DNA of 64,000 bases. Origin: Eledone cirrhosa. Its lineage: Eukaryota. Location of the stretch: assembly GCA_964016885.1 (NCBI GenBank), contig OZ024741.1, positions 67,890,001 through 67,954,000 on the forward strand. The letters run 5' to 3'. The notes below the pieces were generated by a model. That model did not search any database, was not told where the DNA came from, and saw only the letters and a program-made list of their open reading frames with translations. The position numbers and the translations under genes were made by a program. Below are positions 1 to 64,000 of the stretch, piece after piece (within the stretch, counting starts at the first letter, position 1; each line of letters starts with the position of its first letter).

Positions 1-753
1 AGGAAATAATAATCATTATTATGAAAACAATAATAACAATAGTAGTAACTCGGCCAATGACAAAGAAACGATGACATCACAATATAAGTCTATATCTGAT
101 AATGAATCTAGTTTTTATGCTTTTCTTTGTGTTAGTCTTCTTATGAGATTTTTGGGTAGTTTATAGTAGTGGTTACTGTGGATGTGATAGTGGTTGTTGT
201 AGGGGTAATTGTGATGATAATTTTGGTTGTAGCGGTGGTCTTATGTTGTTGTCGGGGTGCGGTTGCCTCCTTTATTCATAACAATACAATATATATATAT
301 ATCTGATGGTGGTAGAAATAATTCTAGTGTTTATTGTGCCCGCCTCATTATTCCCAATCATATATAAAATTGGTAAAACTTTTACCACATAGAGTTTCTA
401 AATTTATTTAATTAGCATCTATGAGAAACCAGAATTATTCTTGACTACTAAACCGATGACTGATCAATCAATTTAAAAAGGGTCAGACCACTATGAGCGT
501 GACCCCAAGCTTATAGATTAACCTAGTAGAATGATAGTCTATACGTCGTCAGTTCGAATTTGTTGCAGTTGTTTCTTTTCAAATTTCGTCCATGATCTGT
601 AGATTAGGCTATCCTGGGAGATTTCTGTATCATATCAGTTGTTATTTCAGAAGTGGTTGCTGGCTCTTGTCTCAACTTTTCACCATTTCTGGGGAAATAA
701 ACACATTGAGTGGGATTCCTCAATCCTTGTGACAGCACAACGTCACCTATTTT

Positions 754-918
<165 letters not shown>

Positions 919-1479
919 ATCAAGCTCTCGTACTTCCCAGGTAATTCTGGTTTGATCACTTTATAATGTATTACTTCAGTTGAACCAGCGGTCTAGAAAA
1001 TGAGCCTCGTATTCTGAGAATATAACCTTCGACAGGCTGGCGTCTTATATCGAGGAAATATTTATCTCGGCCTCAGCTAACACCATACATACATTTAAGC
1101 TCAGAACTGCCTTCTCAAAGCCATTTACTACATCGTGTATTATTTAGTAGTACTTTCGACCTTATCACATAAGTCTATTATTACGCTGTTCCAGAAGGCA
1201 TTCTATAAAACGGCGGCTAAACTCAAACGTGTTTGGCGACGAGAAAAACAAATATAAATGCACAAAACACTATTTTATTGATTTTGAAACTGTTAACACA
1301 AATTATACGTTAAATATTTTATAATATTGAGTTTTTTCTGTGTATTTTCTGAATTCAGAAAATAGAAAGTATAGCATTGTTGACGATAATAATTATGGTA
1401 GTGTTGTTGGTATTGGTATTGGTGAGAGCGCTGATGATGACGACGACAACAACACTAAATATGGTGATAATGATCTCAA

Positions 1480-3160
1480 ATATTGACACAAGGTCACAAT
1501 TTTTGGTGGATAATACAGCTGATTAACACCATGGAGTAAGTATATTTCAGGTGTTCTCATTTATTCGTCTATAAGAGATGAAAAGCAGTCAACTTTGAGA
1601 TTATTTGAAATCGGGGCGTTAGGCTATGTAACTAAATACCACAATGCATTTTGTCCTGCCTTGATATAACTTCATCATTTGCTGTAAGCGGCCCTAATTA
1701 TGATAATATGTTTCTGGTTTTGGTATAAGGCCAGAGATTTATAGCGCATGTTAGTCAGTGTATGGTATTTAACGAATGGTAGTTTGAAAGTCCATATTGA
1801 CCTAAGGAAGATTTGAACTCAGAATGTAAGGGTCTTGTCATTTTGTCCAACACTATAGTGATCCTGTCAATCCTTCTCCTTGTAGTTTAGTTTTGCTTCG
1901 TGGTAATATATTATGTTGGCAAAAGTTCAAAAGATCATAACTGGGGGTGGGAGAGAAGCGTAAATAACATCGAGTTAGTACTTGGTTGAGAGAGATATTA
2001 AGCACCAGGGAAGGAGAAAAGGTAAAGTTGACCTTGGTGGAATTTGAACTCAGAAGGAAGACGTAACAAAAATCACAAATTATTTTGTCCGAGTATCAAA
2101 CGATACTGCCAGTCCTTATACCAATTTGTAGATCATCATCGTTTTTACGTCTGCCTTTCCTTGTTGTATGAGTTGGACAAGTCTTCTCTAACGGGGAATC
2201 CCCCTATTGGTATTTTTTTTTCTTTATCGTTATTTTTATCACGGGTTTGCATTGCATAAACGAACGCAGCTCCGTGCGACTTATGTTGTGTTTTTTTAGT
2301 TTTATTTTCCAATGTATTGAAAAAGACCTACGAAATAATTTTTGTAACATAGGCACAAGACCTGAAATTTGAGCGGAGTGTTTAGTCGATTAAATTGACC
2401 GCTCTATTTCATAATTAACATATTTCAACCACTCCAGGAGTATGAAAGACAAAAGTCGTCTCGGTAAGATTTGAGCTCAGAACGTAAAAAAAACTGACAC
2501 AGATAGCACAAGGCACTTTATTGAGTGCTCTAACGATTTTGTGAATCTACCACATGTTGAAAAGTCTTGCTAATACGCTAAGCTCTTCAAAACACGAGAA
2601 TTCGTACCATCATTCAACCTATGATGGGAAATTAAATGGTACCATTCTTTCATCGTGTTATTTGTTGTATAACTACGTCAGTGAATTGGCAGAATCTTTA
2701 GAGTATCAGACAAAATATTTTACAGTATTTGCTTTCACTATTTACATTCTGAGTTCAAATCCCGCTATAGTCAACTTTGCATGTTATCCTTTCGTGGACG
2801 AAAACTATAGTGTCAGTTACGTAGTGACATTGATGCAATCGGTTAACCCGTCCTGCCAAATTTCTGGTATTTTTCCTATGTTATGGACAATCATTCCCTT
2901 CTGTGGCATAAAGGGTATGAAATACGTCATAATATATTTCTAAGCAGTAGAACGGTGGACTGACAGGTACACTAGTGTGTTGGATGCAATGCATTGTAGC
3001 ATTTCATTATGGCTCTCTGTGTTCAAGTGTCAATGTTGCCTTTCATCCGTCCATGATCGATAAACTAAAGTACTAGTAAAGTGGTGGGGATTCGATATAA
3101 TTGATTTACCCTCCCCACAAATCACGGGTCTTGTACCTAAATTAGAAATAATTATTTTCC
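1480..3160. mobile_element. Cluster of old, degenerate copies of the main SINE
   Basis: Recurrent atttgaactcagaa, ggcacaag and gagttcaaatccc remnants occur on both strands. Similar old copies lie near 8100-8480, 10470-10660, 15640-15790, 18665-18875, 30430-30660, 46270-46470 and 47595-47790. Confidence 0.65.
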
Positions 3161-3333
3161 TTTAAGAATAAGGTAGTATCTATAGTTTGTTACTCTAAGT
3201 TTATTACAAATCTGACAGTAAAAAACGAGCTATTTCTTTTCTTAAATGTTATCATATATTTATAAACTTTCTGTATTTTAATCGACTTCTGAAAATATTA
3301 TATCATAAAAACTTGTTTCGAATACCCCTTTCT

Positions 3334-3528
3334 CAGACCTGCCAATCTCTAAAAACCCAAACAGGGCGTACCATGAAAAAGAGTGCCCCGAAACGGGGAG
3401 AAATGAGGCAAAATGGGGAGATTTTACATAATGAAAGCTATACCCATTTTCACAAGAGAACACATCTCTCATCCACCCCAAAGTGGATGGGAGATCTCCG
3501 TATCGGACAGGGAGAGTTGACAAGTCTG
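3334..3528. mobile_element. 195-bp MITE with CAGACYTGYCAA terminal inverted repeats and a 6-bp TSD
   Basis: The left end is cagacctgccaatctct and the reverse complement of the right end is cagacttgtcaactctc. CTTTCT flanks both sides directly (3328-3333 and 3529-3534). Confidence 0.7.
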
Positions 3529-4339
3529 CTTTCTCCTGCATTTTCATTCTATTTGTAACGCAACATTTTACACGAGTTTTATTCATTTGATCATCTATCA
3601 TATGCTCTCTATTTTCTTGACTTCAACCTCCATTTCACATTATTTATTTTATTCTATCTATCATACATTACTACATATTTTGCTATTTGCTTGTAGTTAT
3701 AATAAAATTCATTAAAGCAGATGTTGTAGAAGTAATCAGTTTGCGTCTTCGTTTTTATATATTTACTTATTTATTCAGCTGTTTATATATTTCTGTATTC
3801 ATTCATTCGTTTGAATAATTATATTTCAACTACATGCTGTTATCTGTTAAAAAGGTACATGTACTTCCCGAATACTTTCCAGAAATTTATATAAATTTTA
3901 AAATAGAACGGAAGAAAGTAGCAAAATAGAAACAAAAATATAACATTTTTATTAAAGAAATTATAAAGATACAAATTATTGATACGAGATTTTTCTTTTT
4001 ACCGTCTGCACATATTCGCATTTTACTACTACTCAATATTCACTTCATTACATCTTAAATTTTGTATTCATTTCCTTGTCATTAGCTCTTTATATCTAAT
4101 TTATCTTCAAAGAATATTATCTTTAAAGGCAAATATTAAGCATGTATTAAAATTACTTCTTATAACAGCTATACAATTTGTAAAAGGATGAATATTTCAA
4201 ACATGCTGACTAATTCTTTTGTCTGTATCTTTTATGTATTTTAAAAACTCTCAAATGAGATTTTACCTTTGAGTAATATATAAATGAAAGAAACATTTGT
4301 GTTTCTATCTGCATATGTATACACACACACACAGACACA

Positions 4340-4414
<75 letters not shown>

Positions 4415-4877
4415 ATATATATGTATATAGTAATAAGAATATTTATATTTATATATGTTTGATACAACTATAAATCCGGAGGGTAGTACTAAGTACTAGC
4501 CGGTTACCGGTATGATAAAAGGCTTAATACAAATTTTCAAGTGTTTTACAGAGCCGAGATACAAAGTGTTAAAACGATCAAAGTTTAGTTTAGAACATTT
4601 ATTTGCTGACAATTGTTTCTTCCATAGGGAGGTCTGGAATCATCGGAGCATAGGGAATGTCGAAACATGTGACTAAAATCTTAGTCATTCAGAACATTTA
4701 GAGTACATAATTGTTGTTAGTGTCATATATATATATATGTATATAGCTAGGAAGAGAGACAGAGAAAGACGCAAGCATGACTATCTGGTTAAGATTTTGC
4801 CTGTTCAATAACGTCAGACAAGGTACGGTCTTACTGCGGAGAACCTTCCTCAGAAACAGTTGTCCTTCATATATATA

Positions 4878-5064
4878 GGGCGGTGGTTTGGCAGTATCGG
4901 TAGAGCATCAGACACCATGTTTTGCAGTATAGTTATGGCCCTTTGCGTTCTGAGTTCAAATCCGCCGAGGTTAACTTTGCCTTTCATCCTTACGAGGTCG
5001 ATAAAATAAATTACCAGTGCTGCACTGGCGTAATCGCTGACCTTGTGCCAAAAGTAGAAAAACT
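4878..5064 (+). mobile_element. tRNA-derived SINE (main family)
   Basis: A-box-like TGGCAGTATCGG, B-box GAGTTCAAATCC, core ctttgcctttcatccttacgaggtcgataaaataaa and tail ccttgtgccaaaagtagaaa. Confidence 0.85.
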
Positions 5065-5115
5065 ATATATATATATGTGTGTGGGGGGGGGGGGGGGTGC
5101 GTGTGTGTGTGTATA

Positions 5116-5213
5116 CCTGGTGTCCAAAAAATGTATGCACACTTTGAATACCTGTACAGCTAATAGTTCTTAAAATGTTGTTGAAGTGTGTATACAATTT
5201 TTGGGACACCCTG
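5116..5213. mobile_element. 98-bp Tc1/mariner-type MITE
   Basis: TA|cctggtgtccaaaaaatgtatgcacactt ... aagtgtgtatacaatttttgggacaccctg|TA. Imperfect TIRs of about 29 bp and a TA target duplication. Confidence 0.75.
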
Positions 5214-5261
5214 TATATATATATATGTGTGTGTGTGACCTATATGCCAATATGTTTTTGT

Positions 5262-5600
5262 GGGTGCAGCATGTCCGAGTGGTTAGGATATTCGCTTCGC
5301 AATCATTAGGTCCCGGGTGCGATTAGCGTGCATGGCATCATTGGCAAGTGTCATTTATCATAGAGTTGGTTTGACCCCTGCCTTGTGAGGGAAAATAGTA
5401 AGACAGAAACTGTTTGCGTGTCTTTTAGAAGGACTGTAGATGTTATTCAAAGGGCCAACCTTGACAGACTGAATTTCTTTGAGAATTACGTTAAGGATAC
5501 ACATGTCTATGGAATACTCAGCGATTTACATGAAAATTTCATGAGCAATTTCTTTCGTTGATCGAACAACTGGAACACGCCTCACTGAACCAACGAAGGT
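5262..5600 (+). mobile_element. Second SINE family (degenerate tRNA-like head)
   Basis: gcagcatgtccgagtggttagg...ggtcccgggtgcgatt head followed by a ttggcaagtgtc...gccttgtgag...agacagaaactg body. A different tRNA-like head occurs at about 10938-11025. Confidence 0.5.
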
Positions 5601-5658
5601 TTATGCAATAGGTGCTACTTTTGATTTTGTACTTTTTGTTATTATTTTTCCATGTATG

Positions 5659-5880
5659 GGGGCGGTGGATTGACAGTATCGGTAGAAAGTAGGACACCAT
5701 GCTTTGCAGCATAGAGTTACGGTCCTTTACGATCTGAGTTCAAATCCCGCCGAAGTTAACTTTGCCTTTCATCGTTACGGGTCGATAAAATAAAGCACCA
5801 GTCACGCACTGGGGTCGATTTAATCGACTTCCCCTCCCCCAAAATTGCTGCCTTTGTGTCTATATAAGAAACCATTATTT
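5659..5880 (+). mobile_element. tRNA-derived SINE (main family, long variant)
   Basis: Same head and core plus a ggggtcgatttaatcgact insert. Ends in agaaaccattatt. Confidence 0.85.
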
Positions 5881-6090
5881 TTCCATGTATGATTCTAGGA
5901 GATTTAAATGTTATTTCTTGACGATCGAGCGACATCCCGGGTGCTCGCTTGTTTGCTTATGTTGTTGTTATTATTGGTGTAGTTATTGTTTTCGTTGTTT
6001 CTTTTCTTACTGTTTCAGATAATGAATAATTCATGAAACGTGTATTGGTATTGTGCAAGGGAGATAATAAGATAACTAACGTTTACAAGA

Positions 6091-6186
<96 letters not shown>

Positions 6187-8009
6187 CGGAGTCTCAGTGT
6201 GTGGGTTTCTGTGTACAGAGGTGGGAATAATATGTTAACAATTCTCAGAGCTCACAACTGAAATATCTCATTATAGTTGATCAGTGAAAAGATATGCAAT
6301 AACGCGTTGAGATAATGTTCTACCTGTATAGAAAATAGCAAGACAAGTGGTGGCAAAAAACATTTACTACTACCATTGTTATTGACAGTGTTGATGTTAC
6401 TGTTGTTTTTATGTCCCAGAACAGATTCAGAAGACTCATGTTCAAAGGCGTTCCGGTCGTAAATATTTCATCTTATAATATTGAAACTATATTTTTCTTC
6501 TTTATTTAAGACAGTCGGAGCAGCCACGTAAAAGCTCGCTCGTATTTAAACACAATTATGACCTTATAGATTACACAGCCATGATAAGTTTATGTTTATA
6601 CATAGGTATAGATATAATTTACATATAGGGGATATTTTTTATATTTTGATTACTTTTCTACCTGGTCATATGTATTACAAGTTATAATTCATGTTGTTTC
6701 TGTAATATTGTGGCGTAAGTGTGCTTGGTATACGGATTTTATGCATCTTATTTCTATTACGTTTTTTACAGAAAAACGAAATCGAGCTGTTTTTATTTCG
6801 ATTTATTTATAGTTGTAATCAGAAGAAAGTTAGGCTCTCATTTCTAGAACATTGACACCACGTAAAGCATCCCTCTTGTTGCTGTTGTTTAAACCTAGAT
6901 CTCGGGGCAATCTGACCGTGGAGATCCCACATTTTTGTATATAAGGAACTAAATGGTCCTTCTTTCTTTAAAATAGTAGTGTGTATTTCAATGCAGATTT
7001 GATTGAAGTTTCGAGCAAATGAAACAAAGACAGAGTTTTCCTCTTGTTGATACCAAGTCGCAGGAGAGTTCTAAGTAAGCCTATGTTCAATGTCTGTGAA
7101 GTTGTAACCATTTAATATTTCTTATTTTACGCAATGTGTCCTTCCTATTAAATGTAAAAGGTGAAAGGGTATGTGAAATGTCGCAAACCGACAAAGTATC
7201 CTTTGTAGTATACTTTTTTAGAAATGCCTTCTGTATTTAGTTATGCTTCGTTACGTTCTATGTCCCAAATCCCGTTTGATTGATTTTGTTCTTGTGTTTG
7301 TTTTGCTACAGGTCAGCCCTAAATAAGCAGACCTATGATTCAAGGCTTCAACGAGGTTTCAACCGTGAACATTCCATCCTATTTGTAGGAGATTACTTTG
7401 TCAAATGCGTACCTCATTTTGTTAAATGGTACGGTGGGATTCCAGAAAGGCATCTCTGTCGATAAAATAACGAGCATTTATGTATGGGTGGTAATTTCAA
7501 TTGACAACAAGGTTACTTCTGAAAATTGACATATTATAATCTCTGTAATCTTTATTGATTTATGTATTCATTTATAATTTTGCTCTATTATTAAAATCAC
7601 ATCAGCCCTTTCATAAATTGTGACTATCCAGTTTTGTCTCTATTATTTTTCTTCAGAAGTTACAGCCTTTTATGTTCTGAATTGAATCCAGCTGGCATCT
7701 TATACTTCTATTATAATTTAATTCACATTTAGGATGTTTTTATGAATATTAAATCAGTCTTTCCTTTGAAATTTGAAAGACAAATTTGACCTGGTCTGGG
7801 TGAAAGTTGAACTTTGAAATTAATAGACCCTCCTTTTGTTCAAGGTTCAAAAGATTCTCAAATTCCAGTGTCATGTCTAGACATGTAATACTCGTTTTAT
7901 TTGCATGCATGTATGGACTCGTAACTCCTGACAGAATCACAGGGATGCCGTAATGTCATGCAACATGTGTTGGGAATCTTTAAACTGGCGGAGCCCATCC
8001 CCTCTCCAG

Positions 8010-8046
8010 TTCTGAACACGACCGCCATATACCTGAGAAGGAGAAA
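8010..8046 (+). CDS. Candidate upstream exon of the RING gene (SEHDRHIPEKEK)
   Basis: GC-richer, non-repetitive island. Possible acceptor cccatcccctctccAG (8008-8009) and donor AAA|GTGGGT at 8047. The phase-0 end is compatible with the 32672 exon. The 5' boundary is uncertain (see findings). Confidence 0.4.
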
Positions 8047-9031
8047 GTGGGTGTGATAGAGAGGAGAGGACTTGAAAAAGAGATATAGAAGAAGCATCGG
8101 CCCAGTACTAGACTGGTACTTTTTATGGACCTCGAAAGGATGAAAGGCAAATTCGGCCTCGACGGAGTTTTAACTCACAGCCCAGAGAGTTGGAACGAAT
8201 ACCGCAAAACGTTCTATCCGATGTAATAATCATTCAGCAAATTCATTGCCTACTGGTTTCATTTGCCACAATTATAGACGTTATAATTCTTTCTGGCATT
8301 GATACAAGGCCAGCAATTTAGGCAAAAGGAAAAGTCGATTATATGAACCACAGTACTTAACCGGTATTTCATTATATCGACCCTGGAAGGATAAAAGCAA
8401 AGTTAATCTCGGAGGGATTTCAACTCAGGCGGTAAAAAGTAATAACCAAATACCGCAAAGCATTCTGCCAAATGCTCTACCACCCCATATTTTTGACGTA
8501 CAATATTAATCATTGTCTAATATTCTTATTTCCCCTCACCACCTTATTATTTCCAGTTAGATTGTTATTGAGACTAACTTAGCTGTTGTTTTTCATGTGC
8601 ATGATATATGAGTTATTTATTCTCAAAATAATGTTATACTCTAAACCCCTAGGCCAGCCAATGTAAATTATTGTACTATGTACTTAGCCGGCAATACTAA
8701 TTATTTGTTACGCTTGAGTGGTAATTCTGCCCAATTGAGGTATTTAAGCAGGAATTATTTAATCTAAATCATTCTTTTTTCACAAGAGCAGTGGATATTA
8801 GAATGTGTTTAGAACGCATTTTAAGGTCTCAGTTCAAGTCCTTCGGGTGGAAAGATCGACTTTGACTATCGACCTTATTTGTATCGACACAAATAAGTAC
8901 TATTCAAACAATATGGCCGAGTAAATCGTCTGAAAAATTGACACAGAATTTGTTTCCATATTCCAACGTGAGAAATGATTATTTTTGATGATTGCAAAGG
9001 AATGTAGATGTGTTTTTACTATGTGTGTGTG

Positions 9032-9064
<33 letters not shown>

Positions 9065-9509
9065 GTATGTGTGTGTGTCTGTACGTGTGTGTGTGTGTGT
9101 CTGTGTGTGTGTGTGTGCATGGATATATGTGTCTATGTTTATGTCCGTCTCCCTGTATATATGCATGGGCAAGTAAAGATCCAGTCTGTCTTTGTGTCAC
9201 GATGTTTCTGTAGACGATTTACGTCAAAGACACACATCTCGGTGGAGTACTTAAGCAGTTACATATTAATTCACGCGTTAGATGTTCCCGTGATAGAATG
9301 TCTGAATGTTTGTCATCATAGATGTTATCATTACTTCATATAGGCAAGAGTACTCAATACCGAAGTATAGTTTAAGTATGTATTATTATGGCGATGAAGA
9401 GCCTTGCTACTCTAGAGTATATCCTGTATACTCCACCTGTCTCTCTAATAACCTTGTGAGTACACTTATGAAGCTCCAGGGTAAAGACTCGTCACTTAGC
9501 CATTATACA

Positions 9510-9568
<59 letters not shown>

Positions 9569-9630
9569 AATGTTATTAAATAAATGGAAACTATATTTAT
9601 AAAACCATATTTATTTTATTATATATATAT

Positions 9631-9737
9631 TGCCATTCTGAGTTCAAATCCCGCCGAGGTTAACTTTACCTTTCATCCTTTCGGGGTCGATAAAATAAAG
9701 TACCAGTAATACACTTGTGCCGAACGTAGAAACAATT
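9631..9737 (+). mobile_element. 5'-truncated SINE with target-site duplication, inserted into a hammerhead motif
   Basis: It runs from the B-box to the tail. ATTATATATAT is present on both sides. Confidence 0.8.
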
Positions 9738-10078
9738 ATATATATTTCAAGGGTAACAAAAGACTTTGGTACGCTTTCTTCAGATAAAATAAAAAATTTG
9801 TTTTATAAATGTTGACATAGCCAAGGAAACATACCTTATCACTTGAATACTATCCAAGGAAAATTCAACTGATAAGGTATGTTTCCTTGGCTATGTCAAA
9901 ATTTATAAAACACACTTTGTATTTTATCTGATGAAAGCGTACCAAAGTTTTTGGTACCCTTGAAATAGAATAAATATGGTTTTATAAATATACTTTCAAT
10001 TTATTTAATATCATTGTATATATATATATAAAGAAGAAGAAGAAGAAGAAGAAGAAGAAGAAGAAGAAGAAGAAGAAG

Positions 10079-10109
<31 letters not shown>

Positions 10110-10164
10110 GTGCTGTATTTAGTGCACATAGATAATATTTGTAGTTCTGCTGCTGCTGCTGCTG

Positions 10165-10195
<31 letters not shown>

Positions 10196-10343
10196 TACTA
10201 GCACTACCCCTACCACTACTACTACCACTACTACTATTACTGCTACTACTACTACTACTACTACCACTTCTACGACTACTACTACTACTACCACTGCTGC
10301 TGTTGCTGCTATCTCTCTTTGTCTAACTATATATATAGATATA

Positions 10344-10382
<39 letters not shown>

Positions 10383-10462
10383 GGGGTAGTGCTAGTAGTA
10401 GTAGTAGTAGTAGCAGCAGCAGTAGAACTACAAATATTATCTATGTGCACTAAATACAGCAC
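10110..10462. repeat. Inverted repeat with unique outer arms and (ACT)n/(TAG)n inner arms
   Basis: gtgctgtatttagtgcacatagataatatttgtagttct at about 10110 has its reverse complement ending near 10461. Confidence 0.85.
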
Positions 10463-11448
10463 ACAAAGGAAAGAGGTTGGACAGAATTGGGAGAGCGTCG
10501 GACAAAAGGCCAATGCGTTAATGGTTCTGTATCATTCGGCTTTGAGTTGAAATCCCGACAAGGTCAGGTTGTCTTATCATTATTCTGGGATTGATAAAAT
10601 GAAGTATTAGTCAAATAAAGGAGTTGATTTTGCTGGCCTTGTGCTTAAATTAGAAATTTATAGTTACATAACAAATACCCATACGCACACACATACACAT
10701 ACATGTATTCATATACGATTATAAGTTTGTATAGGCAGAGTGCGTATGTTCATGCGTGTAGTGGGTGTCACATGTCAGTAAAATAACACCACACGTTTTC
10801 GGCTTAATCACGTATTGAACACTTTACAAGGTGCACTTAGATGAAATGAGAATGCGTGCACTCATTTTCGCACGTATATAATGTGATAATATACGTGTGG
10901 CAATAAATGTTTGTGTGTTTCATATATGTGCGTGAGAAGGCACGTGGCTTATAGACTGGCGTGCTAGATTCACGATCGAAAGGTCATGAGTTCGACTCCT
11001 GAACTGGACGGCACGTTGTGTCCTCTAGATTATATGTTACGTACACCGAGGAATGGGTTGGAGAGTGGTTTCCTTACAACTTCATTGGCGTGAAATCTTC
11101 CACAAAACTATTTTGTCCAGGTGTGTGCATTGGAAGGTTGCCAACCTAAGGTGAATCATGACATTATCAAAAGGAACCTACTTCTTCTTCTTCTTCTTCT
11201 TCTTCTTTATATATATATACAATGATATTAAATAAATTGAAAGTATATTTATAAAACCATATTTATTCTATTTCAAAGGTACCAAAAACTTTGGTACGCT
11301 TTCATCAGATAAAATACAAAGTGTGTTTTTATAAATTTTGAGATAAGCCAAGGAAAACATACCTTATCAGTTGAATTTTCCTTGGATAGTATTCAAGTGA
11401 TAAGGTATGTTTCCTTGGCTATGTCAACATTTATAAAACACACCTTTG

Positions 11449-11510
11449 TATTTTATCTGATGAAAGCGTACCAAAGTTATTGGTACCCTTGAAATATATA
11501 TAATAGAATA
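11449..11510 (+). ncRNA. Type-I hammerhead ribozyme motif, intact core
   Basis: Stem I tattttat/atagaata; CUGAUGA at 11457-11463; stem II aagcgtacca/tggtaccctt; GAAA at 11491-11494; self-complementary stem III ATATATAT; predicted cleavage after AUA (11502). Confidence 0.72.
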
Positions 11511-11798
11511 AATATGGTTTTATAAATATACTTTCCATTTATTTAATATCATTGAATATTTACTCCAGAAAGCTGTCGAGTGCTCTGAAATCAGTTATAA
11601 GCATTTATATTTATTGAATTTCCAACAAATTAAATATCCCTTCTACTTATATATATAAGTAGAAGGGGTATTTAATTTGTTGGAAATCCGACATATATAA
11701 ATATAAATGTTTATAACTGATTTAGAGTACTCAACAGTTTCTTGAGTAAATATTCAATGATATTAAATAAATGGAAACTATATTTATAAAACCATATT

Positions 11799-11861
11799 TA
11801 TTTTATTATATATATTTCAAGTGTACCAAAAGACTTTGGTACGCTCTCTTCAGATAAAATA
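11799..11861 (-). ncRNA. Type-I hammerhead ribozyme motif (inverted copy)
   Basis: The reverse complement reads tattttat CTGAAGA gagcgtacca aagtcttt tggtacactt GAAA tatatata ataaaata. Confidence 0.65.
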
Positions 11862-11942
11862 CAAAATTTTTCTATCCAGAGAATATCCAACTGATAAGCT
11901 ATGATTTTCCTGGATATGACTATATTCATAAAACAAATTTTG

Positions 11943-12005
11943 TATTTTATCTGAAGAAAGCGTACCAAAGTCTTTTGGTACCCTTGAAATATATATAATA
12001 AAATA
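11943..12005 (+). ncRNA. Type-I hammerhead ribozyme motif, intact core
   Basis: Perfect 8-bp stem I tattttat/ataaaata; CUGAAGA at 11951-11957; stem II aagcgtacca/tggtaccctt; GAAA at 11986-11989; stem III ATATATAT; predicted cleavage after AUA (11997). Confidence 0.75.
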
Positions 12006-12064
12006 AATATGGTTTATAAATATAGTTTCCATTTATTTAATATCATTGTATATATATGTATATA

Positions 12065-12102
<38 letters not shown>

Positions 12103-12711
12103 TATATATATATGTGTGTATTATTATATGTATTATTGACCAGTTAATTTTCTTGATTTTTTTAGTTGATTCTATTGACTGATGAATAGCTCATGTTAAT
12201 TTTAACCCTTCTGTTGAGAACTCTATTCGATTTGTGGTGTTTTTGCATTCTTGCAAGAATATACACAACTGAATTCATTCGCCAGATATAGGGGTTGCCT
12301 CCCTTGCCGATCTCCACGTGGGGTCAGCAATAGTCAGTCCTTGTATTAACATTGAACTAAAAACCTGTTGAGAAAGTGGCTTCCTTGTTCAATCATCTTA
12401 CCAGAAGCCTGACATTATATATGTAAGCGGACGGTACTTGATTTAGGAGCCACAGAAACCCATATACTGGATTTTACCAACCTTCCAGGGGTCCGGGTAA
12501 ATTTTCAATACCCGAATTACTTGATCGTTTTTGGGGGCTATGCGAGTGATTGTTTAACCATTGTCTCAGTATGTTTGGCGTTTAACGTTTGTTTATAGCT
12601 CTGGTTCTTCTGAATCATTAGCTTAAGCACTTTGCCGCACATCTCGGAGGTTGATTTTCGTTATTTCGTGGGCCGAAATGCGAATCTCGATAATTTATGT
12701 TTTATATATAT

Positions 12712-12744
<33 letters not shown>

Positions 12745-12753
12745 TCTGTATAA

Positions 12754-12953
12754 NNNNNNNNNNNNNNNNNNNNNNNNNNNNNNNNNNNNNNNNNNNNNNN
12801 NNNNNNNNNNNNNNNNNNNNNNNNNNNNNNNNNNNNNNNNNNNNNNNNNNNNNNNNNNNNNNNNNNNNNNNNNNNNNNNNNNNNNNNNNNNNNNNNNNNN
12901 NNNNNNNNNNNNNNNNNNNNNNNNNNNNNNNNNNNNNNNNNNNNNNNNNNNNN
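12754..12953. other. Assembly gap (200 N)
   Basis: Run of N. Confidence 1.
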
Positions 12954-13481
12954 GGGAGGTGTGTAGGATCCATACATACATAATACAGACGACACTCAGC
13001 TTTATAATATTATAGATAGATAGATATCATTGTTTCTTTTGTTATGGCGGTATAGTATGATTTGAGTGTCATTGACCGTTAATACTAGAAGGTCTGGCGA
13101 TCACGTGTAGGCATCCTCGTATATGTAAGTAACGTGGGTTTTATAACATGATATTGTAAGCAATAACTGAATTTACAACTCTACTTTGGTATTGATAATG
13201 TAGTACCATGACTTATAACATTGAGTACAATTGTAGTACCGTGGCTTATAACATTGAGTTCAATTACTCCATCGTTGGGGGAAAATCAACCAGCGATAGA
13301 TCATATCTGTATTTATAGTGGTGGGTCTTTCATCTTTCTCTTCAGATTGATATAATTGAAGTTGCCTAACGGTTCTACAAAGCCATGCATCCGAAGTGGT
13401 ATAGAAACTGCAACACTATACGTCAAAATGACATTGAATTGTAACTGTATCGGTGGCTAGTCAGATTAGCTGTAAAATAGT

Positions 13482-13660
13482 TGTCTCTACTTTAGGCACA
13501 AGGCCACCAATTACCCAGTGCATTACTGGTACTTTATTTTATCGACCTCGTAGGGATGAAAGGCAAAGTCAACCTCGGCAGTATTTGAACTCAGATCGTA
13601 AAGGGACGTAACTATGCTGGAAAGCATGGCGTCCGATCCTCTACTGATACTGCCAATCCA
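13482..13660 (-). mobile_element. tRNA-derived SINE (main family)
   Basis: Reverse complement of the consensus head, core and tail. Confidence 0.8.
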
Positions 13661-14941
13661 TGTAAAATAGTGCCATGTATTAATATTTGCCGTTGGAGCA
13701 AGGATTAGGAGGAAGACTGTGTAATTAATGATAATTGTTGTTGATTTCACTGCAGCTGCTGCTACTGCTGTCGTTTAGTCCCTGGTGCTTTCTGATGAAC
13801 AGACCTATGATTAAATACATTACAGTTATTACTAGTTTAGTATCTAATCTTAACCCATCCATTGCAACCATTCATTGAACTTTTACGACTGTAAGTTGTG
13901 ATCCGGCAATTAATTTTAACATGTCGAACGACTACGTAGGGTCACTTTGGTTGGATTAGTCTGAGTTCCTATTAACAATTTGAAATTACGATTTCTATAC
14001 TGAAACTGACAAACAGGTACAGAAAATAAGCGAATGGGCAGTGATGTATTGAGAGACGAAAAGGTTGAATGATTGTAGTATTTGACTTTCGATTCATGAT
14101 TGGAAATTGGGACCTTTGGCAAGGGTTCCGTTGAGTATATTGATATAGAGACATGACTTTTAACTCTTTATATCTTAGTTCAAGTATTTGTCAGGAGTTT
14201 ATCAGTATCTGAACATCAGAGGAACTTACCTATAGTAGACAATATTGTATCGTTTAATTTGGGAATGAATTCGTATCTGATCCAACTATTTTTATAAATG
14301 TAGCACAGAGCTTGCAAAATAAATTAATTTAATTGTATGATAGCTTTCAGTACGAAATCCAACCAATGGTCTTAGCAAACTATAATACAACCATACACTA
14401 AATGTTTCATCAGCTTCACACAAAAGTGGATATGATTAAAACGAATTAAGATACGATTTTCGGAATTTTTCGTGTGGGATTTTTCTTCCGAAAGCTATCA
14501 AGATCATAAGCCTTCTTAGAGTATTTTAATCACAACACCTATAAACTGTTAAGATTGCTATAAATTTTCATTCCCATTGATTTAGCAATCGATTTATTTC
14601 AAATGTCTCTATTGATTATCATGGAAGGAAATTCTTTTGCACCAGAGAGCTTTCATATTAAATAACCACTGAAATTTCTCCTATTTAATTCAAACTCATT
14701 ATTCAAACTCTTAATATATTATTCAGTTGCCATCTAATTTCAATTCCTTTTAGCAAATCTCTTTACCTTCATTTTTATTATAGCAGTTGTTGTTATTGCT
14801 GCTTTTTTGGGGGGTATTGTGGTTGTTATTGTTACATTATTTTTATTGTTGTTGTTGCTGTTATTTGCGTTTTTGCTGTTGTTGTCATTGTTGGGTTTTT
14901 GTTATTGTTGCTTTTGTTGTTGTTGCTGTTGTTGTTGTTAC

Positions 14942-14972
<31 letters not shown>

Positions 14973-15980
14973 ATTCTCACTGTTGCTGCTGCTATTGCCA
15001 GAGGTTCATATTCTTTTATATTTAAATTCATTTCATTCCCCGTGTGACATATTATTAACAGCGAGTAATGCAGTAACTATATTTTCATATCTTGATTTTA
15101 TTATCTCATCATGTAACCAATTTAATATCTTCAAATATGCATATAGCTGTCTTTCTCCTATAAATTCTTCAATTTCCTTTTCTATGTATCGTCTTTTATT
15201 CTTTTCATTTTCGTCATTCATCGATACAATCGCCAGCAGCACCTACACCACCACAAATAACAACTAACCCATCTCCACCGCCAACACAATAGCCAAAATG
15301 ACCAACACCTCCATTAATATCACATTCCTTATCGACATCACCATCGCCATCATCATCAACACAGACACCAATAACAACAAAACCAACACTGCCACCAATA
15401 CAACAATCAAAATATCACAACCATTACCCAAACCATCGCTATCTTTATCGTCTTCATCATAACTAACATCCTCTTCCTCCTCATCATCATCATCATCACC
15501 AGCAGTAACATCACAGTGTATTCTGGGCATTTAAAACCTGGTGGACTCCATTCTTTCTCCAGTTGTGAACATGATTTTATCGTCAAAACGACAGAGAAAG
15601 GTGAGGGAAAATGATAAAGAGATATAAAGAAATAATAGACAAAGTACTGGACTGGTACTTTATTTAGAAACCTCGAAAGATGAAAAGTAAAGTTGTCATT
15701 GATGGGAGTTTGAACACAGAGTGCTCTTAGCCCAACTAACTACCGCGGAACTTAATCTAACTAACGACTCTGTCAATTCGCTGCTTAGTTCCTTAGATAA
15801 GCCGTTTATTTTAACCTATGGCTTATATGAGTTATTTCCCCTAGCTTTATTTTCTCTTTTGTTCTAACCAAATTTGCTTCCAAACATGTGTATGATAGAA
15901 ACCGCCTCGAATAGCACTGACTTCATTTTTGTCTATCGGGCTCTCTTTTTGTCTATCAGCCGAACTATTGGTTGTCTGCA

Positions 15981-16045
<65 letters not shown>

Positions 16046-16424
16046 CCATATATAGATATATATGTGTGTGTTACGTGCGAGTATGTATTTCTTTCACTTA
16101 ATATTAACCGGCCACTTTCCCGACGTCAAGATTGTGAGGACAAAGAAATAGCCCCCTACCCTTGTGCCATCGTTCATCCTTAGAATCGTAAATATCTTTT
16201 CCCGATTTTCAAGAGTTCCAGATATCGTGGTCACTTGAACGTAGAGTCATGATACAAGAGCTTTAAATTTCCCATAAACATGGGAGAGATATTTTCATTT
16301 TCCTCAAACTTAGACGATACATTAACGTCCACATTCCAGCAGACCTCTCTACAACAGTGCAATAATGTATTCCCTAATGCGGGGTGTTGTGTTTGAACCT
16401 AACTGCTGTTTATATTAAGATGCT

Positions 16425-16880
16425 CTGATAATATTCTCTATTTTGGCACTAGGCCAGCAATTACCCCAATGCATTACTGGTGATTTGTTTTATTGACCCC
16501 GTAAGGATGAAAGGCAAAGTTAACCTCAGCGGGATTCGAAGTCAGAGGTAAAGGGTCATAACTCTATGCTGCAAAACATGGTGTCTCATAATTGTTTCTA
16601 CTTTTTGGCACAAGGCCAGCAATTATTCCAGTACATTACTGGTACTTTATTTTATCGACCCCGTAAGGATGAAAGGCAAAGTTAACCTCGACGGGATTTG
16701 AACGCAGACCGTAAAGGGACGTAACTATGCTAGAAAGCATGGCGTCCAACCCTCTACCGATACTGCCAATTCACCGGCCTGTCTAATAATTAATTCTACT
16801 TGTGGCACAAGGCCAGCAATTACCCAGTACATTACTGGTACTTTATTTTACCGCCCTGTCTAATAATATTCCCTATTTTG
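16425..16880 (-). mobile_element. Tandem cluster of three SINE copies or fragments
   Basis: ggcacaaggccagcaattacccagtacattactgg-like blocks recur at about 16444, 16606 and 16804. Confidence 0.8.
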
Positions 16881-17130
16881 AAATGTGAAAATACATTCGG
16901 GTTCTACTGTGCTTGACGCTTGACCTTCAAGCAATTTTTGCTTTCGTTAACATTGTAAATACTTTTCGCATCTATGCCGTGTCTCATGGGAAAATACTAC
17001 TTTGTAGACATTTGAAATAATTGCTGCTGATGTGTGTAATATCTTCCACACTTTATACATGTATGTTTGTATATACGTATATATGTATTTATATATATAT
17101 ACAATATATACAATATATATATATATATAC

Positions 17131-17162
<32 letters not shown>

Positions 17163-17407
17163 GTGTGTGTGGGTGTGTGTGTGTATGCAGGTATATATGT
17201 ATACTTGTATGCATGAATGTATCTGTGTGTTAGTAAATATGTATATTGTGTATATTGCGTATGTATGCGTGTTTGTATTATGTATATATGCATGCATGCG
17301 TGCATGCATGTATTGCTCAATGCATTAGAGGATAAATAGAACGGCTACATCTAAATGTTCCCATATGAATTGCTTGTCAAATGCAAATACATACATCAAC
17401 TTGCACA

Positions 17408-17523
<116 letters not shown>

Positions 17524-17816
17524 GAGATACCGAGAGACAGACAGACAAATAATAAATAAATAAAGAACTTTTAACACATCTAAATATTCTAACAAAGCCA
17601 TGACGGATCTTAACTCCTGGTGGAATTGTAGGGTCACCGTTCTGACATACCATGTACGAGTTTTTAAAACCTATTGATGCCCATCCCTTTCCAGCTCTGA
17701 ATGCAACCAATTTATTGCCGATAAAGGAAGAGAGAGAGAGGGGGGGGGGGCTTCAGTACTTGACTAGTACTTTCTGTATTTTATAATGCAAGAAACCGGT
17801 TTTTTCTTGTTAACTA

Positions 17817-18025
17817 GGGCGGTAGATTGGTAGTATTGACAATACTTTGCAGCATAAAGTTACGGCCCTTTATGGTCTGAGTTCAAATCCTCCCGAGGTT
17901 AACTTTGCCTTTCATCCTTACGGGGTCGATAAAATAAAGTACTAGTCACGCACTGGGGTCGATTTAATCGACTTTGCCCTTCCTCAAAATTGCTGGCCTT
18001 GTGCCTATATAAGAAACCATTATTT
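17817..18025 (+). mobile_element. tRNA-derived SINE (main family, long variant)
   Basis: B-box GAGTTCAAATCC and core present. Tail ccttgtgcctatataagaaaccattatt. Confidence 0.85.
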
Positions 18026-19312
18026 TGTTGTCCACTTTAAACCATATTGGAAGGTACTACATCAATCTATTATTCTTATTCAATGTATGTCTTTTAATTT
18101 AGATTGCTTTATCTACGTTTGTCCCTGTATATGACATTTCATTCTAACACAAACTCTCTTCCCCAATCTTTTTTTTTTTTTATATAGGTTTTAAACGTTT
18201 ACTTGACCGTCCTGACATCTTGTGAGCCAAATTTTAGTGCTATATCATATAATTATATTACCAATGTGCTCTCATATTGTAAGTAATTATCTCTCCAAAG
18301 CTTCCATATCCTAATCTGTCATGTCCATAAAATGAAACTGGTCGTCTGTATCGAAGTATACTGTTATCAACTTGCGTAGTCCTATCTATAATTACAGAGG
18401 TTTTACTAATATCAATGTATAAACAGAAAATTACCTCACAGATACAACATACCTAAAATCAATAATGCTTTCTGATTTAAATTGTATATAGTATTCAGTT
18501 ACCTCATCTTATATTCTGAGATCAAATCTTGGACAACATAGATAATACGTAATTGAAACTTTCAAAGTTACTATAAATCTATGAGTGTCTAATGACTTCT
18601 CTTAATTAGTTCACATTTATAGCCTATCAAAAACTGCAAATGATTTAGTGACATTAATGGATTGTAATTTTAGCACAAGTCCAGCAATTTTGTGGGGAAA
18701 AGGCAGTCAATTATATCGACCCGGTACTTGACTGATTCTTTATTTCATCGACGCCGAAAGGATGAAAAACAAAGTTGATTTAGGCGGTATTTGAACTGGG
18801 AGAGGAAAGAGGCGCCATAAATACCGTAAATTATATTGTCCGACACTTTAACGATTCTGTCAATCCAACGACCTCCTAAAATCAATAATAATAACTGTCA
18901 TGCTTCAACCGTTGAAAAACTTTAAATTAGGCGTCCATAATTTCCTATCACACCCATAATTCTTTACGATCGTTACTAAACATATGACCCATGCTCTACT
19001 TGTATAACGATTCTGATACTGAAGATCGGACTATGAAGATTCGAAGTGTTAATACACGCATGAATATATAAACGCTATTGTCTCAAATTTAACATAAATA
19101 ACTATCAAGGAAATACAAAAGATCCTTAATAAATATGATCAAAACGCAGGTCAGTCGTGTTTTCTATATAGCATGTTTTAAGTAAAAGTTGCGTATATAT
19201 TCGCACACAAACACATGTATATATATATATACATAACGAAGGAAATGTGGTAAGGAACCAGGTGGACCATAACGCACTAAAGTACTCAATACTTAGGGTA
19301 GTAGAGTGGGTA

Positions 19313-19428
19313 ATAGGAACAAGTAAGACCTTGACGGCTGAGCTCAAGCCGTTTCGACGGCTAATTCTGTACAGAATTAGCCGTCGAAACGGCTTGAGCT
19401 CAGCCGTCGAGGTCTTACTTGTTCCTAT
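19313..19428. repeat. 116-bp spacerless palindrome (one mismatch)
   Basis: Centre ctgt|acag at 19370/19371. The arms pair throughout except 19332/19409. Confidence 0.95.
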
Positions 19429-19782
19429 ATATATATACATCTATATATATATATATATAAACATATATATAAACATATATATATATATATATATATAAAT
19501 GAAAGGTATAGAAAGTATTGTAACAAAAAGCCAACAGTATTCCATAATATATAAGTGACTATAGCGTCAAAATGGGAAAATAGTTAACGTAAGATGTGGG
19601 AAAAATAATTCAAACTCAATTCAAAAAGAATCACGATATAGATTTTTCTAACAGAATTTAGTGAAATCCAGGAAAAAATCAATAGAGCCTTAACTCATGA
19701 TAAAATAAAGTTTAAAATACTCATCCTTCAATTTGGGACAACTACAAATGCTCTGTATAGTCTTGAAAAAGACTATTTCACG

Positions 19783-19936
<154 letters not shown>

Positions 19937-20114
19937 TAGAACACTGGAAAGTAATATCCGTAGTGGTAGAGCAAACAGTCCATGTGATGAGTTTGGTAGA
20001 AGTAGTAACACAACAGTTAATTCACCATACCGAGAACAATTGTTAACAGACCAGTCAGTCACTGTGTATTATTGAAAATAGCATATATTTTCACCAGCTC
20101 TGACAGTTTGGCAG

Positions 20115-20178
20115 GGAAACAGTGACCTGTACTGATGAAGGGTGATACCCAGAAACATTAGTGTCTGCAGTTCTGTTC
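20115..20178 (+). ncRNA. Type-I hammerhead ribozyme motif
   Basis: ctgta CTGATGA a gggt-gat-accc a GAAA ca-ttag-tg TC tgcag. Stem I is ctgta/tgcag, extended by aacag/ctgtt. Stem III is ACA/TGT. The GUC triplet is at 20163-20165. Confidence 0.65.
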
Positions 20179-20340
20179 GCATGCCAACATAAGAGCAAGA
20201 ATGAAGTGTTCATTCTCCCGACGTGGCTAAATGAATCGAATGTTATTATTAATATTCGAAAAACTCAGATTACATATATATATATATATAAAATGTTAAA
20301 AAAATAATGAATAAAACAATGAAACAGTTCCTTATATTAA

Positions 20341-20371
<31 letters not shown>

Positions 20372-20428
20372 GAGTGTGCACATAGATGTATACATATATA
20401 TATATGTGTGTGTGTAGGTGTGTATATG

Positions 20429-20469
<41 letters not shown>

Positions 20470-21469
20470 GATTGTGTGCACATGTGTAGATGTATGTATA
20501 TGTTTGCATATATTTATGAGTATGTATATTTTTAGTTGAGGATCAATATAACTATACCTCTATCTATAATGTGGGTATATGCACTTTGTGATCTATGAAA
20601 ATTATGCGTTTTGACTATGTCAACATGCATTTATCTGAGTTTGATTATTTATACATAGACATACTTGAAAGTATTTTAAGACGTATCATACGCTGTATTA
20701 TACTAAGTACAATTTACCACACCGTACTATATTGTGTTACATTATATTATATTATTGTATTACTGTATTTCATTATCTTATTATAATTTTCATCTTTTAA
20801 TATACTATCTTTCCTAGTCATGACCTTAATTTATATTCACCTAAAAACTCCATACAACACAACTCAACATTTAATTTTTACATTCCTTTTAAACTTCACT
20901 ATACCAGATACATTCAACTATCAATTTGACAATCCCTTTCTTCCTAATAGATTTGTCATGGCAATTCTATTATTAACACCATTCAACCATTCCTTTCAAA
21001 GGGTCATGACCTCAACTAAAATGAATTATTTTTCATCTTAATTTCATATGAAAAAAAAACAATCTGATTGGTTACTTCTTCAACTACCTCCAAATAAGGT
21101 CATAGAACTAAACATAATACTAATTTACTACTAATTTTGAATAAAATTATTATTGCTTTTGACAACAGCTGGTGATATGCATGTAAGTAAATATTATCTT
21201 TATCTGATATTTTGTAACTAACCTTACATAGATCGATATCGAAGTATAGTTATGATGTATTATCATCACCTAGAAACGATCGTAAAGCAGTGAAGTATAT
21301 TTCTAATGACTTGATTTTTTATTTCATTGTTTTAACTTATATCATGACTCTGTTTTCCTTTTAATGTTTTATTGTTTTCCGGGATTTATTTTAACCTACA
21401 ACATTTTCAACATATGGATTACATTGAGTTCTTCATGCAGACTAGACCCCACAACTTACCGTGGATATC

Positions 21470-21528
<59 letters not shown>

Positions 21529-21567
21529 CTATGATTTAGCTTCATGCATAGCTGTATACAGATATGT

Positions 21568-21865
21568 ATTGAAATTTCGTATTTCTAAAGAAATACAATA
21601 TGTTTATAGATAAACATTTAGAAAGCCGTAGCTATGCAAAACATCGGGGCTATCACCCTCTGGTGGTGTCCAGCAAAAGCAAGTGGGACAATCATCGATG
21701 CATTTCGAATTTATACAGCTACGCATGGAGCGGAGCTAAATCTTAATTCTATTCTATTATAAGATACAACCAGAGGGTGATAGCCCCGGTGTTTTTCATA
21801 GATATGGCTTTCTAAATGTTTATCCATAAACATATCGTAGTTCTTTAGAAATACGATATTTCAAA
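21568..21865. repeat. Imperfect inverted repeat with arms of about 100 bp, between microsatellites
   Basis: tcgtatttctaaagaa...ggggctatcaccctctgg pairs with ccagagggtgatagcccc...ttctttagaaatacga. Confidence 0.85.
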
Positions 21866-22479
21866 ATGTATATATATATGTGTGTGTGTATGTGTGTGTG
21901 TGTGTGTGTATGTGTGCGCGCGCGTGTGTGTGTGTGTGCATGTGTGTGCGTGTGTGGGTTTGTGTGTATGCGTGTATGAGTGTGTTGCAAGAGAGAAGAA
22001 CATAATAGACAATACATATAAAAACAAACACATACTACTCACTCACTTATTTACAATCTCATAAACACACTTTCACACACAATCATACAAACGCGCACAC
22101 CCACACACACACACACACACATACACGCACACACACACATAAACACACACACACATATGAAAATATACACACATAAGTCACAATTCACTAGAATATTCTC
22201 CCCGTCTCGGTTGCTTTCACTATTCTATTTTGCACTCTTCAATCGAATTGACGTTTCCGTTTGCTGATATTGTTCATAGCTGTTGGACATTTCCAATGCT
22301 CTGAGAGTGTTGGCATGGGACTTAGTCTGGCAAAAACACATTTCTTTAGCAGTGTGTTTTCTTTGCTATTGGCAACAATAGTGAAGTTGCTTGCGTGCAC
22401 TGTGAGGATTATAATGCTTTCTTCTTGTGTTTTCGTTTTGCCGTGTTTGACAGTGCTATTGCTATTACTATTGTTATTC

Positions 22480-23320
22480 TAGTTGGTGTTGTTGGTGTTG
22501 TTGGTGTTGTTGGTGTTGGTGGTGGTGGTGGTTGTGATAGTGGCGGTGGGAGTGGGAAGGGTGGTAACGGGGAGGGTGGTGGTGGTGGTGGTGACGGGGA
22601 GGTTGGTGGTGGTATGGTGGTGGTGACGAGGAGGTTGGTGGTGGTGTGGTGGTGGCGGTGGAAGTGGCGATGGTGGCTGTGATAGTGGCGATGGTGGTAG
22701 AAGTGGTGGCGGTGGCAGTGGTGGTGGTGGCTTTGATGGTGGTGTTTGATAACGGTGGGAGTGGGGCGAGTGGCGGTGGTGTTTGTTTGTGATGGCGGTG
22801 ATGGTGGTGGTTGCTGCAATGACGGCTGTGGTGTTTGATAACGGTGGGAGTGGAGAGAGTGGCGGTGGTGTTTGCTTGTGGTGGTGGTGAGGGTGTTGGT
22901 GATGATGGTGATGGTGGTGGTGGCTGTGATGCTGGCGGTGGTGTTTGTTTGTGGAGTAGTGCTGCTAGTGTTGCTGGTGGTATTGCTGTTGGTGGTGATT
23001 TCGATAGTGGTGATTGTGGTAGATTGATTGTGGTTGAGAAGATAATAATTGTGGTGGTAGAGTTAATGTTATTATTGTTATTGTTGTTGTCATTGGTGAT
23101 GGTGGTGGTGGTGGTTTAGGTTTCGTGATGATGATCAGAGAAAAACGACGGATTTGGTGGCGATAGTAAAATTTTGGTGGTGGGATTTTGTCGGGGAGTG
23201 TTTCTTTTGGCATTGAGGATGATGGTGATGATGGAGGCGGCGGTGGTGAGGGTGGTGATTTTGGCAGTGGCTTTGTTATCAGTCGTGGTGATGTTTCGGC
23301 TTATATTGGAGGGCCTGTTG

Positions 23321-23415
<95 letters not shown>

Positions 23416-23585
23416 GGTGGTGTCTACGTCTGTCTTTATTATAAACTTGGATAGTGATAATAAAGTAGAAGAGACGAATGAGACTATTAATGTTAGGGCT
23501 GATCGTATTTTTAGTGCCAACAGCAATTGCCATGATGATGATGGTGGTGGTGGTGGTGGTGGTGGTGGTGGTGATGGTGATGATA
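22480..23585 (+). repeat. GGT/GTA/GAT low-complexity trinucleotide region
   Basis: Degenerate (GGT)n with pure (GTA)n at about 23330-23405. Similar regions lie at 27370-28790, 29990-30300, 36580-37140 and 43690-44290. Confidence 0.85.
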
Positions 23586-25203
23586 AGTTAAATATATATC
23601 TCATTTAAATTTAGTATGTAGAGGAAGGTGACTGATTAGTGTTGGCTCAATAATCCCATGTCTTTTCTTGTTATGCCTGCTGCATAATATTTTCAATAGA
23701 GTAGCAAAGAAAATATATTAATGATTGTTTTGTCCCCATAGATAAGTGGGGTCCATTTATATTGACCGTTAAACGTGGCTTATATTTTAATAGTACTCGG
23801 ATGGGTGAATCGTAAAGTCAAGCCCAGCGAGATTTAAATACTTAAGAATCATTTTCAGATGCCAATGTATTAAAACCATTCTCATCTGTGACGAATGTTT
23901 TGAAAAAGTAATACGGGTTGCCCACTCCCCATAAAATGTAGAATAAATGCAACGTGTGTCCGCTGCTTCGTTGAATCTGCCAAATAATAACGATAAATCA
24001 TTGCATTATGTGGATTTTGGCAAGCACTGAAGTGAATTTAATGTATAAAATTATTTTTGGATTAGTTATTCTCTTCTCAGCTCGGCTTTCAATTTCAACC
24101 GAAATCACCATTGCTTTAGAAATTTAGAAGAGGCTACCAATGGTAAACGGACATCGATTCAAATGATTTCATAGCTTCCTTATAAGAAATTACTAATGGG
24201 TTGCTACAGTGTTACATATATCACAACTTTACAGGGGGTGGGTAACGACAATTTAACAAACCCCATAGGGTCAAAGAAAAAGCAAACAACCCTAACAAAA
24301 TCCCATCGTGGAACATGAAGTAATTTTAACTACATAGTAAATTAAGACATTTAATTTCTATTTTTTCTCTGACTAGACCCGTTCTTATGAAATCAATAAT
24401 AACGATTATTAGTATTAATATTGGAACAGACCCAATTATTTCGGTACAAGGGACACAGGCAGTTCTATGAATTTCCAGCATCTTAAAGACAATTGTTTCA
24501 TAATGCTTTTGAAGATAAAATAGTAACGACAACCCCTGTGACATTTAAACTCGGAAGATAAAAACGAAGGTAATTCAAGAAAATCGAGTGCTCTAAAGAA
24601 TCTTCCTTTGAAATTGCGACTACAATTTCAGTAATAATATATGATATTGATACAAGGCCACATATATTTAGAGACGGAAAATAAATTAAATCGACCCGGG
24701 TGCTTGACCGGTAATTATTTTATCTATCCCAGACGAACGAATGCGATTTAAAATGAGAACCATTAAAATACACAATCCACGCTATTTGGACCGGCCCTCT
24801 AATATTTCTGCAACCTAACGTTTTTTAAGAAGTCAAAGTCATATATTTTGTAAGGGGGCTAAAGTCGATTCTGTATTGATCCTGATATCCCATTTGTACC
24901 TATTTTATTGAACAAGAAAAATCAAATAAGGAGTCAATTTCAGCGGGGTTTCATCTCAAATATATAAGAACAACATATTTTAATGTGAAACATTTGATCC
25001 GGCGATTTTAAGAAATAATCAATGATGTTGTATACACGTAGAAGGGCTAGGTATGGGTTGAGGGAACAATCAAATAAATCGATCCCTGTTTAATCGATTT
25101 TAAAGAAGATATATATCAGTGGGGTTTGAACCAATAAACCTAATAATGTGCCGCTCTGTTCCGTCGATTTACTAATTCTACCATCTATTTTTCTTCTGAA
25201 ACC

Positions 25204-25388
25204 AATAATAATGATTTCTACTTTAGGCACAAGGCCGGCAATTTTGGAGAGGGGGCATTACTAAAGCTTTATTTTATCGACCTTGTAAGGATGAAAGGCA
25301 AAGCTAACCTCGGTATGATTTGAACTCAGAACGTAAAGGGCCGTACTCTCTGCCGCAAAGCATGGTGTTCGACGCTCCACCGATTCTG
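25204..25388 (-). mobile_element. tRNA-derived SINE (main family)
   Basis: The minus-strand tail reads ggccttgtgcctaaagtagaaatcattattatt. Core and B-box are recognisable. Confidence 0.8.
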
Positions 25389-25927
25389 CAAAATGATAAT
25401 GATTGTTACTTTAGGCGCAAGGTCAGCAATTTTGAGAGAAAAGTTGCTTACATCGATCTCAGCACTTTACTGATCCTATATATTATCGATTCCGGCCAGA
25501 AGGTAAAGAACCGGAAGAATAATGCCATGTATTTGCCAAACGCACTAACGACTCTGCTAATGCACCGCCCCTGTGAAATGAATAATAATGAACATTTTGT
25601 TATCGAGTATTTTGATATATGTGATCTAAAATCATACTTAAACTTTTTTTATTAATAAAGTCACCATTTTTATTATGCTATTCATGTTAACGTTGACTTT
25701 AGATTTATGTATGGCTATACTATAAGACTTATTTTCAGGCTTGATAATGTCATTGTTTTTATACTGTTTTTGATTTTGTTCTTGCACTTCTATCTTTACT
25801 TTATAACTTTAGTATATCATAAATATCTCTGATTTCCTCAGAGATGCTTCCATTCTTTGCTAGATCAGCCCCAAATGATATAAGTATGTATGTGAAGTGA
25901 ATTATATATATATATATATATATATGT

Positions 25928-25987
<60 letters not shown>

Positions 25988-26132
25988 TACACGACTGTTC
26001 AGTGATTACGCATCATTCACGATTCCTTCTTCGTGCATGTTTGCGCGTATCCTTGAGGGGAAAAATGTATATGTATGAGAATATCTACATATATACATAC
26101 ACACACACATAATATATATATATATAAAGAGT

Positions 26133-26186
<54 letters not shown>

Positions 26187-26394
26187 AGGAACAAGGTGCT
26201 GTGTGGTTACTAATAAAGTGTATTTAGAAATGAAAGGAAAGCACAAACAAGGGACAGGTCCCGTCTCCAGTTGTCTGCTGGGGGTCTCGGACGTTTCAAC
26301 GCATTAAAGACAATATATAAATATATATACATGAATGGACCTGTTATTTTTATCTAAAGACATATTTTCCAGTTCCAACCCGCCCGTCCCCTCA

Positions 26395-26885
26395 ATCAAT
26401 TTTATTTCTCATTCTTTCTTCTGATGAAGGACTAGCATCCGAAACGTTAAGACGCTCTTCCTGCTATATCAAGCGTTAACCTAATATATACCTTCCATAT
26501 ACTGTACCGATTGTGTTGTTATTTCTGTTTACCTTTTACATATATATATATATATATACACATATTTATATATACACTCACACACATATATAGATGCATA
26601 TCTAAGACCCCTCATACAAAGACACTTTTCCTTCTATATCAAGCCTTAAACTAATATATTTCTTCGATGTACTGTATCATTTACTTTGTTATTTCTATTT
26701 ATTTTTTGCATACACACACACGCGAGCAAAGGACAGAGTACAGTAAAAAAAAAAGTTAGTTTAACGCTTGATATGGTTAAAAAAGAGTGTTAACGTTTTG
26801 GACACTGGTCCTTCATCAGAAGATAGTACGAGAAATAAAAGATGAAATAGAAAGATAGAGAGTGAGAAGAGGAATGAATGAAAAG
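26395..26885. mobile_element. Penelope-like pseudo-LTR remnants in inverted and direct arrangement
   Basis: 26401-26520 is repeated inverted at about 26730-26880, including a mutated hammerhead at 26788-26823. It is also partly repeated directly at 26621-26710. Confidence 0.55.
26417..26452 (+). ncRNA. Minimal (dimer-type) hammerhead ribozyme motif
   Basis: tctt CTGATGA a gga-ctagca-tcc GAAA CGTT aaga. Stem I is 4 bp and stem III is the palindromic ACGU, as in minimal hammerheads of Penelope-like elements. Confidence 0.65.
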
Positions 26886-26931
26886 TGATTTTTTAGGGAA
26901 AAAAACGTGTGTATTCAGATAGCCATTTGGG

Positions 26932-27018
<87 letters not shown>

Positions 27019-27029
27019 AACACATACAC

Positions 27030-27106
<77 letters not shown>

Positions 27107-28789
27107 TGTGCGTACGCGTGCCGGATTCTATGCATATACGTATATGTGTTTAGGCACACGATGTATAGGATAATATACATAGTTATACGTACGCAAATTA
27201 TGCGTTTTGTTTAACTATCTAAAGTTTAATGACATCTAAGAAGAGTCGTGTTCTGTATAAAAGACTTCTTTAAGTGGAAAAACAATAAGAAGGAAATTAA
27301 TTTCTACTTCACATCAAAGAAACAATCAGCAGACTGCGATAAAATTCCCGGAATGGCAAATGGTGTGAGGCTGTGTTGTTGGTTTTGATGGTTGTAGTAG
27401 TGCCAGTTGTAGTGGCGGTGGAGGTGGTGGTGGTGGTGGTCGTCGTCGTCGTCGTGGTCGTGGCGACGGTTTTTGTAGTGGCGGAGGTGGTGATGGGGGT
27501 TGTGGTTGTAGGGAGGAGGGGAGATGTTACGTGTTCGTATCTGTTAATTGTTGCAGTGAGTCTCGGTGATGTGTTTGTTGTTATGCTGCTGATTGCACTT
27601 TTAAAGATACATTTCTTTCGTCAACTTGGTAATAGTGTTGATGGAACTGTTGTTGTGGTTGCTGTTGTCGTTGCTGTTAGTGGTGGTGTTGGTTGTTGGG
27701 GTGGGGGGATGACGGTGGTGTTGATCGTCATCGTCGTCGTCGTCGTACATCTGGTGGTGGTGGTGGTGGTGGTGCTGTCGGTAGTTAGTGTGGTGTTGGT
27801 GGTGGTGGTCACTGTCGTCATTATGTTGGTAGTGTTTGTGTTTATGGTATAGGTGAATGTCATGATGGTGATGTGAGTGGTGATGGTGGCGATGTCTTGT
27901 TGTTGTTATAGTGGTGGTGTTGGTGGTGGTCCTGATGTTGCTGCTAAAGGTGGTAGTGGTTCTGGTTCTGGTGATAGTGGTAGCGGTGGTGTAAGTAGTA
28001 GTTGTAGTGGGCTTCGTGGTGGTTGTGATGGTAGTGGTGGTAGTGGCCTTGGTTGTACTGTTGTTGGTGGTGGTATCTTGGTCACTGGGTCAGTGATGGT
28101 GCATATCCTACTAGTATAGTTCTGTTGATGATAGTGATAATGGTAGTTGTAGAGGTAATGTTAGTAGAAGTGCTGGTGGTTTTGATGGTGATATTAGTGA
28201 TGATGATGTTGGGAGTAGGTGTGGTGGTGTTTGTCGATGTTGTGATAGATAGTGATGTTGGTGGTAGTTGTGGTAGTTGTGAGGCGTTGTAGTGGTGTTA
28301 ATAGCATTAGGAGTAGTGGTGTTAATAATAATGGTGGTAGTGATAATGGAAGCTGTGGTAATGGAAATGTTGATGGTAGTTGGTCAATGGTAGAGGTTGT
28401 AGGTGTGATAGTGTCAGTAGTGGTGACAATGGTAGAGGAAGTGCGCATGGTGATAGTAATAGTATTGGTGATAGAGTTGCTGGCTTTGACAACAGTGTCA
28501 AAACAGTGGTGTTAGTAGATGTGATGATTTTGTGTTAGTGGTAGTGATGGTTGTGTTGGTAGAAGTAATGGTTGTGTCGATAGTGTTAGTTGTGGTGGTT
28601 AAAGTAGAGATAGTGGTTGTGATGATAGTGTTAGTGATGGTAGAGGTGTCGGCTGTGATAATAATGGTAATGGTGGTGGTTGTGGCGATAGTGGTTGTGA
28701 TGGTTGGAGTGTTGGCTGTAATAATAGTGATAATGGTGGTAGAGGTGGCCGTTGTCATGATAGTGGTAGAGATGGGAGAGGTGGTGGTT

Positions 28790-29610
28790 GTGACGAAAGT
28801 GATAGTAAGGTGGAAATATGGTTGTGATGATAGTGGTAGTGGGATGGAAATATGGTTGTGATGATAGTGGCAGTGAGATGGAAATATTGTTGTGATGATA
28901 GTGATAGTAAGGTGGAAATATGGTTGTGATGATAGTGGTAGTGGGATGGAAATATGGTTGTGATGCTAGTTGTAGTGGGGTGGAAATATGTTTGTGATGA
29001 TAGTAGTAGTAAAGTGGAAATATGGTTGTGATGCTTGTGATAGTAAGGTGGAAATATGGTTGTGTTGATAGTGGTAGTGGGATGGAAATATGGTTGTGAT
29101 GATAGTGGTAGTGGGATGGAAATATGGTTGTGATGATAGTGGTAGTGGGATGGAAATATGGTTGTGATACTAGTTGTAGTGAGGTGGAAATATGGTTGTG
29201 ATGCGAGTGATAGTAGGGTGGAAATATGGTTGTGATGCTTGTGATAGGTGGAAGTATGGTTGTGATGATAGTGGGAGTGAAGTGGAAATATGGTTGTGAT
29301 GATAGTGGTAGTGAGGTGGAAATATGGTTGCGATGCTAGTGATAGTAAGGTGGAAATATGGTTGTGATGCTTGTGATAGTAAGGTGGAAATATGGTTGTG
29401 GTGATAGTGGTAGTTAAGTGGAAATATGGTTGTAATGATAGTGGTAGTGAGGTGATAATATGGTTGTGATCATAGTGGTAGTGGGATGGAAATATGGTTG
29501 TGAAGTTAGTGATAGTAGGGTGGAAATATGGTTGTGATGCTAGTGGTAGTGGGGTGGAAATATGGTTGTGATACTTGTGGCAGTGAGGTGGAAATATGGA
29601 TGTGATGCTG
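28790..29610 (+). repeat. 34-bp minisatellite, roughly 24 units
   Basis: Unit TGGAAATATGGTTGTGATGATAGTGGTAGTGGGA, with a conserved GGAAATATGGTTGTGAT core and a variable remainder. Confidence 0.9.
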
Positions 29611-31660
29611 GTGGTACTGATGGTAGAGGTGGTGGTAATTGTGATGATAGTGCTAGTGATGCTGAAGGTGGTGATATTGAGGATAGTGTTAATGAGGTCG
29701 TGGTGAAGGTGGTGCTGCTGGTGCTGGTAAAGGAGATTAATTTAAATATAATGGTGGGTATCAGGGTGATTGATTGGGATGGCGTCAATGAAGACAATAA
29801 CCAAAACTATTTTCTGAATGATTGGTAGTAATTGATGAGCTGTTAGATTTTAAATGTAGTTGCCTTTACATGTTTTCAAAGTGAAAATTGCTTCGTTGTG
29901 TTGTTGCAGTTGTTGTTATTATTAGCAATATCGGTCTTCATATTGGTTTTATGGTGTGTTTTTCTGGCATTGGCATGGTTATAATTTGTACTGTTGTTGT
30001 TGTTAGTGATGATAAGATTTATAATAACGACGGACACAACGACGACAATGATGATATTGGTGATGGTGGAGGTACTGATGACGGCAGCGACGGCGATGGT
30101 AGTAGTAGTGGTGGTGGTGGTGGTGGTGGTGGTGGTGTCGTCAGTGGTGCAGGTGGTGCTGTTGTTGGTTAGAATGGTGACGACGACCACGACGACGACG
30201 GTGGCAATGGTGATGATGATGATGATGATGATGGTATGATGATAATGACAATGACGACGATGATGATGAAGATGATGGTGATGATAATGATGATATAATT
30301 ATTGTAATTCTGTTTCTCCTCAGACGACTTAAAGACGGTTTGCTGATATCGCCAATGCGGCAGAAAACAGCAAATCTGGCTTTCTGTAAAACAGAGACTT
30401 TGTAATAGAAATGAGAAATGCACATGCAAGGCGGTAGATTTACAGAATCGTTAGAGCGACGAACAAAACTACCTTGCGGTATTTAGTCGTTGTTCTTTAC
30501 GTTCTGAATTCAAATCTGACCGATTGCAACTTTCCCTTTCAACTTTCAGTTATCGATAAAATAGTGTATCTGTTAAAGTACAGGGCTGATTTAATTAATT
30601 AACTCCCTGGGCCCAAATATGCACCCCTGTGTCTGAGCTGGAAATTATTATCATTATTATTCCTGTTGGAAATACAAAAGAAAGGATTATATTATCATAA
30701 ATGCTGCTTCTGTGTCTTTTTGTTGTTGTTGTTGTTGTCGTCGTTGTTGATGCTGTTGCCTTTGTGATTTATCTACATTCCTATATATATTGAATCACAA
30801 CTTATTTCCTTGTATATGTGAATGGAAAACACTGGAAAATCTGTACAAAACAATATAAGTTTAACAGATGCTATGTAATAATACACTAACAGTATTTACA
30901 ATTCCTTGCCTTCCTCTTTTCTGAAACGGACATGCTAATGATTCTATAACTAATTACTCAGAAATACCATTTACAATTATAATGATGGAAACAATCCTCA
31001 ACTGTCGTAATATATTTAATTTAACAGCTATGTCGGTGTAATTACTTAGCTTTTTAGCTCGCTTCTACACAACATTATAACCATTTGATTATTATGCACT
31101 ACTGTCAATTTTGTCGTGGTGAATATGCCAGGCTTGTTGTCTACTGTCAACTATTAGCAGGTCTGCTTGTATACTAAACTTTCATAGAATTTTTGTTTTG
31201 TCATTTCTTCAGCCAGGAGAAGGTTCATATTAACACCGAGCTTTTCTTGGAGATGGAATTATGAAGATAGACGTATCAGTTAACTATATTTGCATGAATT
31301 GAACAAAGATACGTAGAAAGTCTTCTTGTGAGTTGGAAATATAATAGGCGGCATTAATATGTCATCGTTAACTACTTTGTGCTCCCATACTACCATCATT
31401 AGATGTAATATTTATTGTGTATTATATGAGCTTCCGTGGTGAATTTTAGTCTCTTACCCCGCAATTCAAAACAAGTGGCTATGTGTATATACATATGCTT
31501 ATAAAGCATTATGCGTGTACGTTTATCTCTGTGAGCACACGCATGCATGTAGGTATACATACATACATACATACATACATACATACATACATACATACAT
31601 ACATACATACATACATACATACATACATGCATATATACATGCATACATACATACATACAT

Positions 31661-32267
31661 GGTGGCTGCCAACTCGTTTTCGAGTACGGCCACTACTTTA
31701 TATCCATGTAGGAGAACCCCTACCGATGCGCTGAACGAGTGTGACTTTTTAGTCCAGCCAGCGACTTGAAAACTCTGGTACAAACACTACACTTGTGACA
31801 ATTATTGACACATAGTGCTGGGCCCATGGTACCATGTGAGGACAAGTGCAGAGAGATCTCTAGATATAAAGCAATGCCTGTGCCGTGAAGCTTTTATAGT
31901 GAGCAAAGGCACTGCACAAAGCCAGTCCCACTCTCTTAACCAAGATGATATTTACCAAAAAGAAGAACAAGTCAACATCATTGGATACCATCAGAGTTGC
32001 AGGTGTTATATCAGAGTTTTCCTTCTCCTAGAATTCTGCCTTGACAAAGGCTAAGGGGTCATCTCTCCCGGTGATTTTGGATGGCCATTGACTCTTAAGA
32101 GCTCCTTTGCCCTTTGACAGGTTTTGTTTTTAGTCCTGCAGGATGCCCAAAGTCACCCTCCTCACCAAGAAACCTTAGTGGGGTTGCCAGTTTAGTCGCC
32201 AACGACCCGACCATGAGACAGGTTGTACTGGCATACATGTTACCAGTAGCACCAACTGGTGACCTGA
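31661..32267 (-). mobile_element. Non-autonomous RTE-like retroelement copy 1, embedded in (CATA)n
   Basis: About 600 bp, near-identical to 41863-42424, with no real ORF. It has a terminal stem-loop next to a (TATG)n tail and an internal gttttccttctcctag...gacaaaggctaag segment reminiscent of RTE 5' regions (recalled, not verified). Confidence 0.65.
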
Positions 32268-32366
32268 CATACATACATACATACATACATACATACATAC
32301 ATACATACATACATACATACATACATACATGCATACATACATATAGAGAAAGATTTGTGTGGAGGT

Positions 32367-32507
<141 letters not shown>

Positions 32508-32671
32508 GTATATATATATATATATATATATACATATATATATAATATCTTAATTATGTTTAATGCTATGATGTTTGCCATTATGTTTCACGCTACGCTG
32601 TTTAACACTTCGATATATTCTGTGATGCGACTTCTTTAACTTTGAGGTATTTTCTTCTGTTCTGTTTATAG

Positions 32672-32734
32672 GATAAACTGCTGTCGAAAATTGACGAACG
32701 GGACCTGGAGACAGCTATTAAAGAAGAAGAAGAA
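32672..32734 (+). CDS. Internal 63-nt coding exon of the RING-finger gene (DKLLSKIDERDLETAIKEEEE)
   Basis: The acceptor is tttcttctgttctgtttatAG and the donor is a perfect GTAAGT at 32735. The exon is 21 codons, phase 0/0, and joins in frame to give ...KEEEE|CVICLG, an acidic run before the first RING cysteine. The implied intron is 32735-62117. Confidence 0.75.
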
Positions 32735-33399
32735 GTAAGTAATCCAAATATAATGAATTAAATCTCACAAATTACGTATTTATTTGTTTGTTTGTTTTGT
32801 GTTAACTCGTACAAAATTGCTTCTATTCTACCTGGGGAATTGTATTAGAACGTTTATCAGCTCCGCCGCCACAGATCCGGTGTTTTTACACTGTCATCTA
32901 AAAATATGAAATAGTTAACACTTGTTTACTTACCACTACAAACGATACAAGAGAGCATCTAAGCGAATGCTCGACCTAGAAGAAATATCACCCGGGTCTC
33001 CCTTAAATTCTATACCATTATAAAAAAAATGGAGGAACACGTTAGAAATATAGTTCTAGATATACATAAGTAACGGGATAGTTATGGCTGGGGCACCTTT
33101 GATTATGGATCTGTTCGATCAGGGATGAAATACTCAAACGACCCAACAAGGGACCCTGTGTATGATCCCACGACCCACAAGAAATAGCTGCTATAGAAGA
33201 CAATGAGAGCGGCTCTACGTAATGCAGGATGTGCTAGAAATAGTAACAAATTCTTCTTCCAATCACATCCGCATGTCTTAAAAAAAGGAAAGACACATTG
33301 ATCAAAATAGTTTCTGATAAAAAAAACAAAATCACATTTGTTTGCTACAAGGTTGTGTTTTAGTATTAGGTTGGATATTAATGAAGCTAGAGGTTGAGC

Positions 33400-34379
33400 T
33401 TATTGTGTTTGTGTGTCTTCTTTTTATATTTGCCGCTTGGGTGCATATATTGTTATTTAGGGTCAATTTTGTCAGACAGTTGTTAGAACTGTTGTTGTTG
33501 GGGATGTCGTAGTGTTGCAGTAAGGGATTGTTTTGGGTATAGTTTTGTTAGTTGCCTACGCTTTAAAGTTGTTCTAAAGATTTCAAGCTTCATGATGGTA
33601 GAGTAGAAGAGTTTGAGTGTGCGTATTGTAAGGATTTTGTAATATTTATGGGATTGGGGAATGTTCTTCATTATAATTTTAGTTTAAATCTAGGTTCCAT
33701 ATGGATGGTTATACTAGAGATAAGTTCTTGATTAGCTTCATTTCACTAAAGTGGTACTGTTGACTCCTAAATGTTCATGTATTTCGGGTGAGTTTAGCTC
33801 TATTAATTTCTGTCTCACTGACATCGTTTTGGGTTCTGAAGGAGTGTCTTGGTGCTTCCTTAACGTTTCTTGGTGCGTAACTGCAGTTTTTCTAGGCATG
33901 GAATTGTTAAATAAACTGCTAATATTGGTCTACCTACTTCTGGTTGTTCTTCCAATGTAACGCACCGATTGTAGATTTATGGTAACCTCAGTGTCATTGG
34001 AGTAAGTCATTATAGTCTTGTCATTAGTCCGGCGTTCTTGTTATCATTCCGTGTTTCCTTGTATTGTTTGTGTATTTGTTGCTGCATCTGTATTATTTGT
34101 ATAAGTTCCTTGATTCAGTGGTTATTTTTGGTCCAAATAACTTAGTATATGATGCGTATTTATGCAATTCACGTGCACCCGGTATGAATTGAATTTTGCT
34201 TTTGTAACAGGTCCATCTAAATGCTTCATTATAATAGCCCGTATACTCACTGCAAATAGCTTCGTTTGCTGAGAGTCGGGAAATTCTTAATGATACACCC
34301 TTTACAATTGAGTTGATATGTATGTGAATAAGATGCATTCATATCTCTCTCTCTCTATATATATATTTATTTATATACG

Positions 34380-34470
<91 letters not shown>

Positions 34471-34492
34471 TATATATATATATATATATATA

Positions 34493-34563
<71 letters not shown>

Positions 34564-34753
34564 TATATATATATATACTTATACATATCAACTAAATTGT
34601 AAAGGGTATATTATTAAGAAATTCCCGACTCTCAGCAAACGAGGCTATTTTCTATGAGTATACGGGCTATTATAATGAAGCATTTAGATGGACCTGTTAC
34701 AAAAGCAAAATTCAATTCATGCCGGGTGCACGTGAATTGCATAAATACGCATC
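33400..34753 (-). mobile_element. Degenerate Penelope-like element remnant with about 170-bp inverted terminal duplication
   Basis: The minus strand gives L*YNHPYG...NIPQSHKYYKILTIRTLKLFYS, which resembles the Penelope RT/GIY-YIG linker (recalled as WFNPPY...HFPxxHKyhKIfNRnTvKlSYS). 34150-34324 and 34583-34753 are inverted repeats around a (TA)n tract. Confidence 0.55.
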
Positions 34754-34854
34754 ACACTCACACACACACACATATATATATGTGTGTGTGTATGTATGTA
34801 ATGTATGTATATTTATATGTGTGCATGCGTGTGCGTATGTGTGTGTATAATATG

Positions 34855-34960
<106 letters not shown>

Positions 34961-35389
34961 TATATATATATATATATATATATGAGTATGCGTTTGTTTG
35001 AATGTCGGTATGGGTGTGTTTGTAAGGAATAGTATTTAAGAGGGTAAGAAAAAGATCGATAGAAATAGAATGAAGTGTGTTGAAGTCAGCGAGAAGGAGA
35101 TATAAACGTATATAGAGTAATAGAAAAAAAACGGGTGGTAAGAAAAATGGAAAGAGGGAGACTAACATAAATAGCGAGAATAATACATATGACAAAATGA
35201 AAATATATCAAGAAATAAAGGGTTTCAAACGATCATGTTTCTAATTTATTTTCTTGGTATTGTTGCGGATTTTTCCTTTACCTTAATTTATAAGAGGAAA
35301 TGAAAATGGCGGTTATAAATAATGAACAAATTTCAAAATGGCGACATAAAGAACGCAAGAATGATAAAGAGATTGATAGGTATATTTAG

Positions 35390-36100
35390 AAGTGGTAGAT
35401 AGGTAAGTAAAAGGTTGGTTAGGTACGGAGGTAGGGAGATAGGTGGGGAGGAAGGAGGGAGGGAGGAGAGAGGGAGGTGGTTAGGTAGATAGATAGGTAG
35501 GCAGGTGGGTAGTTAGGTTGGAAAGTGGGTAAGTAGGTAGGTTGGTGGGTAGGTAGGTAATGAGGTAGGTAGGAGTAGGTATGGGGGGAGGAAGGGAGGT
35601 GGTTAGGTAAATAGATAGGTAGGAGGTAGGTGGGTAGTTAAGTAGAAACGTAGGTAAGTTGGTAGGGAGGTAGAGACGTAGGTAGGTAAGAAGGTAGGGA
35701 GGGAAGGAGAGCGGTAGGTGAGTAGGCAGGTAGAGAGGGGGAGGGAGGGGTAGATAGGTAGGTGGGTAGGTAGGTAGATAGGTAGGAAGGTAGGTAGGTG
35801 CGTAGTTAGGTAGGTAGATATGTAGGGAAGGAGGGAGGGAGAGAGGGTGGTAGGTAGGTAGGTGGGTAGGTAGGAAGGTATGTAGATATATAGATGGGTA
35901 GGTCGGTAGAGAGGGAGGTAGGTAGGTGGATAGGTAGTTAGTTAGGTAGGTAGGTAGGTAGGTAGGTAGGTAGGTAGGTAGGTAGGTAGGTAGGTAGGTA
36001 AGGAGGTAGGTATGTAGGTAGGTAGCTAGCTAGCTAGCTAGGTAGATAGGTAGGTAGATAGGTAGGTAGGTAAGTGGGTAAGGAGGTAGGTAGGTATAGT
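35390..36100 (+). repeat. Degenerate (AGGT)n purine-rich satellite
   Basis: Long GGTA/GGGA-rich tract with a pure (TAGG)n run at about 35943-36000. Confidence 0.9.
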
Positions 36101-37092
36101 GAGACGTAGATATAGAGAGAGAGACACATTCAGACAGACGACAAACCTACAGACAGACAGACATACATACAGTCATACATACATACATACAGACAGTCAT
36201 ACATACATACATACAGACATAGAGAGAGACATACTGGAGCTAGATTATAGTCAGTAAATATGTTCTTGCCTTGTGATGGGAAAGCACAAGAGACACTGCC
36301 TGGGTCGATAAGAGTTGAGTTACTTAAATGAAGGAACTCTAGTTCATAATCGATCGGCATTTTTTTTTGTTTTACATATCTTTTCCGATATTTTCGTTTT
36401 AAAAAATATGTTCTTTTTTTTTTCCTAGAAGCTTCCCGAAGCTTCTTTAAACGCTATTTGCTCTATGTTGTTAGTTGTGTGTATTCCTAGTTTTTCCGAT
36501 TTTCTTGTCTTCCTTTGTTTCATCTGTTTTCTTTTATTTTATCCATTTTATTTTTTTTGTTTTTCTGTATTATATTACTGTATTATTGTGGTTGTTGTTG
36601 CCGCTGTTGTCGTTGTTGCTGTTGTTCTTGTTGTTAGTGGTGGTGGGATAGTGGTGGTAGTGGTGGTGGTGGTGGGATGGTGGTGGTGGTGGTGGTGGAG
36701 TAGTAGTTGCTGGTTTTGTAGTTTTGGTTGTTGTTACTGTTGTTGTTGCTGTTGTTGTTGTTGTTAGTGGTGGTGGGATAGTGGTGGTAGTGGTGGTGGT
36801 GGTGGTGGTCGTGGTGGTGGTGGTGGAGTAGTAGTTGCTGGTTTTGTAGTTTTGGTTGTTGTTACTGTTGTTGTTGCTGTTGTTGTCAGTGGTGGAAGTA
36901 GTGGTGGAGGGATGGTGGTGGTGGAGTAGTTATTGCTCGTGTTATAGTTTTGGTTGTTGTTACTGTTGTTATAGTTGTTGCTGTTATTGTTATTGATGTT
37001 GGTGGTGTTGGTGGTGGTGGTGGTGGAGTAGTTGTTGCTGGTGTTGTAATTTTGGTTATTTTTAATGTTGGTATAGTAGTTGTTGTTTTTGT

Positions 37093-37124
<32 letters not shown>

Positions 37125-37503
37125 TTGATGTTGCTGTTTCTATATTATTCGTTGTGTAACGTTCTTCTGATCGCTGTGATGGTGGAGGGGATTAGGGAGA
37201 GCTGGTGGAGGGGGTTGCGTTGAGATTATAGTAGGGGAGATGATCTGGGTTGGTAGGGTGGTATGGGATGACTGAGATTGGTTAAGACAGTTGAGATGAT
37301 GAGATGGATGGGTGGTTGGCAGCAACACAGCATTATGGGGAAAACATTTAATGGAAATCTCAGATTTAATAACAGAAGGATAAAAATAGGTAAAGAATCA
37401 AAACAAAGAAAAAAATAACAAATACGTTTATGTTCGTAATGACTAGAGCGTATATTCTTTTTTGTTTTCTAATTTCATTGAATATATTATTATTATCATT
37501 ATT

Positions 37504-37896
37504 TGGCAGTATCGGTAGAGGGTCGGACGCCATGCTTTGACGCACAGAGTTACAGCCCTTGCCATTCTGAGTTCAAATCCCGCCGAGGTTAACTTTGCCT
37601 TTCATCCTTACGGGGTCGATAAAATAAAGTACCAGTAATACACTGGGTAATTGCTGGCCTTGTGCCTAACGTAGAAACAATTATTATTAAGAAATCAAGG
37701 TTTGGCAGTATCGATAGAGGGCCGGACGCCATGATTTGCAGCATAGACTAACGGCCCTTTACAGTCTGAGTTCAAATCCCGCCGAGGTTAATTTTGCCTT
37801 TCATCGTTACGGGGTCGATAAAATGCACCAGTAATGCACTGAGATTATTGCTGGCCTTGTGCCAAAAGTAGAAACAATTTTAAGAAATCATCATCG

Positions 37897-37938
<42 letters not shown>

Positions 37939-38407
37939 CTGTTCAGTAGATTGGCAGAATCGGTAGAGCGTCGGACAACATGCTTCGCGGCACAAAGTTA
38001 CGGCCCTTTACGTTCTAAGTTCAAATCCCGCCGAGGTTAGCTTTGCCTTTCGTCCTTAAGAGGTCGATAAAATAAAGTACCAGTAACGCACTGAGGCCGA
38101 TTTAATCGACTTTCCCCTTCCCTTCAAATTGCTGGCCTTGTGCCTAAAGTAGAAACAATTATTATCATCATTATCCTCTTCATTCTCATCACCATTAATA
38201 TTGCTATAAGCGATGGATTGGCAGTATCGGTAGAGGGTCGGACGCCATGCTTTGCAGCGTAGAGTTACGGCCCTTTATTGCGTGAATTCAAATCCCGCCG
38301 AGGTTAATTTCACCTTTAATCCCCTTACGAGGTCGATAAAATAAGGTACCAGTAATACACTGAGATAATTGCTGGCCTTGTGCCAAAAGTAGAAACAATT
38401 ATTATTA
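37504..38407 (+). mobile_element. Head-to-tail array of four SINE copies
   Basis: Copies at about 37504-37689, 37702-37880, 37946-38165 and 38206-38407. Each has a TGGCAG(T/A)ATCG head and B-box and ends in gtagaaacaatt. ATT- or GTT-type tracts lie before and between them. Confidence 0.9.
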
Positions 38408-40494
38408 ATATTGTTGTTGTTGTTAACGCTTTTTATTACTATCATTACATATGAACCATTATTAATATTACTACTTCTGCTGCTGCTGTTATTTATACTA
38501 CTACTACTACTACTACTACTACTATTACTACTACTACTACTACTACTACTTCTACTACTACTACTAACAGTTTTGAATTTTTTTACGTATCTGCTTTATA
38601 GGAAGCCCAGTCCCGTGAGCCTCAGGTGTATAAAAGTTTGCTTATATTTTCTTGTGTGTATGTCTTGCATCGCTGTTAGTTGTTATATTTTATTTCAGTT
38701 TATATTGTAATGCTCGTATTTTATGTATGTGTGTAATACATATGCTATGCCAATCATTTCGATATATTTTGTAGTTGAAATTAATCCTAAAATATTGTGG
38801 CTTTATATATTTCTATCTTCTATTTTCACGAAACCATATATACCAAAGTTTTTTCTCATCTTCATATTTTACGTTGTTTGCGATACAAAACATATAAAAT
38901 TTCATTATCTATGTTGTCCTTTCACTTGGATGTATCTATGTTGTCTGTCTTGTTATAAAATCAACATTATATGGACGTTTCACGTTTAGTTTTCTGTTAA
39001 TTAAGTATAGAAATGTTCCAAATGATTGTAGTTACATGGTTTTAAAACTAACTCTCTAGTATCTAGTGTATGTACGTTCTTATTGTCTTGTTTATGCTGA
39101 AGTAGTCATTTAATTCTTCACCTGCTAGAATTAAAAACGTAATATCTCTGAAATTCCATCATATCGCTGTTTACAAGAAATTACACATTGTATAATGTAC
39201 GCCTAGACAGAGAAAGTTTGGATAAACATAGCTGAAACATTTTTAAGCATATGTCTGCAGATTCATGTCTGACTTAGGAACTACATAACACAAACAACTA
39301 TTTCATCACACTACATCAATCAGCCAATCACCATAAACAATAGATCTATCAATATATATATATATATAGATAGCGTATCTCAAAACAAGATGGGTTGATC
39401 ACGTCTAGAACAGCTCTAATTATAGATATGCTTCATTAGGGCCACCATGGAGATAAACGAAATCGATTAGGTGTTCTGAAAACAAATATAATTGTTTGGT
39501 ATATTGAATCTTATTTGTCCTTAATCTTCACGTTTTTCATCTTGTACGCTTATCAAACGCTGGCACACAGACACACACATACATACACACACTCATAGAC
39601 ACGTAGACACACACATACATGCACACACATAGAGACACAGGGACAGAGAACACACACATACACGCACGCACACTCATAGACACGTAGACACACACATACA
39701 TGCACACACACATGAAGACACAAGGAGAGAGAACACACACACATATAGGCACGCACACTAATAGACACTCAGACACACACATACATGCACACACACATGA
39801 AGACACAAGGAGAGAGAACACACACACATATAGGCACGCACACTAATAGACACTCAGACACGCACATACATGCACAGAGACACACAGGCAGACAAGTCAC
39901 ACACATACACACACATACAAACACGCACTTACATACTCGTACTCAAGGAATTTCTTCATATTTCTTTAGGTTGTCTAGGAGTATATTATCTGTGATCGAT
40001 GGATGGTATGTATCTAAGGATATTACGTTGCTATTTCTAGCAGGTCGAGCGAGAACGTAGATGCACTGATCCGAAGAAACAATCATTGATAGAATTGAAA
40101 TTTGAGAATACGTGTCTCAAAAGCAGAAAATAACTGTTGTTGAGTAGATTACCTGAGATACGTAAAAAGGTGAAGAGCAGCGTTTACCGTCTCTAGGAGT
40201 AATTTACCCAATTTTCTTAACTATTACTTTTAGGGATCGACTGCTAATACAGTTATTTTCTGCATTTGGAACTGCCACATTTTCAAGTTTCAAACATTTC
40301 CAGCATTTTGATGTTACATAAGATGAATAGATTTGTTTCAGGTGAGCAATGGGACGAAGAGGAAGTTATGACAGGAAAGGTCTGAATACGAATACAGGAG
40401 AGAGGGGGTAGAAAGAGAGAGAGAGGGGGAGAGAGAGAGTGAGAAAGAGAGACCGACAGCGAGAGAGAGAGAGGTTGAGGTAGAGTATTGGGTT

Positions 40495-40672
40495 AATAAT
40501 TGTTTCTACTTTTGACACAAGGCCAGCAATTACCCAGTACATTACTGGTACTTTATTTTATCGACCCCGTAAGGATGAAAGCCAAAGTTAACCTCGGCGG
40601 GATTTGAACTCAGACCGTAAAGGGACGTAACTAAGCTAGAAAGCATGGCGTCCAACCCTCTACCGATACTGC
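40495..40672 (-). mobile_element. tRNA-derived SINE (main family, young)
   Basis: Near-identical to the copy at about 16588-16780. Confidence 0.85.
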
Positions 40673-40824
40673 AAATAAACAAGAAATTCAAAGAATAAGT
40701 GTGCGCCAGAAAAGAAATTATATAGAGTTAAGGATAGTGTAAATGAGCAGACTAGTTAAAATGAAAGTTGAAACTTTCAGTTTACCTTGACTACAACACA
40801 AACACAAATACATACATACGTACA

Positions 40825-40906
<82 letters not shown>

Positions 40907-41862
40907 TCAGATTATGAGTTAGTTGAACACCAACACTCCAGTATGCAGGGTAGAGCACTCAACGACGTCCATCTCTGTTAACACCGGAGAAAATTTATAA
41001 ACAAGAGGTATAAGTCTACATTTCATAATTTACTTCTTTTAAAAGAAGTAAATTATGAAATGTAAACTTACACCTCTTGTTTATATATATATATATGTGT
41101 GTGTGTGTGTGCGCGCGTGCGTGTGTGTGCGCATGTATATATATATATATATAATTACCACAGTGACATAAACAGGTACTCAAGATTAGCGCAAGTAATT
41201 GGAATTGATAGTTATACATACAGGTTTTAAATTCAAAACTTCTAAACATCCTAAAACTAAAAAGCCTAGTTGAGGGCACAAATAAATTGCTACGGTCGTC
41301 CCTGAGTCAATACACAAACACGCACGCACACACACACAGAGGCACAGACACACCACATGCACAGATAATGATATGAAGTATTGTATTCCCATTAATGTAA
41401 ACATATATACTCACATATTCACAAAAATACATCACGCAAAAAACGCATGCAAAACATTTACACACATGGACAAGACTTAAAATGTCCTCATTAACGTAAA
41501 TATACATATGCTTACAAAACACATGCAGACACATACACATACACATACACCATATATACATACGGCGAAATGATCGAACACACCCTTGTAAACGTAACTA
41601 TACATAGAGACAACATTGATGTACGCCACATATAGAACACAAGCACACACTCAGAGCACATGAAAACAAATACACACCTCATGTTTACAAACATGCACAT
41701 ACATACACACATACATTCACATGCATGCATACATACAAACATACATACATTGATATATCCATGCATACATGCATACATACATGTATACATAGATGCATAC
41801 ATGCATACATACATACATACATACATACATACATACATACATACATACATACATACATACAT

Positions 41863-42424
41863 GGTGGTGGCTGCCAACTCGTTTTCGAGTACGGCCACTA
41901 CTTTATATCCATGTAGGAGAACCCCTACCGATGCGCTGAACGAGTGTGACTTTTTAGTCCAGCCAGCGACTTGAAAACTCTGGTACAAACACTACACGTG
42001 TGACAATTACTGACACATAGTGCTGGGCCCATGGTACCATGTGATGACAAGTGCAGAGAGATCTCCAGTTATAAAGCAATGCCTGTGCCGTGAAGCTTTT
42101 ATAGTGAGCAAAGGCACTGCACAAAGCCAGTCCCACTCTCTTAACCAAGATGATATTTACCAAAATGAAGAACAAGTCAACATCATTGGATACCATCAGG
42201 GTTGCAGGTGTTATATCAGAGTTTTCCTTCTCCTAGAATTCTGCATTGACAAAGGCTAAGAGGTCATCTCTCCCGGTGATTTTGGATGGCCATTGACTCT
42301 TAAGAGCTCCTTTGCTCTTTGACAGGTTTTGTTTTTAGTCCTGCAGGATGTCCAAAGTCACCCTCCTCACCAAGAAACCTTGGTGGGGTTGCCAGTTTAG
42401 TCGCCAACGACCCGACCATGAGAC
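41863..42424 (-). mobile_element. Non-autonomous RTE-like retroelement copy 2
   Basis: Colinear with 31661-32267 apart from scattered substitutions, and about 45 bp shorter at the putative 5' end. Flanked by (CATA)n on both sides. Confidence 0.65.
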
Positions 42425-42533
42425 ATACATACATACATACATGCTTACATTCATACACAAATACGTACATACATAAATATATGCATGCATGCATACATTC
42501 ATTTATACATACATACATACATACATACATACA

Positions 42534-43010
42534 TGATAATGGTTGTCCCCTCGTTATCGAGTATGGCCATTGCACGATATACCATTATTAATAATTATTA
42601 ATTAATTCTATCGTGCAAGCAAAGCCTGTGCGTGAAGATATTTTTTAAAGCCTGTGCACTGAGCCAATCCCACTCTCTGAGTGACAGTAGCTCTAACCCG
42701 AAAAGAAGAAAAGTTCAACATCATCGGTAACTACTGAGCAGCAGGTTTTAACGGAGTATCCCAGTTTCCTGAGTTGCCTTCTCCTAGAAGAGTGCCCTGA
42801 CAAAGGCTAGGGGTCCTTCACTCCCAGTGGTTTAACCACGCAGTACATGTGTATATACATATTTACACACTTTTGGATGGCCGTTGACTCTTATGAGTTC
42901 TTCCGCCCTTTGTCAGGTTTTGTTTTTTGCCCTGCAGGGTGTCCAAAATCCCCCTCCTCACCAGGTTGTACTGGGTTACATGTTACCAATAGCACTCAAG
43001 AGTGACCCGA
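42534..43010 (-). mobile_element. Diverged relative (copy 3) of the same non-autonomous element
   Basis: It shares ccttctcctagaa...gacaaaggctag, ttttggatggccgttgactctta and caggttgtactgg...acatgttacca...gtgaccc with copies 1 and 2. Flanked by CATA repeats. Confidence 0.55.
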
Positions 43011-43016
43011 CATACA

Positions 43017-43049
<33 letters not shown>

Positions 43050-44739
43050 GCAGCCATACATTCATTCATACATACATATACTCATAAAAATATATTACAT
43101 ACATGCATACATACACACAGACAGATAAATAGTCAGACAGACCGATAGATATATTAACTATAGTGTTTTAAAAGTACTGTTTGTTTTGTATGTGTTTTTG
43201 TTATTCTTTTCATTGTAATTCTATCACGTGTACGTGTCTGTCTTTTCCTTAATGTGTCCACATGACACAGTATACATGTATGTGTACGTGTTTATTACGC
43301 TATTTATTCATCATACATATATACAGGCACTATCTGCATGCGCCGTAATTGTTGTATTATTTTCTTTGTTTTTTCATCAAACGTTTCTCTTTGACATTTT
43401 CGGAAGATCTATAATTTAAGTGAATATTGATTGGGATACAGGACTAAATGAGGAATGCTAATTGCCTGGGAAACAGCACAGTGGTAGAATAGTAATAAGG
43501 AGAAAGAAAACATTTTACAAACCTTCTAGAAAATTACAAATATCTTACATTGGTTAGATTTTTAATTACTTTACATTTTGTCTTCAATGGGTTTCAAATA
43601 TATTCCCTGCAACATATGTTGCTGCAGCTGCCCTCGGTTGGTTTCGAAACAATAGTGGAACCCGAGAAGGATTTGATGGCAATTTGGCCGCTAGTGGTGG
43701 TGGACATCGTCATACTGTTGTTGCTGTTGTTGTCGTTGTAGCCGTTGTCGTTGTTGTCGTTGTCGTCGTTGTTATTGTTATGTTGTTGGCGGTAGTGGTG
43801 GTGGTGGTGGTGGTGGTGATGGTGGTGTTATTGATGATGGTGGTGGTGATGGTGGTGGTAGTGGTGATGGTGGTGGTAGTGGTGGTTGTGAGGATGGTGG
43901 TGGTGGTCGTCGTAACGATAGTGGTGATGATGGTTGTGATGGTCGTTGTGGTTGTGTTGGTGGTGGTAATTATGGGGGTGTTTGGTAGTGGTGGTAGTTG
44001 TCGTCGTTGTAATGATGGTGGTTGTTGTGGTGGTAATTATTGTGGTAGTGGTGGTGGTGGTTTTGACGGTGGTTGTTGTTTTGGTGGTCGTGGTTGTGAT
44101 GGCGGTAGTAGTTGTGATGGTGTCAGTAATTGTGGTGCTGGGAGGTGATGATAAGGGAGGAGGGTTGCAGGGTTGTCGTCATCGTTGAGTTGGCAATGAT
44201 GGTGGTCATCATCGTGTTGGTGGGGAGGGGCGGGGCTATGGTGGCGTTTTTGTATTCCTGGTTGTGGTGGTGGTGATAGTGATGATGGTTGTCTTATTTT
44301 GAGGTGATAGAAAGAATATTATTTTTTAGCGCGAAATAATAATCAAGTGTTGTTTTAACACCACTCTGTCACTTGAGATATTCTTTAATTCCACGCCTAT
44401 TTGGTCTTCCAATGCTTCGATGACTCTCCAATATCCATTGCACCAGATCATTTCTATTTTCTTTATAAAGTTCGTATTCCGTATGACTGTGAATCTCATG
44501 TAATCTTCGTTTTGACATTTTGTTCCATTTTTTCGCCATCATTTTTCCTTTTTTTTTCTGATACATTTCCCTATCACCATCCCCGGGTGTCTATTGCAAT
44601 CTATTTAAAAAACAAGTATAGATCCTCAAGATATCAAACCTAATTCGCTTACCGAGTGGATTGGAACTCATTCAATCGGACCAAGGACACAATGCTTCCA
44701 TTAGTCTTTCAATTGTTGATACTATCTACCGGTCGAAAC

Positions 44740-45300
44740 TCCTGGCAGAAAAAGGAACATGAAATAAAGTGTCCGGCATGATCTTATAGCAAAACAAATT
44801 CATCGTGAGTTGTGCAAAAATATACGACATACAAACGTAATGCCAGTGCTACCAACATATTTCTCTTGAATCCTGCCTATCAGTTGAGGGAGTAGAATTA
44901 TTTTGAGACCTCGAGATCAAGACCACAAACAATGGCCAACACAACCATCCTGATAGTGTTGGGAAAACAAACAACCCCACAAAATAGACTCTAATTGATA
45001 TTGCGATCCCTCAAGACAACAATGAGCCTGAAACTGAAAGGGAATAGATCAATAAATATGCGGACCTTACGGGCGCTATTAGAATTGATCACCTGGTAGA
45101 GACAGATGTCGAGCTAATCGTCATTGTTTATCAAACACCTTGGGATCCCCAACCTTGGGCCCAATGTCTACCACCACTTCCCAATATCTACCACCACTAG
45201 CACTGCCAGAATCCTACTCGATATATTGAGCCTCTGAGACCAGGGACTGATCTGAAGTCAAATAACATGCTTCACCTAGCATCTAATTACTAGAGAAAAA
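44740..45300 (+). mobile_element. Old, degenerate R4/Dong 3' fragment (RLE endonuclease domain)
   Basis: Manual translation gives RHDLIAKQIHRELCK (from 44774), VELF*DLEIKT...HNHPD...LIDIAIPQD...ERE*INKYADL and STARILLDILSL* (stop 45235-45237). These parallel RHDVMGRVIHWHLCK, VLWDFRIQTD...HNRPD...IVDVACPFD...EKINRYQDL and GTARTLRYVLNI* in copy B. Confidence 0.8.
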
Positions 45301-46053
45301 ATGATAATCCTTATTGTTATTGGCTAATGACGTCATACACACTCGCACATACATATATATATATGTGTGTGTGTGTGTAATATATATGTACATGTATATT
45401 TATATATATACATATATATTACATAAACATATATATTACATAAACATATATATTACATAAACATTCATGTAAATATACATTTATATTTATTAACGCTTCG
45501 TATTTTCTACCGCATTGTATCGGCATTTAAAAAAACCCGGAAAGAGAGAGAGAGGCAGAGGTCTTTCGTTTACACGTACACTCCATTATGGTCGTCAATC
45601 ATACTAAACATACACAGGCAATCACAAAGATACACTTAGGCATTGCTTCACTTAGGTATATCGACATATCGGTGCACAGGAAGAAACATGCACACGCACA
45701 CATTCCAGCAAATTCAACAAAATTTATAAAAGTTACCCAAAGGATAATTAAAATACACGGTTTTCGTTAAGTTGATTTTAACAAAGCAATTTCTGAAAAA
45801 CGTGTTTTGACATTTCTCTTCGCACGAATAACATTGAATTATAGAGAAGAAAAGGAGAACTAGTGGCTTATAATTAACGTAAAGGGAATAAAAAGGAATT
45901 GTAATTAAACATTTCGAAGGTTGGTTGAATGACAAAATGAAAAATTTACAAAAGAAAACATAGTTTTATTGATTCCTGTAACATGATGATATATGAATGG
46001 GTGGCATATAATGGAAAAGGAAAAAAGGGTTATTTATTAAATAATTGTTTCTA

Positions 46054-46267
46054 CAAGGGTCGGTTGAAAAGTACATTGGCTGAAAGGTTCATAGGCTTAC
46101 CAAGACATTCTCATGGAATGATTAAATGAGGTTTATTTATCAACATGGTCCCTGGAAAGAAACAATGCAGTTATTAAAAAGAAGAGTTGAAATTAATGCA
46201 TGGAAGATTTCACATCTCTAACTTCACTCATCCATAGTCAACCTATGGATCTTTCAGCCGACTCTTA
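46054..46267. mobile_element. Mariner-type MITE inserted into a SINE tail
   Basis: TA|caagggtcggttgaaaagtacattggct ... aacctatggatctttcagccgactctta|TA. The flanks rejoin to give the minus-strand SINE end aattgtttcta-attttggcaca. Confidence 0.65.
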
Positions 46268-48027
46268 TAATTTTGGCACAAAGGCAATAATTCGAAACGA
46301 AGGGGAAAGTCGATTATATCGACCTCAGTACTTGACTGGTACTTTATTTTATCGACCCTGGAGGTATGGAAAGCAAGGCCAACCATAGTGAGATTTGAAC
46401 TGAAAATATACAGCGATATAACTAAATGCCCGAAGATATTTTGTACGACTTCCTATCAATTCTGGCAAAATTTTCACATATTTATTTCTACCAAAGACGC
46501 AAGATCCGATTCTGCTAGACACCCGTGCCTATTGATGTTATTTATAATAGTAGTAATAATTTCTTTGATAACTATACATGTATGAAGTTGGCATCTAGTC
46601 AATTGTGTCTACCCCAGTATTTGACAGTAACTTTATTCTCTATGCTCTGGAAGATGTGACATAGTCAGTTTCAACATAGAGGTTTCAACACGAGAATGAA
46701 TGGCAAAGTTTGATCTCAGGTCAAAAAGAGTCGTAAAAAAATACAAGAAAACAGTTTATCCGACACTAACTATTCTGCCAATCTATCGTCCTCGTACAAC
46801 TATATAATGGTTTCTGATTTAGGTGCAAGGCCAACCATTTGAGGGGACCACAATAGGTTGTGATTTGAGAAAATTTGATTGCCGTTTCTAGGTGATGATT
46901 TGGAGGTAGAGGTCATAAATAGATGTCAATCTAATTTTGCATGTCTACGAAAGATTTCTAAGCTAAGCTAAGGTAGTCGAAAGAAACCTTTTTTTATTAT
47001 ATATTTATTTTATTTTAATGTTTTTTGGTGTTGTTATTTCTTCTCTTTTGGGGCGTCAAGTGTAACATTTAAATATATCGGTCCTAAGAAGGGCCAAGGA
47101 AGGGAACAACAATGCGGGCACTTGACCTGCTAGAAATATGTGCTAAATGCCTCAAATAAAGATCTACACTATTACAATTCATAGTCCTAGACGAAATGAT
47201 TACAGATTGAACGCCTTTAATCATGATCCTACTCAATAAAACTAGGTTCAAACAACAATGTATGTATGAAAGTGGCTGCAGTAATAACATCAATGTTCTT
47301 AAAGATGAGCCAACGAAAGTCTCTCTATGTGTTCGTTCACCTCTGCTAGAAATGTCAACAAAATTCCTCTCTAATTATGATTCCGGACCGGATGATGCGT
47401 TACGACCTTCAGCAAGACTAGATTTCACGTTGCTTTTTCTGCCAAGAGATGCGACAGATAGAAAGTACCAGCAATGGAATTATCAATGGAAACATTGTCT
47501 CCTTAGTCCGATTTAATAAGTTCCATCCCACGCTGTAAGTGACTAAGGTTTGGGATCTTATCGATCGTATTGATTGTTTTAGTGAATTATGATTTGTCAG
47601 CAATTTGGAGGAGGTGAAATTCGAAAAAGTTGACCTTAGTACATTACTGGTACTTTCTTTTGTTGACCCCTAACAGAGGAAAGGCAGAGTTGAGCTCAGC
47701 AAGAATTGAACGCAGACCATAAAGAGCCGGAACAAATACCACAAGGCATTTGTCCAGCACTCTAACGAATCTGCGATTACACTGACTTAAATCTCTTTCA
47801 AATTATAGTTTGCCATTTAATAACTAAAACACACAGTCGATAGATTATGTCTGAGACGGTCATGGCTTGAAAATCTTTGATCAAAGTTTTGTTCAACCAG
47901 AATGACCTGGGACTAAACAGTTATCACAACAATAACTTGATGGAATTAAGCAATAACATTGCGTCTCCATTTTGTACACCACTTCATACCTACTTCCGAT
48001 GGTTGCTGTTGATGTTGTTTAGACATG

Positions 48028-48139
<112 letters not shown>

Positions 48140-48140
48140 T

Positions 48141-50495
48141 ATTGTTATTGTTCTTTGAGTCTCAGTCATTGATGTTAGTTAACTGGAAAGTTTGTTGAAA
48201 TGAATATCAAGCCACTACCTGCAGCCTCAGATATTCAGGACGTATCGGAGGGTTCTTGCTGTTCCCAGCAAGCATGCCTTTTGAAGCGTTCCAAAAAGCG
48301 TGAAGGGGCCAATTTTCTTTAACCATCCCTGGAAACTTTTTGAGATAGTACCTAGTGCGCCTATGACAATCGGGACCACTTTGACTTCATGGCAGTTCCA
48401 AATCGTTTTTACCTCCCACTTTAAGTCCTGGTATCGGTTAATTTTCTCCCTCTCCTTCTCTTGCACTCTCGTGTCGAATGGGCAGGCCACATCCACAATC
48501 AGGCACGATCTTTTTTCTTTGTCCACAACCACCAGGTCAGGTCTATTGTGTTCCAGTTTCTTGTCCGTCTGTATCCTAAAATCCCACAGCACCTTCACCT
48601 GATCGTTTTCTATCACCGACTCTGGCTTATGCTCATACCACTTCTCAGAATGTGGTAAATTGTTTACTTTGCATAGGTGCCAGTGGATCACCCTGCCCAT
48701 CACATCATGTCTCCAGTCCTTATAGTGAGTCTGGGCTAGGTGTTTACACTCGGATACAATGTGAGCCACAGTCTCCTCTCTCTCTCCACAGATCATGCAC
48801 AGTGGGCTATCCTCCTCCTTGTAAATATGGTGTTTCAACCACTTCGTTTTGAGGGCCTGCTCTTGCGCAGCCATTAACATTCCTTCTGTAGCATTTTTAA
48901 GGTCTCCTCTTTTCAACCAGTTCCATGTCTGTGGATCTCTGAATTCAGTTTTCTCAAAGAAGGTACTATGAAGGGATTTTTCCTGAAGGCTGCTCTTTCT
49001 CCTTGATGTTATTTCCTCCTTGGACATCCCCTGGTCTATTGTCCTCTCCTTGAGTACAGTTATGAGCATTCGCTCCTTACTATCAGTCACGTATTTGTGT
49101 AGGTTGTTTTTCTCCATCTGAACACAGTTCTCTATGCTGATAAGACTTCTTCCACCTTCAGATCTCCCTAAGTAGAGTCTATCGACATCACTCCTCTTGT
49201 GGAACATGTTGTAGATAGTCAATAGCTTCCTAGTCTTCCTATCCATTTCTTTTTGTTCAGCAACATTCCATTTCAGAATTCCCGCACTGTACCTAATAAT
49301 AGACACAGCTCGGGAATTTACTGCACTTATGGCATTCCTACTGTTCAGATGTGACTTTAATACGCTCCTTACTCTCCGAATGTATTCAGATCTTATCAAT
49401 TCCTTCATTTTTTTGTTCTTGATGTCATCAGCCTCCAGAACACCCAAATACTTGTATCCTTCTTCAATGTCAATTTCCTTTATCATCTCACCTGTTTGTA
49501 CCTGGATTCCGTTGCTTCTGCTCAATTTACCCGTCTTCATCACAAGGACTCCACACTTACTAAATCCAAATTGCATACATATATCATTGCTGAAAATACG
49601 GACAGCGTCAACAAGCAGATTCAACTCCTTCTCACTCTTCCCAAAGAGCTTAAGATCGTCCATGAAGAGGAGGTGATTGATGGTAAGCCCTCCCTTTCCC
49701 AACCTGTATCCTGCTCTCACTTTTCGCAGTATACTGGTCAGGGGCATCAGAGCAAGGACAAACAACAGAGGGGACAGACTATCTCCCTGGAAGATACCTC
49801 TCTTGATCTTCACGCTTCCCAAGGATTCTCCAGCTGATGTTAACTCTGTTTCCCAGGACTTCATACTTTTGCCCAACAACTGTCTGATGTTATCTGCCAC
49901 CCTGAAGATCTCCAGGCTTTTGGTGATCCAAGAATGAGGCACCATGTCAAATGCCTTTTTGTATCTATCCATCCCATGGCAAGACCAGTGTGTCTCCTCT
50001 TGCAATTCCTCATTACCATCTTATCAATAAGTAACTGGTCCTTTGTACCACGGGACTTCTTTCGGCATCCTTTCTGTTCGTCCGGTAACAAGTTGTTTGT
50101 GTGGAGGTGATGGTAGATTTCCTCAGACATAATGCTTGTCAACAGTTTCCACATTACGGACAGACATGTGATAGGTCTATAGTTGGTAACATCATTACCC
50201 TTGATTCGGTCTTTCATTATCAGAACTGTGGTACCTTTTGTCAACCACTCTGGTACCTCACCTGACATCAAGCAGTCATTGAACATGGTTGTCAGTTTCG
50301 GGTGGAGGGATGTTATATTTTTAATCCAATACCCCTGCACACCATCTGGGCCTGGTGATCTCCAGTGGGTTAGTTTTTTGGCCTGCCCCTTAAGAGTTTC
50401 AACTGTGATACTCAAATCAGTTTGTTGGTGTGCCTGTTCACTAATCTCCTTCTGTACTGTCTCAATCCACACTGCCTGGTCATTATGTTTAACAT
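48141..50495 (-). mobile_element. R4/Dong-clade non-LTR retrotransposon copy A, 5'-truncated, one frameshift
   Basis: ORF pieces 49861-50472 and 48227-50005 encode RT (NYRPITCL, FQGDSLSPLLF, HLLFMDDLK), a CCHC finger (CMICGEREETVAHIVSEC), RHD and a restriction-like endonuclease (RPDLVV...IVDVACP...EKINRYQDL). A 1-bp deletion near 49963 relative to copy B breaks the frame. (TTA)n flanks both ends. Confidence 0.92.
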
Positions 50496-50730
50496 TATTA
50501 TTATTATTATTATTGAATGCTATGGTTGACGGAGGCTCGGCTCTGTAAGGTATTGTAAATTTTGAACGCTATAATAATTGTAAATTGTTTAAAACTTTAA
50601 CGAACTTGTAGACAAAAACACCCTCCTCCTCGTGAGAAGGGTCTTTCTGTCCGTTATTTGGCCCTTCGGGGTTAAATAACTGCTTATTGGGGTTTTGTGC
50701 CCAATATTTATTTTAAACAAAAAAAACAAC

Positions 50731-52824
50731 ATGGCTACGAAAAAGAATTTTCATACGTCACTCCCACTCATTCCGTCTTCTTCTTCCTCAATCATCACTA
50801 CAGCAGAGAGAAGATTGTCTCTCTCCCTCCCTTCTTTAAATGTGTCTCTCTCCCTCCCTTCTCTTTCGCAAGCGACGACAGAAAAGAAAAGTCTCGTGCA
50901 GAGCGTGCAAGATTTCTCCACGACGACAACAACGACGAAACAGGTGTGCGGGAAATACGAAAACCCATTTCATTCGTCTGACGTCAGGAATAATAGCAGT
51001 AGCAGCCGTAATAACAACAGCAACAGTGACAATGAAAACAACAGTAGCAGCCGCAACAGCATCACCAGCAGCATAAATAACAACAGCATTAGCAGCAGCA
51101 CACCAACAACAACCACAGCAACAGCGGCGGAGGCAGTAGTCGTAGTACCTGCAGCAATAACAAAAGTAACAGCAGCTCTGACGACGACAACAACAACAGC
51201 AGCAAAGAAAAACCAATCTCGTTTGCAGGTATCGCGAAGAACCTGGAAACAATCCTCATAACAAATGAGGAATTAGAGGAAGCGAAGAAGATGGTGACAA
51301 AGACTGGACACCGAGCAATCTGCAAGGCAGCGGGAAAATTTTTCGAAACCCAACAGCACTGTACGGTCACGTACCGTACAGTAAGTACAAAATCCCGTAG
51401 GGTTGAAAGAGCCACAGAGGCTCAAATACAAAAAGCCTTGGGGTCTGTGTGGCAGCGGAAAACGCACATCACCCGAGGCAAAAAATATGCCACCGTAGAC
51501 GTACTTTTTGCCACACCCCAGGAGGCAAAGGCTCAATCCGTAGTGACCCTAAGGAGCGAGGAAATGGTGTTGGTGCCCTCCTACTGCGGGCAAAAAATTG
51601 TGAGGGTCAAACTGACCCACGTCCCCCCCCGGGATGGCCCCTTCTTAGCTGGCCGCGTCTGTCCTCGTCGGAATCGAGGACAAAACAACTGTACTGCAAG
51701 TACAGAAAAAAGTAAGAGAAGATTGGGTCGGCACCTCCATTGAGATGTTAATCCAAACCAACCAGGAGTGCATCGAAGCTATCCCGGATGTGATAGACTT
51801 CGATAACGGCACTCAACTGCCCATAAGTGTTGAGTGCAAACGCCCGAAATGCTTTTGCTGTGGATCGAAGACTCACCTCAGGGCCTTCTGCAACGAGAAG
51901 ACCCTGAGAAAGGAGAAAACCCCCCTCCTTCCGAAACCGGCTCCACGGCTACCAGCAACAGGACAAGCGGCAACCAGGAACGATAGGTCCGTGGCACCCA
52001 TACCCACGGAAATCAAAAACAGCAGCAGCAGTGGAAATATTAACAACAACAACAGCAATACCAAATGCAGCTGCAACAGAGACTCCAGTGCAAACATCAC
52101 CAACAACAACAAGTGAAAGAGTGGAGCTGGTACCCCTCCCCGACCTCACAGAATCAGACATGGAGTGTGAGGTGGGAGAGGGATGGCAAAAGGTCGTAAG
52201 AAGGCACAAACGCAGAAGCAGCGCATCGTCGCCTTTGAAAAGGGAGGAAAGAAATAAGAAAAGGGTAAAGTCTACTGCAAAGAGACTCACACAGCAACAC
52301 CACCAACACCATCACCACCCACACTAGCACCACCATCACCACCGGCGAAAACCCCACCGCCAACAACACCTTCAACGCCACCACCACAAGCACCAACATC
52401 GCAAACACAACAACAAAACACACACACCCAGCAACAACGACAAGAAAATAGCAGAACCACACCCCACCCCCAGAAAAACAAATGCATGGCAATAAATACA
52501 CACAACAAGAAACTAATGACTTACATAATTGAACACACAGACATTTCACAACAGGACTACATAATACCAGCACCAATCAAAACGCCAACTAACATAAGAC
52601 TGCTAAAAATAGCACAGAAACAATACACAAACATTAAAACGAAATTCCCCAACGCAGTTGGTGATTTCAGGGACCTAGGAGGAACTATCAATCGAAGAGT
52701 ATATTCGGACATACTCATAGAAGAGCCGACAACCAGCGGAAGGGACGCTTCAACAGTCCCTTCACCAGACGATCAAGTGAAAAGGGATGTAAAAACCATC
52801 CCTCCTCTACCAAAAGTACGGTAA
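50731..52824 (+). pseudogene. Tx1 ORF1 (gag-like nucleic-acid-binding protein), disrupted by several frameshifts
   Basis: ATG at 50731 (MATKKNF). Fragments at 51291-51743, 51745-52116 (CFCCGSKTHLRAFC, a CX2CX4HX4C knuckle), 52031-52327 (GWQKVVRRHKRR) and 52486-52824 lie in different frames. The stop is 35 nt before the ORF2 ATG. Confidence 0.75.
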
Positions 52825-52859
52825 GTGGTCTTTCCCATCTTTTCCACTCTATTTTAAAC

Positions 52860-55800
52860 ATGACCTCACTCAGAATAGACAGCATAAATGTGCGTGGCTT
52901 GGGGTCGTCATGGAAGCAGGGTCACCTGCTCAACGACCTCAGGTCACTAAACATAGATGTAGTGGCCATCAGCGAGACCAGAATCTCCAAAGCACGGGCC
53001 TTCGCACCGATCTTCGGCGGCTACGATGTGTACGCATCTCCCAGCCGTCGTGGATCGGGGGGAGGAGTTGCTGTGCTTTTTCGGAGAGGTTTGGATCTCG
53101 CCATACGGTCCATCTTCCTGGACCCAGAGGGTAAGCTGGTGGTGCTGGACGTGACCAGCGGAGACGGGCAAGCTTTCAGGCTAGTGGCCGTCTATGCCCC
53201 GACAGGAGCAGGGCGGCCTGATTTCTTCCGGCGTCTGGAGACCTTTCTTGGAACGTCCCGCTCTTTAGTGTTAGTGGGCGACTGGAACGGGATCTTAGAT
53301 GCACGCTGGGACTGTGTGGGATTAGCGGATAGGGGTGGAGGGTGCAAGAGCCTCACCAACCTGCTCAGGCATTTTGAACTGTCTGACAGGTACCGATTGG
53401 ATTTCCCGAATGTGCCAATGTGGACTTGGAAAAATCGCATAGGGTCATCCAGATCATATCTAGATAGAGTATTTTGTAGGGAAATAGATAGGTCTAGCAT
53501 AGGCTGTCCACAATTCAAGATAGTCAGCTACACGGACCACAAATTCGTGATCTGTGTGCTTGACTTAGATAGGTTTCATAGACGAGGACCCGGCTACTGG
53601 AAGCTAAACGCGTCCTTACCAGCGCGCAAGGCCTACAGAGACCGGATTAGCAAACTAGTTAAGCGGGCGTTGACGGGGGCCATCGTCAACAACAAGTGGT
53701 GGTTTGCTCTGAAAAGAGCGATTAGAATAGAATCGATCAGGTTTAGTAAGGCTTTAGCAATAGAGAAAAATAGAGCAGAGGAGAACTAGTTAGAAAATTA
53801 GACGAGGCGCTTAGCAAAGGCATTGCGACCGACGTGCTTGCGGCGAAATTGGCCCTTGACCAATTGTTCAATGCAAAGCACGAAGGCTGCGTTGTCAGAG
53901 CAAGGGTGCGTGCTCTCAGACACGAGGGAACGAAAGCCGTTCAATGGGCCCGAGTGGCGGAGGCGCGTCGTGGCAACAAAGCCACGATCCGGTCTTTGGT
54001 GGACCACGACGGGCGCATGCTACTCGATCCCGGGCAAATGTGTGAAGCTTTTCAGCGACATTTCGCTCAGCTGTTCGGGGGCAGCGGTGGGCCGGGTCGA
54101 GGGATGGACTTTAGTATCTACCTCGACGGACTGCCGCGGCTCTCGGCCACTGAGGCGAAGTGTTGCGAAAAGCCGATAACAGCCGTTGAAGGAAGGGAGG
54201 CAATGACTGGCTGCATAAGGGGTAAATCGCCTGGTTTTGATGGTCTGCCCTATGAACTTTACGTACAGATGCCAGACTTGTTCGGAGGCCTCTTGGCGGA
54301 CGTCTTCTGCAACTGGCAACAGAACGGGAGAATTCCCGGTTCTGTGAGCCGAGGAGCGGTGGCACTGCTGAGAAAGGATCCGAACAAGGGGGATAACATA
54401 GAAAATTTCCGGCCCATAACTCTGCTAAACACAGAGTTTAAGATTTTGGCCAAGGTGCTAGCAAAGAGGTTGGCGCTTGTCGTTGGTGGTCTGGTGGGAG
54501 AGGCGCAGACATGCGCCATTCCCGACAGATCCATCCACGACAACCTCCACCTCATGCGATACATCGTAGAGAGGGTAGCTAGGGAACCTGGCACGGGTGG
54601 GTCCTTGATCAATTTAGATCAGTCGAAAGCTTTCGATAGGGTCGACCATCGTTACCTAGCGGCAGTCCTGAGGGCGGCTGGCTTTGGGCCCGTCTTCAGA
54701 GGCTGGATCGCTGCCATGCACAGCGACATCTGCTCTGTGGTGAGAGTGAACGGTCACCTTTCGGAACCGTTCAACATCATGCGCTCGGTCCGCCAAGGAT
54801 GTCCCCTCTCGTCCCTCTTGTACGTATTGACTCTCGAGCCATTACTGCACAAACTGGAGACGTTGAGGGGCGTCCCGCGTGAACTAGGATGCGGAAGATC
54901 CGTGTCAGCATATGCGGACGATGTCACCGTAGTGGTGTCGAACGCCAAACACATCGAGGCGATCGGCACTACACTAAGAGAATACGAAGCGGTTACAAGA
55001 GCAATGATCAACCAGTTAAAGTCACTGGGCCTGCAGCTCGGCACCTGGAGAGGCAGGTCCATGCCGTCCAACAGCGTCGTCGGACGCTGGACGGACGGAC
55101 CGGTTCAGTTGCTAGGGGTCTGGTTCGGTCCGGACCTCCAGACGGACAAAAACTGGGACGAGGTGACGAGCAGGGTGGCTTCTCTCACCCAGAAATGGGC
55201 GGAGAGGAAGCTATCCCTGAAAGGTCGAGCGGAGGTGGCTAACGCGTACATCGCGTCTGTCATCTGCTACCGCCTGACCGTCGTACCTTGTCCTAAGCCT
55301 CGCCTGACTGCGCTGGAGCGTTTGCTCTTTCGCTTTTTGTGGAAGGGACGTGCTCCGATGGTCAGGCGGTCCATCTGTTGTCAACACCCGCTACTTGGAG
55401 GGCTGGGCAGGCCGTGGCTGATGATGCGCAGGCACGCGCTCAGGCTACGACATCTCCACCTCTTCCTCGACGGTGATCAGGTGTGGTCGCCGTTTGCTAG
55501 ACGCGTATTTCCCCAGCTTGTTTCCTTGACGGAGCTGCAGTCCTGGGTCAAGCGAAGACCGAGAGGGAGCGCCTGGAGATTGGAATGTCTTCAGGCGCTC
55601 ACAGCCCTCGACCAATCGGGCAATGTGATCGGTGGAAACTCCACCTCGGCGTTCTATAGAGGATTAGTGGAGGGGAAGAGCGACGACGTACTTGGGGAAA
55701 CTCTAGGCGTCGACGAAAATCAACTAGCCAATCTCTTCGGAAGAACTTTCGGGCCAGGGCCTATGGACAACTTCCAGAAATCTCTGGCCTGGCAGTGCTA

Positions 55801-56278
55801 CCGAGGAGCCTTGCCAGTTCGGGATAAACTCTACAGGCATGGAGGTGCCGTCAGCCGGGCATGTCCGAGATGCGCGCAGGGCGACGAAACCGTCCTGCAC
55901 GCACTCGTCCAGTGTCCGAAAATTGCTGACTTGTGGGTTTATGTCGAACACCTGCTGTCGCGTTTAGGACGGATCCGGCTATCATCTGAGTCCATCGTGA
56001 GGATTGCCCCGCCCTCCTCCTTTAGCCGGGAAGGGCAGGCAGTTTTTATCTGCCTGGTGGCCATGGTGAAAGAGATAGTATGGTGGACACGTTTGAAAGG
56101 GCTGAAGACGAGCACTTACCTCTTCGGCGATGCTCTGATTGACTTTTTCAAATTTCATTTGAAAAGGAAAATCAGAGTAGAGAGGGAAGTGCTCTCTTCC
56201 CAGCATTTTGTTGAAAGATGGGTGAGAGAAGCAAGAATGGCCCGAGTGAATGGGCCTACTCTGAGTATATATCTGTAA
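52860..56278 (+). pseudogene. Tx1 ORF2 (APE endonuclease + reverse transcriptase) with a single frameshift near 53780
   Basis: 52860-53789 has APE motifs (SINVRGL, VAISET, VYAP, LVGDWN, SYLDRVF, TDHK, GYWKLN). 53834-56278 has KSPGFDGLP, NFRPITLLN, LDQSKAFDRVDH, VRQGCPLS, YADD and CPRC...ETVLHALVQC. The second frame is already open from about 53783 (ELVRKLDEAL). Confidence 0.9.
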
Positions 56279-56540
56279 ATTAAAGGTGGAAAACTGGGAG
56301 AGGGCACTTGCCTTGGTGGTCAGGGTCATTGTGGCTTTTTACTGGGCTTTCTCCACAAATGTCCCTCCGAAGTCTGCCCCCTATTGGGGAATTTTTCATT
56401 GTTATTTTTTGTTACATCCTCTGTTTTTGTTTTTTACACGCAGAAATGCCCATTTGTACCGTCCTGCATTGTCCTGCACTGTCCTTAATGTCTACTTTAT
56501 GTAAACCCTTGTGGTTAATAAAGAAATCATTATTATTATT

Positions 56541-59500
56541 ATTGTTATTGTTATTCCTTGAATCTCAGTCATTGATGTTGGTTAACTGGAAAGTCCGTTG
56601 GATTGAATATCAAGCCACTACCTGCAGCCTCAGATATTCAGGACGTATCGGAGGGTTCTTGCTGTTCCAAGCAAGCATGCCTTTTGAAGCGTTCCAAAAA
56701 GCGTGAAGGGGCCGATTTTCTTCAACCATCCCTGGAAAACTTTGGAGATAGTCCCCAGTGCGCCTATGACAATCGGGATCACTTTGACTTCATGGCAGTT
56801 CCAAATCCTTTTCACCTCCCACTTTAGGTCCTGGTATCGGTTAATTTTCTCCCTCTCCTTCTCTTGCACTCTCGTGTCGAACGGGCAGGCCACATCCACA
56901 ATCAGGCACGATCTTTTTTCTTTGTCCACAACCACCAGGTCAGGTCTATTGTGTTCCAGTTTTTTGTCCGTCTGTATCCTAAAATCCCACAGCACCTTCA
57001 CCTGACTGTTCTCCATCACCGCCTCTGGCCTATGCTCATACCATTTCTCAGAATGTGGTAGATTGTTTACTTTGCACAGGTGCCAGTGGATCACCCTGCC
57101 CATCACATCGTGTCTCCAGCCCTTATAGTGGGTCTGGGCTAGGTGTTTACACTCGGACACAATGTGAGCCACAGTCTCCTCTCTCTCTCCACAGATCCTG
57201 CACAGTGGGCTAGCCTCCTCCTTGTAGATATGGTGTTTCAACCACTTCGTTTTGAGCGCCTGCTCCTGCGCAGCCATTAGCATTCCTTCTGTAGCCTTTT
57301 TGAGGTCTCCTCTTCTCAACCAGTTCCATGTCTGTGGATCTCTAAATTCAGTTTTCTCAAAGAAGGTACTATGAAGGGATTTTCCCTTAAGGCTGCTCTT
57401 CCTCCTTGATGTTATTTCCTCCTTGGACATCCCCTGGCCTACTGTCCCCTCCTTCAGTACAGTTCTGAGCATTGGCTCCTTACTATAGGTCACGTATTTG
57501 TATAGGTTGTTTTTCTCCATCTGAACACAGTCCTCTATGCTGATAAGATCTCTTCCACCCTCAGATCTCCTTAGGTAGAGTCTATCGACATCACTCCTCT
57601 TGTGGAACATGTTGTAGATAGTCAATAGCTTCCTAGTCTTCCTATCCATTTCTTTTTGTTCAGCAACATTCCATCTCAGAATTCCCGCACTGTACCTAAT
57701 AATAGACACAGCTCGGGAATTTACTGCGCTTATGGCATTTCTGCTGTTCAGATGTGACTTCAATACGCTCCTTACTCTCCGAATGTATTCAGTTCTTAAC
57801 AATTCCTTCATTTTTTTGTTCTTTATGCCATCAGCCTCCAGAACGCCCAAATACTTGTATCCTTCCTCAGAGTCAATTTCCTTTATCATCTCACCTGTTG
57901 GTATCTGGATCCCGTTACTTCTGCTCAACCTACCCCTCTTCATCACAATGACTCCACATTTACCAATACCAAACTGCATACATATATCACTGCTGAAAAT
58001 ACGGACAGTGTCAACAAGCACATCCAACTCCTTCTCACTTTTCCCGAAGCGCTTAAGATCGTCCATGAAGAGGAGGTGATTGATGGTAAGCTCTCCCCTT
58101 CCCAACTTGTATCCTGCTCTCACTTTTCGCAGCATAATGGTCAAGGGCATCAGGGCAAGGACAAACAACAGAGGGGACAGGCTATCTCCCTGGAAGATAC
58201 CTCTCTTGATCTTCACGCTTCCCAAGGATACTCCAGTTGATGTCAACTCTGTCTCCCAGGACCCCATACTCCTGCCCAGCAACTGTCTGATGTTATCTGC
58301 CACCCTGAAGATCTCCAGGTTTTTGGTGATCCAGGAATGAGGCACCATGTCAAATGCCTTTCTGTAGTCTATCCATCCCATGGCAAGATCAGTGTGTCTC
58401 CTCCTGCAATTCCCCATTACCATCTTATCAATAAGCAACTGGTCCTTTGTACCACGTGACTTCTTTCGGCATCCTTTCTGTTCGTCCGGTAACAAGTTGT
58501 TTGTGTGGAGGTGATGGTAGATTTCCTCAGACACAATGCTCGTCAACAGTTTCCACATTACGGGCAGACATGTGATAGGTCTATAGTTGGTAACATCATT
58601 ACCCTTGATTCGGTCTTTCATTATCAGAACTGTGGCACCCTTTGTCAACCACTCTGGCACCTCACCCGACACCAAGCAGTCATTGAACATGGCCGTCAGC
58701 TTCGGGTGGAGGGATGTTAAATGTTTAATCCAATACCCCTGCACACCATCTGGGCCTGGTGATTTCCAGTTGGTTAGTTTTTTGGCTTGCCCCTTAAGAG
58801 TTTCAACTGTGATACTCAAATCAGTCTGTTGTTGTGCCTGCTCACCGATCTCCCTCTGTACTGTCTCAATCCACCCTGCCTGGGCATTGTGTCTAACATC
58901 CTGCTCCCATATTCCTCTCCAGAATGTTTTAGCTTGTTCCGCCCCAGGGATCAAGTCGTTGCCTCTTTCTTTCCCCCCAAGCTGTCCAAACAGCATCTTC
59001 TGGTTGTTGTCGAACATGCGGTTCTGTTTATACTGACTGACTCTGTTCTCGTATCGCCTGATTTTTGCACTCTTTGCTACAATGCGTTGCTTCAATTCCT
59101 CTATGATAATATTTAGCTTTTTACTCCTAGTTTTGTATTTTATTTCCAGTCTATTTTTAGTGCCTATGTTTTTTAGTGTCCCATTCAGTAGTGACTCAAG
59201 CTTTCCTATGTCATTTCTCATTTCCCCGATTTGCCCACTCAGTCGCTTCTTCCACCACGGCTCTGCTCTTTCTTGTCTGTTGTTTCCTCTCGCTTTTATA
59301 CCAAGTAGTTTCCTCACCGTATATGCTGTTGCTTTGAGGATATTGTTGCACTGGTGAAGGCTCCTCGCCTCAAGGTATGGGATGACTTTGTTTACCTTAG
59401 CTGTTGTTTCTTTTAACTTTTTCCTGTCTACAAATCTTAGGTTCATAGGTCTCCCACTATCATTGTTCAATTCATCTACCACTAAATTTAGGATGTCAAC

Positions 59501-59786
59501 CGAATCTTGTCCTAGCCCGTCAGCATTCATCTCCTCAGTGGCCGTATCTCTGTTCCAGGTATTATTTATCTCAGTATTCAGATCATTGTCTGCTTCGGGT
59601 GGTTCCTCCGTTCTCAGGACCTCCTCACCTTCATTTCCCATCGGCTCGCTTGTCTGGCATACTACACCCGCCATCTCCAAGCCATTCTCTCTGCTCAGTT
59701 CCTCCAGTTCCAGCTCGCTTATCCACCCATTAGTTCTTATTACCCGAGCCTGCCCGGCCAATTTTTGTTCATCTAATTTAAATAAA

Positions 59787-59787
<1 letters not shown>
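56541..59787 (-). mobile_element. R4/Dong-clade non-LTR retrotransposon copy B, slightly 5'-truncated
   Basis: It is colinear with copy A and shares the same short 3' UTR. The 5' end breaks off just upstream of EQKLAGQARVIRTNGW and runs into (TTA)n at 59788-59843. Confidence 0.93.
56630..59761 (-). CDS. R4/Dong polyprotein (RT + CCHC + restriction-like endonuclease), uninterrupted 1043-aa frame lacking its native N-terminus
   Basis: Motifs include WKSPGPDGVQGYW, GWIDYRKAFDMVPHSW, GIFQGDSLSPLLF, HLLFMDDLK, YKYLGV, CRICGEREETVAHIVSEC, RHD and RPDLVV. The track start is TTG, not ATG. Confidence 0.88.
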   Translation of the reverse strand: MAGQARVIRTNGWISELELEELSRENGLEMAGVVCQTSEPMGNEGEEVLRTEEPPEADNDLNTEINNTWNRDTATEEMNADGLGQDSVDILNLVVDELNNDSGRPMNLRFVDRKKLKETTAKVNKVIPYLEARSLHQCNNILKATAYTVRKLLGIKARGNNRQERAEPWWKKRLSGQIGEMRNDIGKLESLLNGTLKNIGTKNRLEIKYKTRSKKLNIIIEELKQRIVAKSAKIRRYENRVSQYKQNRMFDNNQKMLFGQLGGKERGNDLIPGAEQAKTFWRGIWEQDVRHNAQAGWIETVQREIGEQAQQQTDLSITVETLKGQAKKLTNWKSPGPDGVQGYWIKHLTSLHPKLTAMFNDCLVSGEVPEWLTKGATVLIMKDRIKGNDVTNYRPITCLPVMWKLLTSIVSEEIYHHLHTNNLLPDEQKGCRKKSRGTKDQLLIDKMVMGNCRRRHTDLAMGWIDYRKAFDMVPHSWITKNLEIFRVADNIRQLLGRSMGSWETELTSTGVSLGSVKIKRGIFQGDSLSPLLFVLALMPLTIMLRKVRAGYKLGRGELTINHLLFMDDLKRFGKSEKELDVLVDTVRIFSSDICMQFGIGKCGVIVMKRGRLSRSNGIQIPTGEMIKEIDSEEGYKYLGVLEADGIKNKKMKELLRTEYIRRVRSVLKSHLNSRNAISAVNSRAVSIIRYSAGILRWNVAEQKEMDRKTRKLLTIYNMFHKRSDVDRLYLRRSEGGRDLISIEDCVQMEKNNLYKYVTYSKEPMLRTVLKEGTVGQGMSKEEITSRRKSSLKGKSLHSTFFEKTEFRDPQTWNWLRRGDLKKATEGMLMAAQEQALKTKWLKHHIYKEEASPLCRICGEREETVAHIVSECKHLAQTHYKGWRHDVMGRVIHWHLCKVNNLPHSEKWYEHRPEAVMENSQVKVLWDFRIQTDKKLEHNRPDLVVVDKEKRSCLIVDVACPFDTRVQEKEREKINRYQDLKWEVKRIWNCHEVKVIPIVIGALGTISKVFQGWLKKIGPFTLFGTLQKACLLGTARTLRYVLNI

Positions 59788-59843
<56 letters not shown>

Positions 59844-59980
59844 GTTAACCTCGGCGATTAAGCCCTTGCCATTCTGAGTTCGAATCCTTTCATCCTTACG
59901 GGGTCAATAAAATAAAGTACCGGTAATGAACTGGTTAATTGCTGGCCTTGTGCCAATAAGTAGAAACAATTATTATTATT
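59844..59980 (+). mobile_element. Rearranged, truncated SINE inserted in the (TTA)n tract next to Dong copy B
   Basis: A short inverted piece (gttaacctcggcg) precedes cccttgccattctgagttcgaatcc, the core and the tail agaaacaattattattatt. Confidence 0.75.
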
Positions 59981-60896
59981 ACTTTGAAAGTAATAATAAT
60001 AATATATATATGTATGTATATATGTATATATCTATGTATGTATATGTATGTATATTTGTATATTTGTATATATGTATGTATATTTGTATAAATGTGTGTA
60101 TAAACGTGTATGTTTAAATGTATGTATATTTGTATGTATGTATATATGTATGTATCTATATATGTATGTATCTATATATGTATGTATGTTTGCATGTATG
60201 TATATGCATGTATATATGAATGCTTGCATGTTTGTATGTATATGTGCATGTATGTATGTATGTTTATATGTATGTATGCATGTATGTATGTAATTATGTA
60301 TTTTTGTATGTTTGTATGTTGTATGTATGTATGCATGTATTCAAACTGCGTATGTATGTACACACCCGTAAATCCCGATGGAGTCATAAAGGCGCCGTAT
60401 TGACATACGACCAGTCTTAGCCATTTCAAACTTGGCGGAGACCATCCCTCGCCAGGTCTGAATATACATGGTTTCTTCCAGATGAAGAGAGAGAGAGAGA
60501 GAAAGATAGTGAGGCGTTGACAAAGAGATACAGAAAAGGAGTCGACCCAATACTGAACTAGAAGTTATCTTATCGGTGTCGAATGGATGAAAGCTAAAGT
60601 AGACCTAAGTGAGGGTTACACTCAGGAAGTGTAGAGAGCTGGAACAAATACTGCAAAGTATGCTATCAGATGTAATTCCCACTATATAGATTTGTGACAA
60701 TAAGAGAAAATATCTAATTCCTATAAATGTACGTGTGTATGTATGTTAGCTTTGTATGAATGGAACTGCATCTGTAATTATCGGATGGGGACACATTTGT
60801 AATATTATTCTGCTTGTTATGATATGCTTTCGATTGTTAAGGATGAAACAACTTAATTATGGAAAGAAATCGATGATTTAATTGAATTGTTTTAAT

Positions 60897-61427
60897 ATAA
60901 TTGTTTCTACTTTTGGCACAACGCCACCAAATACCCAGTACATTACTGGTTCTTTATTTTATCGACCCCGTAAGGATGAAAGGCAAAGTTTACCTCAGCG
61001 GGATTTGAACTCAGACCATAAAGCGAGGTAACTCTATACTCAAAGCATGGCGTCCGATTCTCTACCGATACTGCCAATCCACCGCCCTGTTATAATATAA
61101 TGAAATAAAATTATGAAGATGTATAACTATATGCATCAAAATATGAATATTTGTTAAGCCTGTAATTTCCTCGGGTCCCATTAGTTGTTATTATTATTAT
61201 TAAGGGAGGTGGATTGGCAGTATTAGTATAGTGTCGGACAACATGCTTAGTGACATATAGTTACGGCTCTTTACAGCCTGAGTTCAAATCCCGCCGAGGT
61301 TAGCTTTACCTTTCATCCTTACAGTGTCGCTAAAATAAAGTACCAGTCACGCACTAGAGTCGATTTCATCGACTTTCCCATCTCCCGAATAGCTGGCTTT
61401 GTGTCTATAGTAGAAATCATTATTATT
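60897..61427. mobile_element. Inverted (head-to-head) pair of full-length SINEs
   Basis: A minus copy at 60897-61088 and a plus copy at 61203-61427 lie about 115 bp apart. Confidence 0.85.
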
Positions 61428-62117
61428 GCTGTTACTGTTGTTGCTATCCTCAGCATTATCACCATCGTCATTGTCATCATATACATTAATCCAGTATCAA
61501 CAAACTTGTACACCTATGGATACTATATCATTACAAAATAGGAAACAACTCTTGAAGAAACAAGAGTTATACAACCTTCTCACAATGTTTGACAACATTA
61601 TTGCAGATATCTGAATCTATGCACTTCTATCAAATTTGTGTACATTATACAAACATTGGACTATATCACGACAAGCGTGTTTGGCTTTATGCTGAAATAG
61701 GACTATATCTTGCCACAATATATTTGACTTTACCTTCATATATGACTACAACCATCATATAATCTGTAGTCAGGTGAGATTGTTAAACACTTCAGCATCT
61801 TATGTATTTGCCCTTGCTCTAATATACCACTATATCCTTTCTCATAACCTGTAGTCTGTGCCAAAGTGATACTAGAACAATTGTGGCCATGAGCATATGT
61901 GGATTATAAACTTCCTCCAAAGTTTAAAATGATTCTATATACATTCTCAAAATGTCTGACATGTTATTAATATGAGTCTTTATTCTTCCGCAAAAAAATG
62001 TTGTCCTTCGGGTAATATGAAAGATAATAATTATTCTTGTTTGTTGTTATTATTGTTTATATTATCTGACCAGTATTTATTCACTTCTTAATTGATTTTT
62101 TTTATTGTTTTTTTCAG

Positions 62118-62432
62118 TGTGTAATATGTTTGGGCGCAAAAGCAACGATGCAAACTTTCCCTTGTGGACATCGAGTTGTATGCCGGAAGTGCTTCATAAA
62201 AACCATCCAGGTGGCTGTGTCGCAACGATGCTTGCCCCTAAGGTGTGTCATTTGTCGAACGCGCATACTGAAATTGAGACAGAACCCCAAACCCCATTCA
62301 GACAAGCGAGAAGCAAGTGGTGGGAGCAAACATGAAAAGAGTGACGGCAAATCATCGTCACATAAAGATAGGAAAAGTGGTAAATCTGCGCTGGAGAAGG
62401 CAGTTAAATCGGAAGGAAAATCAAAATATTGA
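62118..62432 (+). CDS. Terminal coding exon of a small C3HC4 RING-finger protein (putative E3 ubiquitin ligase)
   Basis: A long polypyrimidine tract ends in TTTTCAG at 62117. The phase-0 frame reads CVICLGAKATMQTFPCGHRVVCRKCFIKTIQVAVSQRCLPLRCVICRTRI, i.e. C-x2-C-x11-C-x-H-x3-C-x2-C-x17-C-x2-C (RING-HC with a PCGH motif). A K/S/E-rich tail follows, then TGA at 62430-62432. There is an AATAAA near 62579. Confidence 0.88.
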   Translation, partial: CVICLGAKATMQTFPCGHRVVCRKCFIKTIQVAVSQRCLPLRCVICRTRILKLRQNPKPHSDKREASGGSKHEKSDGKSSSHKDRKSGKSALEKAVKSEGKSKY

Positions 62433-62902
62433 AATATAAAATAATGAAAGAACGAAAGAAAGAATGAAAGAAGGCAAAGAAGAAAGTAAGAAAGAAAGAA
62501 AGAGAAAAGAAATAAGTGAAGCAGTGAGTAAACGAAATACGATATACGAAATACCAAATAATGAAATATGACATGAAAAATAAAACATGATTAAAGAAGG
62601 AACCGAAGAAAACTAAAACCAAAATGAAATGAAATGATAAAGAAAACAGATACAAATCATTTACAAAATTTAGAAAATGTTTCAAACAACAAACGTTGAA
62701 GTATGATAATAAAACGACAATGTAGATATAACATTTTTGAAAGGAAATTGTGAAGGTTTTAGAAAATTTTAACCAAAAAAAAAGATGTTATTTTTCATTT
62801 TGTTTTTGTAGGTGTGAAATGGGTCTATAGTTTTCCAATGGGGACACATTATTATTAATATTAATAATATTCTACCATTATTATTATTATTATTATTACT
62901 AC

Positions 62903-62966
<64 letters not shown>

Positions 62967-63604
62967 GCAATTATTTTTTTATATTATTCTTAATATTATC
63001 ATTATTATTATACATGTTGTCAATGGATACAATATCTTAAAAGGGATATTCAGTTTATCCTGAAATTTAAGAAAAAAAAAAAAACATATTCCTGTATAGA
63101 TGTAAGAATCTGTTGACAGCTGCGTGCATTTGAGAGACCGTTAGGGTTTATATCGCTCCGTGCCTGTATAATTGTATATGTTTCGGGAATGGTATTCTGT
63201 GTGGGACAGCATGGTTGCGATTTTATTACTTGCAAGTAGAAACAAGTGTACATATACGTGAATTATGTGTATTAACGTAAGAGATGCGGACACAACCCGT
63301 GTTTCATCATCTAAAATAGGTATGTGCACATGTGTGGTTATGTGAATATGCATCTGCGTGTGTGCGCATGAGTGTCTCGTGATACCTGAAAAACACTGAG
63401 AGCACCTTCTTGTAAAAGGTATTGTATATATGTGTATAGTGTATATGCGTGTACATATGAGTGAAAATATTTCTTTTATGTAAATAAAATACGTTCTCAA
63501 GTTTAAATTGTCTTTCTACACACACGCAAATAATCACATCCAAATACGTACACATACACACATACACTCACACAGACACAAACACACATACACACACAGA
63601 CACA

Positions 63605-63761
<157 letters not shown>

Positions 63762-63781
63762 TTATATATATATATATATAC

Positions 63782-63820
<39 letters not shown>

Positions 63821-64000
63821 TATATATACATACACACACACACATATATATATATATGTATGTATGTGTATATATATATATATACATGTATATATATATA
63901 TTTATGTATATATATATATATATATATATACATAAATATATATATATACATGTATATATATATATACACATACATACATATATATATATATATATGTATC

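Follow-up and report, generated by a model that had tools for sequence, protein, structure and literature searches.

Genomic setting and anatomy of the array

The window analysed here is a stretch of 64,000 nucleotides, and the feature under study is an array of repeat arms at 9569..12048, which were lettered A to F from left to right. Protein homology placed coding exons of a plus-strand RING-finger gene on both sides of the array: the upstream coding exon or exons about 175 kb upstream of the window (G000:C2:67715020-67715187), the next coding exon downstream of the array at 32672..32737 (+), and a RING-finger (C3HC4) coding exon of the same gene at 62115..62426 (+). Because exons of one plus-strand gene flank the array, we infer that it lies in an intron of about 207 kb, in agreement with an earlier note on this DNA, which had proposed a probable intron from the letters of the window. 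This small RING-finger gene is spread over about 240 kb. The window also holds long frames of the reverse transcriptase type of non-LTR retrotransposons at 48227-50568, 52665-56278 and 56630-59857, one of which runs for 1,075 residues uninterrupted.

A motif scan of the window for CUGA(U/A)GA-stem II-GAAA returned 9928, 11457 and 11951 on the plus strand and 9783, 11308 and 11853 on the minus strand, which are the six hammerhead positions that had been reported, while 30 second-order Markov simulations gave a chance expectation of 0.07 motifs per window on average and of 1 at most. The results showed that D (11457+), E (11853-) and F (11951+) are complete, with an 8-bp stem I, a self-complementary ATATATAT stem III, as had been claimed for three copies, and all of the core CUGANGA...GAAA...UH. 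The layout of these intact motifs is UAUUUUAU, CUGA(U/A)GA, a long stem II with one C.C mismatch at its fourth position, and GAAA, followed by the palindrome AUAUAUAU, the cut base A and AUA(G/A)AAUA, and the predicted cuts after 11502 (D) and 11997 (F) are the same as those expected earlier. The cleavage triplet AUA is atypical, and the stem II base pair is A-U in all window copies but E (G.U) rather than the canonical G10.1-C11.1. Another register of stem II, with an unpaired base after A9, was rejected on reading the sequence, as its pairing was poorer. No Rfam hammerhead family matched at gathering score in the whole window, none was among the 64 matches at E<=10, and the miRNA-family matches below gathering score were generic hairpins.

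Each motif sits within a pLTR piece of 180-270 nt, whose limits are given below relative to the cut site, taken as 0. Arm A (9569..9848, minus strand, core 9783) runs from -115 to about +52, and its stem III is split by a very-high-copy insertion of about 106 nt at 9629..9734, which is flanked by an 11-bp direct repeat (a target duplication) and parts the core from the 3' strand of stem I. One motif is split as claimed, and the insertion at 9629-9734 is putatively a SINE. Arm B (9849..10015, plus strand, core 9928) runs from -128 to about +52, and arm C (11221..11390, minus strand, core 11308) is a short arm with the same limits; the two lack the same 9 nt of stem III, just as the note had it, so that three of the six motifs (A, B and C) are broken. 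Arm B is followed by the rest of a local inverted duplication (10016..10190, plus strand), and about 1.1 kb of host DNA (10060-11178) interrupts the array between A/B and C-F. Arm D (11391..11647, plus strand, core 11457) is a long, intact arm from -115 to +145 with a tail of about 94 nt; arm E (11656..11865, minus strand, core 11853) is a long, intact arm from -59 to +145 of the CUGAAGA subfamily; and arm F (11872..12048, plus strand, core 11951) is a short, intact arm from -127 to about +52, after which comes (TA)n. D and E meet tail to tail across a short TA tract.

A seventh, unrelated hammerhead of another family was found at 20054-20228 (plus strand, core 20132), in which stem I is long and bulged, stem II has A.A at its base and the cut is at GUC. 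Its repeat of about 175 bp has 1,408 candidates in the genome, and no similarity to the element's ORF (see below) was seen within 1.5 kb at 10 loci.

Source of the repeat

An exact 25-mer of the repeat matched the genome 1,526 times (control, 0), and a 191-base repeat query gave 2,083 genome candidates, 40 of which were scored. A reverse transcriptase-like frame adjoined the repeat at 1 of 30 inspected loci and, when used as a query itself, gave 106 matches among 105 scored candidates. We then collected 10 kb around 40 ORF-anchored loci, comprising the 29 next best and 11 lower-ranked ones that were taken mostly for their long open frames. A sense copy of the repeat lay downstream of the ORF at 34 of the 40 loci, starting 1,086-1,600 nt after the anchor at 30 of them, and another lay just upstream of the ATG at 9 of the 40; inverted repeat pieces upstream of the ORF were frequent. 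The window arms match natural pLTR copies at 86-94%. Judged from these sequences, an autonomous Penelope-like element of this genome has the repeat as its pLTR, so that the Penelope link made earlier is borne out by a repeat flanking an ORF of the RT/GIY-YIG type elsewhere in the genome, and the autonomous Penelope that was to be searched for exists. What is not supported is the notion of an ORF-less ribozyme repeat acting as a unit, as the arms are truncated pLTR ends with locus-specific junctions and not head-to-tail monomers.

The element is about 3.7-3.8 kb long with a long AT-rich 3' UTR and inserts into (TA)n. Its natural frames reach 743 residues and carry RWR, DKT (KSDKTNN), YRDD, CNCRIKSNC, VYK...YVG and CKLC...CRH, with no cysteine pair (CCHH) between GIY and YIG in the natural ORFs, and in the copies examined RWK is absent, its place being taken by RWR or RWC. 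Pfam recognised neither an RT nor a GIY-YIG family in three of three long ORFs, and of 31 protein homologues at 31-42% identity all but one were unnamed, the one name being unrelated. Because the ORF motifs fit the clade definition of Craig et al. 2021 (PMC8557442), the element very likely belongs to the Hydra clade of Penelope, an assignment based on motifs and not on a tree. As described in the available parts of that paper, Hydra-clade elements share with ours the C-terminal endonuclease, DKT, the CxCX5C linker, the lack of CCHH, the terminal CxxC and CxH, (TA)n targets, and a type-I hammerhead near the 3' end. According to the same parts, the clade differs in being generally shorter than 3 kb, in comparison to the 3.7-3.8 kb with long AT-rich 3' UTR here, and in having RWK; its listed hammerheads are all AC...GU in stem III, in comparison to AUAU(A/G)UAU with an AUA triplet here, where stem II also keeps an internal mismatch. 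The paper also describes a Hydra family from Octopus, Hydra-1_Obim, and since protein and hammerhead differ from it by eye, our element appears to be another family. Judged by its repeats, the genome is probably that of a cephalopod-like animal.

A decayed ORF remnant in the window at 33498-34730 is weakly similar to the element protein, and has an inverted piece across a (TA)n tract.

Conservation of the hammerhead fold

Among 107 distinct genomic copies the most variable core position was N7 (93 U, 9 A, 3 G, 2 C), and the other core positions were conserved in 101-107 of the 107, figures that are inflated by the filter, which admitted only rows with 3 or fewer mismatches over core and stem I. 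Subject to that filter, the conservation of the catalytic core among genomic copies, on which the earlier proposal had been made to depend, is present. The base of stem II was A-U in 63 copies, G.U in 24, U.U in 10 and G-C in 7, and a query built on the G-C variant found only 7 matches. The Hydra hammerheads in File S2 of Craig et al. (PMC8557442), as far as listed there, have U.U, G.U, G-C and A-U at this position, which is the same range.

In 22 natural copies picked to span the subfamilies, 96.4% of cells were paired, in comparison to 36-56% in slid controls. Six of the nine stem II pairs change on both sides, although this two-sided count was not above shuffles, 150 of 500 of which reached it, and cells here are sequences and not events. 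Stem I showed one-sided G.U changes only, and the two outer pairs of stem III were invariant and thus uninformative. A diverged family with 5,342 exact 22-mer matches keeps core and stems with different flanks, and diverged pLTR-like families (L136-L172) show a compensated stem II and the same TCACTACC head. Since stem II shows covariation and most of the variation in the core falls at N7, the aligned copies indicate that the fold is under selection at the level of the family. The claim of a type-I hammerhead with palindromic stem III is upheld by the core, stem I and stem III seen in D, E and F and by the covariation of stem II.

As to activity, cleavage is reported for an axolotl motif whose stem II has U.U at its base (the portion available of PMC7229834), metazoan Penelope motifs are described as of low activity and dimer-dependent (Cervera and de la Pena, PMC4209133, in part), and in the sections available of Frangieh et al. 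2024 (PMC11167929) the hammerhead needs protein. The hammerhead of the intact element is likely a weak, dimer- or protein-assisted ribozyme that is kept by selection.

Insertion anatomy across the genome

The 3' end of a copy is at one of two fixed points, about +52 or +145, beyond which lies (TA)n, the BLAST alignments overrunning these ends into TA to +60 and +154. Head-to-head pairs were found at 12 of 27 non-overlapping motif-anchored loci, and 11 of 13 junctions joined a long and a short arm. In a further 30 tail-anchored loci, at least 4 of which overlap the motif-anchored set, 29 copies stop at +145, an inverted short partner is present at 15, the cut site is crossed in 23, and 11 start at -114 to -137; a start within 8 nt of the cut site was found at none of the 30. 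Because no copy starts at the cut site, the template of reverse transcription was likely RNA uncut by the hammerhead. This agrees with the internal priming reported by Frangieh et al. (PMC11167929), where, in the text available, two internal RT start sites define the tail and unprocessed RNA is the main substrate.

A census of 90 loci gave 50 distinct junctions: 34 joined a long to a short arm, 1 joined two long arms, and 15 were of other types. Of the 34 long+short pairs, 19 have the short arm extending further 5', 11 have the long arm doing so, and in 4 the two are equal. In 14 of these pairs the outermost 5' end falls at -126 to -129, and in 3 it is beyond -129, with the reservation that long heads are favoured in a third of the census loci, since the query that picked them extended to about -112. 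The A of TCACT occupies position -128; this word is kept by the diverged family too, and it is initiator-like in rotifer pLTRs according to the part available of Arkhipova et al. 2013 (PMC3846280).

The two fixed 3' ends and the common 5' limit would be accounted for if the element RNA started at the initiator-like TCACT at -128 and the reverse transcriptase primed internally at +52 or +145 on RNA that the ribozyme had left uncut; the cDNA would run to the 5' end of the RNA and leave stumps of 180-270 nt, and two such products joined head to head would make one palindrome. Fold-back of a single cDNA could not produce 19 of the 34 pairs, where it is the short arm that reaches further 5' and the long arm that reaches further 3'. 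As a tentative scheme, which we rate as possible but rather doubtful, both nicked target strands would be extended on uncut RNA, one from +145 and one from +52, and the two cDNAs would then be joined head to head, possibly with the palindromic stem III holding the RNAs together; cutting might in that case not be the main role of the self-complementary stem III, which could keep two RNAs within a single insertion complex. Among the openly accessible papers searched, neither this family nor a count of double priming was found.

Alternatively, the palindrome as a whole could be the mobile unit, fixed in form and non-autonomous, with the Penelope enzyme copying all of it, given that palindromes are very common, that two junction types occur at two loci each, and that the partner of an arm is usually more similar to it than is the median of the other arms. 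We regard this as very unlikely, since junction coordinates vary among most of the 34 long+short pairs, the C/D and E/F junctions of the window are unlike, and the long+short asymmetry is what insertion of an autonomous element leaves. Recurrent junctions are few (L112/L195 and L204/L205, two loci each); recurrence at a 5'-end hot spot accounts for some common junctions, and re-mobilised palindromes or segmental duplication could have produced them as well.

In the 5' pLTR of a full element (L062) the tail stops exactly at the start of TATAAATA, 54 nt before the ATG, which could be due to microhomology of TA with the target or to a second promoter.

Assembly of the array in the window

With high confidence we read the array as six truncated, mirror-arranged pLTR pieces, likely laid down by two (TA)n insertions and a local inverted duplication, with hammerheads that are predicted to be inactive. 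C/D is a short+long and E/F a long+short pair, the pairs stand tail to tail at the TA tract and represent two subfamilies, and their junctions differ from each other. A/B is short+short, unlike the usual long+short rule. The body of B differs from C at 1 of 106 positions, and the two have the stem III deletion in common; the head of A shows 0 differences from D in 48 positions, and its body differs from F at 3 and from D at 9 of 114. Beyond these arms the duplication takes in (TA)n(AAG)n and then host DNA, of which the single-copy stretch 10392-10464 is repeated in inverted orientation. By sequence comparison, then, A/B derives from C and from a hybrid of D and F, copied along with host DNA. 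The copies do differ by substitutions, as the earlier note stated, and this was seen in the arm alignments.

A/B would have arisen either through a reverse transcriptase that started at the short end of F on intron RNA, or by a DNA-level fold-back with two deletions, and the single-copy spacer at 10305-10327 fits an RNA or a DNA origin. Splicing was considered for the deletion of about 710 nt in the duplicated arm and was rejected on reading the sequence, which offers no GT...AG pair on either strand, and no A-to-G signature of RNA editing was seen by eye in the alignment of that arm. Hammerhead ligation at the cut site as the origin of arm A is ruled out because the switch from D to F sits upstream of the core.

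Long palindromes are prone to fold-back chimeras, an N gap lies about 700 nt downstream of the array, and no contig from three sequencing runs spans it, which raises the question of whether the array is in part an assembly artefact from chimeric fold-back reads. Arms made in that way would be near-identical, whereas those of the array carry private substitutions and indels, A's insertion with its target duplication is missing from D and F, and the left arm has two internal deletions; an artefact is thus most improbable. The assembled contigs of the three runs, all from one sample, covered the repeats deeply and three unique stretches shallowly and bridged no array junction, and they are therefore uninformative on expression or array structure.

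Predicted folding and the proposed circle

The stretch 11200-12060 folds as chained hairpins with a minimum free energy (MFE) of -481 kcal/mol, in line with the chained hairpins noted earlier; this and the following folding results are equilibrium predictions. Forcing a hammerhead costs +62 kcal/mol over the hairpin fold for a monomer and +124.7 for the D/F dimer, and in prefixes read through from 5' to 3' the pair probability of stems I and II of D, F and E was 0.000. In an RNA starting at D's head, E was still predicted to bind D or F, and a motif was left free only when the RNA started inside F, where stem II had a probability of 0.99 and stem I one of 0.05. When the host intron is read through, each antisense arm would precede its sense arm, with long hairpins as the result. 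Because the head-to-head geometry puts the antisense arm first on either strand, the hammerheads of the array are predicted to be silent, and by these models they are probably inactive at this locus. The suggestion that pairing between inverted arms could silence cleavage is thereby favoured, the plus-strand motifs being predicted as fully paired with antisense arms.

The companion suggestion was that the plus-strand hammerheads excise a rod-like RNA of 495 nt, which is circularised and re-inserted in the manner of an ORF-less retrozyme. Two intact motifs do lie 495 nt apart on the same strand of the inferred plus-strand intron, the excised piece is predicted to be stable as a circle (-275.6 kcal/mol), and an isolated two-strand hammerhead dimer of D is about as good as the best cofold (-27.6 in comparison to -27.7 kcal/mol). 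These predictions are outweighed in context, since the intact motifs follow antisense arms and the D/F dimer costs about 125 kcal/mol, so that on the folding models the 495-nt circle appears unlikely: excision of such a piece conflicts with a stem I/II probability of 0.000 on read-through and with +124.7 kcal/mol for the dimer, and D and F are never predicted to be free together. The arrangement argues the same way. The ORF-less state, the pLTR-related type-I hammerheads and the unit size resemble non-LTR retrozymes (Cervera and de la Pena 2020, PMC7229834; Li et al. 2026), but these are, in the parts of both papers available, head-to-tail tandem monomers with expressed circles, whereas the array is inverted with variable truncation points. 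Its units stand head to head and tail to tail in place of the head-to-tail order of non-LTR retrozymes (PMC7229834; bioRxiv 10.64898/2026.07.22.740005, as available), and all adjacent units are inverted. Moreover, D and F come from different subfamilies, no unit like D-E-F recurs among 27 loci, a tail-to-tail junction having been seen at 0 of them. A retrozyme-like element is accordingly held to be highly improbable here, and the array is likely ordinary transposon debris and no new circular-RNA element.

Elsewhere in the genome, a head-to-tail repeat of 467 bp in 2.6 copies, 99% identical, was found at L178:1760-2992 (G000:C4 near 65,632,500-65,633,700), with one hammerhead core per unit between (TA)n tracts. 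As a retrozyme candidate it is better than the array.

Relation to known insertions and implications

Inverted copies of this general kind are known. Penelope-13_HM has a 5'-truncated inverted copy with the motif on both strands (PMC8557442, in the part available), and the insertions of Arkhipova 2013 (PMC3846280) and Frangieh 2024 (PMC11167929), as far as described in the available text, have inverted head-to-head pLTRs, a tail on one arm and solo pLTRs, as here. In comparison to the elements of these two papers, with a tail of 30-40 nt, the tail here is about 94 nt and lies upstream of the ATG, and the stumps here, unlike their insertions, are stacked and locally duplicated. The kind itself is known, and the Hydra-type family whose stump insertions are stacked here was not listed in the literature searched.

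In general, the analysis suggests that the array is a record of how a Hydra-type Penelope inserts: copies finish at either of two fixed 3' positions, their 5' limit coincides with an initiator-like site, a palindrome pairs a long arm with a short one, and the ribozyme cut is not the starting point of any copy. It also gives a caution, in that hammerhead pairs on both strands of such genomes should not be taken for circular-RNA cassettes. The record extends the in vitro result of internal priming by the lizard Poseidon element to another clade, and it is relevant to two open questions, the way in which the inverted repeats of Penelope arise and the function of the hammerhead. If double priming is true, it would be countable, as there are thousands of stumps in this genome.

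What the first reader, a model, noticed from the sequence alone, without database searches (positions are those of the whole stretch)
56507..56540. The Tx1 element and the dominant SINE share the same 3' terminus: candidate ATT-targeting LINE/SINE partner pair
Seen: the Tx1 ends CCTTGTG-gttaataa-AGAAATC-ATTATTATT with no poly(A) tail. SINE copies end with the same two blocks and the same 8-nt spacing: CCTTGTG-cctaaagt-AGAAATC-ATTATTATT (25204-25235, minus), CTTTGTG-tctatagt-AGAAATC-ATTATTATT (about 61397-61427), CCTTGTG-cctatata-AGAAACC-ATTATT (about 17997-18024) and CCTTGTG-ccaaaagt-AGAAACA-ATTATT (about 38376-38403). Several SINEs are also preceded by ATT tracts (37487-37503, 61189-61201, 59788-59843). 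Established: many SINEs borrow the 3' end of their partner LINE, and some Tx1 elements are microsatellite-specific. Inference: this Tx1 family mobilises the most abundant SINE here and imposes its ATT target preference. The match is short and part of it is the ATT repeat itself.
Basis: partly seen in the sequence, partly recalled or inferred. Interest (0 to 1): 0.85.

Follow-up and report, generated by a model that had tools for sequence, protein, structure and literature searches.

The report
Octopod SINE shares Tx1 tail hairpin
A very abundant short jumping element, in what is likely an octopod genome, ends in the same short motif (a predicted small RNA hairpin) as the long Tx1 retrotransposons and leaves the same ATT-starting insertion scars, so Tx1 enzymes likely copy it, a pairing not found in the papers I could search.

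Summary
The shared end is a predicted 3-4 bp hairpin with a CUUGU loop, 10 nt before GAAA, at the very 3' end of both elements. The stem differs by compensatory changes, which explains part of the 'N8' spacer. The ATT is target, not only tail. SINE and Tx1 both leave 8-20 bp duplications starting ATTA (34 of 104 and 12 of 55, above controls); an ATT-tailed CR1 does not (0 of 18). Of 10 LINE ends tested, only Tx1 ends match the SINE terminus.

Corrections: the commonest SINE end is AGAAACA, not AGAAATC. At least four ATT-targeting Tx1 families share the tail, so the partner is the lineage, not this family. The SINE accepts short ATTA(TT) seeds, while Tx1 sits in long arrays. An (ATCT)n-targeting Tx1 lineage has the same hairpin, yet SINEs almost never sit at ATCT. 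An RLE-type LINE matches equally well 49 nt inside its 3' UTR.

Mobilisation is inferred (about 0.75), not shown. The scan reported this pairing before on other DNA of this genome. Verdict: new variant of a known kind.

The parts
50515..56528 (+). Full-length Tx1-group non-LTR retrotransposon (family A), about 6.0 kb; this copy has frameshifts in ORF1 and ORF2
   Evidence: PF03372, PF00078, PF13966; closest solved protein human L1 ORF2, E 1.6e-41, against R2 at 6e-20
50494..50514 (+). (ATT)7 directly upstream of the Tx1 5' end; likely the left target-site duplication
   Evidence: 7 units is the mode upstream of family-A 5' ends (16 of 39 listed rows, some loci listed twice)
52860..56278 (+). 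ORF2: APE endonuclease part (52860-53789) and RT/zinc-finger part (53774-56278), split by a frameshift
   Evidence: other copies have an unbroken frame of 1,195-1,213 codons stop to stop (L087, L093, L100, L116)
56504..56516 (+). Predicted 3' hairpin: stem AACC/GGTT, loop CTTGT (56508-56512)
56517..56528 (+). AATAAA plus GAAATC, the 10-nt spacer and terminal block; the Tx1 3' end
56529..56555 (+). (ATT)5 and degenerate repeats shared by the Tx1 end and the oppositely oriented Dong-like end
56556..59786 (-). Dong/R4-like RLE LINE ending in (AAT)n, the opposite strand of the same microsatellite; not the SINE partner by polarity
   Evidence: the name Dong rests on its RLE-type C terminus (recalled motif) and TAA target (PMC3812793 passage)
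48150..50493 (-). Second, 5'-truncated Dong-like copy abutting the upstream ATT tract
5659..5873 (+). Full SINE copy with an 18-bp duplication starting ATTATT (5641-5658 and 5874-5891)
37495..38397 (+). Cluster of four co-oriented SINE copies, each ending in the hairpin motif plus AGAAACA
61200..61418 (+).
25213..25395 (-).
17840..18018 (+). 5'-truncated SINE copy with AGAAACC end (approximate 5' limit)
59848..59968 (+). Truncated SINE behind the (ATT)20 tract at the 5' end of the Dong-like copy

Best explanation
The SINE and the ATT-targeting Tx1 retrotransposons end in the same short motif, predicted to fold as a small CUUGU-loop hairpin ten bases before a terminal GAAA block, and both leave 8-20 bp duplications that begin with ATTA, so the Tx1 ORF2 protein likely binds the SINE RNA by this hairpin and copies it in trans. 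Inferred steps: (1) RNA polymerase III would transcribe the SINE through its end into the AUUAUU of the right-hand duplication. (2) Tx1 ORF2 would recognise the loop, while the stem only has to pair. (3) The APE endonuclease would nick the AAT strand at the start of an ATT run. (4) The freed DNA end would pair with the RNA's AUUAUU and prime reverse transcription, so no poly(A) is copied. (5) A second nick about 11-20 bp downstream would give the duplication. The partner is the ATT lineage as a whole (families A-D), not one family.
For: Terminal match: of 10 LINE 3' ends tested, all 5 Tx1 ends match four SINE ends at the terminus (13-17 of 22, p 0.0003-0.009); CR1, RTE and three RLE-type ends do not (6-10 of 22, p at least 0.2). 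Spacing: loop-to-GAAA distance is 10 nt in 155 of 161 SINE and 86 of 92 Tx1 ends (pattern allowed 9-11). Hairpin: the three inner pairs are kept in 145-154 of 161 SINE and 88-90 of 92 Tx1 ends; the second pair is G-C in the SINE and C-G in Tx1; the third is A-U in family A and G-C in the others. On 12 family representatives RNAalifold predicts this helix unprompted, and covariation is 0.443 against at most 0.136 for slid controls. Insertion scars reaching at least 3 nt past the ATT run: SINE 34 of 104 (4-20 bp, mostly 11-19; control mean 2.9, max 9), Tx1 12 of 55 (11-19 bp; control mean 1.4, max 5), CR1 0 of 18. ATTATT within 30 nt upstream of the 5' end: SINE 78 of 117, Tx1 37 of 64, CR1 6 of 51. 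Target polarity: 113 of 140 SINE ends not picked by an ATT pattern start ATTA and 92 start ATTATT; 11 of 13 in the window plus 20 arbitrary 10-kb stretches, against a background of 0.11% per position; Dong-like LINEs end in AAT. Both are young: Tx1 3' ends are 99-100% alike; the nearest-neighbour identity of 24 SINE copies has median 95%, up to 99.3%; intact ORF2 frames exist.
Against: The shared stretch is short (about 15 of 22 nt), far below the roughly 100 nt of a classical pair such as tobacco TS/RTE (PMC3747384 passage). The hairpin is no more stable than shuffles (z -1.0 to +1.4) and is the minimum-energy fold in 6 of 8 ends. The covariation rests on about three independent changes among 12 related sequences. 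Most SINE (70 of 104) and Tx1 (43 of 55) copies showed no duplication by my strict test; an earlier, cruder test gave Tx1 6 of 33 against a control maximum of 6. The Tx1 set was selected for short ATT runs, and many SINE copies came from flanks of ATT-rich loci. The SINE uses much shorter ATT seeds than Tx1. An ATCT-targeting Tx1 lineage has the same hairpin, so the hairpin alone does not pick the partner. Two CR1-to-SINE joints without duplication exist. My LINE survey was partial (10 ends).
Confidence: 0.75

Rival explanations
1. The young, abundant CR1-clade LINE, which also ends in (ATT)n, moves all or part of the SINE copies by recognising the ATT tail; the Tx1 likeness is a relic.
For: 7,528 exact CR1 ends followed by ATTATT; open 945-codon frames in many copies; CR1 is a frequent SINE partner (PMC3747384, PMC11481361 passages); two loci join a 3'-truncated CR1 directly to a SINE with no flanking duplication (1 of 30 RT-anchored copies, L139, plus L049); 70 of 104 SINEs show no duplication.
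Against: No terminal similarity (8-10 of 22, p at least 0.25); CR1 copies have no ATT upstream (6 of 51) and no ATT-starting duplication (0 of 18; only 7 of 51 with 6-9 bp matches at any offset), unlike the SINE. The joints can be deletions.
Confidence: 0.07
2. An unsampled LINE family (another Tx1/L1 branch, L2, Nimb, Hero or similar) with a closer tail is the real partner.
For: Only 10 LINE ends were compared; genome searches return only top candidates; a curated octopus annotation lists 47 recently active LINE families (PMC13282606 passage).
Against: All 60 loci read for the two motif forms were SINE (53) or Tx1 (7), so a third carrier of the motif must be rare; the Tx1 scars already match the SINE's.
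Confidence: 0.09
3. The SINE tail came from the ACAT-ending RLE-type LINE, whose 3' UTR holds a similar stretch; the likeness to Tx1 is secondary.
For: 15-17 of 22 identity, p 0.007-0.026 against shuffles of its last 300 nt; seen in 5 copies.
Against: The match lies 49 nt before the element's end, the element ends in (ACAT)n and not ATT, the CUUGU-closing stem is absent, and one such hit among 10 elements times 4 SINE ends is near chance.
Confidence: 0.04
4. The match is chance or convergence of AT-rich ends next to ATT repeats.
For: Short motif; weak folding energy.
Against: Fixed register, fixed spacing, compensatory stem changes and matching scars.
Confidence: 0.05

Closest known systems
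SINEU and Tx1-Mar of crocodilians (Kojima 2015, PMC4494074; read parts 1-3 of 5)
   Same: A SINE inferred to be moved by Tx1-clade LINEs because both share a target preference.
   Different: SINEU has snRNA heads and poly(A) tails, and the paper reports no LINE in Repbase similar to the 3' half of SINEU-1; copy numbers are in the thousands. Here the 3' end itself is shared, there is no poly(A), the target is ATT and there are over 130,000 copies.
Stringent SINE/LINE pairs with a 3' stem-loop: UnaL2, ZfL2-1 and ZfL2-2 (PMC4176376, passages)
   Same: Loop-specific, stem-tolerant recognition of a 3' hairpin followed by short repeats; the pattern of conservation here fits that rule.
   Different: Those are L2-clade LINEs with tested binding; here the LINE is of the L1/Tx1 group, the hairpin is only 3-4 bp and binding is untested.
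ZmSINE2/LINE1-1_ZM of maize and SINEX-3_CR/L1-1_CR of Chlamydomonas (PMC3747384, passages)
   Same: Rare L1-clade pairs with a shared tail; the monocot pair has a hairpin with compensatory changes and a conserved loop.
   Different: [quoted passage not shown]
Kibi (TC)n, Koshi (TTC)n and crocodilian (TTCC)n/(TTTC)n Tx1 families; Dong at TAA (PMC4494074, PMC3812793 passages)
   Same: Microsatellite-specific non-LTR elements; Tx1 copies here stack head to tail in one repeat type.
   Different: An (ATT)n-targeting Tx1 was not in these lists; TAA/ATT is listed only for Dong, which here uses the opposite strand.
Octopus tRNA-derived SINEs OK, OR1, OR2 (Ohshima and Okada 1994; seen only as citations) and MetaSINEs (PMC4824008, passages)
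   Same: Abundant octopod SINE with A-box- and B-box-like motifs; its central part resembles the Meta domain from recall.
   Different: I could not see those consensus sequences, so identity with a named family is untested; PMC4824008 states that MetaSINE partner LINEs were unknown.

Membership tests
L1/Tx1 group non-LTR retrotransposon | Two ORFs; ORF2 with N-terminal APE endonuclease, RT and C-terminal zinc finger | tested here: met
   (PF03372, PF00078, PF13966); closest solved protein is L1 ORF2
Tx1 clade | RT phylogeny groups it with Xenopus Tx1, Keno, Kibi and Koshi | not tested
Tx1 clade | Sequence-specific insertion with target-site duplication | tested here: met
   ATT on both sides of full-length copies; 11-19 bp duplications in 12 of 55
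SINE | Short, non-coding, high copy, 5'-truncated copies with a common 3' end and duplications | tested here: met
   About 190-230 bp
tRNA-derived SINE | [quoted passage not shown] | tested here: inconclusive
   A- and B-box-like motifs are visible by eye, but Rfam found no tRNA match in one locus
MetaSINE superfamily | 66-bp Meta central domain | not testable with these tools
   Likeness is recalled; motif searches of held supplements found nothing and file 1 of each paper was not searchable
Stringent SINE/LINE pair | Shared 3'-terminal sequence | tested here: met
   13-17 of 22 at the terminus, p at most 0.009, Tx1 ends only; short compared with classical pairs
Stringent SINE/LINE pair | Conserved 3' stem-loop with compensatory changes | tested here: met
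   energy not better than shuffles; few independent changes
Stringent SINE/LINE pair | Shared insertion signature | tested here: met
   differs in tolerance of short ATT seeds
Stringent SINE/LINE pair | ORF2 binds the tail and mobilises the SINE in trans | not testable with these tools
   Needs a binding or retrotransposition assay

The most novel reading that the evidence does not exclude
Octopod Tx1 LINEs are stringent, poly(A)-independent L1-group elements that share one hairpin handle but are kept apart by pairing between the RNA's 3' repeats and the nicked DNA. The SINE's AUUAUU end would then select the ATT lineage over the equally abundant ATCT lineage and let it use minimal ATTA seeds, so swapping six bases of RNA tail would switch both partner and target.
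Probability: 0.3. Interest if true: 0.68.

Novelty: new variant of a known kind. Interest (0 to 1): 0.45.

Why it matters
SINEs with L1-group tails are rare (3 counted in PMC3747384), and the one Tx1-driven SINE group I found in print, SINEU, was linked by target. A shared hairpin would give an animal case of strict RNA-tail recognition in the L1/Tx1 group and bear on Ohshima's question of whether strict recognition preceded the poly(A) mode of mammalian L1. It would also name the likely driver of a repeat with more than 130,000 copies, and the genome offers natural controls: ATT and ATCT Tx1 lineages with one hairpin, and CR1 and Dong-like LINEs on the same microsatellite. It remains an extension of a well-known principle.

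Tried and rejected
1. ATT tract at 56529 belonging only to the neighbouring Dong-like element: rejected, all 30 Tx1 copies end in ATT whatever follows.
2. Tx1 having landed in a SINE end and only appearing to share it: rejected for the same reason.
3. Dong-like partner: rejected on strand polarity and no tail match.
4. RTE partner: the one RTE end tested finishes in (ATG)n and does not match; other RTE families were not surveyed.
5. Empty sites: contigs of four public runs laid on 4500-6080 were swamped by SINE copies and gave no clean empty allele.
6. Tx1 tails from other animals: the metagenome scan confirmed no relative.
7. Searching the second Tx1 lineage as GATA in the sense strand gave only 4 and 3 matches; it reads ATCT in the sense strand (8,322 matches, some double-counted).
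8. Idea that the SINE lost AATAAA to avoid polyadenylation: dropped, since the SINE body holds another AATAAA upstream.
9. CR1-SINE joints as single template-switch insertions: no duplication around either, undecided.
10. The 'TX1' in PMC4176376 is a construct name, not the Tx1 clade.
11. Literature searches found no report of this pairing; Repbase, Dfam and subscription papers (Ohshima and Okada 1994, Kojima and Fujiwara 2004, Akasaki 2010) were not visible.

Full report
Observation. CCTTGTG-N8-AGAAATC with up to two mismatches occurs 14 times in the window against 0.39 expected. One match is the end of a 6.0-kb LINE at 50515-56528; the others are ends of short repeats. The LINE has an APE endonuclease, RT and zinc finger, and its nearest solved relative is L1 ORF2. 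The nearest named homologue is from Argonauta hians at 68%, so the genome is likely octopod (inference).

The Tx1 end is real and family-wide. All 30 best copies end in the motif followed by ATT repeats with no poly(A) (28, 2). Full-length copies also have ATT upstream, most often exactly seven units (16 of 39 rows, some loci twice), which fits a duplication of about 20 bp from the start of the tract. At least three more ATT families (B, C, D; about 70-82% alike to A in aligned parts) share the tail. The window copy is frameshifted, but four of six other copies checked have an unbroken ORF2 frame of 1,195-1,213 codons.

The SINE. Its commonest end is CCTTGTG-CC(A/T)AAAGT-AGAAAC-A, with 131,654 exact matches followed by ATTATT. 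All 60 loci read for these two patterns were this SINE (53) or Tx1 (7). By a crude motif count it outnumbered RTE-type ends 12 to 4 in 200 kb of arbitrary stretches. A- and B-box-like motifs are visible, but Rfam gave no tRNA match, and the Meta-domain likeness is recalled, not tested.

What is shared is a predicted hairpin. The constant part is a five-base loop, CUUGU, closed by C-G. The bases on either side pair but differ: AACC/GGUU in family A, GCC/GGC in B, GGCC/GGCC in C, GGC/GCC in the SINE. The three inner pairs hold in 145-154 of 161 SINE ends and 88-90 of 92 Tx1 ends, and the loop lies 10 nt before GAAA in 155 of 161 and 86 of 92. On 12 representatives RNAalifold finds the helix by itself, and the covariation score is 0.443 against at most 0.136 when partners are slid. 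Against this, the sequences are related, the independent changes number about three, the fourth pair fails in 8 of 12, and folding energy is no better than shuffles (z -1.0 to +1.4). A conserved loop on an exchangeable stem is the rule shown for zebrafish L2 elements (PMC4176376, passages).

The ATT is a target. Many SINE copies are flanked by direct repeats that begin ATTA and run into unique sequence. With a strict test (exact match, at least 3 nt past the ATT run, shuffled pairing as control), 34 of 104 SINE copies have one (mostly 11-19 bp; control mean 2.9, max 9). So do 12 of 55 Tx1 copies (11-19 bp; control mean 1.4, max 5); these came from 70 loci chosen for short ATT runs, 15 of which lacked a 5' end in hand. 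An earlier test on fewer Tx1 copies was not clear (6 of 33, control max 6). SINE ends not picked by an ATT pattern start ATTA in 113 of 140; many lie in ATT-rich loci, but the window plus arbitrary stretches gave ATTATT in 11 of 13 against 0.11% per position. I obtained no true empty sites.

Rival LINEs. A young CR1-clade family also ends in (ATT)n (7,528 exact ends). It has no tail match, rarely has ATT upstream (6 of 51) and leaves no ATT-starting duplication (0 of 18). Two CR1-to-SINE joints without duplication leave room for a minor role or for deletions. Dong-like elements, two of which flank the Tx1 in this window, end in AAT, the other strand. One RTE ends in (ATG)n and shares about 40 nt with a different short repeat (by eye), which shows what a classical pair looks like here. 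An ACAT-ending RLE-type LINE has a 15-17 of 22 match, as good as Tx1's, but 49 nt inside its 3' UTR and without the stem. At the terminus only the five Tx1 ends score (13-17 of 22, p at most 0.009); the five others give 6-10 of 22. The survey covered 10 ends and is incomplete.

First, a second Tx1 lineage targets (ATCT)n (8,322 pattern matches, some double; ORF2 link in 21 of 30 loci) and carries the same hairpin, with loop CUUGU or CCUGU. Yet only about 6 of the first 100 of 187 motif-plus-ATCTATCT matches are SINE (by eye; that pattern asks 8 repeat bases against 6 for ATT). The hairpin is therefore a general Tx1 handle and something else picks the ATT lineage. Second, Tx1 sits in long arrays (278 of 7,726 break right after ATTATTA), while only 22 of 140 SINE ends have four or more units. 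Both fit priming by pairing of the RNA's AUUAUU end with the nicked strand, but that step is inference.

Mechanism and odds. Shown: shared terminal motif, covarying stem, same polarity, same scar length, both families young. Inferred: Pol III read-through into AUUAUU, ORF2 binding of the loop, nick at the start of an ATT run, priming without poly(A), second nick 11-20 bp on. I put Tx1-lineage mobilisation at 0.75, an unsampled LINE at 0.09, CR1 at 0.07, chance at 0.05 and the ACAT element at 0.04.

Known and new. Tail-sharing SINE/LINE pairs are textbook, mostly CR1 and RTE, with only 3 L1-tailed SINEs in the 2013 review (PMC3747384, passages). SINEU is assigned to Tx1-Mar by shared target and has poly(A) (PMC4494074, parts 1-3 of 5). 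Bivalve SINE partners are CR1, CR1-Zenon, L2 and Nimb (PMC11481361, passages). Listed Tx1 microsatellite targets do not include ATT (PMC4494074; PMC3812793, passages). The octopus annotation paper lists active L1-Tx1 and SINE families without pairing them in the passages seen (PMC13282606). PMC4758252, PMC4824008 and PMC3531059 were seen as passages; one supplement file of each of the first two could not be searched and may hold the SINE consensus. Six searches found no report of this pair; Repbase and subscription papers were out of reach. Two earlier notes of this scan reach the same reading on other DNA of this genome; I had the hairpin and duplication results before that look-up, and they are not independent support. 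A third note led me to the ATCT lineage. Verdict: a real and probably functional pairing, a new variant of a known kind, interest 0.45.

Noticed in passing
window 48100-59970: Pile-up on one microsatellite: Dong-like (minus), (ATT)7, Tx1 (plus), ATT, Dong-like (minus), (ATT)20, truncated SINE. Two LINE clades use opposite strands of the same repeat.
   Followed up: partly
L318-L347 (e.g. L328:1489-1528): An (ATCT)n-targeting Tx1 lineage, about 60-70% protein identity to family A, with the same terminal hairpin and several subfamilies.
   Followed up: partly
L358 (minus strand, about 7019-8918) and L359:7953-9304: CR1 copies whose 3' end is replaced by a SINE at nearly the same CR1 position, with no flanking duplication; deletion or template switch.
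   Followed up: partly
L292, L306, L197, L210: Very short Tx1 insertions of about 22-27 bp that begin at the hairpin's 5' arm; three of the four have 18-19 bp duplications. Reverse transcription may stall or finish there.
   Followed up: no
L070:3000-8500 (minus) and L223 upstream of the SINE: An RTE LINE and a second short repeat share about 40 nt of 3' end plus (ATG)n: a likely classical RTE/SINE pair in the same genome.
   Followed up: no
L066, L073, L111, L177: RLE-type LINE ending in (ACAT)n with a 3' UTR stretch like the SINE tail, enclosed by a short inverted repeat, 49 nt before its end.
   Followed up: partly
L092, L096, L120, L081, L097: Family-A Tx1 ORF2 joined to a different 5' half at the same point just before ORF2 (L092, L096, L120), suggesting a recombinant family or 5' swapping.
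   Followed up: no
window 62070-62432: Exon-like frame with a RING-type cysteine pattern, likely part of a host gene whose intron holds these repeats.
   Followed up: no
window 4870-5060 and 5660-5880, runs X4, X6, X9: The SINE body is very abundant in runs labelled as three other organisms, so the family predates this species.
   Followed up: no
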